From the IMG/VR virus record IMGVR_UViG_3300045988_182214: a stretch of DNA of 64,000 nucleotides; one strand, given 5' to 3'. A model generated the notes under the pieces. The model saw only the letters and a list, made by a program, of their open reading frames with translations. It was not told the DNA's origin and searched no databases. The first letter of the stretch is position 1. The number at the start of each line of letters is the position of its first letter. Position numbers and translations under genes: made by a program. Below, piece by piece: positions 1 through 64,000 of this stretch. This stretch comes from a virus.

Positions 1-9830: not shown

Positions 9831-10256
9831 ATGTTAGATTTATTTGATATAAAAGAAGAAGACATTGACATATTTGAAAATAATATGTTTGATGAATCAA
9901 TTGGAGAAACAGAGGTCTATATAGATGAAGATGAATCTTACATTTATATGGATAAAAAATTAGTGTTTGGTGAAGGTAAATATGTGCTTTTTATGGGTAG
10001 CGATTGCTATTATACAGATGACGGAATGCCTGAACCAGATTGCAATGTTGTCAGTATTTTTATTAATTCTGATAATATTGACATGAGAAATGATTGCGTA
10101 TATTCAGAATTGCAGTCATCAATTGAAAGCTGTTTACATAACTTCCAGAATATTGTTAAGTCTTACGAAAAAAGAATTAACAAAGAATTTATTCAAAGAG
10201 ATATTGCGGCAGCAAAAAGTTTGACTCATAAGCATACCTATGCACTGTATGCTTGA
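9831..10256 (+). CDS. hypothetical acidic protein
   Basis: SD AAGGAGG 7 nt upstream of ATG 9831 (in frame with ORF-track start 9756). Confidence 0.5.
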   Translation: MLDLFDIKEEDIDIFENNMFDESIGETEVYIDEDESYIYMDKKLVFGEGKYVLFMGSDCYYTDDGMPEPDCNVVSIFINSDNIDMRNDCVYSELQSSIESCLHNFQNIVKSYEKRINKEFIQRDIAAAKSLTHKHTYALYA

Positions 10257-10335
10257 CAATAAATTTTAAACCTCCCTCCTGAATGGCTATGTGAAAACAT
10301 AGCCATTTTTTTATGTAAAAAAAATAAATTAAATA

Positions 10336-10345
10336 TCTGTCATAT
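10336..10345 (+). promoter_or_regulatory. promoter-like motif TCTGTCATAT
   Basis: Followed by dispersed element copy 2 and then ATG 10475. Confidence 0.5.
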
Positions 10346-10383
10346 TATTAATGACTGGCGTAAACAAAATAATTTAAAAGATG

Positions 10384-10441
10384 TTTATCGCAATCAAGCA
10401 AGAAAGCTCCACCCGACTAATGTCGTTTGTGAGTAGTTCAT
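10384..10441 (+). repeat. dispersed structured element, copy 2 (in the 5' UTR of the SPFH gene)
   Basis: TTTATCGCAATCAAGCAAGAAAGCTCCACCCGACTAATGTCGTTTGTGAGTAGTTCAT. Confidence 0.6.
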
Positions 10442-10474
10442 GCTTATTTTTACTAAAAGAAAGGAATAAAATTT

Positions 10475-12049
10475 ATGGGAATTGAAGTAACGATTGGAAT
10501 TGTAGTAGCGGTGGTTGTAGTATTAATTGCATTATTATTTGCAAGTTATATTAAGGCCCCGACAGACAAGGCACTTATTGTATCAGGACTTAGAAAGACA
10601 CCTAAGTATGTAATTGGAAGGTCATCACTTAAGATACCATTTTTACAGAGAGTTGATAAACTTGATTTAAAGATGATTTCTGTTGATGTCAAGACAAAGG
10701 AATCAGTACCAACAAATGAGTATATCAATGTTAATATTGATTCTGCTGTAAAGATTAAGATTGGTTCATCACCTGAAATGCTTGGAAAAGCGGCAAGTAA
10801 CTTCCTTAATAAAAATTCAGATTATATCAGAGAATCAGTTGTAGATGTACTTGAAGGTAATGTCCGTGAAATTATAGGACAGATGAAGCTTGAGGATATT
10901 GTACAGGACAGAAAGTTATTTGCTGAAAAGGTACAGGAGAATGCTGCTCCTGATATGGAAAGAATGGGTCTTGAAATTGTAAGCTTTAATGTTCAGAATG
11001 TTACAGATGAAGGTAATGTTATTGAAAATCTTGGTATTGACAGGGTTGTAAGTATCAGTAAGTCAGCACAGATATCAAGAGCTGAGTCTGAAAGAGATAT
11101 TGCAGTTGCAAAGGCTAATGCTGAAAAGCAGGCAAATGATGCAAGGATTGAAGCTGAGACAGCTATTGCAGAAAGAAATAATGAACTTGAGATAAAGAAG
11201 CAGGAATTAAAGAGAGCAGCAGATGTCAAGAAGGCTGAAGCTGATGCGGCATATGAAATTCAGCAGCAGGAACAGAGAAAGACAATTGAAATTACAACTG
11301 CCAATGCTAATATTGCAAAGCAGGAAAAGGAAATTGAATTAAGAGAAAAGGAAATCACTGTTAAGGAAAAGACACTTGATGCCGATATCCGTAAGCAGGC
11401 TGAAGCTGAAAAGTATGCAGCACAGCAGAAGGCAGATGCAGAACTTTATCAGAGACAGAAGGAAGCAGAAGCAAAGCAGTTTGAAATTCAGAAGCAGGCT
11501 GAAGCTAAGAAATCACAGGCAGAAGCAGACAGATTTGCTAAGGAACAGGAAGCTGAAGCAGTAAAGGCACAGGGCTTTGCAGAAGCAGAGAGTATTAAGG
11601 CAAAAGGTGTTGCTGATGCTGAAAGTATTAAGGCAAGGGGATTAGCTGAAGCTGAAGCTATGGAGAAGAAAGCAGATGCAATGGCTAAGTATGGTAAAGC
11701 TGCCATGACTGAAATGATTATCAAAGTACTTCCAGAGATGGCAGGAGCTATTGCAAAGCCATTAGAAGCCATTGATAAGGTAACTATTATTGACAGTGGT
11801 AATGGTGAAACCGGAGTAGGTTCATTCAGCAGTAATGTACCATCAGTACTTGCAAAGACAATTGAATCCGTTAAGGAAACAACTGGCTTTGATTTAACAG
11901 AAGTAATGAAGGCTAATACATATGATGCCAAGACAACAAAGAATGTGAACTTTACAGGCATTCCAGAAGATGCTGACCCGGAGATTAAGGTAACTGTAAA
12001 GAATGTTCCTGAAAAAGTGTCTAAGTCAGAAAAGAATTCTACTAAGTAA
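10475..12049 (+). CDS. SPFH/band-7 (flotillin-like) membrane protein
   Basis: N-terminal TM helix, SPFH domain, long Ala/Glu/Lys-rich coiled coil (AEAEKYAAQQKADAE...) typical of flotillin/YqiK; G+C looks locally higher. Confidence 0.8.
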   Translation: MGIEVTIGIVVAVVVVLIALLFASYIKAPTDKALIVSGLRKTPKYVIGRSSLKIPFLQRVDKLDLKMISVDVKTKESVPTNEYINVNIDSAVKIKIGSSPEMLGKAASNFLNKNSDYIRESVVDVLEGNVREIIGQMKLEDIVQDRKLFAEKVQENAAPDMERMGLEIVSFNVQNVTDEGNVIENLGIDRVVSISKSAQISRAESERDIAVAKANAEKQANDARIEAETAIAERNNELEIKKQELKRAADVKKAEADAAYEIQQQEQRKTIEITTANANIAKQEKEIELREKEITVKEKTLDADIRKQAEAEKYAAQQKADAELYQRQKEAEAKQFEIQKQAEAKKSQAEADRFAKEQEAEAVKAQGFAEAESIKAKGVADAESIKARGLAEAEAMEKKADAMAKYGKAAMTEMIIKVLPEMAGAIAKPLEAIDKVTIIDSGNGETGVGSFSSNVPSVLAKTIESVKETTGFDLTEVMKANTYDAKTTKNVNFTGIPEDADPEIKVTVKNVPEKVSKSEKNSTK

Positions 12050-12065
12050 AAATATATAATTTTAA

Positions 12066-12100
12066 GGACAGGTCGAAGTATAATCAGCCTGTCCTTTTTA
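12066..12100 (+). terminator. rho-independent terminator
   Basis: GGACAGG ... CCTGTCC followed by TTTTTA. Confidence 0.65.
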
Positions 12101-12228
12101 TAATAAAGGCCTTGGAAATAAAGCAATATTGCATAAAGAAATTAATTTAAAGCTAAGTTAATTAAATAAGAAGCGCTGTGGATATTGATATTAAATTTCA
12201 AGATGGAATTATTGTTACTTTTGAATAT

Positions 12229-12242
12229 TTTTTCTGTCATAT
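12229..12242 (+). promoter_or_regulatory. promoter-like motif TTTTCTGTCATAT
   Basis: 33 nt upstream of ATG 12275. Confidence 0.55.
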
Positions 12243-12274
12243 TTTCTTTATCAAAATAATAAAGGAGATATTTT

Positions 12275-15196
12275 ATGAAAGTATTAAAATCAGAAGAGTT
12301 AAGAGGCAAATATCATTGTCGTCTTATGAAGAACTTAAAAAAGGAAATTGAAGTTACTACAAAGAAAAATGACAATTATGATAATGCTATTATCATTAAG
12401 CAGATTATTATGGGTTATTTAAAAGGTGAGTTTCAGATTAATGAATTTCATGATTTAGTGTCTGAAGGTGTTGAAGAGAATAATTTACCTGCGGAAACTA
12501 ATGAAGGAAGAATTAAGCGTCTTACAGAAATTCTCACAAGATATGCATATTGTGAAAAAAGAAAACTTGAAGTTGAAGTTGATGCTAAGGATATTCCTGT
12601 AAGCCAGGATTATGCAATTCATATTAGACCTGATGCTGTTTCTGTTAATAAAAATGAAATTGAAGCAATCAAGTTTTTTGCTTCAAAGCCCGTGGTAACT
12701 GTCTCAGGCAAGAAACAGGATTTATCTGTTTTAAAGTGTCCGGAAATATATGCATTATATTTATATGCAAAATCATTACTTAAACCAGGTGAAAAAAAGA
12801 TTATTAAAGGATCTTATTATTACTTAAGAAAAAGCACAGATACTTCTAAAAGTATGACTGATGCTGATTTCTTTTCAGGCTATGGCGGTAATGTTGTTTC
12901 ATTTGAAAAAGAAGTTGAATGGGGTAAAGATAGCCTTTGTGGAGAAGAATTAGATTATATTAAGCAGATCAATTTATCTGAGCAGGGGCATATTCAGTGT
13001 ACAGAAGATGATTGTAAAACATGTTCTTATAATATGCTTTGCCATTATACAAAAACTCCTGCACATTTCGAAAAGAAAACGCTTAAGAAGAGAGACAAAA
13101 TTATTTTATCAGACGAACAGCAGCAGATAGTTGACTTTAGAAAAGGAATTGCAAGGGTAATTGCTACAGCCGGTGCAGGTAAAACAGAATGTGTTACTGA
13201 AAGAGGAGCACAAATGTTTGTTGAAGGTGTCAAGCCGGAAGAAATGTTATTTATAACATTTACAGACGCAGGTGCAGCAGAAATGAAAACAAGGATTGCA
13301 AGTAAGTGTTTAACTTATGGACTTTCTGTAAGTCCTGACGATATTCAGGCAATGACTTTTAACAGTTTTGCTTATAATATTGTTAAATTTGAGTATAAGG
13401 AATTGGGATTTACTAATCCTCCTGTTGTAATTGATGATGTAAGAAATCGTAAGATTATTACTCAATTATTAACTGATAATCATATTAACGGAATCGATTA
13501 CTTGAACTTTATGACAGATACACCTAACTTAAGAGGTGCATTAGCTTGTGCTGAAAAATGCTTTGAGTTGATTAAAACTGAACATGTTGATATTACACTT
13601 CCAGATGCAAATAATCAGCTTACAGAACTTTTAAGAGATAAGGGCTATTCAAGATTTATGGGCACTGGTATTGCTGTTACACAGTTAATGGATTTATATT
13701 CTGAATACCAGAAACAGCTACTTGAAGATTCACTTATTACATTTGCTGATCAGGAACCAATGATGTTTAACATTATCAATGCGCATCCGGGTTATTTAGA
13801 AAGATTAGGTTTTAAGCATATTATAGTAGATGAATTTCAGGATTCTAATGATATTCAGATGGATACAATAAAGGAGCTATGTAATTGTAAATGTTTTGAG
13901 TCTTTAATGGTTGTAGGTGATGATTCTCAGAGTATTTATGGGTTCAGACATACATCTCCGGAAAACATGATTCATTTCTTCGATAAGTTAGGCATAAAAG
14001 GTATAGATATTAATCTATCAGTTAATAGAAGAAGTACTCCTGAAATACTTAAGGTCGCAACTGATATAGAAGCACTTAATAAGGAAAGACTTATTAAAGC
14101 TATGAATCCATGTAAGGATCATGGTGCACCTGTAACAGTAAAAGGCTTTTATAGCAAAGATGAAGAAATTGAGTATATTGTAGATACAATTAAAGAGATG
14201 TTGGATTTAAACGAACATATTCCAGAAGACATTGCAGTGCTTACATATACAAAGGCTGAACTTGTTTCTATTGGGGCCGCATTATCAAAAGCAAATATTC
14301 CTTGGGTTATGATGAATCCAATGCCATTAGCTGAAAATGGAAAGGTTAAAGCTGCATTATCTTTAGCAGATGCATTTTATCAGCCTGAAGCAGATAAGCT
14401 TTATTTAGATTATCTGGCTGCGAAATATAATGGAGAAATATTAAATCTTTTATCATTTAATGATATTAATGAGGAAATTTCTAAATTAAAGCAGCAGTTT
14501 ATGAATATGGATATGATAGCAATTCCGTCTCAGAGACAAATCTTCCATAATATGCTTGATGCACTTAAGGGAGATGAAGGAGATGAAATCTATGAATATT
14601 TCTTAGATTTAGTATATGCAAATGAGGATTTACAGTCTGAATTGGAATATATTCAGGATTTCAAAGTATTTGGAACTAATTGCTGTAAGAAAATGGAACA
14701 GACTTACGAAGGTGTTGTACTTACAACAGCTCACTCATCAAAAGGACTTGAATGGCCTGTTATATTTAACAGTGTTACAAAGTATGATAGCAAGCATTTG
14801 CATAGCATCCGTAATAAAGTTAATCATGAAAAAGAAATTGAGGAAATGAGAAGATTATTATTTGTTTCCTTAACCAGAGCAAAGGATGAATTATTTATAA
14901 CAGGTCAATATGTTTGTTATTCAGATAAGGAACATGGAGAAATATATAACACATTCCTTAAGGAAGTGTTTGATGTAACTAATACTAATTATGTTCCTAT
15001 TGATCCAAACAAGGCATTAAAGGAAGCTGCTAAGTTAAGAGAACAGGATGCTAAGATTAAAAAGGTAAGAGCTAATTCTCATGCATCTTCTCCTGCCAAA
15101 GCTAAGAAGAATTCATCAGCACTTGCAAAAATTGATACAAAAAAAATTGCTGCTGCATATAGTACTAAGCCTAAAAATAAGAAGTCTGTATCTTAA
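12275..15196 (+). CDS. Cas4/AddB-like Fe-S PD-(D/E)XK nuclease domain fused to a UvrD/PcrA-type SF1 helicase
   Basis: N-terminal domain has a 4-Cys cluster (CGEEL...CTEDDCKTC...C). Helicase motifs: I GAGKTE, II IIVDEFQDSN, III VVGDDSQSIYGFR, VI TAHSSKGLEWPVIF. Confidence 0.8.
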   Translation: MKVLKSEELRGKYHCRLMKNLKKEIEVTTKKNDNYDNAIIIKQIIMGYLKGEFQINEFHDLVSEGVEENNLPAETNEGRIKRLTEILTRYAYCEKRKLEVEVDAKDIPVSQDYAIHIRPDAVSVNKNEIEAIKFFASKPVVTVSGKKQDLSVLKCPEIYALYLYAKSLLKPGEKKIIKGSYYYLRKSTDTSKSMTDADFFSGYGGNVVSFEKEVEWGKDSLCGEELDYIKQINLSEQGHIQCTEDDCKTCSYNMLCHYTKTPAHFEKKTLKKRDKIILSDEQQQIVDFRKGIARVIATAGAGKTECVTERGAQMFVEGVKPEEMLFITFTDAGAAEMKTRIASKCLTYGLSVSPDDIQAMTFNSFAYNIVKFEYKELGFTNPPVVIDDVRNRKIITQLLTDNHINGIDYLNFMTDTPNLRGALACAEKCFELIKTEHVDITLPDANNQLTELLRDKGYSRFMGTGIAVTQLMDLYSEYQKQLLEDSLITFADQEPMMFNIINAHPGYLERLGFKHIIVDEFQDSNDIQMDTIKELCNCKCFESLMVVGDDSQSIYGFRHTSPENMIHFFDKLGIKGIDINLSVNRRSTPEILKVATDIEALNKERLIKAMNPCKDHGAPVTVKGFYSKDEEIEYIVDTIKEMLDLNEHIPEDIAVLTYTKAELVSIGAALSKANIPWVMMNPMPLAENGKVKAALSLADAFYQPEADKLYLDYLAAKYNGEILNLLSFNDINEEISKLKQQFMNMDMIAIPSQRQIFHNMLDALKGDEGDEIYEYFLDLVYANEDLQSELEYIQDFKVFGTNCCKKMEQTYEGVVLTTAHSSKGLEWPVIFNSVTKYDSKHLHSIRNKVNHEKEIEEMRRLLFVSLTRAKDELFITGQYVCYSDKEHGEIYNTFLKEVFDVTNTNYVPIDPNKALKEAAKLREQDAKIKKVRANSHASSPAKAKKNSSALAKIDTKKIAAAYSTKPKNKKSVS

Positions 15197-15230
15197 TCAA
15201 TATTTAATACAATTGAATATAATAAAAAAT

Positions 15231-15257
15231 AGCAGGTTAATTCCTGCTATTTTTTTT
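15231..15257 (+). terminator. rho-independent terminator
   Basis: AGCAGG TTAATT CCTGCT followed by T8. Confidence 0.7.
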
Positions 15258-15264
15258 GTTTCAC

Positions 15265-15274
15265 TCCGTCATAT
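15265..15274 (+). promoter_or_regulatory. promoter-like motif variant TCCGTCATAT
   Basis: 39 nt upstream of ATG 15313. Confidence 0.45.
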
Positions 15275-15312
15275 TAATATATATAAACTTTTTTTAGGAA
15301 GGAATTATAATA

Positions 15313-15600
15313 ATGGACTTGAATCAAAAATTTAATATTGCAATACAATTAAACAAAGCTTTTAATACAAGAAATGAAGAAAAGAATATTGCGGTAATAA
15401 AATATAGTGAATCAACACAAACTTATTATTCGGATGAAAATTTAGCTAAAGAGCATGTAAAACAAATAACACAAAAAGATATTAATACAGCAAAAACAAA
15501 AGCTTCATTAGAAGATTGTATGCAGCAGATAAAAGACCATTTGGAAATTGAAAAATCATATCAAAATAAAAATAAGGCAAAATGGAGGTCAACAAAATAA
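15313..15600 (+). CDS. hypothetical protein
   Basis: SD AGGAAGG upstream; its stop overlaps the next start (TAATG). Confidence 0.45.
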   Translation: MDLNQKFNIAIQLNKAFNTRNEEKNIAVIKYSESTQTYYSDENLAKEHVKQITQKDINTAKTKASLEDCMQQIKDHLEIEKSYQNKNKAKWRSTK

Positions 15601-16466
15601 TGATTAAACAAATTACAAAGATTATTGGAATAGTATTTGCTTTTCTTATTACTCAAATTGTATGTACATTGGGTGTATTTATTTTTAAATTGTTTTCTGA
15701 TTCACAATGGTATGATAATTTATATGCATATATAGAAACAGGTAATTTACTTTCATATAGTTATCTTAGTATGCTTAGTGAATTAATTATGCCTGCATTA
15801 TTTGTTTCCGATATTATAATACTTGGGTTTGTTATGCTTAAAGAATATAAAGTTAATAAATCAATCATATTTATTTCAAAATTATCATTAAAAGATGTCA
15901 AGACATTTATTTTAACAGGCATTATTATGAATTTTTTAGCTTCTGTGGTAATAGATTCCTTACCTAATAATTTGGTTTCTAATTCATATAATTCTTTGAT
16001 GAATGTTGCTGTAACCGGAAATTGGCTTCAAATACTCTTAATAACAGGTGTTATTACGCCAGTTGTTGAAGAATTAATATTTAGATACGGTATTACAAAA
16101 ATAATAAAGCAAAACAAATTCTTTAAGAAAGCAGATGTAAGCTCAATTTATATATCAGCTTTCGTTTTTGGATTAGTACATTTTAATATTATTCAAAGCA
16201 CTTATGCATTTATTTTCGGTATTATATTAGCCTATGTATATATAAAAACAGATAATTTATTGTCCTCTATTTTAATTCATATTGGAGTTAATGCAAGTAG
16301 TGTATTGTACTCTTTTATGCCTGTTATGTTACAAAATATTTGTCTAATCGTAATGAGTATTATATTTTTCATAATTGTTATCAGAAATATTTTAGTAATA
16401 AGAAATAACAGTTCACATTCTAATGTAAATAATTTTCTGTCATATCTTCTTTATCAAACAAAATAA
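15600..16466 (+). CDS. CPBP-family (CAAX protease / Abi) intramembrane metalloprotease
   Basis: Multi-TM; motifs EELIFRYG, FGLVHFN, HIGVN; GGAGG 11 nt upstream of ATG 15600. Confidence 0.65.
   Translation: MIKQITKIIGIVFAFLITQIVCTLGVFIFKLFSDSQWYDNLYAYIETGNLLSYSYLSMLSELIMPALFVSDIIILGFVMLKEYKVNKSIIFISKLSLKDVKTFILTGIIMNFLASVVIDSLPNNLVSNSYNSLMNVAVTGNWLQILLITGVITPVVEELIFRYGITKIIKQNKFFKKADVSSIYISAFVFGLVHFNIIQSTYAFIFGIILAYVYIKTDNLLSSILIHIGVNASSVLYSFMPVMLQNICLIVMSIIFFIIVIRNILVIRNNSSHSNVNNFLSYLLYQTK
16432..16445 (+). promoter_or_regulatory. promoter-like motif TTTTCTGTCATAT
   Basis: 35 nt upstream of ATG 16480. Confidence 0.55.
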
Positions 16467-16479
16467 AGGAGAATATAAT

Positions 16480-17376
16480 ATGAGTGTTTTATCAAATCTA
16501 TTAGCGGCTTTTAAACCAGGAAAGCAGTTTACACTAAAAGAAGCATATGCTGTTAATCCCTCATATCCAAAAGAGTCAGTTAGAGCAAGAATTTATGAAA
16601 ATTTAGGTAAAGAATTTAAGAAACTATCAAAAGGACTATATGTAACAGATGATGTAGTTCTTATTGAAGGCGATGGAAGAGATTTATCTGTTTTTGAAAA
16701 TGAATCTATGGATTGCATAATTACTGATCATCCATGGGATGATAAGAAATCTAATAATGGTGGTACAAGACATTTAGCTCAGTATGATTGTTTTAAATAT
16801 ACCTTATCAGATTTTATGGAAAAAGCTAGGGTATTAAAGGAAGGTAGTTTCTTAGTAGAAATTTTACCTGCAGAAAATGAGAATAATTTTGATTATTTGT
16901 ATGAGATTAAGAAGATGGCAGAACAGGCAGGATTTAAGTATTATGCAAAAGTTGCATGGAAAAAAGGTACATTTGTAAGTAATACAGGCAGAAAAGCTAA
17001 AAATACAGAAGACATAATGATTTTTAGTAAAGGTAAGCCAAGAGCATTAAGACCAGATAAGCAAAGAGGTGTTATAAATGGAGTACCTACCAGATTTATG
17101 AGTGGAGCTAATGGAATGCTGCCTACTGAATTTAATGTGCAGGCCATTCCTAATAAATTAAAGAATGTCCAGACAGAAAAACCAGTTGCTTTATTTGAAC
17201 AGTTGTTAGAATATTTTACTTTACCTGGTGAATTAGTTTTAGATCAATTTGCGGGTAGTGGCGTTACAGGAGAAGCATGTCTTAATAAAAAAAGGAAATG
17301 TATTTTAATTGAAAAGTGTAAGGAGCATGTAGTAAGTATAATAAACCGGTTAAATTTGCAATGTGCAGTAATTTAG
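16480..17376 (+). CDS. DNA methyltransferase (N6-adenine or N4-cytosine, beta-class motif order)
   Basis: Motif IV DHPW (DPPY/W-like) precedes motif I TEKPVALFEQLL...VLDQFAGSGVTG. Confidence 0.8.
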   Translation: MSVLSNLLAAFKPGKQFTLKEAYAVNPSYPKESVRARIYENLGKEFKKLSKGLYVTDDVVLIEGDGRDLSVFENESMDCIITDHPWDDKKSNNGGTRHLAQYDCFKYTLSDFMEKARVLKEGSFLVEILPAENENNFDYLYEIKKMAEQAGFKYYAKVAWKKGTFVSNTGRKAKNTEDIMIFSKGKPRALRPDKQRGVINGVPTRFMSGANGMLPTEFNVQAIPNKLKNVQTEKPVALFEQLLEYFTLPGELVLDQFAGSGVTGEACLNKKRKCILIEKCKEHVVSIINRLNLQCAVI

Positions 17377-17402
17377 TATGGAAAGAAAAAAAGGAGAACA
17401 TC

Positions 17403-17657
17403 ATGGATAAATATATAGTAGGCATAAGAAAAGGAATAGATAGTGTAATATTTTCTTGTATAATTGAAGCTTTTATGTTCATTCCTGATATTGCTTTTGA
17501 TGTTATTAAGCACTTTAATAACATAATCCCAGGAGTTATTTTAATTGTAGTTAACGCTTTATTTATTGCAAAAATAATATCATCTTATATAATAATAGCT
17601 GATAAAAATGATGTCATTAATATTGATAATATTAATGAAAATATGGATGATAAATAG
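17403..17657 (+). CDS. small membrane protein
   Basis: SD AAGGAGAA upstream of ATG 17403; hydrophobic. Confidence 0.45.
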   Translation: MDKYIVGIRKGIDSVIFSCIIEAFMFIPDIAFDVIKHFNNIIPGVILIVVNALFIAKIISSYIIIADKNDVINIDNINENMDDK

Positions 17658-17681
17658 CATTAATTCATAAAAATAATTTTT

Positions 17682-17711
17682 AGTCCCATTTAATTAAATG
17701 GGACTTTTTTT
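17682..17711 (+). terminator. rho-independent terminator
   Basis: AGTCCCATTTAATTAAATGGGACT followed by T7. Confidence 0.75.
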
Positions 17712-17720
17712 CTGTCATAT
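17707..17720 (+). promoter_or_regulatory. promoter-like motif TTTTCTGTCATAT
   Basis: 35 nt upstream of ATG 17755; overlaps the preceding terminator T-run. Confidence 0.55.
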
Positions 17721-17754
17721 ATTTAATAAATTTTAAGATAAAAGGAGTTAATAT

Positions 17755-17904
17755 ATGAAAGAAAATGGTAAATATACAAGAATAAAAAAAGAAATTCAAA
17801 ATTGGGAAATTAAAAGGGACCAGTATTCGGAATCCGGTAATGAATTAGAAGCTGACAGATGCCAGAACCGCATTGATGAATTATATAATTGCTTATGGCA
17901 TTAG
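17755..17904 (+). CDS. small protein (49 aa)
   Basis: Promoter motif plus SD AAAGGAG plus ATG; MKENGKYTRIKKEIQNWEIK...; below the ORF-track length cutoff. Confidence 0.4.
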   Translation: MKENGKYTRIKKEIQNWEIKRDQYSESGNELEADRCQNRIDELYNCLWH

Positions 17905-17930
17905 TTATTAATTATTAGGAGAATTTCAAT

Positions 17931-18494
17931 ATGGATAAAAAGACAATAATTGCAGTTATAGGGAAAACATCAAGTAGCAAAGATACAGTCGCAAAGGTAT
18001 TAAATGAAAAGTATGGAATTCCTTCAGTTGTTTCAATGACAACAAGGCCCAAAAGAGAATATGAGACAAATGGTGTGGAACATGTATTTATTTCAAAGGA
18101 AGAAATGAGCAATGTTTTAAAAGAAAAAACAATCATAGCTTATACAAAAAATAATAAAACTGGAATAGAATATTGTGCTGCATTAGAAGCTTTACCTTCA
18201 AATATATGCGTATACATTATAAATCCCGATGGCGTTAAATGGTTAAAAGAGCATAATAAACGTAATTTATTTAATTTGATTTGTGTATATGTTGATTTGG
18301 CTGAAAATAAAATAATTAAAAGAGGGCTTCTGAGAGGAGATAATCCTGATACTTTGCGAATACGCTTAGAGAGTGAAAGAGAGGAATTTGATACATATAA
18401 AAATTCAAAAGAATATGATTTTTTAATAACTAACGATAAAGATTTGCAATATTTGTATCATCAGGTTGATTTATTTTATTCGAAATATTTTTAA
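17931..18494 (+). CDS. guanylate kinase-like nucleoside monophosphate kinase
   Basis: P-loop-like IIAVIGKTSSSKDT; SMTTRPKREYETNGVEHVFIS resembles the GMP-kinase TTRxxRxGExxGxDYxFV motif. Confidence 0.5.
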   Translation: MDKKTIIAVIGKTSSSKDTVAKVLNEKYGIPSVVSMTTRPKREYETNGVEHVFISKEEMSNVLKEKTIIAYTKNNKTGIEYCAALEALPSNICVYIINPDGVKWLKEHNKRNLFNLICVYVDLAENKIIKRGLLRGDNPDTLRIRLESEREEFDTYKNSKEYDFLITNDKDLQYLYHQVDLFYSKYF

Positions 18495-18558
18495 ATGATT
18501 TTAGAAAAGAGGTGGCAAAAACCATCTCTTTTTTTATGTAAAAAAATGAGTAATTAAA

Positions 18559-18568
18559 TCTGTCATAT
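18559..18568 (+). promoter_or_regulatory. promoter-like motif TCTGTCATAT
   Basis: 47 nt upstream of ATG 18615. Confidence 0.45.
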
Positions 18569-18614
18569 ATTAAATGTCTTTAAAAAATATTTTAATTAAG
18601 AAAGGATTTAACAA

Positions 18615-18728
18615 ATGGGAATTACAGCAAAGCCTTTTGGCAAGAAGAAATCAATTTTTGTAAAGATGGAGAATAGTCTTTTAAAGGAAAAGGAAGAAAA
18701 CAAGAAGAAAAATAATAAGGCAGAATAA
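18615..18728 (+). CDS. small Lys-rich peptide (37 aa)
   Basis: Motif plus SD AAAGGA plus ATG; MGITAKPFGKKKSIFVKMENSLLKEKEENKKKNNKAE. Confidence 0.3.
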   Translation: MGITAKPFGKKKSIFVKMENSLLKEKEENKKKNNKAE

Positions 18729-18875
18729 TTTATTATTCAGCTTTAACATTTTCCTTTATTGTTTTTCAATAAAAGTAAATAGTGAAACTCAACCTAAGCA
18801 TTTTGCTTACCTGTAAAAGGCAGGATTTTAATAATAAAGATTAGAGAAGAAGAAATAAAATGGGAGGAACAGATT

Positions 18876-19043
18876 ATGTTAGATTTTTTGCATGATTGTG
18901 GCATTTATGTTGTGATGATAGCTATTATTTGGATCAGTGCAATAATGTTTGTGGTAGGCTATGGCATTAGAAATACAGCTAAGAATACGAATGTTGAAAC
19001 ACAGCAGACAGAAGCTGCAGTAGAGAACTATGCAAATGAATAG
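18876..19043 (+). CDS. small membrane protein (55 aa)
   Basis: SD GGGAGGAA 7 nt upstream; one TM helix. Confidence 0.4.
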   Translation: MLDFLHDCGIYVVMIAIIWISAIMFVVGYGIRNTAKNTNVETQQTEAAVENYANE

Positions 19044-19304
19044 CAATTAATGTGTGATGTGTTTTGAGTAGTGTTGATCGATAATAAAGTTATGACTATA
19101 GCTGGTATTTTGAGCAATAAAATGAGGTGAATAAGACGCTCATCGATGGAATACATGCCATTGCCAGTGAAATATCTGAAGATGGGATTTCAGTCGATGT
19201 TTATTTGTATATGATGATATTGAAGTATTAAAAATGCTATTTTAAAACTCTAAGTTAATTTTTAAATTATAGTTTTAGAGTATATTTAAATGTAAGGAGT
19301 TTTT

Positions 19305-19922
19305 ATGTTAAATGTAATAAGCACATGTTTAGGCTGCTTAGGGGTTATCATTGTTGTTACAGGTTTTTTTAATATACTTGGATCGGTTTTAAATGATGAT
19401 GAGTCAGGAGTATCTAGTGGAGTTGGTAACTGTATAGTGGGGACAATCTTGATTTTTTCAAGATTTATATTTTCTATTTTAATTTCAATTTTAAGAACCG
19501 AATATAATACTTCACAAACAGATTCGGAATGTACTACAGAAGCTACAGAAAATATTGGAAATAGCGTAGCAGATGTTTTAACTAATATTCCGATTAAGGG
19601 TATATTAATTTGTATAGGTATTTTTATAGTTATTGTTATTGCAATAATAGTTATTGGTAATATAATTCGTAAGAATAATGAAAAAAGAAAAACTGAAAAG
19701 GAAAAAATGGAGCATGTTCTTAAGACATCATTATCAGATCTTGTAAATGAAGAATTAGAAAAAGCTGATTATGCTAATAATAATTCTCAGAATTTAAGAA
19801 CTGATTTTGATGAATATGTAGATTCTTTGGCAAAAAAGTATGATACAGAAAAGCAAAAATCATATAAAATAAATGATAAAAGAAGTAAATATCAGCAATC
19901 AATTAATTTAAATAAATTTTAA
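19305..19922 (+). CDS. membrane protein
   Basis: SD AAGGAG; 3-4 TM helices; Lys-rich C-terminus. Confidence 0.55.
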   Translation: MLNVISTCLGCLGVIIVVTGFFNILGSVLNDDESGVSSGVGNCIVGTILIFSRFIFSILISILRTEYNTSQTDSECTTEATENIGNSVADVLTNIPIKGILICIGIFIVIVIAIIVIGNIIRKNNEKRKTEKEKMEHVLKTSLSDLVNEELEKADYANNNSQNLRTDFDEYVDSLAKKYDTEKQKSYKINDKRSKYQQSINLNKF

Positions 19923-19935
19923 TAATTAATAAAAA

Positions 19936-19968
19936 ATAGGATTTACAAAAAACAAGTCCTATTTTTTG
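19936..19968 (+). terminator. candidate terminator
   Basis: ATAGGAT ... GTCCTAT followed by T6. Confidence 0.4.
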
Positions 19969-19978
19969 TTTATTTTTA

Positions 19979-19992
19979 TTTTTCTGTCATAT
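19979..19992 (+). promoter_or_regulatory. promoter-like motif TTTTTCTGTCATAT
   Basis: 41 nt upstream of ATG 20033. Confidence 0.55.
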
Positions 19993-20032
19993 GTAATTTG
20001 TATTAAATAAAAAATAAAAGGAGGACTTAATC

Positions 20033-21082
20033 ATGAGAATAAACAAGATTAAGACTAATGTAACAGTATTAAACAAGGTAGACCGTAAGAATTACCAGAT
20101 AATTAATATTGATGGTTCAGGTGATTCCATTAAAGGAACTGCCAAGTTAATCAAGGAGGATGGTTCACTTGATGCTTCGGTTACTGCAGTAATTACAGCT
20201 AATAATGCAATAGCTTACAAGTTGATTGATGATCCTAATATTCCAGATGTTCCAACTGGATATACTGTAGAAAATGGAATTTTGCTTAAGAATGGAGTCC
20301 CTGCTACAGAACAGGGTTCACTTGTAATTAATAGTATTATTGCAGGTGTTGCAGGAAGACTTATTTTATCTGTTGAACCAAGAGAACCAAGAGAAGGTTA
20401 TTTCGATATTATGTCATATACAGTTGAGTCAGATAAGTTTAATAAGCTTATCAGAAGATCTATTCCAGAAGTTACAATCATTGCTTCTTCTGAGAATAAG
20501 ATGCAGTTATATATGACATATTCAAGAACTTATACTAAGGATAAGAAGCTTGAAGATGGAACTATTGAAACAGATAATATCTTTGATGCTGCAGCAATCA
20601 TGTTATATGATGTAATGTCTGATGCAGTTGTTGATCATGTTTCTTTTGCGGAGCCAATTAAGGCTGTAGATTCTGTTAAGGCACCTAATGAAACAATTTT
20701 CGCAATTGAAGCAGATACAGTAGTCGATTCTGACGGAATTATCAAGGAAGATGATTATATTACATTAAGATTTGTTGCTTCTGAAAGCCATTCATTAAGT
20801 CTTTATAAGACAACAGCAATTGACAGTGTTCCAGAATCAATTTCAAAGGGATATAACGCAAGTCTTATTAAAGCTTCTTCAGGCAAGTGGTATATTAATG
20901 ATATCACATATAAGATCCCAGATAAGATAGTTGCTGAGCTTGCAGGTTATAATGTAATTGTGGATATTACATCTAAGGATCATGTTACAAGAATTTCTCT
21001 TGCTAATACAAATACTATGGAGATAAAGACTCTTGTTATTTCTGAAACAAGAGATAGAGGAGACATTATAACCATAGAGTAA
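20033..21082 (+). CDS. hypothetical protein, tandem paralog A
   Basis: SD AAGGAGG; N- and C-termini are homologous to the ORF at 21215 (MRINKIKTNVTVLNKVD... / ...VTRISLAN...EIKTLVISETRDRGDIITIE). Confidence 0.6.
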   Translation: MRINKIKTNVTVLNKVDRKNYQIINIDGSGDSIKGTAKLIKEDGSLDASVTAVITANNAIAYKLIDDPNIPDVPTGYTVENGILLKNGVPATEQGSLVINSIIAGVAGRLILSVEPREPREGYFDIMSYTVESDKFNKLIRRSIPEVTIIASSENKMQLYMTYSRTYTKDKKLEDGTIETDNIFDAAAIMLYDVMSDAVVDHVSFAEPIKAVDSVKAPNETIFAIEADTVVDSDGIIKEDDYITLRFVASESHSLSLYKTTAIDSVPESISKGYNASLIKASSGKWYINDITYKIPDKIVAELAGYNVIVDITSKDHVTRISLANTNTMEIKTLVISETRDRGDIITIE

Positions 21083-21163
21083 TTGATATTAACGGAATTC
21101 TCTATAATTAATTTAAAAAGTAGGGTTAAGGCATGTATATGCTTTAATCCTATTTTGTTTTAT

Positions 21164-21177
21164 TTTTTCTGTCATAT
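21164..21177 (+). promoter_or_regulatory. promoter-like motif TTTTTCTGTCATAT
   Basis: 38 nt upstream of ATG 21215. Confidence 0.55.
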
Positions 21178-21214
21178 TTTATTTGAATAAAATAAAAAAA
21201 GGAGATTTTTCATT

Positions 21215-22366
21215 ATGAGAGAAAACAAAATTTTAGAAAATGTAACAGTATTAAACAAGGTTGACAACAGACAGTATTTAATTACATCTGTTACCGATGG
21301 CGTAGGAACGGCTTGTCTTTTAGAAAATGGTGAAGTAAACGAAGATATATCTGTCATGATATCATCATCTAACGCAATTGCTTTTAGACTTATCAGCAAT
21401 CCTAATATTCCAGATATTCCAGATGGATATTCAGTAGAAGACGGAATTTTACTTAAGGATGGTGTTGCTGCTACACAGCAGGGTTCACTGGTAATTAAGA
21501 GTATCGTTACATCTGTTCCAGGTAAGCTTTTATTAGCTGTATTGCCTAGAGAAAACACAACAGAACATGATGATTATATTGATTTATTTGCTTATAAGCC
21601 GGATGAGGATAAGTTTAAGAAACTTATTCCAGTTTCAATTCCAATGCCGGAAGTTATAGGTGTATGTGACAAATATGTGATACTAAAGACTTCCTATACA
21701 CACTTTGAAACAAAGAAGGATTGTAATGGAAAAGATATTTTCGCTGAATATTTTGATAATGCTGAAATTATCGTTTATGATGGTGCAAAGAATTATATTT
21801 CAAGTTATTTAATGCTTGACGCACCAATAAATAATGTCATTACTGTAAGAAATTCAATGAATGTACCTACATGGGTCATTGAATATACAGAGCAGGTATG
21901 TAATAATAATTATTATAATCCTAATTGTGATTGTGGTTATGACTGCGAAAATGATTGTGGAGATTATGATGAATGCAATAATTGTGACTATCATTTAGAT
22001 ACAATTACTAATACTAAGGAATTAATCGAGATGGATCATATTAAAGCAGAAATGATTGCTCTTAATGGTGGTACATTAATGAGGCTCAATAGCATTAATA
22101 TCCCTTCACATATTAAATCTGTTTCAATTGGTTGGAATAGTGCTGATTTTATCAGACTTGAAGACAGAATTATGATTGGAGAGTATGTTGATAAAATCAT
22201 TACTGATTCAAAGATAATGTCTGCAGTTGAAGGATATGATTGGATTGTCGATACAAGTAAGGAAGATAATGTAACAAGAATTGCTCTTGCAAACGACAAT
22301 ATGGAAATCAAGTATATTGTTATTACTGAAACATCAGATAGAGGAGACGTTGTTAAGGTAAAATAA
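21215..22366 (+). CDS. hypothetical protein, tandem paralog B with Cys-rich insert
   Basis: Homologous ends with 20033..21082; insert CNNNYYNPNCDCGYDCENDCGDYDECNNCDYH. Confidence 0.6.
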   Translation: MRENKILENVTVLNKVDNRQYLITSVTDGVGTACLLENGEVNEDISVMISSSNAIAFRLISNPNIPDIPDGYSVEDGILLKDGVAATQQGSLVIKSIVTSVPGKLLLAVLPRENTTEHDDYIDLFAYKPDEDKFKKLIPVSIPMPEVIGVCDKYVILKTSYTHFETKKDCNGKDIFAEYFDNAEIIVYDGAKNYISSYLMLDAPINNVITVRNSMNVPTWVIEYTEQVCNNNYYNPNCDCGYDCENDCGDYDECNNCDYHLDTITNTKELIEMDHIKAEMIALNGGTLMRLNSINIPSHIKSVSIGWNSADFIRLEDRIMIGEYVDKIITDSKIMSAVEGYDWIVDTSKEDNVTRIALANDNMEIKYIVITETSDRGDVVKVK

Positions 22367-22400
22367 TAAAATAATTAACAATTAAATAATGTGCATTTAT

Positions 22401-22435
22401 ACACCAGTTGACTAATCTCAACTGGTGTATTTTTT
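22401..22435 (+). terminator. rho-independent terminator
   Basis: ACACCAGTTGA ... TCAACTGGTGT followed by T6. Confidence 0.75.
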
Positions 22436-22444
22436 CTGTCATGT
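22431..22444 (+). promoter_or_regulatory. promoter-like motif TTTTTCTGTCATGT
   Basis: 34 nt upstream of ATG 22478. Confidence 0.5.
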
Positions 22445-22477
22445 ATTAATTATAAAATTTATAAAGGAGGAAATTTA

Positions 22478-24271
22478 ATGTCAATGTTTGAACATGTAAA
22501 AATTGGAGAATTAACAAAAAAGGTTATTGAGTCAGGAGTTACAGTGTGTGAACATAACCATCCAGGAGGCTCTTTGTTTGATGCCGTAGATGAACCTAAA
22601 AGTTATTTAGATGCTGCATTTAATGCAGGATATACTAAATTTGCTGTTACGGACCATGCATCATTTTCAGCAATGCAAACATGTATTGATTACGCTAAGA
22701 AAATAAGTACTGAGGAACATCCATTTAATATCATTTATGGCGTAGAGGCTTATATTGAAGTGCCACCATTTAAGATAAATGAACAGATTGGCCATATGAT
22801 TATGTTAGCCACTTCAGAAAGAGGCAAGCATATTATTGATAAGTTAAATTCTAAGGCTTCTGAAAAAAGAATGGGAAAGCCTGTTATTACAATATCAGAT
22901 TTAAAGAAATATAACTTTAACGGTGATATAATAGCAACTTCAGCTTGCGTTTCGGGTGCACCAGCTCTGCAATTATTATCAGATGATGTTTTGGATAAAA
23001 TGATTAACAGAGAAAGAAAAGCACAGCAGCATACTACTGAAAAAGACGAGCTAGTTATACATGATTGTATAAGTCCTGATGATAAAGAATATCTTTCAGC
23101 TAAAGATGAATTTGAAAGGGTATCGGCAGATTTAGATGAATTGATTAATATTCGTGATTCCAAGGAACTTAAATCAGAAAGAACACAGATTTCAAGAAAA
23201 TTAAGAGATGCAAGAAAGTGTTTAAATGATGATGATCCAGAGCTTATTAAACTGATTAACGAATATGAGGAGATAAATAATAAAATTCTGGAAGCTAAAG
23301 ATAAAATTCCTAATGTCAGAAAATTAGTTAATGCTAAGAAAGCCGAGTTGAAGGATATAAGTCTTAAGGTAGAGGAATACATTAATCATGAAAATAAGAT
23401 ACAGCATTATGAATCATTAAAGAAAAGCCCAATAGAATTAATGTCTGAAGCAGAAAAGACAATGCTTTTTTATCAGGAAATTTTTGGAGCAGGTAATTAT
23501 TACATTGAAGTTCAGAATCATGGGCTTGAAATGGAAAGCAGAACATATCCTGTGTTAGCTCAGTTAGCAAGGAAGCATAATATTCCATTAGTTGCTGCTA
23601 ATGATGCACATATGGCAGATAATTCTGATAGAAGTATTGATATGCGTAATGTAGCTAAATTTTTAAGATTTATTAAGATAAGTGAGTCGGAATCAGATAA
23701 AGAGTTATATGTAAAGACACCTTATGAACTTGCTCAGGCCTTATCAGCTATATTAACAGATGATCAGGTTGCAGAAGCACTCAATAACTTAAATGTAATT
23801 GGAAAAAGATGTGCTTATATTCCAGAAAAATCTAATCATTATCCAGTATTTGATAAGAATAAGGATTCAAACGAATTATTAAGATCTGAAGCAATTAAGG
23901 GAATTAATTGGAGATATCCTAACGGAAAAGGATGGGATGAAGAACATCAGAAACGAATGGAATACGAACTTAATATTATCATTCAGATGGGCTTTGCCGA
24001 TTATCATTTAATTGTAAAGGACTTCCTGGAATATGGAAGAATTTGTGGATTAGTACCTATGGATAAACTATCAGAAGTACCTTTAACAATTGAAGGTGCA
24101 AAAGAGTATGTTAAGGCTCACAATTATAATACCGGAATTGGAATAGGCATTGGAAGAGGTTCAGGTGCCGGTTCATTGGTTACATATTTACTTGGTATTA
24201 CCGGAATTGATCCATTTAAGTATAATCTGATTTTTGAACGATTCTTAAATCCAGAAAGAGTAAGTATGCCT
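22478..24271 (+). CDS. dnaE: DNA polymerase III alpha subunit (DnaE-type), exon 1 (PHP domain to ERVSMP)
   Basis: PHP motifs [10 protein letters not shown] and AVTDHASFS; ...[40 protein letters not shown] aligns with E. coli DnaE up to the residue just before the catalytic PDFDVDF. The continuous ORF then runs into intron sequence and stops at 24319. Confidence 0.85.
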
Positions 24272-24696
24272 AAATATATTGGGCGTTCAGCGTGGACTCT
24301 AACTCAGAGGTGTGCTTAATATTTTATTATTAAGTGCTAACGGTAGAAGTTGAATAAGACTGCTATATAAAGTGTCACAACAGGATATATAGCTTAACCC
24401 ATAGACGAAGCAGCTTCGTAAGAGAACCTACGGTCCTAATATTTTTATATAAAAGATATTGAAGGATAGCAGGCGATACCGTGCTAAGATTATAAATAAT
24501 ATTATATAAATAAAAAATTGTTCGTATATAATATTATTTATTTTAAAGTGTAACGACTATCCTTTTTAAGGAGTACAACTGAGAATGGTTACAGTTGGAA
24601 GTGCGTTGAAATATAATATTAATAATATTATATTGAGATATAGTCTAATCCCACTTATACAAGTGTTAAAGTACTACGAAAGTAGGGGTATATTTG
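24272..24696 (+). ncRNA. putative group I self-splicing intron in dnaE (no ORF)
   Basis: Splitting at 24271/24697 restores ...ERVSMP|DIDSDLALG..., colinear with E. coli ...ERVSMPDFDVDF. The upstream exon ends in U and the intron ends in G; GAGATATAGTCT (S-element-like) pairs with an upstream AGACTG for a P7; the intron looks GC-richer and more structured than its surroundings. Confidence 0.6.
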
Positions 24697-25452
24697 GATA
24701 TCGATAGTGATCTTGCTCTTGGAGTAAGAGAAAAGACAATTGAGTATGTAAGAGCTAAATATGGTAGTGAAGCTGTTGTTGGAATTATTACAGAATCAAG
24801 ACAGCAGGCTAAAGGTGCTATCAGAGATGCTGCAAGATATTATGGAAAGAAAGCCTATGATGATGAAAAGAAATTCTTATCTTTAGGAGATCAGATTCGT
24901 AAGAAAGTGCCTGCTAAAGCAACTAATTTTGAAGATATTGTTGGCATGAAAGATACTAATAGGGTTGATGAATTAGGCATTAATATTCAGGACAGCGTTT
25001 CTTTGTTAGATTTTTTAAAGGATGAATATAATAGTAATCCAGATGCTATTTCTATTCTTAATATTGCAGCTCATTGCGAAGGTATGCTTACGACATACGG
25101 ACAACATGCCGCAGGTGTTATTATTTATGATAGTAATGATGTTACTGATTATATTCCTATTAGAGATGGAAAAAAGGGAATTAAAACTACAGAAATGGAC
25201 ATGATTCAGTGCGAAGCTAATGGATTATTAAAAATGGATTTTCTTGGATTAAAAACTCTTACAATTATTACTGACACACTCAGAATGATTCAGAGAGATA
25301 CAGGAGAAGTAATTGATGTAATGAATATTCCATTAGAGGGTCCTAAAGCTGATAAGGTATACAAAGAAGTATATGCAAAAGGAAGAACTAAGAATGTTTT
25401 CCAGTTTGAGTCAGCCGGTATGAGGAATAACCTTAAGAAGTTATGCTCATAG
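24697..25452 (+). CDS. dnaE: DNA polymerase III alpha subunit, exon 2 (palm/fingers, ends ...FQFESAGMRNNLKKLCS)
   Basis: DIDSD catalytic aspartates; GQHAAGVIIYD; LKMDFLGLKTLT; VFQFESAGM matches E. coli VFQLESRGM. The reading frame ends 4 codons after the point where the homologue continues. Confidence 0.85.
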   Translation, partial: DIDSDLALGVREKTIEYVRAKYGSEAVVGIITESRQQAKGAIRDAARYYGKKAYDDEKKFLSLGDQIRKKVPAKATNFEDIVGMKDTNRVDELGINIQDSVSLLDFLKDEYNSNPDAISILNIAAHCEGMLTTYGQHAAGVIIYDSNDVTDYIPIRDGKKGIKTTEMDMIQCEANGLLKMDFLGLKTLTIITDTLRMIQRDTGEVIDVMNIPLEGPKADKVYKEVYAKGRTKNVFQFESAGMRNNLKKLCS

Positions 25453-25505
25453 TGAATAGTTAATTGAATATTTTGTATTAAAACGCATGTCATTATGATG
25501 TGCGT

Positions 25506-25519
25506 TTTTTCTGTCATAT
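25506..25519 (+). promoter_or_regulatory. promoter-like motif TTTTCTGTCATAT
   Basis: 38 nt upstream of ATG 25557. Confidence 0.55.
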
Positions 25520-25556
25520 TTCTTTTAAATTATAATAAATAAAGGAGAACAATATT

Positions 25557-25793
25557 ATGGAGAAAAATAATAAAACTCTTATGCAACGGTTTATTGAGGC
25601 TGGATATTCTGCAAAAGATATATTTCACCATGAATCAGATTTATATGTATTTGTCACACCAATTACTACTAGAGTTATTAATGAATGGTGTAAGGAAACA
25701 GGATTTGATAAGGATTGGCATTGCCCTATATTCACAGATCAGATAACTGAGAAACAAATGTATGATTGTGCATTCCAATACTATACTGAATAA
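25557..25793 (+). CDS. hypothetical protein
   Basis: SD AAAGGAG; first gene of the 5.67-kb insertion in dnaE. Confidence 0.45.
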   Translation: MEKNNKTLMQRFIEAGYSAKDIFHHESDLYVFVTPITTRVINEWCKETGFDKDWHCPIFTDQITEKQMYDCAFQYYTE

Positions 25794-25820
25794 AAATAAA
25801 TAAAGTTTAAGGAGAAAAAT

Positions 25821-26453
25821 ATGGCAATATTTCATGAACATTTACAATACCATCCAGACACAGTAGAGAAACATAAAATTACAGATAAAGAAATCAAATT
25901 TTTGTCTGATTTGCAGCATGAATTAAATACACAGGACCATGTAGGACAAGCTGATCCTCGATTTTGGGTTATTATGGGAAAAGAAAAGTGTATTGTTCCA
26001 GAAGGATATGAAGACGGTGTAACATTAATAGATAATGAGGCAGTCGAAGAAATTGCTGATAATATTGATGATGCAATTGTATTTTTTAATAAGGAATTTG
26101 AAGAAAACGGTGATGCTTGGGTTATTTCAAAAGAATATGATGGATATTATGTTACATCAAAAGAAGATAATGATTACGAGGAATGTTTAGCTGATCTTGA
26201 TGATTTAAAGACTTGGTTGAATGAGCATAATTATGGCAGATATACTTTCACCTGTTATGCATATAGAGATAAAATTTATGAAAACACAATGTTTTTAACA
26301 GAAAAGGCAGCCGCTGAACATCTAAAGGCAAATCGTTATCATTACGATGAGTACGCTCATACCTATGCTATGACTGCATGGAGAAGTCCTGAAGTAGAAG
26401 ATATCATTAAGATTTTACAGTCAGTAGATTTTTCTGCTATTGTTAGAAAATAA
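25821..26453 (+). CDS. hypothetical acidic protein
   Basis: SD AAGGAG upstream. Confidence 0.5.
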   Translation: MAIFHEHLQYHPDTVEKHKITDKEIKFLSDLQHELNTQDHVGQADPRFWVIMGKEKCIVPEGYEDGVTLIDNEAVEEIADNIDDAIVFFNKEFEENGDAWVISKEYDGYYVTSKEDNDYEECLADLDDLKTWLNEHNYGRYTFTCYAYRDKIYENTMFLTEKAAAEHLKANRYHYDEYAHTYAMTAWRSPEVEDIIKILQSVDFSAIVRK

Positions 26454-26461
26454 AAGAATGA

Positions 26462-26520
26462 TATTATCGCAATTAAGCAAAAAACCCCAACCGACAATAG
26501 CCGGTTGTGGGTAGTTCAAT
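26462..26520 (+). repeat. dispersed structured element, copy 3 (intercistronic, upstream of the NTase gene)
   Basis: TATTATCGCAATTAAGCAAAAAACCCCAACCGACAATAGCCGGTTGTGGGTAGTTCAAT; hairpin CAACCGAC/GCCGGTTG. Confidence 0.6.
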
Positions 26521-26541
26521 TACAAGGATAGGAAAGAGAAT

Positions 26542-27531
26542 ATGATAAATAAAAATATATTAAATATGCCTGAGTATTCATTTTTAAAGGAAAATCAAAA
26601 TTTAGATAAGAATATTTGTATACTTGGATTAGGTGGTAGCAGAGCATATGGGACAAATCTTCCAGAAAGCGATATTGATATAAGAGGAGTTGCTGTTAGA
26701 AGAAAAGAAGATATCTTGTTAGGTAATGATTTTGAAAATTTTGTAGATGTTAATACAGATACAACTATTTATAGTTTTGACAAAATTATTGAATTATTAA
26801 CTAAATGCAATCCAAATACTATTGAATTTTTAGGATTAGATGCAGATGATTATATTTATAAAAATGAAATTGGGGAATTATTATTAAAAAATAAAGATAT
26901 TTTTTTATCAAATAGATGTATCAATACATTTAGTGAATATGCATTGCAACAGTTATATCGTATGCAGCAGAAGACCAATGCTGCTTTAACGGAAAAAGAA
27001 TTAAATAGACACATTTCTGGAGTGCTTAATAATATGTCCAAGAAAATGAATGATAAGTACAATTTAGATGAAAATAATGTGTCTTTTTATTTGGTTGATG
27101 GCAAAATCAAATGTAATATTATTGCAACACAGTGTTCAATGGAAGATTTGTCAGGAATGCTTTCAGAATTTAATAACACTTTAAGAGATTACCGGAAAAC
27201 AAGTAAAAGGAATGAACATGCATTAAATCATGGTAAAATAGCAAAACATAGTATGCATTTACTTAGATTATATATGATGGGAATTGATTTAGTTTCTGAA
27301 GGGAAAATTCAAACGAAAAGAATTAAAGAACATGATTTGTTGATGGACATTAGAAATGGTGTATATCTTGATGAAAATGGAATCCCTAATAAACATTTTT
27401 TCAAAATAGTAGATGAATACAAGAATAAGTTTGAAAATGCATGTAAAAACTCTGTATTGCCAGATGAGCCGGATATAGACAAAATCAATAAATTTAGAAT
27501 GGAAATCAATGAGAAAATTGTAAAGTTATAA
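26542..27531 (+). CDS. polbeta-superfamily nucleotidyltransferase (COG3541-like)
   Basis: LGLGGSRAYGTNLPESDIDIRGV fits the hG[GS]x9-13DhD NTase motif. Confidence 0.6.
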   Translation: MINKNILNMPEYSFLKENQNLDKNICILGLGGSRAYGTNLPESDIDIRGVAVRRKEDILLGNDFENFVDVNTDTTIYSFDKIIELLTKCNPNTIEFLGLDADDYIYKNEIGELLLKNKDIFLSNRCINTFSEYALQQLYRMQQKTNAALTEKELNRHISGVLNNMSKKMNDKYNLDENNVSFYLVDGKIKCNIIATQCSMEDLSGMLSEFNNTLRDYRKTSKRNEHALNHGKIAKHSMHLLRLYMMGIDLVSEGKIQTKRIKEHDLLMDIRNGVYLDENGIPNKHFFKIVDEYKNKFENACKNSVLPDEPDIDKINKFRMEINEKIVKL

Positions 27532-27537
27532 AATTAA

Positions 27538-27567
27538 ACTGGTTACTATTAGTAGCCAGTTTTTTTA
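27538..27567 (+). terminator. rho-independent terminator
   Basis: ACTGGTTACT att AGTAGCCAGT followed by T7. Confidence 0.65.
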
Positions 27568-27581
27568 TTTTTCTGTCATTG
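27568..27581 (+). promoter_or_regulatory. promoter-like motif TTTTCTGTCATTG
   Basis: 35 nt upstream of ATG 27616. Confidence 0.5.
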
Positions 27582-27615
27582 TATTATTATAAAATTTAAA
27601 AAGGAGAATAAAATT

Positions 27616-28074
27616 ATGAAAACTAATGCATTTGAAATTAAGGAAAACAACTTAGAAACAGTAAATGATATGATAGAGGCACTATTGGAAGTGCCTAAGA
27701 ATTATTTACTGCATCCATTAGGACAGAAATGCGCAATTGCAGTTGATAATTACCATAAATGTGTATATTTAGACGATCCTAATATGATGAGCGAGTTTAA
27801 ATATGAATTAGAAGAAGATATAAAAGAAAATGATGATTGGGATGGAGAAATCCCTGACGACAGTGATAGCCTTGAAAGATTTTCATTTTATTATGTTTGG
27901 ATAGGATATGAGTCAGATTGCGGAGACAATTCAGGAGAATATTCATATTTTTTAAATGAGGATATGGCAAATGATTTCTTTGAATCTTCTAAAAATACTG
28001 ATAAAACATTAGGAACTGCTTCATTTATAAACGGCAGATTAGAACCTGTTAAAGTTATAAAAAGTACATTGTAA
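27616..28074 (+). CDS. hypothetical acidic protein
   Basis: SD AAGGAG upstream. Confidence 0.5.
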   Translation: MKTNAFEIKENNLETVNDMIEALLEVPKNYLLHPLGQKCAIAVDNYHKCVYLDDPNMMSEFKYELEEDIKENDDWDGEIPDDSDSLERFSFYYVWIGYESDCGDNSGEYSYFLNEDMANDFFESSKNTDKTLGTASFINGRLEPVKVIKSTL

Positions 28075-28089
28075 AAAGAAAGGAATTTT

Positions 28090-28359
28090 ATGAAAACTTT
28101 AAATATTATAAATAACTTTATTAAAACTTCAGAATCAGAAACAGAAAATAATATGTTGAATATCATTAAAAATACTTTAATAAATGAGATTTCAGAAGCT
28201 TCTAAAGAAGTTTCTGAGGCGAGTTGGTTGACTGAAAGTACATATGATGACGATGGATATTCTAACGATGATGGCGAGGAAGTTATTTATGCAGATACAG
28301 CAGTTAATATAATTGAAAGCGTCATATATGATAATTCTGATGAAAATAATAACAACTAA
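28090..28359 (+). CDS. small acidic protein, paralog of 48357..48608
   Basis: MKTLNIINNFIKTSESETENNMLNIIKNTLINEISEASKEVSEASWLTESTYDDDG... versus MKTLNTINELIEKAESENERRILDTVKNTLIGEVKEASNEMSACSWWTGATYDDDE... Confidence 0.5.
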   Translation: MKTLNIINNFIKTSESETENNMLNIIKNTLINEISEASKEVSEASWLTESTYDDDGYSNDDGEEVIYADTAVNIIESVIYDNSDENNNN

Positions 28360-28371
28360 GGAGAATAAATA

Positions 28372-28629
28372 ATGATAATAATAAGAAATGGTAAGGAAAT
28401 AAAATTAACAGATGATGAGATTTATAAGGCTCATAAGGAATTTGTTTCAACATGGATGATTAATACAGCTAAAGAAATTATTCAGCCTCAGTATCATTCT
28501 GATATTACTGAGAATGATTATATTGATATTGGTGAAGCAGCTTATGATACTTACGCAGAAGGTAATGGACTTACTGAATATGAAGCTGTTGAAGATGCTG
28601 TGGAAAAATTCTTAAGTGAAAGAAATTGA
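28372..28629 (+). CDS. hypothetical protein
   Basis: SD AAGGAG upstream. Confidence 0.45.
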   Translation: MIIIRNGKEIKLTDDEIYKAHKEFVSTWMINTAKEIIQPQYHSDITENDYIDIGEAAYDTYAEGNGLTEYEAVEDAVEKFLSERN

Positions 28630-28687
28630 ATATTTTTCATAACTGAATAAGATTTTTTGAAAGCGGGAGACTTATGTTTTCTGCTTT

Positions 28688-28701
28688 TTTTTCTGTCATA
28701 A
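28688..28701 (+). promoter_or_regulatory. promoter-like motif TTTTCTGTCATAA
   Basis: 32 nt upstream of ATG 28733. Confidence 0.5.
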
Positions 28702-28732
28702 ATATATTAAAAATTATAAAGGAGAAAAATTA

Positions 28733-29614
28733 ATGAAAAATATTATGATTTTTGATGGGAATTACATTCTCAGAAGATCTTTTTACGGTGTTCCAGAATT
28801 AAAAACCTCAAAGGGATTTCCGACTAATGCAATTAAAGGAGCTTTAAATACAATTCTATATATGAAAGAAAAGTATAGTCCTGATGAATTAATTGTTGCA
28901 TTTGATACTGCAAAGCCAACTTTCAGGCATTTAATGTATAATGGGTACAAGGCAACTAGAGATCCTGCACCGGAAGAATTTAAGATTCAGAGACAGGCTA
29001 TTGTCCCTATTCTTAAAACAATGAATATATGTGTTATTGAAAAAGAAGGATATGAAGCAGATGATATTATAGGGACAATTTCAACTATTGAAAGTAAAGC
29101 AGGTAATAAAGTAAATATCATATCTGCGGATCATGATTTGTTGCAATTATGTAATGATTTAGTATCATTAATTGTTCCAAACAACCCGGAAGATATTTGG
29201 ACTCCGGCAGAAATTATGAATGAATATTCCGTTACTCCTAAACAGTTTATTGATGTAAAAGCATTAATGGGAGATAAATCGGATAATATTCCTGGAGCTG
29301 CAGGTATTGGACCTAAAACTGCAAGTAAACTAATACATAAGTATGGAAATTTGTTTAACATATATATGAATATTTCAGATATTGAATCTAATATGTCTAA
29401 AGGAAAAAGTATTTCAACTTGTTTGATAAATAGTGAAGATAATATTTTGTTGTCAAAAATTTTAGCAACAATAAAAACAGATGTAGAACTTGATGCTTAT
29501 AACGCTAATGTATCAGATAATATGTTAAATGAAATTAGTGAGCAGATATTAGGTTTGTATGAACTTAACAGTATTATAAGTATACTTAAAAATGGTAACA
29601 TTGTTTGCCTATAA
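28733..29614 (+). CDS. 5'-3' exonuclease / flap endonuclease (Pol I N-terminal FEN family)
   Basis: IFDGNYILRRSF; FDTAKPTFRHLMYNGYKATR; GYEADDIIGT; LMGDKSDNIPGAAGIGPKTASKLI. Colinear with the Taq/E. coli Pol I 5' nuclease domain. Confidence 0.9.
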   Translation: MKNIMIFDGNYILRRSFYGVPELKTSKGFPTNAIKGALNTILYMKEKYSPDELIVAFDTAKPTFRHLMYNGYKATRDPAPEEFKIQRQAIVPILKTMNICVIEKEGYEADDIIGTISTIESKAGNKVNIISADHDLLQLCNDLVSLIVPNNPEDIWTPAEIMNEYSVTPKQFIDVKALMGDKSDNIPGAAGIGPKTASKLIHKYGNLFNIYMNISDIESNMSKGKSISTCLINSEDNILLSKILATIKTDVELDAYNANVSDNMLNEISEQILGLYELNSIISILKNGNIVCL

Positions 29615-29742
29615 TTATATTTAAGGAGAAAATCATGATAATTGAAATTTTAACAAATGGTTAGTGTAATATTAAATTCGAAAAGACAAATTGTAGAGTA
29701 AACGCTTCATATTTAACCGATGTCCAAAATGACTTATTAAAT

Positions 29743-30051
29743 ATGTGCATTAATTATTATAACAATAATACGGCATCCTGTTATTTTGATTCTGAAGGCT
29801 CTACAGCAACGCTAGTTTTGACACCGGATACAGCTTTCATAATTCATGAAGGGGAGCATTTAGGCTTAATTAAACTATTGGAATTACCAAAGGAAATCAT
29901 TGATTGTATAGTAAAGGAAATTGTAAAACAAATTGATTCTGTTGCAAGTTTTTTATCATGTGAATGTGATGATTTATTTCAGTATGAAAAAAGAAAATCT
30001 GAATTAATACAAAAATTATATTTTGTACATGATAAGAGTAATTCAAATTAA
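29743..30051 (+). CDS. hypothetical protein (possibly initiating at 29635 with an in-frame TAG at 29662)
   Basis: ORF-track ATG 29743 has no SD. In the same frame upstream, a perfect SD AAGGAG lies 6-7 nt before ATG 29635, followed by 9 codons, TAG, and then 26 sense codons joining this ORF. Confidence 0.4.
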   Translation: MCINYYNNNTASCYFDSEGSTATLVLTPDTAFIIHEGEHLGLIKLLELPKEIIDCIVKEIVKQIDSVASFLSCECDDLFQYEKRKSELIQKLYFVHDKSNSN

Positions 30052-30065
30052 AACAAATGCTTAAT

Positions 30066-30100
30066 AACAAGTACCCATTAATAGGTACTTGTTATTTTAT
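30066..30100 (+). terminator. rho-independent terminator
   Basis: AACAAGTACCC attaat AGGTACTTGTT followed by ATTTTATTTTT. Confidence 0.7.
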
Positions 30101-30113
30101 TTTTCTGTCATTT
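30100..30113 (+). promoter_or_regulatory. promoter-like motif TTTTCTGTCATTT
   Basis: 38 nt upstream of ATG 30151. Confidence 0.5.
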
Positions 30114-30150
30114 ATTTATTATAACAATAAATGGAAGGAGAGTAAAAAAT

Positions 30151-30732
30151 ATGATTAAAGAATTTAAGGAATTAGTAAATGCAATAAATTCGCCAGATAA
30201 TGAATATAGAGAGAATGATTTAGATATGTTAAATTACAATATGGCCGCATTTGGAGAATATGTACAGATTGTTTATCATCAAAACTATTCAACTCCAATT
30301 AAATATGCTACACTTGAGGGAGAAGAATTACGAGAAGCTATTCAGTCTATGGATAAAAATCGGAGAATTAAACATGAAGCTGCAATAGCTGCGTGTTCCC
30401 AAATCAATAGAGATTGTGAATATTATAATGTTCCTAAGTTTTGCCCTGAAACAACTGATAGACATATAATCGCAGATTTTTGCGCTCAGGTAACGGCTGC
30501 TTTTTATCTTGACGGAATCGGTAGAGATGCTAAAACTATAGATGATGTTATAAAGGCAATGACTCAAAATTGTAAAAGTGTTAATATTAGTAATATAACA
30601 AACAATATTGACACAAATGAACTATCAGATATTGATTTAGATTTAGGCGGAGAAGATGATGAAGATAAAATTATGCCAGATGTAATTCATACTGAAATTA
30701 ATAAAGATAACAGAGAGGAAGAAGTAAGATAA
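30151..30732 (+). CDS. hypothetical protein
   Basis: SD GGAAGGAG upstream. Confidence 0.5.
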   Translation: MIKEFKELVNAINSPDNEYRENDLDMLNYNMAAFGEYVQIVYHQNYSTPIKYATLEGEELREAIQSMDKNRRIKHEAAIAACSQINRDCEYYNVPKFCPETTDRHIIADFCAQVTAAFYLDGIGRDAKTIDDVIKAMTQNCKSVNISNITNNIDTNELSDIDLDLGGEDDEDKIMPDVIHTEINKDNREEEVR

Positions 30733-31037
30733 TGGTAACTTTTATTAGAACATATGAATCCGGTCCATGGATAATAGATGAATACGATAATAAAACATAT
30801 AGAATTCTATTAAGAAGAGATTTAAGAACAGGTAAAGTCATAAGATTCTTTTTTACTCCAAAGATTCCATATTATGATATTGAAATTAAAACCATAAAAG
30901 ATGATTTTTATATTAGTATTACTGGTAATGTTTCATATGATATTAATGATATTGATAAATTAAAAGGCAGAATAGATTATGCTAAAAATTTGATAACTTA
31001 TATAAAAGAAAATATATGTAACAAGTATTCTTTTTAA
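30732..31037 (+). CDS. hypothetical protein
   Basis: Start overlaps the upstream stop. Confidence 0.45.
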   Translation: MVTFIRTYESGPWIIDEYDNKTYRILLRRDLRTGKVIRFFFTPKIPYYDIEIKTIKDDFYISITGNVSYDINDIDKLKGRIDYAKNLITYIKENICNKYSF

Positions 31038-31047
31038 TATTCATGCA

Positions 31048-31073
31048 AGCGTCCAAAATTGGACGCTTTTTTT
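31048..31073 (+). terminator. rho-independent terminator
   Basis: AGCGTCC aaaatt GGACGCT followed by T7. Confidence 0.75.
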
Positions 31074-31074
31074 A

Positions 31075-31088
31075 ATTTTCTGTCATAA
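31075..31088 (+). promoter_or_regulatory. promoter-like motif TTTTCTGTCATAA
   Basis: 36 nt upstream of ATG 31124; drives the dnaE C-terminal cistron. Confidence 0.5.
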
Positions 31089-31123
31089 ATTATATAGTTA
31101 TGAATTGAAAGGAGAAATTTAAA

Positions 31124-32809
31124 ATGAATAAAACAGGTATTGAAGATTTAATAGCAATGAATGCTTTATATCGTCCTGGTCCTGAAAAGTTTATACCTGA
31201 TTTCATAGAAGGTAAAAAGGATGCATCTAAGATTAAATATTTATGTCCTCAATTAGAGCCAATTTTGTCAACTACTTATGGACAGATAGTTTATCAGGAA
31301 CAGGTAATGCAGATTGTTCGTGATTTAGCAGGATATACATGGGGGCGTTCTGATTTAGTCCGTAGAGCTATGTCAAAAAAACATCAGGATGAAATTGATG
31401 CTGAAAGACACACTTTTGTATATGGCAATGCTGATACTAAAAAAGAAAATGAAGCATTAGTACCAGGTTGTATTTCAAATGGAATACCAGAAGAAATTGC
31501 TCATAAAATCTGGGATGCGATGGTTGATTTTGCTAAGTATGCTTTTAATAAGTCACATGCCTCTGCTTATGCTGTTACATCATATTGGACTGCTTTTCTT
31601 AAGTATTATTATCCGGCTTATTATCTTACAAATGTAATAAATCATACTGATAAGATTGATGAAGTCGCTGATGATATTAGTGATGCTCTTGATTTTGGAG
31701 TAAAGGTATTGCCTCCGGACATTAATGCTTCAAATTTACATTGTGATGTTGTAGATGGAAATATTTTGTATGGTCTGAGTAATATTAAGAATGTTGGAGC
31801 AGAAGCAGCTAAAATTATTGAAGATAGAAATGTTAATGGAGAATATTCTGATATTAAGGATTTTATCAAACGAACAAATATTAATGCAGAAGCATTAAGT
31901 TCCTTAATTAAAGCAGGTGCTTTTGATTGCCTTGGTTATACAAGAACAATGATATCATTAGATATGATTTGTATGAAAGAAATTCAGGATACAATCAAGA
32001 AAATCAGAGAGAAGAGTAAGTTTATTGAAAACGCAAGTAAAGTTATTGAATTTGTGGAAGATTATATTGATCTTGATGAGTTTAAGGAAAAAATTTCAGA
32101 AGAAAATATTTCCTTTCAAGTTACTTCAAAAAAGATGCCAACTAAGGATTCCATAATTAAACGTATCAATTCAGCTAAGACAGTTATAGAAAGCTTAGAA
32201 GATGATCTTGAAAATATAGATATTGATTATGTAGAAGATGATTTAGGTCAGATTCTAAATGATGAAAAAGAAGTGTTAGGTGTTTATATTACAGGGCATC
32301 CAATTGATGAGTATAATATTTATACAGATCCCATTTCTGATATTTCAACAGAAGTTAATGATGTATCTGGTATAATTAAAAATCTTGTTATAAGAAAGGA
32401 CAGAAATGGATACGAATGGGTAACTTTTGAGGTAGAAGATAAAACAGGTTCTATTAATGGTGTATGTTTTTCTAAGGATTATGCAAATATTAGAGACTTA
32501 CTTGTTAATGATGCTAAATTATGTTTATCAGGGAAAATTCAAGTAGATGATTTTAGATCTTCAGATGACGAAACTGTATATCAGATTATTGTTAAATCTG
32601 TTAAACCTTTAAAGAAAAATAAGTCTTCATATAGATTTATTTGTACTGTTTCCGAAGTAAACGATGTTCTTGATTCTATTAATGAATATCTGGTGGACGT
32701 TGATGGAGATTATTTATATTGGCTTGATTCAACAACTGGAATTGAACATTTATGTAAGAAATTCATTAACCCTGATATGTCAGCCCCTTCAATAGTACGC
32801 AAATGCTAA
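31124..32809 (+). CDS. dnaE: DNA polymerase III alpha subunit, C-terminal cistron (fingers/thumb/HhH/OB)
   Basis: MNKTGIEDLIAMNALYRPGP...YGQIVYQEQVMQIVRDLAGYTWGRSDLVRRAMSKK...FNKSHASAYAVTSYWTAFLKYYYPAYY is colinear with E. coli DnaE from ...[15 protein letters not shown] onward; its own SD AAAGGAG and ATG. Confidence 0.9.
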   Translation: MNKTGIEDLIAMNALYRPGPEKFIPDFIEGKKDASKIKYLCPQLEPILSTTYGQIVYQEQVMQIVRDLAGYTWGRSDLVRRAMSKKHQDEIDAERHTFVYGNADTKKENEALVPGCISNGIPEEIAHKIWDAMVDFAKYAFNKSHASAYAVTSYWTAFLKYYYPAYYLTNVINHTDKIDEVADDISDALDFGVKVLPPDINASNLHCDVVDGNILYGLSNIKNVGAEAAKIIEDRNVNGEYSDIKDFIKRTNINAEALSSLIKAGAFDCLGYTRTMISLDMICMKEIQDTIKKIREKSKFIENASKVIEFVEDYIDLDEFKEKISEENISFQVTSKKMPTKDSIIKRINSAKTVIESLEDDLENIDIDYVEDDLGQILNDEKEVLGVYITGHPIDEYNIYTDPISDISTEVNDVSGIIKNLVIRKDRNGYEWVTFEVEDKTGSINGVCFSKDYANIRDLLVNDAKLCLSGKIQVDDFRSSDDETVYQIIVKSVKPLKKNKSSYRFICTVSEVNDVLDSINEYLVDVDGDYLYWLDSTTGIEHLCKKFINPDMSAPSIVRKC

Positions 32810-32830
32810 TTTAATATTTATTTTATGTTT

Positions 32831-32860
32831 TACCGCTGTTTATTGCAGCGGTATTTTTTT
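32831..32860 (+). terminator. rho-independent terminator
   Basis: TACCGCTG tttatt GCAGCGGTA followed by T7. Confidence 0.75.
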
Positions 32861-32883
32861 ATGTAAAGATTTTTAAAATTGTA

Positions 32884-32893
32884 TCTGTCATAT
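32884..32893 (+). promoter_or_regulatory. promoter-like motif TCTGTCATAT
   Basis: 29 nt upstream of ATG 32922; heads the CPBP / small ORF / sigma operon. Confidence 0.5.
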
Positions 32894-32921
32894 ATATATT
32901 AGAAAGGTTGGAGGAAAATAT

Positions 32922-33833
32922 ATGATACTTAGTAACAACAACAGTAATATTAAGGAATTAAGAAATAAAAAAAATAAGCATGATTTAAATTCTTATATGG
33001 ATTTTATGGCAAAAAACAAAATGAAAAGTAATTCTTTCTTTTCAAAATCAAAACAGTATATAAAGATTTTTATTCCATTTATTATTTCTGTTTTTATAAT
33101 TTTATTTTCTATGTTTATTGCAACATTTATAGACAGTCTATTAAATATGTATATGAATGATGCAGGAGGAATTTCAACTAAAATAGATTATGAAGGATTT
33201 CGATTAATTTACACAATATCAACATATACATTAATGTTTGTTATGTGCATTATTTGTATAAAAAGCTCATTTTACAATTATAAAAAAGATTTGTTTATGA
33301 AAAATAAATTAGTAGTAAATTGGAATTTTGTATTTTGTTTCATATTAACTTCTGTAATATTGCAGCTTATTTCAGGAATTCAAATGCATTTTGTAAATGT
33401 ATCAAATATTGATTATGGAAGTTTAGGAATAAAAACAATTATATCTACAATAATAGCAACTTTTGTGGCACCTATTATTGAGGAATTGACTTTTAGATAT
33501 ATAATTTATGGCTATGCATATAAAGCAAGCAACAATAAATTATGTGCAAATATAATCCAAGCAGTTTTATTTGGAATAATTCATTTTAATTTTATTTTAT
33601 TCCCTATATATGCTTTTGGCGGATATTTGTTAGGTGCTGTAAGAGATAAATATGGTATTAAACTTAGCAGCTTATATCATATTCTAATAAACTGTGTGGC
33701 ATTAATACCATTTACGTTTTTTATAACAAATATATATTTACAGGTATGCATTTTAATAGTCTGCATAATGAGTTTAATTTATTTTGTAATTAAGTGTTTT
33801 GAAAATATCAATATAGAAATTAAGGAGCAATAA
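32922..33833 (+). CDS. CPBP-family (CAAX protease / Abi) intramembrane metalloprotease, second copy
   Basis: Multi-TM; IIEELTFRYIIYG, FGIIHFNF, HILINC. Confidence 0.65.
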   Translation: MILSNNNSNIKELRNKKNKHDLNSYMDFMAKNKMKSNSFFSKSKQYIKIFIPFIISVFIILFSMFIATFIDSLLNMYMNDAGGISTKIDYEGFRLIYTISTYTLMFVMCIICIKSSFYNYKKDLFMKNKLVVNWNFVFCFILTSVILQLISGIQMHFVNVSNIDYGSLGIKTIISTIIATFVAPIIEELTFRYIIYGYAYKASNNKLCANIIQAVLFGIIHFNFILFPIYAFGGYLLGAVRDKYGIKLSSLYHILINCVALIPFTFFITNIYLQVCILIVCIMSLIYFVIKCFENINIEIKEQ

Positions 33834-33836
33834 TTT

Positions 33837-34232
33837 ATGGAAACAAATATGAATAATGAATTAAAAAATAAGTCTATAAGTGATATCCTTGAAGCTTCTT
33901 CAACGGATTTATATGAATGGTATTTAATTAATTTTAAGAAAGAAATTCCGAGATCAGATGAAATAGATTTATTGGAAATAGGAAATTTATTGAGTGAAGT
34001 AGGAAATTATTTTACCTATTTTTCCTCAATGCATTCTATTTTAGATTCAATGGTAAAAGAAATGAAATTACACAAAGAGTCTTCAGATAAATGTAAAGAG
34101 CTTATGATTAAACGAGATATATTAGGAACCTTTGAAGAGCAATCTAAATTTACATATAATGCAATTAGTAGAATATGTACAATGAAAATAGAAGCAAATA
34201 ATGAATTAAAAATGCTAGGACATCAATGTTAA
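33837..34232 (+). CDS. hypothetical protein directly upstream of the sigma factor
   Basis: SD AAGGAG upstream; 131 aa. Confidence 0.5.
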   Translation: METNMNNELKNKSISDILEASSTDLYEWYLINFKKEIPRSDEIDLLEIGNLLSEVGNYFTYFSSMHSILDSMVKEMKLHKESSDKCKELMIKRDILGTFEEQSKFTYNAISRICTMKIEANNELKMLGHQC

Positions 34233-34244
34233 GAGGAGATTTTT

Positions 34245-35273
34245 ATGGCAGATAAGAATTTATTATTAAATAAAAAAAACAATAAAGATGAATATGTTGA
34301 TGAATTATTTGATACAAATAAACCAATAGAAAACATAAATATTTTATCAGAGGATAATTATACCGATATTTTAAATGATAAAGAGATTTTAAATGAAAAA
34401 GAGAAACTATTATTAGAAAATAATATAACTTATTATATTAAATCATTCGCTGATTATCCGGTTTTATCCAAAGATGAAACTCTTAAATTATTTGAAGAGA
34501 TAAAAAAACATCCTAAAAAGAAAAAAGAAATAACCGAAAAATTGATTTTATCTAATATGCGTTTAGTCATCAGTATTGCTAAAGCCGTTACAGCTAAAAC
34601 GCAAAGTTTTGAAATGGATGATTTATGTCAGGCCGGTATTTTCGGATTATACAGAGCTATACAAATGTTTGATTATAAATTAGGATATGCATTTTCAACT
34701 TATGCAACTCATTGGATTAGACAGAGTATATATAGAGAATTAGCCAATTATGATTTATTAGTTAGATTCCCTGTACATGTAAGAGAACAGGATTCTTTTG
34801 TTAAGACTACATTTGTGGATTTAACTAATAAACTTCAAAGAAAACCTACAATTGATGAATTATATGATGTAGTAAAACAAAGATATCCTCTTTTAACTAA
34901 AGAAATGCTTGTACATATTCAGAGCTTTAATGAATTGGTTTCATTAGATGCACCTATTCAAAGTGATGAAGGCCATGACGATTCGTGTTTGGCTGATTAT
35001 ATAGAAGCTCCTGAACCTAAAGTTGAAGATACGATTATTCAAAAAGAAATGAATGAACTGCTTTGGAAAGAAGTTGAAGATTGTCTCACTCCTAGAGAAT
35101 TATATGTAATTAAGAGTAGAATGGGATATGGTTCAAAGGTTAAAACTTTAAAAGATATAGGTACTGAATGGAATGTTTCCAGAGAACGAATCAGACAAAT
35201 TGAATCAAAAGCAATAAAAAAGATTAGAGTTCGTTTCAGACGGAAAGGATATAGTATACAATCTTTTATGTAA
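34245..35273 (+). CDS. sigma-70 family RNA polymerase sigma factor (phage-encoded)
   Basis: Regions 2.1-2.4 ILSNMRLVISIAKA...GIFGLYRAIQMFDYKLGYAFSTYATHWIRQSIYR; region 4 HTH TLKDIGTEWNVSRERIRQIESKAIKKIR. Confidence 0.9.
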   Translation: MADKNLLLNKKNNKDEYVDELFDTNKPIENINILSEDNYTDILNDKEILNEKEKLLLENNITYYIKSFADYPVLSKDETLKLFEEIKKHPKKKKEITEKLILSNMRLVISIAKAVTAKTQSFEMDDLCQAGIFGLYRAIQMFDYKLGYAFSTYATHWIRQSIYRELANYDLLVRFPVHVREQDSFVKTTFVDLTNKLQRKPTIDELYDVVKQRYPLLTKEMLVHIQSFNELVSLDAPIQSDEGHDDSCLADYIEAPEPKVEDTIIQKEMNELLWKEVEDCLTPRELYVIKSRMGYGSKVKTLKDIGTEWNVSRERIRQIESKAIKKIRVRFRRKGYSIQSFM

Positions 35274-35621
35274 TATATAAATAAAATGCAGTTATCAATA
35301 GGTAGCTGTATTTTTTTATGATTACACTTCCTTTAAGTGTAATATGTCATACACCTTCTTCAAAGCCCTTCTATTATTTTCTTTTTCATTGATACGCTTT
35401 TTATTATTAAAATATAAAAATTAGAGCCTTATATAATACATTTGATTATTCCTTAATAGCGTTTTAAGACTTAATATAATAACCGCCAGAATATTATTAA
35501 GGATTAAAAGCGTATAACTATTATTGTTATATCCTTATACAATATCATTTATCAGCTTAATACATTTTGTGTTTATTTCCCTGGCAATTCCTTACCTGTC
35601 TCTAGCAAGCACTTCATTTAT

Positions 35622-35957
35622 CCCAATTAATGCCTTTAATATACCAATAAATCATATAATTTTCTTATATATAATATATGATAATTACAAAAATTATGAT
35701 TACTAGATTCCTGTAAATCTATTCTTCGCCCTGCAAATGCCTTAGTAAGCCCAATAATCCCATTTCTGTCTCAATAGATGCATTCATATACACTAATTCT
35801 TTCTTATTTGCTCTTAGATCTATTTCCTTTACTCTATCATTTCTATATATGTTCCCAGTAATTCCATTAATTAACTTTAGTAAATAATAATTATATCCCA
35901 TTAATCAGTTATATTTATTTTTCTCACTAATTATACAGTTTATTGTACCCAATTAAT
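35622..35957 (+). repeat. CCCAATTAAT-like boxes (35622, 35750, 35897, 35948; a fifth at 36384)
   Basis: ATCCCAATTAATGCC, GCCCAATAATCCC, ATCCCATTAATCAG, TACCCAATTAATCCA. Confidence 0.45.
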
Positions 35958-36103
35958 CCATATATAATTGCTAATATTACCAATTACATGTTATCAAATT
36001 AACATTTTTTATCTCTTAAATCAGCATATAATAACTACATCATGGTATTATTCTGACACATATAAGGCATTTTATTGGCTATGCAACGGATAATACATTA
36101 CTA

Positions 36104-36354
36104 CATATTGTTATCATTATTACATTTATGTATTAAATATTTAGCTATATATTGTTAATTTTATTGCACAAATTTTTCTATTCTATAACATAATGTTGTT
36201 AGTTTTAATGTATATTAAATCATATTTTATATCTATATATTGTTATTATTTTTGTATCTTAGCTATATTTTAATAAATCTTAAATAACTATATATTGTTA
36301 ATAAAGTTAACATATTAAACTAATATACAACAATAAACGTACAATATATTGTTA
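36104..36354 (+). repeat. five direct iterons (C/T)ATATATTGTTA(A/T)T at 36104, 36146, 36234, 36289 and 36343
   Basis: Spacings of 42, 88, 55 and 54 nt. Confidence 0.6.
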
Positions 36355-36503
36355 TTATTTTTCCCAAGTAAAGGCATAGTATACCCAATAAAGTGCTTAG
36401 AAGAACACAAAAACGGGATATTTTAATAAATAAAAGGCATTTACATTTAGTTACTGACTTATTTTGATACACATCAATTATTTTATGTAAAATAATAATT
36501 CAT

Positions 36504-36517
36504 TTTTTCTGTCATAT
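36504..36517 (+). promoter_or_regulatory. promoter-like motif TTTTTCTGTCATAT
   Basis: 36 nt upstream of ATG 36553. Confidence 0.55.
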
Positions 36518-36552
36518 TAAAAATATAACTAAATAAAAGGAGAACTAATTAT

Positions 36553-37488
36553 ATGCAAAAAATGAATTACGAAGATTTTCTTAAACATCTTAAATTCGAA
36601 TTACTTCAAAATATTGAAGATATTACACCAACAGATATAGTTTACACATCAGATAAGCTTATTTTTCATTCTAAAAATCAGTTTATGCGTCCCTTAGAAT
36701 TTAAATTAAATCAATTATATAAACAATATTTAAATAATTCGTCAATAGAAGAAATTGCATTGTCAATATCTGAAGCATTTTATAGAAACAAAAATTCTAA
36801 TGGTAGTGAATATAAACTTAATAATTTAGCTCCAGAAATTAATTCAAATGATATAAAACACTATATTATGCCTCAATTAATACAAAAGCCGGACAATATG
36901 GAAGATTTAAGCGGCATTCCTCATAAGCCATTTTATGAGTTCGAAATAATTTATAATGTGATCATACCTAAAGAAAATTCAGAAGGTACAATGTTTGTAA
37001 TTGATAATAACTATATGAGGGACATACTGAAAATTAATGAAAACGAATTGTACAATCTTGCAATTCATTCAATATATTCCAACAAATATTTTATCAGTGT
37101 ATTAGGTGATTATTTTTTGACGCAACTGGCAGATGATGATAATTATGAAAAGACAAAGAAAGAATTATCTTTTCTAAGTAATTCTGGTGGGTTTGAGAGC
37201 AAATGTATTAAAGGAATATATGCAATTCAAAATGTAATCGACTTTTATAATACAAGTGCTATTCTGAACAATAATTTGCTTAAGAATATTTCAGAGAAAC
37301 TGAAAACAAATTTATACATTATTCCTGTTACAGCACATATTCTGTTGATATGTAAATACAGTGAATTTACTCCTGAAGAAATTCAAATGGCATTAAAGAT
37401 ATTTGGTATTCAGGAAGAAGAAGATTATCTGAGTTCAGATATATTTATATTTAACAAAGAATCAGGTGAATTAAATAAAATAGAATAA
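36553..37488 (+). CDS. hypothetical protein
   Basis: SD AAGGAG upstream. Confidence 0.55.
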   Translation: MQKMNYEDFLKHLKFELLQNIEDITPTDIVYTSDKLIFHSKNQFMRPLEFKLNQLYKQYLNNSSIEEIALSISEAFYRNKNSNGSEYKLNNLAPEINSNDIKHYIMPQLIQKPDNMEDLSGIPHKPFYEFEIIYNVIIPKENSEGTMFVIDNNYMRDILKINENELYNLAIHSIYSNKYFISVLGDYFLTQLADDDNYEKTKKELSFLSNSGGFESKCIKGIYAIQNVIDFYNTSAILNNNLLKNISEKLKTNLYIIPVTAHILLICKYSEFTPEEIQMALKIFGIQEEEDYLSSDIFIFNKESGELNKIE

Positions 37489-37527
37489 ATAATACAATAT
37501 AATTTAAAACAGAAAGGAAAGAGAAAA

Positions 37528-38070
37528 ATGATTATAACTATATTAATAAATGTAGTCTTTGTTGTTTCATTGATTATGTTTAGTTTTTATTTTGTGACTG
37601 CAATCAAATACGATATAACTCTTATTGATAAGGCATATATGAGCTTACTTATAGGAGTATTCCCGGGAATTGTTAATGTAAGTTTTAAAAATTCTATAGC
37701 TACTGTGATAGTTTTATTAATTAGTGTAACGGCTCTTATATGGATAGCTTTTACAAAATTTTTTGAGAAAGAACATAAAAAAGAAATTCTTTATGATTGT
37801 TTGCTTTATGATATATCACAGGATGATTTAAAGAAATTCAGACATATGAGCCGTAATAAACAGATTGCTTTTCTAAAGTCTGTTATTACAACTGTAGAAT
37901 CAGCAGAAAAAGAAGAGTCCACTGATGAGAACGGTAATAAGGTTATTACAACCAAGACAGTAATACAGCAAGTACCTTTAATTGAAAATGACGAAGAATT
38001 AGCAGAGTATGAACCAATTCTTAGAAAAAATAAAGTATGGAGCATTTATTATGACGCTTACAGGAAATGA
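37528..38070 (+). CDS. membrane protein
   Basis: SD GGAAAGAG upstream; two or three TM helices; C-terminal QIAFLKS...YEPILRK shared with 38632..38922. Confidence 0.5.
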   Translation: MIITILINVVFVVSLIMFSFYFVTAIKYDITLIDKAYMSLLIGVFPGIVNVSFKNSIATVIVLLISVTALIWIAFTKFFEKEHKKEILYDCLLYDISQDDLKKFRHMSRNKQIAFLKSVITTVESAEKEESTDENGNKVITTKTVIQQVPLIENDEELAEYEPILRKNKVWSIYYDAYRK

Positions 38071-38224
38071 TGCTGTTGATTTTTTTTGAATCAATGCAGC
38101 ACCCAGACGAAAGGCAGCAGGAAATATTATCTAAGATTAAAAGCAATATAACCTTAAGGAATATTCCTAATGGGTATGAAGCTGATATAAAGAATTTGGA
38201 CATGTCTTTTTTAGGAGAAAAATA

Positions 38225-38500
38225 ATGACATTTAAAGAAGCTAGAAAAGAAGCAAGAAAAATAGCACAGCAAACTGGATATTGGGGATATATTTTTAAGG
38301 ATAAATCCGGGGAATGGTTTACATCAGACTGTAATAATTTTACTTCTGATAATTCATTCTATGTAAATAAGGATGGTAAGATCCTTAACATGCAAAAATA
38401 TGAGAAGATAAAAAAGAAGCTTGATAAGCAGGGAATTAAAGGACTGTGTTTATTTTCACCCGAATTAATGAAATATATTGAACAGCATGGTGATTATTAG
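38225..38500 (+). CDS. hypothetical protein
   Basis: SD TAGGAGA upstream. Confidence 0.45.
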   Translation: MTFKEARKEARKIAQQTGYWGYIFKDKSGEWFTSDCNNFTSDNSFYVNKDGKILNMQKYEKIKKKLDKQGIKGLCLFSPELMKYIEQHGDY

Positions 38501-38631
38501 AAATATGATAAAAAAATTACAATATATAGTGATTTTTCTTTAATTTAAGTTAGTACATTTACACTACTTAAATATAAAATAGTGTGGATTTTACACTATT
38601 TAGATAGAAGATAATAAATGGGGGGCTATTT

Positions 38632-38922
38632 ATGAAGATTATTATACTTTCGTTTGTTATAACTTTTATGGTAATAATGCTGTTTAAATCAACTATTGAT
38701 TTAATTGACAGAGTAAAAGAGAAGTCATTTCTATATAGTCTTATTGAGCAATGCACTGATTGCAGCCATGATGAGATTATTACCTTTAAGAAGCAGTTAT
38801 CAAGGGAAGAGCAGATGGCATTTTTAAAGTCACTTAAGTATAAGGAGTCTTATAAGAATGGATTTCTTATTACAGAAGAGATAGATTTAAAAATATATGA
38901 ACCAATACTAAAAAGGAGATAA
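38632..38922 (+). CDS. small membrane protein
   Basis: SD GGGGGG upstream; C-terminal QMAFLKSL...YEPILKRR similar to 37528..38070. Confidence 0.45.
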   Translation: MKIIILSFVITFMVIMLFKSTIDLIDRVKEKSFLYSLIEQCTDCSHDEIITFKKQLSREEQMAFLKSLKYKESYKNGFLITEEIDLKIYEPILKRR

Positions 38923-38925
38923 GTT

Positions 38926-39603
38926 ATGAAATTTAAGAAAAAGAAATCATTTTGGAAAGAATTTTTTAATGAGTGTATAGGAGTAATATTAGTCGGGGCA
39001 ATTATAATATATATTGCCTTATCTGCCATTATAGGAAATCTGATATTGCCATACATAAATAATGGAAAAGAAATAAATCCGTATATAGAAGATGTAAGCA
39101 GTAAGTTTACAATATTTTTAATAAAAACAATCATAGGTGCTATATATCTATTTGGCGCAATTTTCATGCTGTTAATTGCTTTTGCTATTATAAGCATAAT
39201 TGTAATAGCAATAGTAACCGGAATAACACATATAACAGCCGTAAAACGATATACATATTTGCCTCTTACAGTAGATGAAGTAAGAGAAGCTATAAATGCA
39301 GGATTATTTAAAGATACTCCTGAAAGCTATACAGATTATCTTACAAAACAGATGAAGTATTTTGATGGCAGTATAACCTTTTCAGTTGATGATATGAAAA
39401 TAATAACAAAAACAATAAAAGAAATATGGGATGAATCATTTAAACTTAATAAAGATTATCTTATCAGGAATAAAATAGAAAGTTATGATTATCTCCCATT
39501 TGAATTTAGGGATGACAGAGATGATTTATTTTGCCAGTTAAAGAAAGGCAAAACAGTAACTTTTGATATGGATGAAGGGTCTTTGATTCAGACTATTAAA
39601 TAA
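38926..39603 (+). CDS. membrane protein
   Basis: SD AAGGAG upstream; three TM helices. Confidence 0.5.
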   Translation: MKFKKKKSFWKEFFNECIGVILVGAIIIYIALSAIIGNLILPYINNGKEINPYIEDVSSKFTIFLIKTIIGAIYLFGAIFMLLIAFAIISIIVIAIVTGITHITAVKRYTYLPLTVDEVREAINAGLFKDTPESYTDYLTKQMKYFDGSITFSVDDMKIITKTIKEIWDESFKLNKDYLIRNKIESYDYLPFEFRDDRDDLFCQLKKGKTVTFDMDEGSLIQTIK

Positions 39604-39619
39604 AAGAGAGAGGCATGGA

Positions 39620-39982
39620 ATGAAAAAAATTGGGACTATAATATTATATTTTATAATCGGAGTTACAGTCATAGCAGTTATGAAAGAAACCACAGAAGAA
39701 GTCCAGCTTTACAGTATCAGTACGGATAAGGAATATGAAGGTTCATTTGTATTAGGTTCAGGAAGTATTGATTCACAGGAATATATAACTGCTTATCAAA
39801 TTACAGAAGATGGTGGTAAGAAGTATTTCAAAATGAATAGAGATAAAGTAACAATCTATGAGACATTAAACAATAATGAACAGGCTTATGCCGTGATAAA
39901 AAAGGCTTTATTAGGTATTGAAGAAATTAAATTGTATGTTCCAAAAAATACAATAGAAAAGGAAATTAATCTTAATTTATAG
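39620..39982 (+). CDS. signal-anchored small protein
   Basis: SD GAGAGG upstream; N-terminal hydrophobic segment. Confidence 0.5.
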   Translation: MKKIGTIILYFIIGVTVIAVMKETTEEVQLYSISTDKEYEGSFVLGSGSIDSQEYITAYQITEDGGKKYFKMNRDKVTIYETLNNNEQAYAVIKKALLGIEEIKLYVPKNTIEKEINLNL

Positions 39983-40001
39983 TAGGGATAAATTTTGGAT
40001 T

Positions 40002-40091
40002 GACAGATATGATTTATTTTGCCAGTTAGAGAGAAACAAAACAGTTGCTTTTGATATTGATGGTTGTTCTTTAATTCAAAATGTCAAATAA
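40002..40091 (+). pseudogene. 3'-terminal remnant of a paralog of 38926..39603
   Basis: DRYDLFCQLERNKTVAFDIDGCSLIQNVK* versus the C-terminus DRDDLFCQLKKGKTVTFDMDEGSLIQTIK* of 38926..39603; no start codon. Confidence 0.55.
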
Positions 40092-40187
40092 AGAAAAAGG
40101 AAAAATTTTGATACATTTGATGATACTGATATAAAAAATCAAAAAGACAAAATTAATAAAGAATCATTAATAGTAGGAGAATAAGGT

Positions 40188-40709
40188 ATGAATTTAAAAT
40201 TAAAAACACATAACGAATATTTGAATATTAATTTTGATAATGCGACTGATGAAAATATTAATAAATCTTTATCAAAAAAACGAATAGCTAAAATTGTTTT
40301 AGCAGGTATTCTTATATGTTTTATTTTAAGAATTATAAGTTTGATTATAAAACTTACATTTATTTCAATAATTGCGTTAATAGGTTTTAGTGTTTTTATA
40401 TATTTAAGTTTATTTATATTTATCAGTAAAGACATTGATTCCACTGTTATAGGTATTAAAAATTTAAAATATTGGGATAAAATAATAGCTTTAAAAAAGG
40501 TTATTCAAGAAATAGACATGAATAAAGAAGTATATTTTCAATCAGATTTTACAGAGCTTCTTTATTTTAAAAAAAATAGCAGCATATATTCTGAATATAA
40601 GTTACCTTTAAGTGAAATAAAATATTCTGAATCAGATAACTTTGATTTAACTTATGACAAAAATACATTAAATATAATTTTGTATGTTCCTATAAAATAC
40701 ATGTATTGA
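40188..40709 (+). CDS. membrane protein
   Basis: SD TAGGAGA upstream; TM helices. Confidence 0.5.
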   Translation: MNLKLKTHNEYLNINFDNATDENINKSLSKKRIAKIVLAGILICFILRIISLIIKLTFISIIALIGFSVFIYLSLFIFISKDIDSTVIGIKNLKYWDKIIALKKVIQEIDMNKEVYFQSDFTELLYFKKNSSIYSEYKLPLSEIKYSESDNFDLTYDKNTLNIILYVPIKYMY

Positions 40710-40759
40710 AAAAGCAACAAATGATTTTATTCTTAATTCTAAAAGAAAGGATGATCGTT

Positions 40760-41050
40760 ATGACAGATAAAGAATTTCATGATTTGAATAATTATAAAAA
40801 AGAAATAGGAAAAATGAGTGTTGAAATGGCAAATGCAAAATTCCATAAAGGATATTCTGATGATTCTGATGGATATAGTTTTGAAGATTCAATAGCTGAT
40901 TTAGAATTTAAGCGAGATATTCTAAGAGGAGTTGATCCTATTGACGCATTATGTGACCTACAAGAGAAAACACTTGTATATCAATTATTAAATCCTAATC
41001 CAAATATTTATGAGCAGGAAGAAATTTTTGATTACGATGAGGATTATTAA
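40760..41050 (+). CDS. hypothetical acidic protein
   Basis: SD AAAGGA 9 nt upstream of ATG 40760 (in frame with ORF-track start 40706). Confidence 0.45.
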   Translation: MTDKEFHDLNNYKKEIGKMSVEMANAKFHKGYSDDSDGYSFEDSIADLEFKRDILRGVDPIDALCDLQEKTLVYQLLNPNPNIYEQEEIFDYDEDY

Positions 41051-41248
41051 TTACAGTAAAATAAAATCTACCATAGGAGCAGGAACGAATTTCTTCTCAA
41101 AGAAAGCAAGAAAAGAACAATCGAAAATATTGAAACTAATGGCTTTGAAGAATATGACATTGAAACTGAAGAAGAATGGAAAGTTATTAAAAATGAAATT
41201 TTAGATATTTGTATTGAATGTATTAAGAAGCTAAACCTTTGGAGACCC

Positions 41249-41272
41249 ACTTATACCTTGTACTCAGCATAA
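41249..41272 (+). repeat. bracket box L, copy A (ACTTATACCTTGTACTCAGCATA)
   Basis: Matches 51837..51859 ACTTATGCTTTGTACTCAGTATA. Confidence 0.5.
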
Positions 41273-41520
41273 TTTTATCAGCTATCCAATATAGTATTAA
41301 ATTTGCACTTTAGAATTTATATCCTGACATACCACATTAAAACTAAATACAATCTGATTTTTGTATAGAAGATGATTGAAGCCATACCCTGTTATATTAA
41401 ACTGCTAAACACATGTATAGCTCTTAATGTTAACAGGGTATTTTATGTTTTTCTCTGACATTCAGATACTTCTGTTTGGATATCAGATCATATGCTTATT
41501 TTTACATATAGGTTCCCCAT

Positions 41521-41550
41521 CAAACCATAAATTAGTAACTTAAAGCTTCG
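41521..41550 (+). repeat. bracket box R, copy A (CAAACCATAAATTAGTAACTTAAAGCTTCG)
   Basis: Matches 51994..52023 CAAACCATAAATTTGTAACTTAAAACTTCA. Confidence 0.5.
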
Positions 41551-41691
41551 GCAGGATTACTGATATTACTTGAAAATATAAACGGCACACTTAATGATAT
41601 ATGCTTTTTATGTCAAAAATTTAATTTAAAATTCTGCCATATTAACTTTAGCAATTTAAATTTCTGAATAAAAAATTTAAATATTATTTAT

Positions 41692-41701
41692 TCTGTCATA
41701 T
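41692..41701 (+). promoter_or_regulatory. promoter-like motif TCTGTCATAT
   Basis: 38 nt upstream of ATG 41739. Confidence 0.5.
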
Positions 41702-41738
41702 TAATAAATAAAAAATATAAATAAGAAAGGAAATAAAA

Positions 41739-42086
41739 ATGAGTAAAATACAATTATTAAAAAGAAGCAAAAAAATGTTTTATTGTTTCCCGGCAATTTG
41801 TCTGTTGTTATCAGGATGTGGATTATTTAATAATAGTGTGCAACCAATTAATATAGTTACAGAGGAAAGTACTGTTTCAAACAATAATCAGACTTATATT
41901 GATAACAAAGAATATGACAAAATAGTTATAAACAGTGAAGAAGAAGCTGAAGCTTTATTAAATGCCAATACATTACCGGTAACAATCAATACTGAATCAA
42001 TTTCTTATGATGGTCCTATAGACCCTGAAACTATTAATCAAGAAGTAAAAGAAAAATATGGAGAAAATGCTGAATTTGACATGTAG
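41739..42086 (+). CDS. lipoprotein (lipobox LLSGC); the frame continues past its TAG to 42296
   Basis: Signal peptide plus LLSGC. After the TAG at 42084..42086, the same frame reads 69 sense codons (EWNIKITTYTLPDGTKLQTSNETSF...QAIKEQIN*). Confidence 0.55.
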   Translation: MSKIQLLKRSKKMFYCFPAICLLLSGCGLFNNSVQPINIVTEESTVSNNNQTYIDNKEYDKIVINSEEEAEALLNANTLPVTINTESISYDGPIDPETINQEVKEKYGENAEFDM

Positions 42087-42328
42087 GAATGGAATATCAA
42101 AATAACTACATACACATTACCGGATGGAACAAAACTTCAAACAAGTAATGAAACTTCTTTTAATTCAGGAAGCAGTTTTATATTTAATGATAATAACAAT
42201 AATGAGTATCGTTTTTATAATTTTATGGAAAACCAAGAGGGTTTTTATGTAATTCCCAGCAAATTATATCAAGCTATAAAAGAGCAGATTAATTAATGAA
42301 AATCAAAAAATAAGAAAGGAAACATAAA

Positions 42329-42592
42329 ATGATAAAAAATTCTGATACTTTCAAAAATTGTACAAATTTAACAGAAATTGTAGGTATTAATAATTGTACA
42401 AGTTTAACAGAGATAACAATACCAGATAGTGTAAAAACTATAAGTATGTACGCATTTAATAAATGTACTAATTTAACAAGTGTAATATATAAAGGAACTA
42501 CATATACAACTAAAAGTAGCTTATCCAGTGCTTTAAAAGCTAATGGTGTAAAATGTGATTCAGATGCATTTAATAATGCAGGATTAAAATAA
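42329..42592 (+). CDS. leucine-rich-repeat (BspA-type) fragment
   Basis: FKNCTNLTEIVGINNCTSLTEITIPDSVKTISMYAFNKCTNLTSV. Confidence 0.5.
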   Translation: MIKNSDTFKNCTNLTEIVGINNCTSLTEITIPDSVKTISMYAFNKCTNLTSVIYKGTTYTTKSSLSSALKANGVKCDSDAFNNAGLK

Positions 42593-42607
42593 AATATAAA
42601 TATCTTT

Positions 42608-42637
42608 AAGCCGGTTACTTTTGTAGCCGGCTTTTCT
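42608..42637 (+). terminator. candidate terminator
   Basis: AAGCCGGTTAC tttt GTAGCCGGCTT followed by TTCTG; a similar hairpin occurs at 58939. Confidence 0.45.
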
Positions 42638-42766
42638 GATGCGTTTTTAAATCATTTAATACTATAAAAATTGTTAGCATTGTATATAATTAAATGACAA
42701 AAACAAATACAAGAACCATTAAAAAAGATATTGAAAACAAATATTTTGTGTCAAATAATTTATTTA

Positions 42767-42780
42767 ATTTTCTGTCATAT
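42767..42780 (+). promoter_or_regulatory. promoter-like motif TTTTCTGTCATAT
   Basis: 38 nt upstream of ATG 42818. Confidence 0.55.
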
Positions 42781-42817
42781 AGTATAGGAAAATATATTAT
42801 ATAAAGGAGAATTCACT

Positions 42818-43255
42818 ATGTTAATTGATGATTTAAGAAACAATATTAAAATTTCTTTAAAGGAGAAGATTGAAACAAGAAATAGTATTAATTATTCTGT
42901 ATACAAGAATATATTAGACAAGGCTCAGAAAGATGCAAAAGAAAATAAATGTGATGTAATTGCTGATGAATATATAATAAGAGCAGCAAGAAAGGAATTA
43001 AAGCAGCTTGAGGATACTCTTTCATATATTACAAACGAGAGTGATCCAAAGAGATTTTCAGAGCTTACAGAAAGCATTGCAGTTGTAAATAATTTCTTAC
43101 CTAAGTCTGTATCAAAGCAGGAAATTGCTGAATATTTATTAGACTCTCATATTGAAAAGAATATGGGAATATGTATGAAATCACTTAAGCTCAAGTTTGG
43201 AGCATTGTTAGACAGTAAAATTGCATCAGAAGTTGTAAAGGAATATATTAAATAA
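42818..43255 (+). CDS. GatB/YqeY-domain protein
   Basis: About 145 aa; ...EYLLD..., MGICMKSLKLKFGALLDSKIASEVVKEYIK resembles the YqeY C-terminal MG.VM...G.ADGK.V...VK..L. Confidence 0.5.
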   Translation: MLIDDLRNNIKISLKEKIETRNSINYSVYKNILDKAQKDAKENKCDVIADEYIIRAARKELKQLEDTLSYITNESDPKRFSELTESIAVVNNFLPKSVSKQEIAEYLLDSHIEKNMGICMKSLKLKFGALLDSKIASEVVKEYIK

Positions 43256-43285
43256 TATGAATAAAAGAAAAGAGAGGTATTAAAT

Positions 43286-43483
43286 ATGCTTGGTTGCCCA
43301 TTTTGCGGTCATTCTGATGGGAATGATGATGAAATCATTGAGAAAGAAATTAATTATATGAATAATGAAGAATGCCAGATTGATATTATAAAAGAATGTG
43401 ATATATGTGGAAAAAAGTATAAGGTTGAAAAGACATTCACTAAATCCTATGAAAAGTATTCTTATGATTATGATTGTAATTAA
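43286..43483 (+). CDS. Zn-ribbon protein (GCPFCGH ... CDICG)
   Basis: Two CxxC pairs; SD GAGAGG upstream. Confidence 0.45.
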   Translation: MLGCPFCGHSDGNDDEIIEKEINYMNNEECQIDIIKECDICGKKYKVEKTFTKSYEKYSYDYDCN

Positions 43484-43688
43484 ATATTAGTCAAATAAAA
43501 TAATTAATTAAAAAATAAATGAGTGATTATTTTAAAGCATACTTTTTCTAAGTGTATATAAATATTGATAGATATCCACATAAAGAAATGGTTCGAGAAA
43601 TAATATTAATGGCTTTGTACAGTGTTAAAAATTTTTAGAATATAAGGAAATAGAATATAGGTAAATTTAACCGGATTGAGGTGATACT

Positions 43689-44039
43689 TTGAAAAATAAA
43701 CAGGCGATAGCAATGATAAAAGATAAATTAATACAAAAAATAAAATGGGAATTGCCAAATTCTCCCCAAATGGAAATGTTTATGTATGGTGAAGCAAGCG
43801 TGGAAGCTAATAAAGAGATGCAGGGACCATTAGAGAAATTGTATCAATATGAAAATCAACCAGACATGAGAGAAAAAGTAAGAGAATATATTAATCAACT
43901 TGATAAGGAGATTAAAAGAGCTGAAAGTGAAATTGTTAATACAGACGATAAAAATTATGAAGCTCGTATGATGTCAAGACTTAATACATTAACAGAAGTC
44001 AGAAATGATTTACTTGGAAGATTGGAAGAGGTGGTATAA
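43689..44039 (+). CDS. hypothetical protein
   Basis: TTG start with SD GAGGTGA upstream. Confidence 0.4.
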   Translation: MKNKQAIAMIKDKLIQKIKWELPNSPQMEMFMYGEASVEANKEMQGPLEKLYQYENQPDMREKVREYINQLDKEIKRAESEIVNTDDKNYEARMMSRLNTLTEVRNDLLGRLEEVV

Positions 44040-44040
44040 G

Positions 44041-44205
44041 ATGACTAATTTAGAGAAATTAAGAACTGGAACAGATGAAGAAGTATTACATCTTATGCAG
44101 CGATTTGCATATAGAAGTCTTAGTTATACTTATCAAGAACTTCAGACGGAGGAATTTTTGCAAGAAGAATGTCATGTAAATTATAAAGGCGAAGCTATAA
44201 AATAG
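44041..44205 (+). CDS. small protein
   Basis: SD GAGGTGG; ATG 1 nt after the upstream stop. Confidence 0.35.
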   Translation: MTNLEKLRTGTDEEVLHLMQRFAYRSLSYTYQELQTEEFLQEECHVNYKGEAIK

Positions 44206-44392
44206 GAAGGGAAACGGATAAAAATATTAAAGAATAAGGTAAATAAGATAAAGGCAAAACTGATTGTAGAAGTTGAAGGAAAATTTTATGATAATGAATC
44301 GTCAGAAGAGACATTGAGATACTGTGTCGAACAGGACCTTGAAGATGCAGGATTCAATATCATTGATGTGTCGGTAATGAAGTGAGGTGTGA

Positions 44393-44602
44393 TTGATGGA
44401 AAGATATATGGAATGTTCTACATGTGGCAAGTCATTACTTGAAAATTCAATTATTGTTGTAAGAACTGGGTTTACAGATAAATATTGTTCATATGGTTGT
44501 GCAGCAATTGGTAGTGGATTTTTTAAAAATATAAAATTAACTGATGAAATTGTCCAAGAACACAAATCTTGTGATGGAAGAGATTGGCTAATAGGAGATT
44601 GA
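44393..44602 (+). CDS. Zn-binding small protein (CSTCG ... CSYGC)
   Basis: SD GAGGTG upstream. Confidence 0.4.
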   Translation: MMERYMECSTCGKSLLENSIIVVRTGFTDKYCSYGCAAIGSGFFKNIKLTDEIVQEHKSCDGRDWLIGD

Positions 44603-44612
44603 TGTGATATAA

Positions 44613-44813
44613 ATGAGCCAAATTAATAAAACACAAAATAATTTGCAGTCAGTATGGAATAATTTGGATCTTGCTTATGAACATATGGAAAGAGCTATTG
44701 AGGATTTATCGCAAATGACTGGACTACCTGATGAATTAGAGAAAATGATTGGGCAGTATGATTTATCGGAAATTAGTATGATAAAGCAGGAAGTTGAAGA
44801 ATTGATGAAATGA
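44613..44813 (+). CDS. small protein
   Basis: SD GGAGA upstream. Confidence 0.4.
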   Translation: MSQINKTQNNLQSVWNNLDLAYEHMERAIEDLSQMTGLPDELEKMIGQYDLSEISMIKQEVEELMK

Positions 44814-44823
44814 GGTAATGTAG

Positions 44824-45087
44824 ATGGAAAATAAAAAAACATTAAAATATTTAAATGATATGAAGAATAGTAAAATGCCACCATTTGATAGTCAATATGA
44901 ATTTTTCTTTGCTACACTGGAAAATTATTATATTGCAAAATCAAATGGTGCAAAGATTATAAAAGAGGAGCTTGTGGAATGGGATTCTGAAGCACAAAAA
45001 GAAATTGTTAATATATTGGCTGATATTATAGAATCTGATGAATTAATTGGCTTTGATAGAAATGATATTTTATCGTTAGCTGATTAA
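44824..45087 (+). CDS. small protein
   Basis: SD GAGGTAA upstream. Confidence 0.45.
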   Translation: MENKKTLKYLNDMKNSKMPPFDSQYEFFFATLENYYIAKSNGAKIIKEELVEWDSEAQKEIVNILADIIESDELIGFDRNDILSLAD

Positions 45088-45127
45088 ATGATGATTTCTG
45101 GGTAAATAGATTGGAGATAATAATAAA

Positions 45128-45406
45128 ATGGTAAAATTAAAAGTAGGCAGAGATATACTTAATATTGATAATAATGATTTAATTTTGGATAATGGAGCTT
45201 GTTATCAAATTATTACGAAAGAAAAGAACGAAGGTTTTAAATCTTACCCAGTTAGAATGAGTAAGAAACTATTTAATGATTTAAAAAAGTACGATCTGAT
45301 TTTTACAAATGAAGGATTAAAACAAGATGCTATTAAAAGATATAGTGTGCTAAATGTAACTTATTGGAAATTTAACATAGAAAAAATGCAAAGATTTGGA
45401 TATTGA
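45128..45406 (+). CDS. small protein
   Basis: SD GGAGA upstream. Confidence 0.45.
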   Translation: MVKLKVGRDILNIDNNDLILDNGACYQIITKEKNEGFKSYPVRMSKKLFNDLKKYDLIFTNEGLKQDAIKRYSVLNVTYWKFNIEKMQRFGY

Positions 45407-45505
45407 AGATTTTATAATATCAAATAATATCGGCAAAACCCCGAAGCTTAAAGCTTCGTGGGATAAGCCGATTTTTTTATGCTTTAGACAAAATTATATT
45501 TTAGC

Positions 45506-45515
45506 TCTGTCATAT
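45506..45515 (+). promoter_or_regulatory. promoter-like motif TCTGTCATAT
   Basis: Two nt upstream of dispersed element copy 4; no ORF downstream. Confidence 0.5.
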
Positions 45516-45516
45516 T

Positions 45517-45575
45517 AATTATCGAAGAATAGCACGAAAACTCCATTCAACAAAAATCGGTTGCGAATAGTTCAT
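45517..45575 (+). repeat. dispersed structured element, copy 4 (promoter - element - terminator; candidate sRNA)
   Basis: AATTATCGAAGAATAGCACGAAAACTCCATTCAACAAAAATCGGTTGCGAATAGTTCAT. Confidence 0.6.
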
Positions 45576-45623
45576 AGAAACTGAAATGTAAAATATATAC
45601 TTAACAATAATTTAAGAATTGTC

Positions 45624-45660
45624 ACACTAAAAAATTTCTTAGTGTAAGATCCTTTTTTTT
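45624..45660 (+). terminator. candidate terminator
   Basis: ACACTAA aaaatttc TTAGTGT, then aagatcc, then T8. Confidence 0.4.
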
Positions 45661-45669
45661 CTGTCATAT
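45656..45669 (+). promoter_or_regulatory. promoter-like motif TTTTTCTGTCATAT
   Basis: 35 nt upstream of ATG 45704. Confidence 0.55.
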
Positions 45670-45703
45670 ATAAATTATCAAAATGAAAAGGAGAAACAAA
45701 TTT

Positions 45704-46243
45704 ATGAATAATGCATACACATACAAGGCAAAGAAAATAAATTGGAGAACCAGTACTAAAGATGAAGAAGAGCAGTATGTAACAGGTAATATTGTTACTG
45801 TAAACGGCAGATATTTTATTGTTAATCCTGAAATAGTAACTGATTGTGGACTTACAGGGTTATCTTTTGATAGTGGTTTTACAGAAATAGATAAAGATAC
45901 AATCGAACCGGTAATTAGCCCTGTTATTGATAAGAAGAAAGAAGTATTAATAAAGGTTCATTCAGAGCTTATTGACCTTTCGGATTCTACAACCGGGGAA
46001 GAACTTGCAGCTCTTTGTGATGCATGTGGTTATGATTATGATACGTTAAGAGAATGGGATAAGGAGTGCAAAGTATACATATCCGGTAATATAGAATATA
46101 GTAATTTTACCAGAGCATTAGCTGAAAGCAACTATGATAATAATGCACTGATTGATTATGCTAAAAAGTATAAAGAATTTATGAATGAACCGCTTGTAAA
46201 GACAAATAATATTAAATCAAAGATTTTTGACAAAGAACTTTAA
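45704..46243 (+). CDS. hypothetical protein
   Basis: SD AAAGGAG upstream of ATG 45704 (in frame with ORF-track start 45683). Confidence 0.5.
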   Translation: MNNAYTYKAKKINWRTSTKDEEEQYVTGNIVTVNGRYFIVNPEIVTDCGLTGLSFDSGFTEIDKDTIEPVISPVIDKKKEVLIKVHSELIDLSDSTTGEELAALCDACGYDYDTLREWDKECKVYISGNIEYSNFTRALAESNYDNNALIDYAKKYKEFMNEPLVKTNNIKSKIFDKEL

Positions 46244-46252
46244 ATTTTAAGA

Positions 46253-46293
46253 CTGGTACTTAAATGTGATATATTTTTGTACCAGCTCTTTTA
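46253..46293 (+). terminator. rho-independent terminator
   Basis: CTGGTAC ... GTACCAG followed by CTCTTTTAATT. Confidence 0.55.
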
Positions 46294-46468
46294 ATTAGTT
46301 TTTTACAATGTTTTACCATAAAATAATTATAATTAAGTCAAGAAATAAAATTGAAGAACTAAATTATGATTAAAAAGACAATAGACCTGATAAATAAAGA
46401 TATAAAGCTTTTTCTGAACGGGATAAAAAAACAGCAAAGCTTAAAAAACATATGAAGGAGAATTTTTT

Positions 46469-46942
46469 ATGAATGGTTATGAAAAGATTTCAGATGAATC
46501 AAAAAGACAGGAAAAAGTCAATAGATTAAAGAGTAAGATACTGACTGATATAAATAAAAAGATAGATGTATGTAAACGGGAGTTACATTCAGATACTACT
46601 TCAGATGAAGATTATTCTTTTTGGGTATACAGATATTTTTATCTGTTAGAACTAAAAAAATATATTGAAGATAAATATACATTTATGTGTTGGACATATG
46701 AATATAAAGATAAAGATATTAGGATTTATATAATAAAGGATCTTTATCTTGATATCTGGCTTCAGGATGATTATCCATTTGTTAATACTTTTTTGTATAA
46801 CTTAGAATTTGAGACAGAGATAAAATGTAATTACAGTAATATATATTCTTATCTGAATGATAATTATTTCGGTTATAATTTTACAGATATAGTTGATGAA
46901 GTCTTATATAAGCAAAAGCTTCAGAAAAACTGCCATGAGTAA
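46469..46942 (+). CDS. hypothetical protein
   Basis: SD AAGGAG upstream. Confidence 0.5.
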   Translation: MNGYEKISDESKRQEKVNRLKSKILTDINKKIDVCKRELHSDTTSDEDYSFWVYRYFYLLELKKYIEDKYTFMCWTYEYKDKDIRIYIIKDLYLDIWLQDDYPFVNTFLYNLEFETEIKCNYSNIYSYLNDNYFGYNFTDIVDEVLYKQKLQKNCHE

Positions 46943-47029
46943 TTAGTCATGCAAGATGAGCAGCTACGAAGTAAATGTAAGAGAAGAATAAACAAATAAG
47001 AATTATTGGCTTCATTAGGAGGTAAAGTA

Positions 47030-47413
47030 TTGGGACGATTATGGGAAAAAGTAGAAAATAAGTTAAATAAAAGTGGTCGAAAATGGAAAGAAAGTGAATA
47101 CATACCATATAGATGTGCTGAACTATTTTGTGAAAAATGCGGTAAGAGTATGGGTGTACAAGATATTATATGCACCGATTTGCGAACACTTATATACTGC
47201 AATGCTTGTGTTAAACCGTATATACGACAAGTACCATATAATTTGGCAGACGATAAAGAGATAGTTTTTGATAATGGTTTAACCATTGAAATCAAATATA
47301 AGGACAATTATTATCATGACCTGACTTGTAATAAGATTTGTTATTTTAATAAAAAAGGAAGATATATCAAGATTAAAGGAAAAACTTATTACTTAAATAT
47401 TAATCAAAAATAG
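47030..47413 (+). CDS. Cys-rich (Zn-binding) protein
   Basis: TTG start 7 nt after GGAGGT (in frame with ORF-track start 47006); CAELFCEKCG ... CNAC. Confidence 0.4.
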   Translation: MGRLWEKVENKLNKSGRKWKESEYIPYRCAELFCEKCGKSMGVQDIICTDLRTLIYCNACVKPYIRQVPYNLADDKEIVFDNGLTIEIKYKDNYYHDLTCNKICYFNKKGRYIKIKGKTYYLNINQK

Positions 47414-47451
47414 TACCAAGAAATTTCGATTTTTTATGAGGAGAAAAATTT

Positions 47452-48189
47452 ATGAGTATTGAGTTAAAGGATGCCAGACATGAACTGGATATTTTAGAAA
47501 ATTTTATTAATAACCCTGAATTAATTATGTCTGATTTATCCGTATACGGAATAAGCGATTATAATTTTTTATTTAAGAACATAATTGTTAATGGTAAAAC
47601 ATTTTATGCTTCATTAATAGAATATCTGAAGCAGGCTGAAGTATTTAATAATGATGATATATTTTTAACGCCTTATTCAGATGTTGATAATGTAACGGTT
47701 AAGATTTCTTCATTTGACGAATTTCGCAGTCAAAATATTATGTGCATAGATTTCATAAATCATACTTACAAGATTATTGACGATTGCATCAAATATTATA
47801 ATAAAATAATGAATGATGAACCTGAGTATGAGCCTTATGAGATACAGGATATTTTTAAAAGATACGAAAATTATACATTTAAAAAGAGACTGGCTAATGC
47901 ACGACATTGTTTATTTAACAAAGATAAGACATGCAGTGTCAGGATATCTGATTTCTTTTTCAGCTTATTTGTGTCTAAGCAGTATTTAAAAAAGATATTT
48001 GATAAGGAATATAAAAGAGCTGAAGAAGCAAATAAATGTTTAAAAAAGAGTTATGATAAAGATATAGAACGGCAGAAACTATATATCCAGAAAGCTCCTG
48101 AGCAGATACTTAAAATAAAACAGAAGCAGAAAGAGATTGCTAAATACCTGTCTAAATACGGATTTAAAGAAATAATAAAGGATAATTAA
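47452..48189 (+). CDS. hypothetical protein
   Basis: SD GAGGAG upstream. Confidence 0.5.
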   Translation: MSIELKDARHELDILENFINNPELIMSDLSVYGISDYNFLFKNIIVNGKTFYASLIEYLKQAEVFNNDDIFLTPYSDVDNVTVKISSFDEFRSQNIMCIDFINHTYKIIDDCIKYYNKIMNDEPEYEPYEIQDIFKRYENYTFKKRLANARHCLFNKDKTCSVRISDFFFSLFVSKQYLKKIFDKEYKRAEEANKCLKKSYDKDIERQKLYIQKAPEQILKIKQKQKEIAKYLSKYGFKEIIKDN

Positions 48190-48356
48190 ATAATATATGG
48201 GAAAAGTTAAAAGAAAAATGCGGCCACAGCCCCCTAAATGGTGGATGGTGGATAATGACAATTGTTGGTTCTGTAAAAATAGGAATAATTGTGGAAGCTG
48301 TAAATTATTAAAAAAACAGGCTGCAATAGCTGTTAATATAAGGAGAAATAATAATT

Positions 48357-48608
48357 ATGAAGACACTTAATACAATAAATGAACTAATAGAAAAAGCAGA
48401 ATCAGAAAATGAAAGACGTATATTAGATACAGTAAAAAATACTTTAATAGGAGAAGTTAAAGAAGCCTCTAATGAGATGTCTGCTTGCAGTTGGTGGACT
48501 GGGGCTACATATGATGATGACGAATGTTTGAATAATAATAATAAAGAAGTAGTTATATCTGTAGACAAGGCTGTTGATATCGTTGAGAGTATTATCGCAA
48601 TCAAGTAA
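48357..48608 (+). CDS. small acidic protein, paralog of 28090..28359
   Basis: See 28090; its 3' end overlaps dispersed element copy 5. Confidence 0.5.
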   Translation: MKTLNTINELIEKAESENERRILDTVKNTLIGEVKEASNEMSACSWWTGATYDDDECLNNNNKEVVISVDKAVDIVESIIAIK

Positions 48609-48650
48609 AAAAACTCCATTCAACATTAGTTGATTGTGAGATGAATTGCA
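48590..48650 (+). repeat. dispersed structured element, copy 5
   Basis: TATTATCGCAATCAAGTAAAAAAACTCCATTCAACATTAGTTGATTGTGAGATGAATTGCA; the hairpin keeps pairing through a compensatory CAAC/GTTG change. Confidence 0.55.
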
Positions 48651-48779
48651 CAATAATCTAATTTTAAAGTATTTCCAAATATAAAAGGATAGGATCAAGG
48701 GATAGTAGCATCCAATATGCTGTAACGATTGCGTAATGTAATTATTACAGGGTTACTTACATGTTGAAAAAATATGTAA

Positions 48780-48822
48780 CATAGAAACTTCATCTGACTA
48801 ATGTCGGTTGTGAGTAGTTCAT
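48780..48822 (+). repeat. dispersed structured element, copy 6 (3' core only)
   Basis: CATAGAAACTTCATCTGACTAATGTCGGTTGTGAGTAGTTCAT. Confidence 0.55.
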
Positions 48823-48933
48823 AACCGCAGCAAAGATATATGGAGAAGGAGGATACCAGGATAAAGAAATTTTAATTAACTGTAGTCAGATTGTATCTGT
48901 AGAAAAATATTTGTAAAAGATTGCAGCGACAAT

Positions 48934-48972
48934 ATCTCATCCAAAATTAATTGGGTGAGATATTTTTATTTT
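48934..48972 (+). terminator. rho-independent terminator
   Basis: ATCTCATCC aaaattaatt GGGTGAGAT followed by ATTTTTATTTT. Confidence 0.6.
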
Positions 48973-48981
48973 CTGTCATAT
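48968..48981 (+). promoter_or_regulatory. promoter-like motif TTTTCTGTCATAT
   Basis: 41 nt upstream of ATG 49022. Confidence 0.55.
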
Positions 48982-49021
48982 TTTTCATAGTAAATAATAT
49001 AAAGGAGAAATAAAATAATGT

Positions 49022-49351
49022 ATGAGAAAATTTAATTTTAAATGTAATATAAATGAACATGAAATTCTGGAAACAATTAAAAATCACGACTGTTATGACT
49101 CCTGGGGAGATGTAATGTATGGAAATAGCAGACAGGCAGTGGAGTATAACATCTGCGTAGATAATTCTACAGACAAGACAGAATATTTAAGTGCTTTCTA
49201 TAGACTTTCAAAGGACAAGGATGGCGTGTGGCAGCATGACAATTGTCAGGAATGGTATGCATACGAAATTAATTTTACCGATAACAGATGGAAGGAAAAA
49301 TTAAAAGAAGCTGCTGTAAAGGCATACAAAGCTTTATGGGAAGAAAATTAA
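49022..49351 (+). CDS. hypothetical protein
   Basis: SD AAAGGAG 14 nt upstream. Confidence 0.45.
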   Translation: MRKFNFKCNINEHEILETIKNHDCYDSWGDVMYGNSRQAVEYNICVDNSTDKTEYLSAFYRLSKDKDGVWQHDNCQEWYAYEINFTDNRWKEKLKEAAVKAYKALWEEN

Positions 49352-49376
49352 CTAATAAGTATAGGAGAAATGATAT

Positions 49377-49892
49377 ATGGCACGATATAAAATGATAATT
49401 AATACAGATAAATATAAATGTAAAAGATGCAGCAAAAAGAATTGGGAGCCAGGAACATTGAATGATTATATGATCGCAATAAATGGAATCACAAAGACTC
49501 TTTATAATATGCGTGAAGTTATGTGGCAACTTAAATTGTTCCAAGGTTGTTCATTTTTATCATCAGAATGGAGTGAAGATAACCCAAAAGAAAATTTTGG
49601 CTTATCTGACAGATATATTAAATTTCTAAAGAAAAATACCATAAAATATCATGACAGATTATGTAATTTGGACAGACAACATTATTTATCAGGTTATGGA
49701 TTTATGCAAGGTTATTTCGATATTGACGAAATAATGGGAAAATTAAAGGATGAAAGAACTGTAAAAGTACCTTTCAAATGGCTATATGATATCAGACAGT
49801 ATGATAAGTGTATGGATGGCTGTTATATGAAAATGATAGATATTCTGCGACATTATATGATAAGAATGGAAATCCACAGCGTCCATATCTGA
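49377..49892 (+). CDS. hypothetical protein
   Basis: SD TAGGAGA upstream. Confidence 0.5.
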   Translation: MARYKMIINTDKYKCKRCSKKNWEPGTLNDYMIAINGITKTLYNMREVMWQLKLFQGCSFLSSEWSEDNPKENFGLSDRYIKFLKKNTIKYHDRLCNLDRQHYLSGYGFMQGYFDIDEIMGKLKDERTVKVPFKWLYDIRQYDKCMDGCYMKMIDILRHYMIRMEIHSVHI

Positions 49893-49975
49893 ATAGTGAA
49901 AACTTAGAGGAACTTATTGGACAGATTTTGGAAACCGAATGAAACGAATTTCTTAATGTAAAAGGAGAAAATATA

Positions 49976-50173
49976 ATGAAGCGTGATTTAGTAGATGAAT
50001 TGTATAAAATTGCATATAAGCGATATAGAGAAAAATATCCAAATAAAGATTTTGCATCTATTCCCAATTTTTTAGATTCACTTTGGTTTAGCATTGAAGG
50101 TGAACTTAATAGAAATGGATATAATGCGGCAAAGAAATATGTCGAAGAAGCAGAGTTAATTGAATTAAAGTAA
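49976..50173 (+). CDS. small protein
   Basis: SD AAAGGAG upstream. Confidence 0.4.
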   Translation: MKRDLVDELYKIAYKRYREKYPNKDFASIPNFLDSLWFSIEGELNRNGYNAAKKYVEEAELIELK

Positions 50174-50183
50174 ATGAATTGGC

Positions 50184-50223
50184 GATTTACTGGTATGCAT
50201 GAGTAGACAAGAGTTTCTTTAGA
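50184..50223 (+). repeat. linker repeat GATTTACTGGTATGCATGAGTAGACAAGAGTTTCTTTAGA, copy 1
   Basis: 39/40 identical to 50628..50667; contains the remnant start ATGAGTAGACAAGAGTTTCTTTAG (MSRQEFL*), homologous to the 5' end of the gene at 52777. Confidence 0.6.
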
Positions 50224-50239
50224 AGATTGGAGGAAAGAT

Positions 50240-50626
50240 ATGACCTATTTAGAATTAGCAAGAAAGATAAAGAATGCATATAAGGAATTAAAGCAAAATG
50301 AAGTATATAAACTTTTCAATGTCATATGGAATAATGACCTTGGAGAGTCAGAAATTACAGTTGAAAATGATGCTGGATTTAGAGCAATTATTATTGGTAA
50401 TACAAGCGGTATAAAAAAATCAAGAGGTTACATGTATTTGTTTTATACCAATAATGACACAGAATCATTTCCGACTATTAAAGAAATAGAACACAGATTA
50501 AGAGTAGTTGCAAATCAAGAAATTTTAACAGATAAAAATGTGAATTATTTTGATTGGGAACAGTATGGTTCTTTAGAAGAACAGAGAAAATATTTTTCAG
50601 AAATAATTTTAAATACAACAAAATGA
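50240..50626 (+). CDS. hypothetical protein
   Basis: SD GGAGGAA upstream. Confidence 0.45.
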   Translation: MTYLELARKIKNAYKELKQNEVYKLFNVIWNNDLGESEITVENDAGFRAIIIGNTSGIKKSRGYMYLFYTNNDTESFPTIKEIEHRLRVVANQEILTDKNVNYFDWEQYGSLEEQRKYFSEIILNTTK

Positions 50627-50627
50627 T

Positions 50628-50667
50628 GATTTACTGGTATGAATGAGTAGACAAGAGTTTCTTTAGA
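50628..50667 (+). repeat. linker repeat, copy 2
   Basis: GATTTACTGGTATGAATGAGTAGACAAGAGTTTCTTTAGA. Confidence 0.6.
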
Positions 50668-50687
50668 TTAAAAGGAGAGTGTAAACT

Positions 50688-50885
50688 ATGGCATATATAT
50701 TAGGAAGATTGATTTCATGGAATATAAAATTTGAAAAAGTTGATAGTAAATGCGTAAGAGTATATGGAAACTTTGATGGTTTTTCTGTAGTAAGAGAATC
50801 AGAACAGGAAAACTATATCGAAGTGGATGGAAGGCTTATTGACTATGAGAATTTTGAAGATTGGCTATATGTTATTAAGCAATGA
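50688..50885 (+). CDS. small protein
   Basis: SD AAAGGAG upstream. Confidence 0.4.
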   Translation: MAYILGRLISWNIKFEKVDSKCVRVYGNFDGFSVVRESEQENYIEVDGRLIDYENFEDWLYVIKQ

Positions 50886-50942
50886 AACGATGATTGACTA
50901 AGAAAGTGAAAAAATAATATAGTAAGAAAAATTAACAATAAA

Positions 50943-51215
50943 TTGTATAAAGTTAATACATATTTTTCTGCACACATTATTGAAGTAGATGATAATTATG
51001 ATGAAGAAGTACAGAAACTAAGAAAAGAAATCCAGTTTGACAGTATTGGATACAAATTGAACTTACTTGTATATCTTGCCACATTAACGGTACAAGGATA
51101 TGCAATTTTAAGCGTAACAGAATTTAATATTGATGGAAGTAAGCCTAGAGTTGCTTATGCAAGTAATAAAGATTTCAAGAAAATTGTTAAATATTATTTT
51201 GGAAAGAAAGCATAG
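50943..51215 (+). CDS. hypothetical protein (weak start)
   Basis: TTG start with no SD; ORF only. Confidence 0.3.
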   Translation: MYKVNTYFSAHIIEVDDNYDEEVQKLRKEIQFDSIGYKLNLLVYLATLTVQGYAILSVTEFNIDGSKPRVAYASNKDFKKIVKYYFGKKA

Positions 51216-51248
51216 GAATCAGAAATTTACTATTAGGAAGGATATCAA

Positions 51249-51301
51249 AGGAAATTAGAAAGTAATTGGTTTAGAAAAACAGATGTAACTGGCAGTTTCA
51301 A
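51249..51301 (+). repeat. second linker repeat family, copy 1
   Basis: GGATATCAAAGGAAATTAGAAAGTAATTGGTTTAGAAAAACAGATGTAACTGG; encodes the remnant GYQRKLESNWFRKTDVTG. Confidence 0.55.
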
Positions 51302-51316
51302 TAGGAGGAAAAATAA

Positions 51317-51583
51317 ATGAAATTAAAAAAGGATAGAAACGATAAAACGATAACGGATAATATAAAACTTTCAAAGACTGCTGAAGAACTATTAGAAGCC
51401 ATGAAAACTGAGTACTTACGAAGGATAGAATCAGCACATGTGCTGTCAGTAAAAAATGCGTGGTATTATTCGTATTTAGGTTCATTAGATTTTGCTAGAC
51501 AAATGGGACTTATTTCCGAGGAACATCGACAAGAGTTATGTCGGGAATTTAGTAAAGCTATTACGAATATAATAACGAAATAA
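51317..51583 (+). CDS. small protein
   Basis: SD AGGAGG upstream. Confidence 0.4.
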   Translation: MKLKKDRNDKTITDNIKLSKTAEELLEAMKTEYLRRIESAHVLSVKNAWYYSYLGSLDFARQMGLISEEHRQELCREFSKAITNIITK

Positions 51584-51629
51584 TGAAACGATGTAAATGC
51601 TCGAAATGCAAGACATCTTACGGTTGCAT

Positions 51630-51682
51630 GGATACCAAAAGAAATTAGAAAGTAATTGGTTTGGAAAAATAGATGTAACTGG
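51630..51682 (+). repeat. second linker repeat family, copy 2
   Basis: GGATACCAAAAGAAATTAGAAAGTAATTGGTTTGGAAAAATAGATGTAACTGG; encodes the remnant GYQKKLESNWFGKIDVTG with no start codon. Confidence 0.55.
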
Positions 51683-51836
51683 TAATTGGAAATATAATCG
51701 CATAGAATAACAAAAACTTAAAAAATTGCGAAGCAAATTTTAGATAATTAAATAATAAGGAATAAATAAGGGATTGATTAATTTAATCCCTTATTTTTTA
51801 TTTGGATACACTTCGAAGCTTTGGTCTAGGATATTT

Positions 51837-51859
51837 ACTTATGCTTTGTACTCAGTATA
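51837..51859 (+). repeat. bracket box L, copy B
   Basis: ACTTATGCTTTGTACTCAGTATA. Confidence 0.5.
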
Positions 51860-51993
51860 TAACTTCAACTGCATAGCTTGATTACATGTTCATATTAAAG
51901 CCCGGCCTTTCATAAAAACGAGAAATATAATCCACCATATGTATGATAGGAAATATAATATTTTTTTTGACACAAAAAATTGGTTTATCCCAG

Positions 51994-52023
51994 CAAACCA
52001 TAAATTTGTAACTTAAAACTTCA
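51994..52023 (+). repeat. bracket box R, copy B
   Basis: CAAACCATAAATTTGTAACTTAAAACTTCA. Confidence 0.5.
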
Positions 52024-52065
52024 GAGTTTTATCTATATTGTTTGATATTATAACAAAATAAATGT

Positions 52066-52079
52066 TTTTTCTGTCATAT
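52066..52079 (+). promoter_or_regulatory. promoter-like motif TTTTTCTGTCATAT
   Basis: 35 nt upstream of ATG 52114. Confidence 0.55.
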
Positions 52080-52113
52080 ATAAATTAAATAATTTTTTAA
52101 AGGAGGCCATTAA

Positions 52114-52203
52114 ATGGGAACAAAGAAAAATAATAATGTAAAAGAATTAATAGAAAAACTCAGAAAAACGGCTTTATTAAAGGAAATTTTAAAAATAGAA
52201 TAA
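52114..52203 (+). CDS. tiny peptide (29 aa)
   Basis: Motif plus SD AAAGGAGG plus ATG; MGTKKNNNVKELIEKLRKTALLKEILKIE. Confidence 0.3.
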   Translation: MGTKKNNNVKELIEKLRKTALLKEILKIE

Positions 52204-52296
52204 TTTTATACATATAAAATATTCAACCAAAATTCTTGTTGAATTTTCAGATGGAACATCTAAATGATATTAAAAGTAAAGAGAGGACAAAACTAT

Positions 52297-52761
52297 ATGA
52301 GTTACAGAACAAATGTAAATGGTACACAGATTTTTGGCGATAACGAATGGTATGGCGAATGGGGCAAATACCTTATAAGTAAAGGTATAAAAATCAGTGA
52401 TGAAGGTTTATATGAGGGCGAACTTGATGATTTTATGGAAGCCTTAGAAGTCATTGAAAAGATTACAATGAATATTGAAGCTAAAAGACGAGAGCGTAAG
52501 GAAGCCGGAGGAAAATTTTTCAGCCAGAGTATTTTTGATAATGGAGACATTTACGATAGTCTGGTTAATGATGACGAACATTATGAAAGCCTGTTTGATA
52601 AGGAAATTGAGATTATTAAACATGGGTATATGTTTCTTCCTATACAGTTCTTTAAAGCGTGTGAAGATATGCTTGAATATACAGGCATTGATTTAAAGGG
52701 CAGCCGCACTTATACATATAAGCTTAAGGATGGATGCAAGATAAAAGTAACAGCAGGCTGA
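52297..52761 (+). CDS. hypothetical protein
   Basis: SD AGAGAGGA upstream of ATG 52297 (in frame with ORF-track start 52264). Confidence 0.5.
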   Translation: MSYRTNVNGTQIFGDNEWYGEWGKYLISKGIKISDEGLYEGELDDFMEALEVIEKITMNIEAKRRERKEAGGKFFSQSIFDNGDIYDSLVNDDEHYESLFDKEIEIIKHGYMFLPIQFFKACEDMLEYTGIDLKGSRTYTYKLKDGCKIKVTAG

Positions 52762-52776
52762 TAAGAAAGGGTATGT

Positions 52777-52968
52777 ATGAGTAAACAAGAGTTTCAAGGG
52801 AAAGGCAAATATATGAAAGTAAAAGAATTTTTAGAAAATTTCACAGGAGATAATCATATTAAAATTTATGATATGCATAGCTTTGATACGCATAGATATA
52901 ATAATGCAAATGAAGCTATAAGACAATTTGGTTATTATACAGATGGAAAATTATTGATAATGTCTTAA
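52777..52968 (+). CDS. small protein (MSKQEFQG...); intact member of the family whose 5' remnants form the linker repeats
   Basis: SD AAGAAAGGG upstream; 5' end ATGAGTAAACAAGAGTTTC. Confidence 0.45.
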   Translation: MSKQEFQGKGKYMKVKEFLENFTGDNHIKIYDMHSFDTHRYNNANEAIRQFGYYTDGKLLIMS

Positions 52969-53001
52969 AAATAACTATTAGAACACAATTCTAAAAATGA
53001 G

Positions 53002-53190
53002 GTGAATTATATGCACATAACAAAGGAAATGAATATGCATAATTGTCAATTATGTAGAAAAGAATGGCTTGGAAGATGTTTCGGAAAGAAATATGGGAAA
53101 GATGTATCTGTTGATAATGAACCATGTAAGTGTTACGAATTTGGCGGTTCAGAAGAGAGACTAAAAGAAATTGAGAATAATATGAAATGA
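53002..53190 (+). CDS. small Cys-containing protein
   Basis: SD GAGGTGA upstream. Confidence 0.4.
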   Translation: MNYMHITKEMNMHNCQLCRKEWLGRCFGKKYGKDVSVDNEPCKCYEFGGSEERLKEIENNMK

Positions 53191-53218
53191 GGATTTACAA
53201 GGAAGCGAGGTATACAGT

Positions 53219-53524
53219 ATGGATGAATTATTGAAACAAATCCAAGAATATATAAAAGCGTATAAAGAACCGCCATACGGAAAAGAAGTAGAAGGAACAA
53301 CGGAAATTCTTGAAAAATCTTCTCAAACTTTGATAAAGACAGCACATAGAGTAGTGCTTTTGGAAAATCAATTTATTGATGGAATGAAGGTAAAGTATCA
53401 AGGTGATGATGAAATGGACGGTATTGAATGTCCTATATGTAAATATGAGGTCGCAACAAATGATGATTATGCAGAAATGCGACCAAAACATTGTCCAGAA
53501 TGTGGCACAAAACTTATTTATTAG
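53219..53524 (+). CDS. Zn-ribbon protein (CPICK ... CPECG)
   Basis: SD GAGGT upstream. Confidence 0.45.
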   Translation: MDELLKQIQEYIKAYKEPPYGKEVEGTTEILEKSSQTLIKTAHRVVLLENQFIDGMKVKYQGDDEMDGIECPICKYEVATNDDYAEMRPKHCPECGTKLIY

Positions 53525-53602
53525 AATCCAATGAAAAGGTGACTTACTTAGAAAAGGAATTAGATAATGAACAAAAAGCTTTAAAAGAAATGAGGGATAG
53601 AA

Positions 53603-53794
53603 ATGGTACTTGTAAGAATAAAAGATAAGAGATACCACATCGGCTACAATATAAAATTTTTTAAAACTGACACTATAACAGATGAAGTTATACAGTTTAT
53701 AAAAAGTCATCCAAAAGCTTATTGGGTAGAATGCGGTGAAAAAATTTATCGCAGTAGAGAAGAATTGAAAGAATTGTTAAATCCAAGGAAATAA
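53603..53794 (+). CDS. small protein
   Basis: SD GAGGGA upstream. Confidence 0.4.
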   Translation: MVLVRIKDKRYHIGYNIKFFKTDTITDEVIQFIKSHPKAYWVECGEKIYRSREELKELLNPRK

Positions 53795-53795
53795 T

Positions 53796-53827
53796 GATTT
53801 ACAGGTGCATGAGTAAACAGAGTTTCA
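53796..53827 (+). repeat. linker repeat, degenerate copy 3
   Basis: GATTTACAGGTGCATGAGTAAACAGAGTTTCAG (MSKQSFS* remnant). Confidence 0.45.
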
Positions 53828-53875
53828 GTTGAATCTTTAACTATAAGAAAAGGTTAAAACAGAAAGGAAAATATT

Positions 53876-54106
53876 ATGCTTAATATAGTTATTATCAATT
53901 GTGATGATAAGTATGTAGAATATGAATGGACTTCAAAAGAAGCATTTGCACAGGATATGCAAAGTGATAATGAAAACATCCCAATGCTCGATGATGCTTT
54001 GGCAGAAGTAAATACACAAGACGATAATTTACTGTTATGGTGGAGAAACACAGATGGATTAACAGTAGATGATTTGTTAGAAGAATGTAAACAGGAATTA
54101 AATTAG
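53876..54106 (+). CDS. small acidic protein
   Basis: SD GAAAGGAA upstream. Confidence 0.4.
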   Translation: MLNIVIINCDDKYVEYEWTSKEAFAQDMQSDNENIPMLDDALAEVNTQDDNLLLWWRNTDGLTVDDLLEECKQELN

Positions 54107-54120
54107 ATAGGAGTGATAAA

Positions 54121-54300
54121 ATGGAATGTCCGATATGTAAAAATACACTAGGCTTTAATTGTGGAACATGTATTGAGTGTGGATACAATTATCTGAATGG
54201 AAAGTTTGAACATATAAGAGTTTATGTTGATGATTTAAAAAATATTGTTCCGTTGGATATTTTAGAAGAATTGATAGAAGAACATAAAAGATTGTACTGA
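54121..54300 (+). CDS. Zn-ribbon protein (CPICK ... CGTCIECG), 59 aa
   Basis: SD TAGGAGTGA upstream. Confidence 0.35.
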   Translation: MECPICKNTLGFNCGTCIECGYNYLNGKFEHIRVYVDDLKNIVPLDILEELIEEHKRLY

Positions 54301-54426
54301 TGATGAAGAAGATGATGAATCTTTATGAATTTAATTATAAAGTCTGCTTTATCAAATATGAAAGCTGTTAATAAGAATTTTGAACGAGATAATTTTAGAT
54401 AGAAATAAAAAGGGAAAGTAAAAAAT

Positions 54427-54741
54427 ATGGATTTAATTGATAGAAATTATTTATTAAAAAATATAATAAGTTGGGGAAAATTAGTAAAAGGCAATAATGC
54501 AAAGAAATTACTTACAGAAGTAATCAATTATATTCAAATACAAGATACTATTGTTGATATGCAGAAGCTTATAGATGGAGTGAATTTTCAAAAAATAGGT
54601 TTGGAATATTTAGATGATAAAGACATTAAAGATGCAACTATTTATAATGGAGCAATAGATGATGGTATAAATGAAATTAAAAACGCTATGAATCCTAATT
54701 ATATAAAAGCTTTTGATTGGGATAAAACAGAAGGATTTTAG
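54427..54741 (+). CDS. hypothetical protein
   Basis: SD AAAGGGAAAG upstream. Confidence 0.45.
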   Translation: MDLIDRNYLLKNIISWGKLVKGNNAKKLLTEVINYIQIQDTIVDMQKLIDGVNFQKIGLEYLDDKDIKDATIYNGAIDDGINEIKNAMNPNYIKAFDWDKTEGF

Positions 54742-54763
54742 ATAGGAATAAAAAGGTGAATTT

Positions 54764-54955
54764 ATGGAAAGTGAAATTAACATTAAACTTAAATACTGCC
54801 CTTTTTGTGGTGGACATGCAACAATGATATATGATAATCAGGAAGGATATTATATATATTGTGACGACTGTTGTATTATGACTGGCAATAGTTTTGATAA
54901 AGAAAAGATAATTAATACATGGAATAATAGAGTAGTAATTAACGAAAGGGAATAA
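54764..54955 (+). CDS. Lar-like restriction alleviation family protein (tentative)
   Basis: KYCPFCGGHATMIY...YCDDCC...TWNNR matches the CPFCGG ... WNRR architecture of the Lar family. Confidence 0.4.
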   Translation: MESEINIKLKYCPFCGGHATMIYDNQEGYYIYCDDCCIMTGNSFDKEKIINTWNNRVVINERE

Positions 54956-54957
54956 TT

Positions 54958-55149
54958 ATGAAAGAAATGTGTTTGATTAATGCGATTATGTATGAAATGT
55001 ATCTACATGGCGAAGACGAGAACTATGAAACTTATGAAGAAAGAGAAGAAAAGCTTAAGAATGACCCAGAGCTTCAGAATCTAATAAAGCAAAGCATGGA
55101 CATTATTAATGAAACAGATAAATTATTAAAGGAATATGATAACGAATAG
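54958..55149 (+). CDS. small acidic protein
   Basis: SD AAAGGGAA upstream. Confidence 0.4.
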   Translation: MKEMCLINAIMYEMYLHGEDENYETYEEREEKLKNDPELQNLIKQSMDIINETDKLLKEYDNE

Positions 55150-55201
55150 AGATGAATTATAATAACAGATGAATGATGGCTTAATAGCAGAAAGGGAACT
55201 T

Positions 55202-55570
55202 ATGTTTAATTTGACAAAAGAACAGGTATTACAAACATTAGAAAATTATGAAAAAATCATGGATAGAGTAGCAGAAGTAATTGATGAGATTGGCTTTACA
55301 AATGAGGAGTTTGATGCATTTGAATCAGAAAAAACCGATTTTGGAAAAGATACAGTTTATGTAACTGCATATGACAGCCATTATGATTTGTATGACTCAA
55401 GAGGTGGCTCTTTTCCTTTAGATTTTCTGTTTGAAGATGAAGAACAGCATAAAGACTGGTATAAAAACAAGCAGGAGCAGGCAGAGCAGGAAAGGCTACG
55501 AGAAGAAGAACAAAAACAGCAAGAACAGGAATTAGCTGAATTGAAGAGGTTAAAGGAAAAGTATGAGTAG
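55202..55570 (+). CDS. hypothetical coiled-coil protein
   Basis: SD AAAGGGAA upstream of ATG 55202 (in frame with ORF-track start 55169). Confidence 0.4.
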   Translation: MFNLTKEQVLQTLENYEKIMDRVAEVIDEIGFTNEEFDAFESEKTDFGKDTVYVTAYDSHYDLYDSRGGSFPLDFLFEDEEQHKDWYKNKQEQAEQERLREEEQKQQEQELAELKRLKEKYE

Positions 55571-55606
55571 TATGAAAAATAAAAAGAAAATGGAGGAAAT
55601 AATAAC

Positions 55607-55948
55607 ATGAAATATGTAAGTAATGCAAAGATGAATACTTCTGTAGAAAGCGGAACAATTTTCGAGGGGAAATGCGGATTAGTTGATATCACTATCCATT
55701 TATATCGGAAAAATAAATTTTCTGGTCGTGGTGATACATTTTATCTATCCTCAAACTGTGTTGGAATATCAAATATGAAATTGGAGAGTAAAAGTATCAT
55801 TACGGCTATCCAAGAGGCTGAAATTATTGTAAATAAGGAAATAATCACCATGAAAAATGATGCTGACAAGATGCTAAATAGTAATATTGAAATTTCAAGG
55901 GAATGTGATGCTGATAACTGTATGGATTGTGATTACAGAGAAATGTGA
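55607..55948 (+). CDS. hypothetical protein
   Basis: SD GGAGGAAA upstream. Confidence 0.45.
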   Translation: MKYVSNAKMNTSVESGTIFEGKCGLVDITIHLYRKNKFSGRGDTFYLSSNCVGISNMKLESKSIITAIQEAEIIVNKEIITMKNDADKMLNSNIEISRECDADNCMDCDYREM

Positions 55949-55970
55949 ACCATTATAAAGGAGAAAAAGT

Positions 55971-56276
55971 ATGAAATTAGTTATGGATAAAGAAACCTTA
56001 ATAACACTGGAAGAATACAGAGCTGCTCACAATCTGCCAAAGATTGAGAATTATGGAATGAGCGTTGAGCATAATCCGAAATCAAAAGAAATTTATGATT
56101 TCATCAGTGAGGTGGACTTTGTAAATGGGGATGCGTTCTGCTTCAAATGTGGTGGAGACGGAGATAATGGAGAGATGTTTATGTCTCTGTTGGATGAGTA
56201 TTTTAAGCAAAAAGAGTGTAAATTAGCTAAAGAGTCTGATGAAAATGAAGAAATAAATGACATTGATTTAGACTAA
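55971..56276 (+). CDS. hypothetical protein
   Basis: SD AAAGGAG upstream. Confidence 0.45.
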   Translation: MKLVMDKETLITLEEYRAAHNLPKIENYGMSVEHNPKSKEIYDFISEVDFVNGDAFCFKCGGDGDNGEMFMSLLDEYFKQKECKLAKESDENEEINDIDLD

Positions 56277-56621
56277 AGTATCTCTAAAATTCATCGAAAA
56301 GGTTATAGTTGGCAGATGAAATTTGGTACTCTTATCAAAGATAGGTTTAAAAATGATGAAGTAAATGCTATTTTAGATTATCTTTCAGAATCAGAGATAA
56401 AAGATAAATTAGCAATAGAAACATTACAGGTAATTTTTATAGAAATTGGAGATAAAAATGGTTTTAATCAATAAATATAAATATACAAAATATGCCGAAA
56501 GGGGTGAGTATCATTGCGATATAAGCAAATTCCTTGATGAACAAGCAGGTATTAAAAAAGAAGATAGATGGTTAAGTCCTATTTTTGGTTAAAAAAATTG
56601 AAAGAAAAAGGAGAAAAGTAC

Positions 56622-57185
56622 ATGAAAGTTTATGATACAGGATTAATATGTGGACGATTTCAGACATTTCATAAAGGACATGAACGCCTTGTAGATACAG
56701 GATTATTGTTGTGTGACCGGTTATTGATATTGATAGGTTCTGCACAGGAATGTGGTACAGAGCGAAATCCTTTTAATATTAATACAAGGACTAAGATTCT
56801 TAAAGAGATATATGGCGATAGACCGGAAGTGATGATTTATGGTTTAGCTGATTTAACAGATGAAAATGATATCCGCCCGGAATGGGGCAGATACTTACTT
56901 AATAATACTGACAGATACATTCATAAGAATCCTGAAATAATGATTTATGGAAATGATGAATCCCGAAGCAATTGGTTTGATAAGAAAGACCTTGCTAATA
57001 CAGCAGAACTTATTATGAACCGCTATGATATGCCTATCTCTGCTACAATGGTCAGAACCGCTATGGCTAAAGATGATAGGAAGCTCTGGATGTCTTATGT
57101 AAATCCCAGATTGCATAAAATGTATGATGAGCTAAGAGAAGAACTTATGACAGTTGAATTCTATAAGAATCTGGCTAAAGAATAA
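56622..57185 (+). CDS. nicotinamide-nucleotide adenylyltransferase (NadM-type NMNAT)
   Basis: GRFQTFHKGH matches the NadM/NadR signature GRFQPFHxGH of the (H/T)xGH nucleotidyltransferases; ISATMVR matches ISSTxIR; SD AAAGGAGAA upstream. Confidence 0.75.
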   Translation: MKVYDTGLICGRFQTFHKGHERLVDTGLLLCDRLLILIGSAQECGTERNPFNINTRTKILKEIYGDRPEVMIYGLADLTDENDIRPEWGRYLLNNTDRYIHKNPEIMIYGNDESRSNWFDKKDLANTAELIMNRYDMPISATMVRTAMAKDDRKLWMSYVNPRLHKMYDELREELMTVEFYKNLAKE

Positions 57186-57209
57186 TATGTAAATATAAAG
57201 GAGTTTATT

Positions 57210-57518
57210 ATGGCATTTAAAAATTTTTTAGATTTAAAGGTTGGAGACAAAGTGGTATGTTTAGATGAGTATTCAGGGGGAACATCTTACCATGAATTAG
57301 TAATTAATGAAATAGAAGATGATAGTGAATACGCTACTGAAACCAATCCTACCGGCAGACGATATTTTGGAACAGACCAAGCTTATGTGGACGAGAACGG
57401 AAACTTTGATGAAGGAGATAATGAATATCTGACTGTCGTAGATGAAGGAAACTATTTATATGTGGTTGACAAAGATGCTGCATCAAAAGAAAACTATGAT
57501 TGTGATTATGACAGATAA
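57210..57518 (+). CDS. hypothetical acidic protein
   Basis: SD AAAGGAG upstream. Confidence 0.45.
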   Translation: MAFKNFLDLKVGDKVVCLDEYSGGTSYHELVINEIEDDSEYATETNPTGRRYFGTDQAYVDENGNFDEGDNEYLTVVDEGNYLYVVDKDAASKENYDCDYDR

Positions 57519-57563
57519 AAATGGTCAAAGGTTTAATTATAAAGCCTGATTAAAGGAGTTAAT

Positions 57564-57731
57564 ATGGATAATGCAAGCATTAATGATAGATTGATAAAAA
57601 TAGAACATAAGGCAGAGCAGATGGATTTAACATACTTTAAGGATTCAGACGGTAAGTATTGTATATGTGATGTTGACTGGATTGGCAGATTTGATACATT
57701 GGAAAAGTTAGAAAACTATCTTGACTTATAG
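57564..57731 (+). CDS. small protein (55 aa)
   Basis: SD TAAAGGAG upstream; below the ORF-track cutoff. Confidence 0.35.
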   Translation: MDNASINDRLIKIEHKAEQMDLTYFKDSDGKYCICDVDWIGRFDTLEKLENYLDL

Positions 57732-57744
57732 GCAGGTGGATGAA

Positions 57745-57945
57745 ATGGTAAAATGCTGTGCTAATTGTAAAAATTGTGTAGCTATTCCAAGGAATAATAG
57801 CTATAACGATATTGATTATCTATGCGTAATAAGCAGCTATTTTGTTATAAGCGTACATAAGGATATAAACAGGATAAAGCATTTGACTCCGGGTGGTAGA
57901 GAACTGGAATGTAAATATGAACCTGATGAAAGGAGATTGACATGA
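57745..57945 (+). CDS. Cys-rich small protein (CCANCKNC)
   Basis: SD AGGTGGA upstream of ATG 57745 (in frame with ORF-track start 57721). Confidence 0.4.
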   Translation: MVKCCANCKNCVAIPRNNSYNDIDYLCVISSYFVISVHKDINRIKHLTPGGRELECKYEPDERRLT

Positions 57946-58151
57946 ATTTATTAGAAAGCTATATAAAGGAAATACATTCAGTTAATGATGTTACAGAAGA
58001 CTTTATGAAGCATTGTGGCTATGAACCTAAAGAGACATTATTTGAAGTAGACTTAACTTCTGTATGCTATGGTGTTACTGAAAGAACAAAGAAGATGTTC
58101 TGGAAGAGTGAATTTGAGAAAGTAAAGAAGGATGGCTATTATATGTCATAA
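57942..58151 (+). CDS. small protein
   Basis: SD AAAGGAG upstream; overlaps the upstream stop. Confidence 0.4.
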   Translation: MNLLESYIKEIHSVNDVTEDFMKHCGYEPKETLFEVDLTSVCYGVTERTKKMFWKSEFEKVKKDGYYMS

Positions 58152-58163
58152 AGGAGATAAAAT

Positions 58164-58496
58164 ATGAAAATATATTTTGAAGATGGAAGATTAGATAACC
58201 CACCATTTTGTGATTATCATGTAGATGCCGCTGAAGGAGTAATGGCTAATATATATTGGCTGGATGCTATTAAAGAAAAAGTACCGGATTCAGTTATTTA
58301 TACCAATTCAATTTTTGCCTTTGATAATACATATGCTTGGGATAATGAACTTAATAGACCTGAAATTTATTTAAGAGATTCATCAGGCGAATTTAAAAAT
58401 ATAACTGAATTTACAGCAAGATTATTAAAAGAAGGACATAATCTTGCTAAATTATATATAGCCGGGGAATTTAAGAGAAAGGACATATGCATATGA
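58164..58496 (+). CDS. hypothetical protein
   Basis: SD AAGGAG upstream. Confidence 0.45.
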   Translation: MKIYFEDGRLDNPPFCDYHVDAAEGVMANIYWLDAIKEKVPDSVIYTNSIFAFDNTYAWDNELNRPEIYLRDSSGEFKNITEFTARLLKEGHNLAKLYIAGEFKRKDICI

Positions 58497-58867
58497 TTAA
58501 ATGTAATAGCAAATTTGCCTATTGTGATAAATGTGTGGCAGATATGGACGCACAGCAAAGTTTAGGCGGAACAATATGTTGTGATACAGCAGAAGATCTT
58601 GAATACAATAAAGAAAATATTTTAACTCATTGTGAATACGCTGAACTTATAAAAGATAATAAGCCGTCTATAAAACTTGAAAACATCTTTTTGTTTGATG
58701 TTGCAGATGGTTGTAATGGAGGATTAATAATTGCAAATGATTTAGATGACGCATGGGAAAAGCTGGCAGCAGATAGAGATTGCCCAGTAAAGGATTTTAA
58801 AAAAATGGCTTGTATAGCTCCAATTACGACATTAGATTTAACAAGAAATATACATAACTTATATTAA
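58487..58867 (+). CDS. hypothetical Cys-containing protein
   Basis: SD AGAAAGGA upstream. Confidence 0.45.
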   Translation: MHMIKCNSKFAYCDKCVADMDAQQSLGGTICCDTAEDLEYNKENILTHCEYAELIKDNKPSIKLENIFLFDVADGCNGGLIIANDLDDAWEKLAADRDCPVKDFKKMACIAPITTLDLTRNIHNLY

Positions 58868-58938
58868 AGGCTAATGCTTGAAAATATAATAATGTAAATA
58901 AAACCATGAAGTTTTAAATTCATAATATGTTCAATGAA

Positions 58939-58970
58939 CACCGGTTACATTTGTAGCCGGTGCTTTTTTA
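58939..58970 (+). terminator. rho-independent terminator
   Basis: CACCGGTTAC attt GTAGCCGGTG followed by CTTTTTTA; near-duplicate of the hairpin at 42608. Confidence 0.7.
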
Positions 58971-58983
58971 TTTTCTGTCATAT
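58970..58983 (+). promoter_or_regulatory. promoter-like motif TTTTCTGTCATAT
   Basis: 36 nt upstream of ATG 59019. Confidence 0.55.
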
Positions 58984-59018
58984 TTATTTCAAATCATTTT
59001 ATAAAGGAGAAAATATAT

Positions 59019-60299
59019 ATGGCAGAGAAATTTACATGGAACTTTAGCAGCATTGCCCCAGAATGTTTATACAGTGAATACAAGAAAGTAAGAATAGGTA
59101 TTGAAGGAGTATATGCTTATGGAACAGGATATCTGGTTGATAAAACTGCATTTGAAAGAGAGTTATATCCAGAACTTGCAATAGCCGGATATCTGGTTGA
59201 TTTTTCAAGAACTTATGGTGTCTGTGATGAATTAAGGCTTGTAAGTAAAGACAGTTTAAGAAATAATATATGTCTTAATCCCGAAGCATTATTTAATGTA
59301 TATATGCATCCGGCAGAATTTACAGGATATATGAAAGATAGTGATGTTGAAGAAATCACTGAAATTTTAAAGAAGAACAGCTTTGTAAAAAATGTAGAAG
59401 TTACATATAAAAAGCCAGTACTTAATCTTACGAACAATGAATATAAAAAGGTCATAAGAGATAATTTCACAAATATCTGTAAATATATAGCACATTTAAA
59501 GGAATTAAAATATTCAGATATAGATGCAGCATTTGAATTTGCAAGAAATTACGGCAACATAACACTGGAAGATCCTAAGACTGTTCTTAGCAGTGATACT
59601 GTAGAAGTAAGATATATAACAGAATTCTTGGATAATTTAAAAAGCTTAGAAATAGATATAAGAGATCTTAATAAGCTATCTAAAGAAAAAAGTATATCAG
59701 CTAAAAAGGATAATGAAAAGTCAAAGCTTAAGATTCCAGATATCATAAAGGATTTATTTTTAGATTCTAAAATTATAATTAGGATAAATAATGAACGTGA
59801 GCATCAGATATTTTTGGAGAATTTTAAAAACGATATGAAATTAATATCTTTATCGTATAAGTCTGAATATACTTATTATTTAGCAGACAATGGTGGTAAC
59901 AATCTCACAAGATATTCAACAGCAATATTGGAGCCTGATTTAGATGATAAATTAGAGCTTAATTTAGAAGAAATATACGAAATTTCTCAAATTAAAAAAA
60001 TACCGGATGTTATTATAAATATGTTTATAAATAAAGAGATTGCTATTCAGGTTAATAGTAAACTGGAACAGTATATGTTATTTTTGACATTATATGGTTC
60101 AGGTAAATTTACAATCATTCTTAAAGATTATCCTTTTTATCACAAAAAGCATCCATTTTATTGTATTAATACGGTGAATAAAGTTGATGATAAACAGTAT
60201 ATGGAAGATATTGCTGAAATAGATAACATAAAGCAGTTTGTAGAATTTAATGATTGGGATAATATTCAGAGAATAACTGAAGACAAACAATATATATAA
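59019..60299 (+). CDS. hypothetical protein (426 aa)
   Basis: SD AAAGGAG upstream. Confidence 0.55.
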   Translation: MAEKFTWNFSSIAPECLYSEYKKVRIGIEGVYAYGTGYLVDKTAFERELYPELAIAGYLVDFSRTYGVCDELRLVSKDSLRNNICLNPEALFNVYMHPAEFTGYMKDSDVEEITEILKKNSFVKNVEVTYKKPVLNLTNNEYKKVIRDNFTNICKYIAHLKELKYSDIDAAFEFARNYGNITLEDPKTVLSSDTVEVRYITEFLDNLKSLEIDIRDLNKLSKEKSISAKKDNEKSKLKIPDIIKDLFLDSKIIIRINNEREHQIFLENFKNDMKLISLSYKSEYTYYLADNGGNNLTRYSTAILEPDLDDKLELNLEEIYEISQIKKIPDVIINMFINKEIAIQVNSKLEQYMLFLTLYGSGKFTIILKDYPFYHKKHPFYCINTVNKVDDKQYMEDIAEIDNIKQFVEFNDWDNIQRITEDKQYI

Positions 60300-60343
60300 C
60301 AGATAAGAAGCCAATACATAAAAATGAAAAGGAGAGAAAAATT

Positions 60344-62023
60344 ATGTTGATTGATACTCAGAGAATTGAAGATTTTTTAAAAACACATAGCTGCCACATA
60401 ATAAACGAAGAGAAGACCTTGGAAGATAAGGTAACTTATCCGGATTTTACCACAAACAGATACGAGAGCGTATTCAAGCAGCTACAGACTGATATCGAAG
60501 TTGAGAAAACTTATGATGCACTTGAGGATGTGTTATTTGTTGAAAATAAGGATGGAGATTTAGTATTAGCTGGACCTTATGAATTTACGATAAATGAAAA
60601 GATATATTCATATGAAGCAGGTACACCAAGAGAACCAATCTGGAAAGATATGTTTAATCTTCATAGTAAAGGAGCAGAGTTTACATATAGTACAGAATAT
60701 GAAGATGTTAATTATGAAACAGTAGAGAGGAACAATAATAAAGAGACTCCTTATATGAATATACTTAACAATCAGAATTTAAAGAAGAAATATGATAGTG
60801 GTGAAATAAGAATACCCGATAATATTATGTCAAAATATATGAATGAAAAAGTTGTCTTTGTAATAGATAATAAGGAAGAAAGAGATATATTAGCCTATAA
60901 TATAGCTAGATTCTCTTATACTGGGATTATTCCTGAATATAATTCAAATAAGCCTTACTGGTTTAAAAATAATGATATAACTTGCAGTAACTTTAAGACA
61001 ATTCCATTTAAGTTTCAATTTATGATTTATACAGATTTTTCAATAATCCTTGAACAAAGTAAATATAAATCAATGTGTTTTAAGGATAAAAAAATAGCTG
61101 AGTATGGTTATGAGTTTAATGATGGCGACCAAATATGGAGTGATACAACAGAAATTTATAAGACGGATAATGATAACCTTTTTATAAAAAAATACGAAGA
61201 TGGATATAATGAAAAAGTTAAATATTCCACAATAAGTCTCAATAACTTAATAAAAGAAATCCAACAGCATAAGAAAGATAAAGGTAAAAGTAGAAGAGGT
61301 GGTTGTTTTATTGTAAAAGACATTCCGAATGAATATTATAAAATAGGAGAAAAGAATATAGAATTGGATATACCTTCAAATAATGAAAAACATAATACAA
61401 AAGCCCTGTTATCACAGGCTGAATATATTGGAAGAGAAGATATAGAGCATAAACTTGAGGCTGGAGAAGAATGTGATGAGGACATGACATCAATATTATA
61501 TTTCAGACTTCCAAAGGATAACTCTTATATAGCAGAAGCTTATGAAAAAGAAACTGTTGAAGCTGCAAAGGAAGTAGGTTTAAAAATAATATTTCCATAT
61601 AAGAAATTGAATCCGGCATCAGGAGAAGCTTATCTTACAGCAGATGTTGATGGGGATGCATTTAAACTTGATACTTTGATAAATCTTAAACCAGAGGATA
61701 TAAGCAAGTTAATTACAAACTCCTATATTAAAAACTTTTGTAATGGTGATATCGCAATTAAGATAAATTCACAGGAAGAACTTGATATACTTTTATCCCA
61801 GCTACAAAATAAAGATGTAAAAGCACCCGTTTATATACATTATAATTCAAGATTTCCATATTTCTATATTGACAGAATTTCTGGTAGGCTTAAAGCAAAC
61901 CATAATTTTAATAATATAAATAGCGTTCATTGCATAGAGCATTGCTATAATTTTTCTGATTTAATAGATAAGGATAAACAAGATAATAAACAGGAAGATG
62001 AACCTGTTATAGATTTAGATTAA
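60344..62023 (+). CDS. hypothetical protein (559 aa)
   Basis: SD AAAGGAG upstream. Confidence 0.55.
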   Translation: MLIDTQRIEDFLKTHSCHIINEEKTLEDKVTYPDFTTNRYESVFKQLQTDIEVEKTYDALEDVLFVENKDGDLVLAGPYEFTINEKIYSYEAGTPREPIWKDMFNLHSKGAEFTYSTEYEDVNYETVERNNNKETPYMNILNNQNLKKKYDSGEIRIPDNIMSKYMNEKVVFVIDNKEERDILAYNIARFSYTGIIPEYNSNKPYWFKNNDITCSNFKTIPFKFQFMIYTDFSIILEQSKYKSMCFKDKKIAEYGYEFNDGDQIWSDTTEIYKTDNDNLFIKKYEDGYNEKVKYSTISLNNLIKEIQQHKKDKGKSRRGGCFIVKDIPNEYYKIGEKNIELDIPSNNEKHNTKALLSQAEYIGREDIEHKLEAGEECDEDMTSILYFRLPKDNSYIAEAYEKETVEAAKEVGLKIIFPYKKLNPASGEAYLTADVDGDAFKLDTLINLKPEDISKLITNSYIKNFCNGDIAIKINSQEELDILLSQLQNKDVKAPVYIHYNSRFPYFYIDRISGRLKANHNFNNINSVHCIEHCYNFSDLIDKDKQDNKQEDEPVIDLD

Positions 62024-62099
62024 AAATAAGGCTTTAGCTGGAAAAAATAACAGTTAGAGCCTTCTAAACAAAAAAACAAAACAGAAGGAATAAAATATT

Positions 62100-62528
62100 A
62101 TGAATGAATTAAAACTTAAAATAGGAGATAAAGTACTTATAACTAATGGACTTCCAACAGAAGATAAAATAGGAACAGTAATAAAAATTACTCCAACCGG
62201 AAGAATAAAGTTAGATATATATACAGACTATCAGTTTGATAAATATGGCAGACAGATGGGAAACAGAGATATATGGAGCAGAAGCAAAAGCATAAGAATC
62301 CCTGATAAAGAAGATTATAACAGAGTCCATAAAAATGAAATTATAGGGCATATTTATTCAAAAATTAAACAGGTCAATATTCAGAATTTTTATGATACAA
62401 ATATTAATACACTTGAGATTTTAGATAATTGTCTGGATTTAATAGGAGAAAGTAAAGAGCCTGAATATATAAAATCAAATGCAGATAATTCAAATAACCA
62501 GAGTATTGATTTGAATGAAGAAAGGTAA
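62100..62528 (+). CDS. hypothetical protein
   Basis: SD GAAGGAA upstream. Confidence 0.5.
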   Translation: MNELKLKIGDKVLITNGLPTEDKIGTVIKITPTGRIKLDIYTDYQFDKYGRQMGNRDIWSRSKSIRIPDKEDYNRVHKNEIIGHIYSKIKQVNIQNFYDTNINTLEILDNCLDLIGESKEPEYIKSNADNSNNQSIDLNEER

Positions 62529-62542
62529 AAGAGTATAGCTTT

Positions 62543-62896
62543 ATGGAGAATAAAAGTGTTAGAATAAAATTAGACATTATAGATAAATTAAAAAATGCTA
62601 AACATCAGATATCTTTAGATGATGAAGATTTAGAACACTATCAGGAAGCTATAGATGATGCAATTGAGATAGTAAAATCTTCAATTATTCCTGAACCTGT
62701 AAAGAAATTAACAAGAAAAGAGCAGGGCAAAATAATATGTGAGCATTTAAAACATGATGGTGATGATTTAGATGAAACAGTAATGATAAGTTCTGTATGG
62801 GATGCTTTAAAAGAGATTGAAAAGATTAATGACAGTAAAGGTATAAAAGAATCTAATTGTCCTGCATTATATTTCCATGCAATAGAAAAGGAATAG
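62543..62896 (+). CDS. hypothetical acidic protein
   Basis: Weak SD. Confidence 0.45.
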   Translation: MENKSVRIKLDIIDKLKNAKHQISLDDEDLEHYQEAIDDAIEIVKSSIIPEPVKKLTRKEQGKIICEHLKHDGDDLDETVMISSVWDALKEIEKINDSKGIKESNCPALYFHAIEKE

Positions 62897-62914
62897 GTAA
62901 ACAGATTATCAAAA

Positions 62915-62948
62915 AAGCTTCTATGTAAACTCATAGGAGCTTTTTTTT
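62915..62948 (+). terminator. rho-independent terminator
   Basis: AAGCTTCTATG taaac TCATAGGAGCTT followed by T8. Confidence 0.75.
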
Positions 62949-62975
62949 GATATATATGTTAATTTATTAATTTTA

Positions 62976-62989
62976 TTTTTCTGTCATAT
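62976..62989 (+). promoter_or_regulatory. promoter-like motif TTTTTCTGTCATAT
   Basis: 36 nt upstream of ATG 63025. Confidence 0.55.
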
Positions 62990-63024
62990 TTTCATTAAAT
63001 AATTTATTTAAAGGAGACAAAGAT

Positions 63025-63375
63025 ATGAAAAAGTTCATTTACAACAAAATAGTAACAGATTATAGCAAAAAATCAAAAGAAGAACTTATACAGGAGATCA
63101 TGGCACTAGAAAGAATTGAATGCTCTGATAGATGTTTCGCTAATCAGTGCGAAGCAGGTAATGCTATAGCAAATATCAATAGATTGTTTGCAGCATTAAA
63201 CGATACGCCAGAAATATCTAATTATGTTCGCAGTATAATAGTTGATGCAGAAATCAGTTGGGAATATATTACAAGTGGAATTAGTACAATTAATGATGAT
63301 TCAAGATGCGAAAATGCATTAATAGAATTTAAAAACAGAGTTGCTGAAGCTACTGATGATGACGATTGTATTTAA
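63025..63375 (+). CDS. hypothetical protein
   Basis: SD AAAGGAG upstream. Confidence 0.5.
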   Translation: MKKFIYNKIVTDYSKKSKEELIQEIMALERIECSDRCFANQCEAGNAIANINRLFAALNDTPEISNYVRSIIVDAEISWEYITSGISTINDDSRCENALIEFKNRVAEATDDDDCI

Positions 63376-63407
63376 ACTTAACAAGGTATTAAAAAGGAGA
63401 TAAGTAT

Positions 63408-63632
63408 ATGAATAGATATATTGTAGCAATTCACAGGATAGATGACGAGGACCCATTGTTATTTTTAGTTTTTGCGGATGATACAAGAGAATATGTAAAC
63501 CAGGTAATAATTGATGCACAAAAGGAATTTCATTTTTTAGATTGCTGTGATCTTATGGACTATGTATGCGATACCTATGATTTTAAATGGGAAGATTTTT
63601 CATATGATATTAGTTTTGATATGAATTTGTAA
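63408..63632 (+). CDS. small acidic protein
   Basis: SD AAAGGAG upstream. Confidence 0.45.
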   Translation: MNRYIVAIHRIDDEDPLLFLVFADDTREYVNQVIIDAQKEFHFLDCCDLMDYVCDTYDFKWEDFSYDISFDMNL

Positions 63633-63711
63633 TGTAGAAAAAATAAAAATAAACACATAAAAGCGTATTTCCTATGCTTAGAAGTATTTGTATGAAAACA
63701 TATTTTGATAA

Positions 63712-63852
63712 AAAAACGATACGGCAGAAAGTAATTGGAACTACGTTAAAAATGGAATTGCTGAAATTAACGATAATTCAAGATGCAGTAAGGCGTTAAA
63801 AAATTTTAAAAACAGAGTAACAAAAGTATCTGATGATAATGATAGTATTTGA
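63712..63852 (+). pseudogene. remnant of a paralog of 63025..63375 (C-terminal part only, no start codon)
   Basis: ...SNWNYVKNGIAEINDNSRCSKALKNFKNRVTKVSDDNDSI* versus ...ISWEYITSGISTINDDSRCENALIEFKNRVAEATDDDDCI*. Confidence 0.5.
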
Positions 63853-63890
63853 AATTCGCATTTCAACAGAAAGGAAAAGGAGGATAAATT

Positions 63891-64000
63891 ATGTCACATT
63901 TTATTACATTAGTATTTACAAAAGAAAACGGGAAATCAGTTGAGGAGTTGCTTGCTCCATTTGATGAAAATATTGAATATGCTCCATATGTTAAGTATAC
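63891..64000 (+). CDS. hypothetical protein (partial; continues beyond window end)
   Basis: SD AAAGGAGG 7 nt upstream of ATG 63891; MSHFITLVFTKENGKSVEELLAPFDENIEYAPYVKY... Confidence 0.45.
   Translation, partial: MSHFITLVFTKENGKSVEELLAPFDENIEYAPYVKY

What the first reader, a model, noticed from the sequence alone, without database searches (positions are those of the whole stretch)
56622..57185. Phage-encoded NadM-type NMN adenylyltransferase, a candidate NAD+ salvage or counter-defence gene
The GRFQTFHKGH and ISATMVR motifs identify a 187-aa NMNAT. Phage NMNATs, paired with a nicotinamide phosphoribosyltransferase, rebuild NAD+ and can overcome NAD+-depleting defence systems (TIR, SIR2 and SEFIR effector families). 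The gene sits among small Zn-ribbon and Lar-like proteins, which fits an anti-defence neighbourhood. No Nampt/NadV-like gene of about 470 aa is present in this window.
Basis: partly seen in the sequence, partly recalled or inferred. Interest (0 to 1): 0.6.

Follow-up and report, generated by a model that had tools for sequence, protein, structure and literature searches.

The report
Orphan NMN adenylyltransferase in gut phage
The gene is real and encodes a small enzyme of the type that makes NAD+ (or its deamido precursor) from a pyridine mononucleotide and ATP; it sits in a swappable gene cassette of a large gut Clostridia phage-like element without the partner enzymes that related phages keep next to it, so it is a fairly ordinary new member of a known kind.

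Summary
Window 56622..57185 (+) is a 187-aa ORF with a good ribosome-binding site. GRFQTFHKGH lies at residues 11-20 and ISATMVR at 139-145.

All sequence evidence places it with NadM/archaeal-type NMN adenylyltransferases. A family profile matches NadM (2qjt) at 2e-23 and archaeal NMNAT at 1e-21, but PPAT only at 6e-5. Every curated NMNAT cut-off is missed and there is no Nudix domain, so this is a separate single-domain subfamily. It is common in gut Clostridia phages and prophages and is under strong purifying selection (dN/dS 0.02-0.08).

Relatives support an NAD role by context:
- NadE and a NadV/Nampt-type enzyme within 10 kb in 36 and 27 of 106 loci.
- PncB directly adjacent in 4 loci.
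- One fusion of this domain to NAD synthase.
- NAD-dependent LigA nearby in 5 loci.

The window has none of these partners. The gene lies in a 2.6-kb cassette that is absent from an otherwise 94-99% identical relative.

Most likely it catalyses NMN/NaMN + ATP -> NAD+/NaAD. Alone it cannot rebuild NAD+ from ADP-ribose and nicotinamide, so a counter-defence role is plausible but unproven. Verdict: new member of a known kind, moderate interest.

The parts
56622..57185 (+). 187-aa single-domain pyridine-mononucleotide (NMN/NaMN) adenylyltransferase gene, stop codon included
   Evidence: Translation. Pfam PF01467 above cut-off. Best NCBIfam, PHROG and PDB hits are all NMNAT types. AlphaFold2 model pLDDT 95.8, with NadM 2qjo as the best fold match at TMq 0.75. 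dN/dS 0.02-0.08.
56607..56613 (+). Ribosome-binding site AAAGGAG, 8 nt before ATG 56622
   Evidence: Read directly from the sequence. It supports the 187-aa start rather than the ATG at 56568. Public gene calls agree.
56652..56681 (+). GRFQTFHKGH (G11-H20), the (H/T)xGH ATP-binding motif in the NadM/archaeal 'GRFQPxHxGH' form
   Evidence: R12 and H20 are invariant in 64 family members. HMM alignments place them opposite R11 and H19 of M. thermoautotrophicum NMNAT, residues whose mutants were crystallised (1m8f/1m8g/1m8k, listed).
56850..56885 (+). D77...W88 loop, the predicted NMN/nicotinamide-binding loop
   Evidence: D77 is nearly invariant and W88 invariant. They align with D80 and W87 of Mth NMNAT and with the conserved W of 2qjt, 2qjo and 1f9a. 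This is the lowest-confidence block of the model (pLDDT 84), consistent with a mobile substrate loop. The roles assigned to D80 and W87 are from my memory of the 1EJ2 paper.
57036..57056 (+). ISATMVR (I139-R145), the ISxTxxR second signature of this nucleotidyltransferase superfamily
   Evidence: T142 is nearly invariant and R145 invariant. R145 aligns with R136 of Mth NMNAT, the residue mutated in 1m8j.
54966..57587 (+). Variable cassette of about 2.6 kb carrying the NMNAT gene and seven small ORFs of unknown function
   Evidence: In relative L189 the flanks are 94-99% identical, but this segment is missing and replaced by about 240 bp. Positions 55572-57816 recur at 96.6% identity in L003/L005 within an otherwise different element next to host genes.
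54764..54955 (+). Lar-like restriction-alleviation gene (63 aa) just upstream of the cassette
   Evidence: phrog_599 at 4.8e-12. PF14354 is recorded for the same gene in L004/L006.
58939..58972 (+). Strong terminator-like hairpin closing the co-directional array of small genes that includes the NMNAT
   Evidence: 10-bp stem with 6 G-C pairs followed by a T-run. Promoter-like sites in the region are no more frequent than in shuffles.

Best explanation
The ORF encodes an active single-domain adenylyltransferase. It belongs to a gut-Clostridia phage/prophage subfamily that is sister to NadM and the archaeal NMNATs.

Inferred chemistry. The HxGH motif (H17/H20), R12, and the ISxTxxR motif (S140/T142/R145) hold ATP. 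The D77...W88 loop holds the pyridine mononucleotide. The mononucleotide 5'-phosphate attacks the ATP alpha-phosphate, giving NAD+ (from NMN) or NaAD (from NaMN) plus PPi.

Role in this element. The gene is an accessory gene in a swappable 2.6-kb cassette, without the partners (NadV/Nampt, PncB, NadE, Prs-like, LigA) that relatives keep beside it. It would therefore raise the capacity of the last adenylylation step of NAD+ synthesis during infection, using mononucleotides supplied by the host. Possible sources are NMN released by NAD-dependent DNA ligase or host salvage, and NaMN from PncA/PncB or de novo synthesis, the latter finished by host NadE.

What is shown and what is inferred. Shown: gene reality, family placement, conserved catalytic residues, purifying selection, NAD-gene context in relatives, and absence of partners from the window. 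Inferred: the substrates, the NAD+-boosting role, and any counter-defence benefit.
For: Family placement:
- NCBIfam top four hits are all NMNAT models.
- PHROG 3462 NMNAT and 395/3041.
- Profile against PDB: 2qjt 2.2e-23, 2qjo 5.9e-22, 1f9a 9.5e-22, 1ej2 5.6e-18, phage NadR-like Bas30_86 (9x6f) 2.7e-14, PPAT 5.6e-5 or weaker.
- Ten diverse family members all give NMNAT models as best hits.

Catalytic residues: R12, H20, R56, W88 and R145 are invariant in 64 sequences down to 29% identity.

Fold: pLDDT 95.8, best match NadM at TMq 0.75.

Selection: dN/dS 0.02-0.08.

Context in relatives:
- NadE (TIGR00552, 177 bits) directly upstream in 36 of 106 loci.
- NadV/Nampt-type PRT (NF006629, 468 bits, above its 405 cut-off) in 27 of 106 loci.
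- True PncB (TIGR01514, 418 bits, above 270) directly adjacent in L101, L105, L106 and L196.
- Fusion protein P0222, this domain plus NAD synthase.
- NAD-dependent LigA within 10 kb in 5 loci.

Literature: phage NMNATs rebuild NAD+ in NARP2 (bioRxiv 10.1101/2024.02.11.579819) and NARP3 (PMC13464706).
Against: - All curated NMNAT model cut-offs are missed (52 against 127; 51 against 181). Orthology to characterised enzymes is therefore not established, and no member of this subfamily has been assayed as far as I could find.
- Fold similarity alone separates NMNAT from PPAT only weakly (TMq 0.75 against 0.62-0.65).
- No partner enzyme is present in the 64-kb window or within about 10 kb beyond either end.
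- The cassette is dispensable (L189), so the benefit is conditional.
- Iyer et al. [quoted passage not shown] That was not seen here, but the rest of the genome could not be searched.
Confidence: 0.78

Rival explanations
1. It is one half of a complete phage NAD+ reconstitution pathway of the NARP2 type (Nampt + NMNAT). The Nampt/NadV gene would lie elsewhere in the same genome, outside the window. The pair would rebuild NAD+ from nicotinamide and overcome TIR/SIR2/SEFIR NADase defences.
For: Relatives with 69-76% identical NMNAT carry NadV/Nampt about 5.5 kb away. Iyer et al. report that NadM phages always carry NadV (PMC9503650). 94% of phages with a KVP40-type Nampt also have an Nmnat. Contigs carrying this gene are 230-667 kb, of which only about 84 kb could be inspected.
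Against: There is no NadV in the window or its reachable flanks. The NMNAT travels in a 2.2-2.6-kb cassette without NadV.
Confidence: 0.2
2. It is chiefly a NaMN adenylyltransferase (a functional analogue of NadD) feeding NaAD to NAD synthase. That would make it the adenylylation step of a Preiss-Handler-type route rather than an NMN route.
For: NadE is the most frequent neighbour, directly upstream in 36 of 106 loci. One member is fused to NAD synthase and sits directly after a true PncB. PncB is adjacent in three further divergent members. Archaeal enzymes of this clade are reported to accept both NaMN and NMN (from my own knowledge).
Against: The same NadE-linked clusters also carry NadV/Nampt, which makes NMN. 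Sequence cannot decide between NMN and NaMN preference. The window encodes no NadE, so host NadE would be needed.
Confidence: 0.3
3. It recycles the NMN released by NAD-dependent DNA ligase during heavy phage DNA replication. Ligation would then effectively be ATP-driven and NAD+ would stay available.
For: NAD-dependent LigA lies within 10 kb of the gene in five relatives, and only one small ORF away in L195. The window is dominated by a replication module: RecJ, UvsX, primase, helicases and a DnaE-like polymerase.
Against: Only 5 of 106 loci show this link. No LigA is present in the window. The replication module is 20-50 kb from the gene, which sits among small accessory ORFs.
Confidence: 0.15
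4. It is a different (H/T)xGH nucleotidyltransferase (PPAT, FAD synthetase, glycerol-3-phosphate cytidylyltransferase or citrate-lyase ligase), or a decaying remnant with no activity.
For: Only the generic Pfam/TIGR00125 models pass their cut-offs. PPAT structures are near neighbours in fold space. NCBI names homologues merely 'adenylyltransferase/cytidyltransferase family protein'.
Against: PPAT, RibF and TagD matches are 18 or more orders of magnitude weaker than NMNAT matches at profile level. The NMNAT-specific residues R48/R56/W88 are conserved. Every informative neighbour or fusion is an NAD enzyme. dN/dS of 0.02-0.08 excludes decay.
Confidence: 0.04

Closest known systems
NadM, the bifunctional NMN adenylyltransferase/ADP-ribose pyrophosphatase (Synechocystis slr0787, PDB 2QJO; Francisella tularensis, PDB 2QJT/2R5W), and its phage counterpart KVP40 NatV of NARP2
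   Same: Best profile matches (2e-23, 6e-22) over the whole 175-residue adenylyltransferase domain, including the C-terminal helices. Best fold match (TMq 0.75). Same GRFQPxHxGH, conserved W and SxTxxR signatures.
   Different: No Nudix domain (187 aa against about 340). About 21% identity. 59 bits against a 397-bit cut-off. No NadV partner in the window.
Archaeal single-domain NMNAT (M. jannaschii MJ0541, PDB 1F9A; M. thermoautotrophicum, PDB 1EJ2)
   Same: Same single-domain size class (168-181 aa). The N-terminal motif is almost identical to MJ0541 (GRFQPFHKGH). R11/H19/R47/R55/W87/R136 are all conserved as R12/H20/R48/R56/W88/R145.
   Different: TIGR01527 and PRK01153 cut-offs are missed (51 against 181; 52 against 127). 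The D...W substrate loop is longer (10 intervening residues against 6). The C-terminal helices are additional or divergent. The setting is bacterial virus or prophage.
NadR-type NMNAT domain, including phage Bas30_86 of NARP3 (PDB 9X6F/9X6H; PMC13464706)
   Same: Best single-sequence PDB hit (2.7e-8, residues 5-150, both motifs aligned). A phage-borne NAD+-rebuilding adenylyltransferase.
   Different: No ribosylnicotinamide-kinase domain and no PnuC transporter gene in the window. At profile level NadR types rank below NadM and archaeal types.
NadD, the bacterial NaMN adenylyltransferase of the Preiss-Handler/de novo route
   Same: Possibly the same physiological step, NaMN -> NaAD followed by NadE, as suggested by PncB and NadE adjacency and the NadE fusion in relatives.
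   Different: A different branch of the superfamily. The NadD model TIGR00482 was hit by only one of the family members scanned, at 31 bits, and not by the query.

Membership tests
HIGH/(H/T)xGH nucleotidyltransferase superfamily (Pfam PF01467 CTP_transf_like) | Score above the Pfam gathering threshold | tested here: met
   38.4 bits against 21, residues 8-146 covering model positions 1-132 of 133. TIGR00125 gives 32.4 against 27.7.
HIGH/(H/T)xGH nucleotidyltransferase superfamily (Pfam PF01467 CTP_transf_like) | HxGH motif after strand 1 and ISxTxxR motif near the C-terminus, on a Rossmann-like fold | tested here: met
   H17-K-G-H20 and I139-S-A-T-M-V-R145. The model has five parallel strands with flanking helices at pLDDT 95.8.
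NadM/archaeal-type NMN adenylyltransferase (TIGR01527, PRK01153) | Score above the curated family cut-offs | tested here: not met
   TIGR01527 gives 51.2 against 181.2. PRK01153 gives 52 against 127. The same shortfall appears in the other family members scanned.
NadM/archaeal-type NMN adenylyltransferase (TIGR01527, PRK01153) | These families are the closest relatives, ahead of PPAT, NadD, NadR and RibF | tested here: met
   Profile against PDB: NadM and archaeal NMNAT at 2e-23 to 6e-18, NadR types at 3e-14 to 5e-6, PPAT at 6e-5 or weaker.
NadM/archaeal-type NMN adenylyltransferase (TIGR01527, PRK01153) | Conservation of catalytic/substrate residues R11, H19, R47, W87 and R136 (Mth numbering) | tested here: met
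   R12, H20, W88 and R145 are invariant, and R48 is the consensus residue, in A2.
NadM/archaeal-type NMN adenylyltransferase (TIGR01527, PRK01153) | NMN + ATP -> NAD+ + PPi activity | not testable with these tools
   Needs an enzyme assay.
Bifunctional NadM-Nudix (PRK05379 models; KVP40 NatV type) | C-terminal Nudix ADP-ribose pyrophosphatase domain | tested here: not met
   The protein ends at residue 187. Matches cover only model positions about 14-197 of 354. No Nudix hit appeared in the Pfam/PHROG scans of the window ORFs that were searched, which cover all ORFs of 250 aa or more, most mid-size ORFs and the near neighbours.
NARP2 (phage Nampt + Nmnat NAD+ reconstitution pathway) | A Nampt/NadV gene in the same genome | tested here: inconclusive
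   Absent from the 64-kb window and about 10 kb beyond each end.
NARP2 (phage Nampt + Nmnat NAD+ reconstitution pathway) | Rescue of phage from NAD+-depleting defence systems | not testable with these tools
   Needs infection assays.
NARP3 (PnuC-like transporter + NadR-like NMNAT-RNK) | Ribosylnicotinamide-kinase domain fused to the NMNAT, and an adjacent PnuC gene | tested here: not met
   The protein is single-domain. No PnuC or RNK family appeared in the Pfam scans of window ORFs. The only P-loop kinase is guanylate-kinase-like and lies 38 kb away.
Phosphopantetheine adenylyltransferase (CoaD) | Best match to PPAT models | tested here: not met
   24 and 17 bits against cut-offs of 104 and 103. 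5.6e-5 at profile level, covering only the N-terminal 70 residues.

The most novel reading that the evidence does not exclude
This single-domain subfamily could be a dual NaMN/NMN adenylyltransferase that phages of gut Clostridia combine in modules:
- with NadE and PncB, giving a complete phage Preiss-Handler route (nicotinate -> NAD+);
- with NadE, NadV and a Prs-like enzyme;
- with LigA;
- or, as in this window, alone as a one-gene cassette.

The PncB/NadE combination would be a phage NAD+-rebuilding route distinct from NARP1-3. The orphan cassette would be a minimal NAD+ booster that plugs into host PncA/PncB/NadE, and it would be an exception to the reported rule that NadM phages always carry NadV.
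Probability: 0.25. Interest if true: 0.6.

Novelty: new member of a known kind. Interest (0 to 1): 0.35.

Why it matters
NAD+ depletion is a common bacterial anti-phage strategy, and three phage pathways that rebuild NAD+ are known (NARP1-3). This gene adds an abundant, uncharacterised, single-domain adenylyltransferase subfamily from human-gut Clostridia phages. The identical protein is indexed in over a thousand blocks of the assembly collection.

Its contexts in relatives (NadE, PncB, NadV, LigA) suggest these phages assemble NAD+ routes from interchangeable parts, including a deamido (Preiss-Handler) route that none of the three NARP papers or the 2022 survey read here describes for phages. 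The natural presence/absence polymorphism (window type against L189 type) offers a ready comparison for asking what a lone last-step enzyme is worth to a phage. For the window gene itself the result is mostly confirmatory.

Tried and rejected
- Megablast of 50000-64000 against 50,697 phage records found no match. tblastn of the protein found only 30-32% identical NadM-Nudix/'cytidyltransferase' genes in T5-like Vibrio phages and one Bacteroides phage.
- I tried to establish whether the rest of this genome carries NadV. Look-ups are limited to window proteins, so only about 10 kb beyond each end was reachable. The exact RecJ product was not on record. Three IMG/VR scans with Nampt queries gave no hit on the relevant contigs, but the widest one was capped at 80 of at least 545. 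This remains inconclusive.
- Foldseek alone does not discriminate well. PPAT structures are interleaved with NMNATs by E-value. I rely on profile scores, conserved residues and context instead.
- PHROG and precomputed Pfam annotation of the neighbours identified only the Lar-like gene. An 'anti-defence island' is therefore not demonstrated.
- Promoter-like sites are no more frequent than in shuffles. There are no tRNAs and no Rfam families in the window.
- I considered that the Prs-like + Nampt-like pair in relatives might be NARP1 (Adps + Namat) rather than Prs + Nampt. PDB sequence searches gave ordinary Prs (52 bits) and 'nicotinamide phosphoribosyltransferase' entries (9w5x, 396 bits) and could not decide.
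- I considered an alternative genetic code or a Lak-type megaphage because of the 230-667-kb contigs and 29% GC. I rejected it. Coding density is 83% under code 11, with TAA/TGA/TAG stops at 60/21/21. Related loci sit next to 38%-GC host genes, which fits a large prophage in Clostridia.

Full report
**Observation.** Window 56622-57185 (+) translates to 187 aa plus a stop codon. The longest mechanical ORF begins at ATG 56568. However, AAAGGAG at 56607-56613 lies 8 nt before ATG 56622, and the upstream ORF stops at 56592. Public gene calls on at least 24 long contigs give exactly this 187-aa product. GRFQTFHKGH is residues 11-20 and ISATMVR is residues 139-145.

**What the protein is.**
- Pfam gives CTP_transf_like at 38.4 bits, above its cut-off of 21.
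- The four best NCBIfam models are all NMN adenylyltransferases: the NadM-Nudix N-terminal half at 58.8 bits, PRK01153 at 52, archaeal TIGR01527 at 51, and the NadR NMNAT domain at 39.5. PPAT reaches 24 bits and RibF 12. None of the NMNAT models reaches its curated cut-off.
- PHROGs gives 'cytidyltransferase' families 395 and 3041 and NMNAT family 3462.
- The best single-sequence PDB hit is 9x6f. The NARP3 paper identifies it as the NadR-like enzyme Bas30_86 of a coliphage bound to NAD+ (PMC13464706).

An exhaustive search found 2049 cluster representatives at E <= 1e-3 and 73 at E <= 1e-30. Most are 175-230 aa and cover the query end to end. A 64-sequence alignment reaching down to 29% identity (A2) has R12, H20, P50, R56, W88 and R145 invariant.

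A profile built from A2 matches the following:
- Francisella NadM (2qjt) at 2.2e-23.
- Synechocystis NadM (2qjo) at 5.9e-22.
- MJ0541 NMNAT (1f9a) at 9.5e-22.
- M. thermoautotrophicum NMNAT (1ej2) at 5.6e-18.
- NadR-type domains at 2.7e-14 to 4.8e-6.
- PPATs only from 5.6e-5, and only over the first 70 residues.

In these alignments R12, H20 and R145 fall opposite R11, H19 and R136 of the M. thermoautotrophicum enzyme. Mutants of those three residues were crystallised (1m8f/g, 1m8k, 1m8j; titles). W88 falls opposite W87 and the conserved W of the other three structures.

The AlphaFold2 model is confident (pLDDT 95.8, pTM 0.90). Its best Foldseek matches are NadM chains (TMq 0.74-0.75). PPATs (0.60-0.65) and archaeal NMNATs (0.64-0.68) follow closely, so fold alone is only weakly discriminating.

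The gene is under strong purifying selection, with dN/dS 0.02-0.08 for pairs where dS is not saturated.

Conclusion: this is a bona fide adenylyltransferase of a distinct single-domain subfamily whose nearest characterised relatives are NadM and the archaeal NMNATs. It lacks the Nudix domain that defines bacterial and phage NadM.

**Context in relatives.** The family occurs on at least 119 IMG/VR contigs (up to 244 kb) and on 22 GTDB genome contigs. Nearly all of the latter are Clostridia, including the isolates Flintibacter muris DSM 110149 and Eubacterium plexicaudatum ASF492.

I called ORFs in all fetched loci and clustered them. In a clade whose enzyme is 69-76% identical to the query, the gene sits in an NAD island:
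- NAD synthase NadE directly upstream (TIGR00552, 177 bits; 36 of 106 loci).
- A NadV/Nampt-type phosphoribosyltransferase about 5.5 kb away (NF006629, 468 bits, above its 405 cut-off; 27 loci).
- A Prs-like protein, a macro domain, an RNA 2'-phosphotransferase (KptA/Tpt1), a NADAR protein, a PurA-like protein, dUTPase and an integrase.

Further links were found in more divergent members:
- Members at 34-40% identity have a true nicotinate phosphoribosyltransferase PncB immediately adjacent (L101, L105, L106).
- One representative, P0222, is a fusion of this domain to NAD synthase and is encoded directly after PncB.
- An NAD-dependent DNA ligase lies within 10 kb in five loci, and one small ORF away in L195.

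Every informative neighbour or fusion partner is therefore an NAD-making or NAD-using enzyme. The PncB/NadE links imply that NaMN is a likely substrate alongside NMN. The 106 loci include many near-identical contigs, so these counts are not independent events.

**Context in the window.** The window has 29% GC and nearly all its genes are on the + strand. It carries a phage-type replication module:
- A RecJ-like exonuclease, a UvsX/RecA-like recombinase, a primase and UvrD-type helicases.
- A DNA methyltransferase.
- A DnaE-like polymerase in three ORFs.
- A sigma factor.
- SPFH/flotillin, two Rce1-like proteases and a guanylate-kinase-like protein.
- Dozens of small ORFs without homologues.

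The nearest cultured relatives of the replication proteins are large Firmicutes phages at 23-25% identity, among them Bacillus phages FADO, Kirov and others with yorK-type RecJ. Uncultured human-faecal phage contigs match at 30-40%. IMG/VR lists related contigs as viral. I saw no virion genes in the reachable sequence, so 'phage' rests on these indications.

None of the following is encoded in the window: NadV, PncB, NadE, a Prs-like enzyme, LigA, macro, NADAR, KptA, PnuC, a ribosylnicotinamide kinase or Nudix. None lies in the roughly 10 kb beyond either end.

The gene lies in a tightly packed co-directional array of small ORFs that ends at a strong terminator-like hairpin at 58939-58962. Of its neighbours only the 63-aa Lar-like gene at 54764-54955 has a family match.

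The segment 54966-57587 is missing from relative L189, whose flanks are 94-99% identical. Positions 55572-57816 recur at 96.6% identity in L003/L005. There the surrounding genes differ, and host genes (tmcAL, pta, ackA, yceD, rpmF; GC 38% against 27-30% for the element) begin about 5 kb away. The enzyme therefore travels in a small exchangeable cassette, and related elements exist as prophages. This also explains the 230-667-kb contigs.

**How it most likely works.** By homology, HxGH, R12 and ISxTxxR bind ATP and stabilise the transition state. The D77...W88 loop binds the pyridine mononucleotide. The products are NAD+ (from NMN) or NaAD (from NaMN) plus PPi.

In this element the enzyme stands alone, so it can only amplify the last adenylylation step using host-supplied mononucleotides. 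It cannot by itself rebuild NAD+ from the ADP-ribose and nicotinamide left by TIR/SIR2/SEFIR effectors:
- NARP2 needs Nampt (bioRxiv 10.1101/2024.02.11.579819).
- NARP3 needs PnuC plus the kinase domain (PMC13464706).

A counter-defence benefit is conceivable through host PncA/PncB (nicotinamide -> nicotinate -> NaMN) and NadE. This is inference only.

**Comparison and novelty.** Phage NMNATs are known: KVP40 NatV in NARP2 and Bas30_86 in NARP3. Surveys describe NadM and NadV in phages and state that every NadM phage has NadV (PMC9503650).

This gene is a new member of that known kind. It has three modest departures: single-domain architecture, frequent coupling to NadE or PncB in relatives, and apparent orphan status here. 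Whether NadV lies elsewhere in the genome could not be settled.

**Verdict.** The counter-defence reading is plausible but untested, and a one-enzyme pathway would be incomplete. Interest is moderate to low for the window gene itself and somewhat higher for the family-level pattern.

Noticed in passing
window 22478-24316, 24694-25449, 31124-32806 (+): One DnaE-like DNA polymerase (phrog_405, 1190-position model) is encoded as three consecutive ORFs matching model positions 48-443, 444-660 and 661-1103. A 374-bp gap separates parts 1 and 2. About 5.7 kb of other genes (RlaP-type nucleotidyltransferase, exonuclease, small ORFs) separate parts 2 and 3. No Rfam intron family was detected. The cause could be a split gene, an intron or intein, or mobile insertions.
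   Followed up: partly
L041-L076, L089 (for example L064 3501-4973, L056 1967-2770, L069 8978-9739): Related phages carry an NAD 'island' around the NMNAT: a Prs-like gene directly before a Nampt/Namat-type gene, then KptA/Tpt1, a macro domain, NADAR, NadE and the NMNAT. The Prs-like + Nampt-like pair could be NARP1 (Adps + Namat) rather than Prs + Nampt. If so, these phages would combine NARP1 with an NMNAT/NadE route, whereas no phage with both NARP1 and NARP2 was found in bioRxiv 10.1101/2024.02.11.579819. PDB searches could not decide.
   Followed up: partly
L196 52-3613; L101, L105, L106: There is an operon of PncB followed by an (adenylyltransferase-NAD synthase) fusion, then a guanylate-kinase-like gene and a nucleoside 2-deoxyribosyltransferase. 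This is a compact Preiss-Handler route on a short metagenomic contig. PncB is also adjacent to the adenylyltransferase in three MAG contigs. The guanylate-kinase-like gene is 29% identical (2e-19) to window 17931-18491.
   Followed up: partly
window 15582-16463 and 32922-33830 (+): Two Rce1-like (CAAX protease/Abi-type) membrane proteins sit inside the replication region, and an SPFH/flotillin protein lies at 10475-12046. This is unusual cargo for a replication module. Its function here is unknown.
   Followed up: no
L003 and L005, 1-8200 against 8400-20564: The same NMNAT cassette lies in an element of 27-30% GC that abuts 38%-GC host genes (tmcAL, pta, ackA, yceD, rpmF). A 289-aa NADAR protein and a PBECR4 protein lie a few kb downstream. 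This indicates integration next to rpmF in a Clostridia chromosome.
   Followed up: partly
L190 and L191 12253-14016 against L189 12191-13671; L001 19747-20564; L003 11334-12452: A small resolvase/MerR-HTH gene plus an IS605-family OrfB/TnpB (Cas12f-like) gene are inserted downstream of the NMNAT region in some otherwise near-identical relatives and not in others.
   Followed up: no
contigs behind L001-L006 and L189-L194: Contigs carrying window proteins range from 231 to 667 kb. The element is either very large or, more likely, a large prophage assembled together with host chromosome. No virion genes were seen in the roughly 84 kb inspected.
   Followed up: partly
window 34245-35270 (+), 42818-43252 (+), 26542-27528 (+): The element encodes a sigma-70-family factor (phrog_351, 1.4e-54), a YqeY-like protein and a RlaP-type RNA-repair-associated nucleotidyltransferase. 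Relative L195 pairs RlaP with a CCA-adding-enzyme-like gene and a ClpP-like protease.
   Followed up: no
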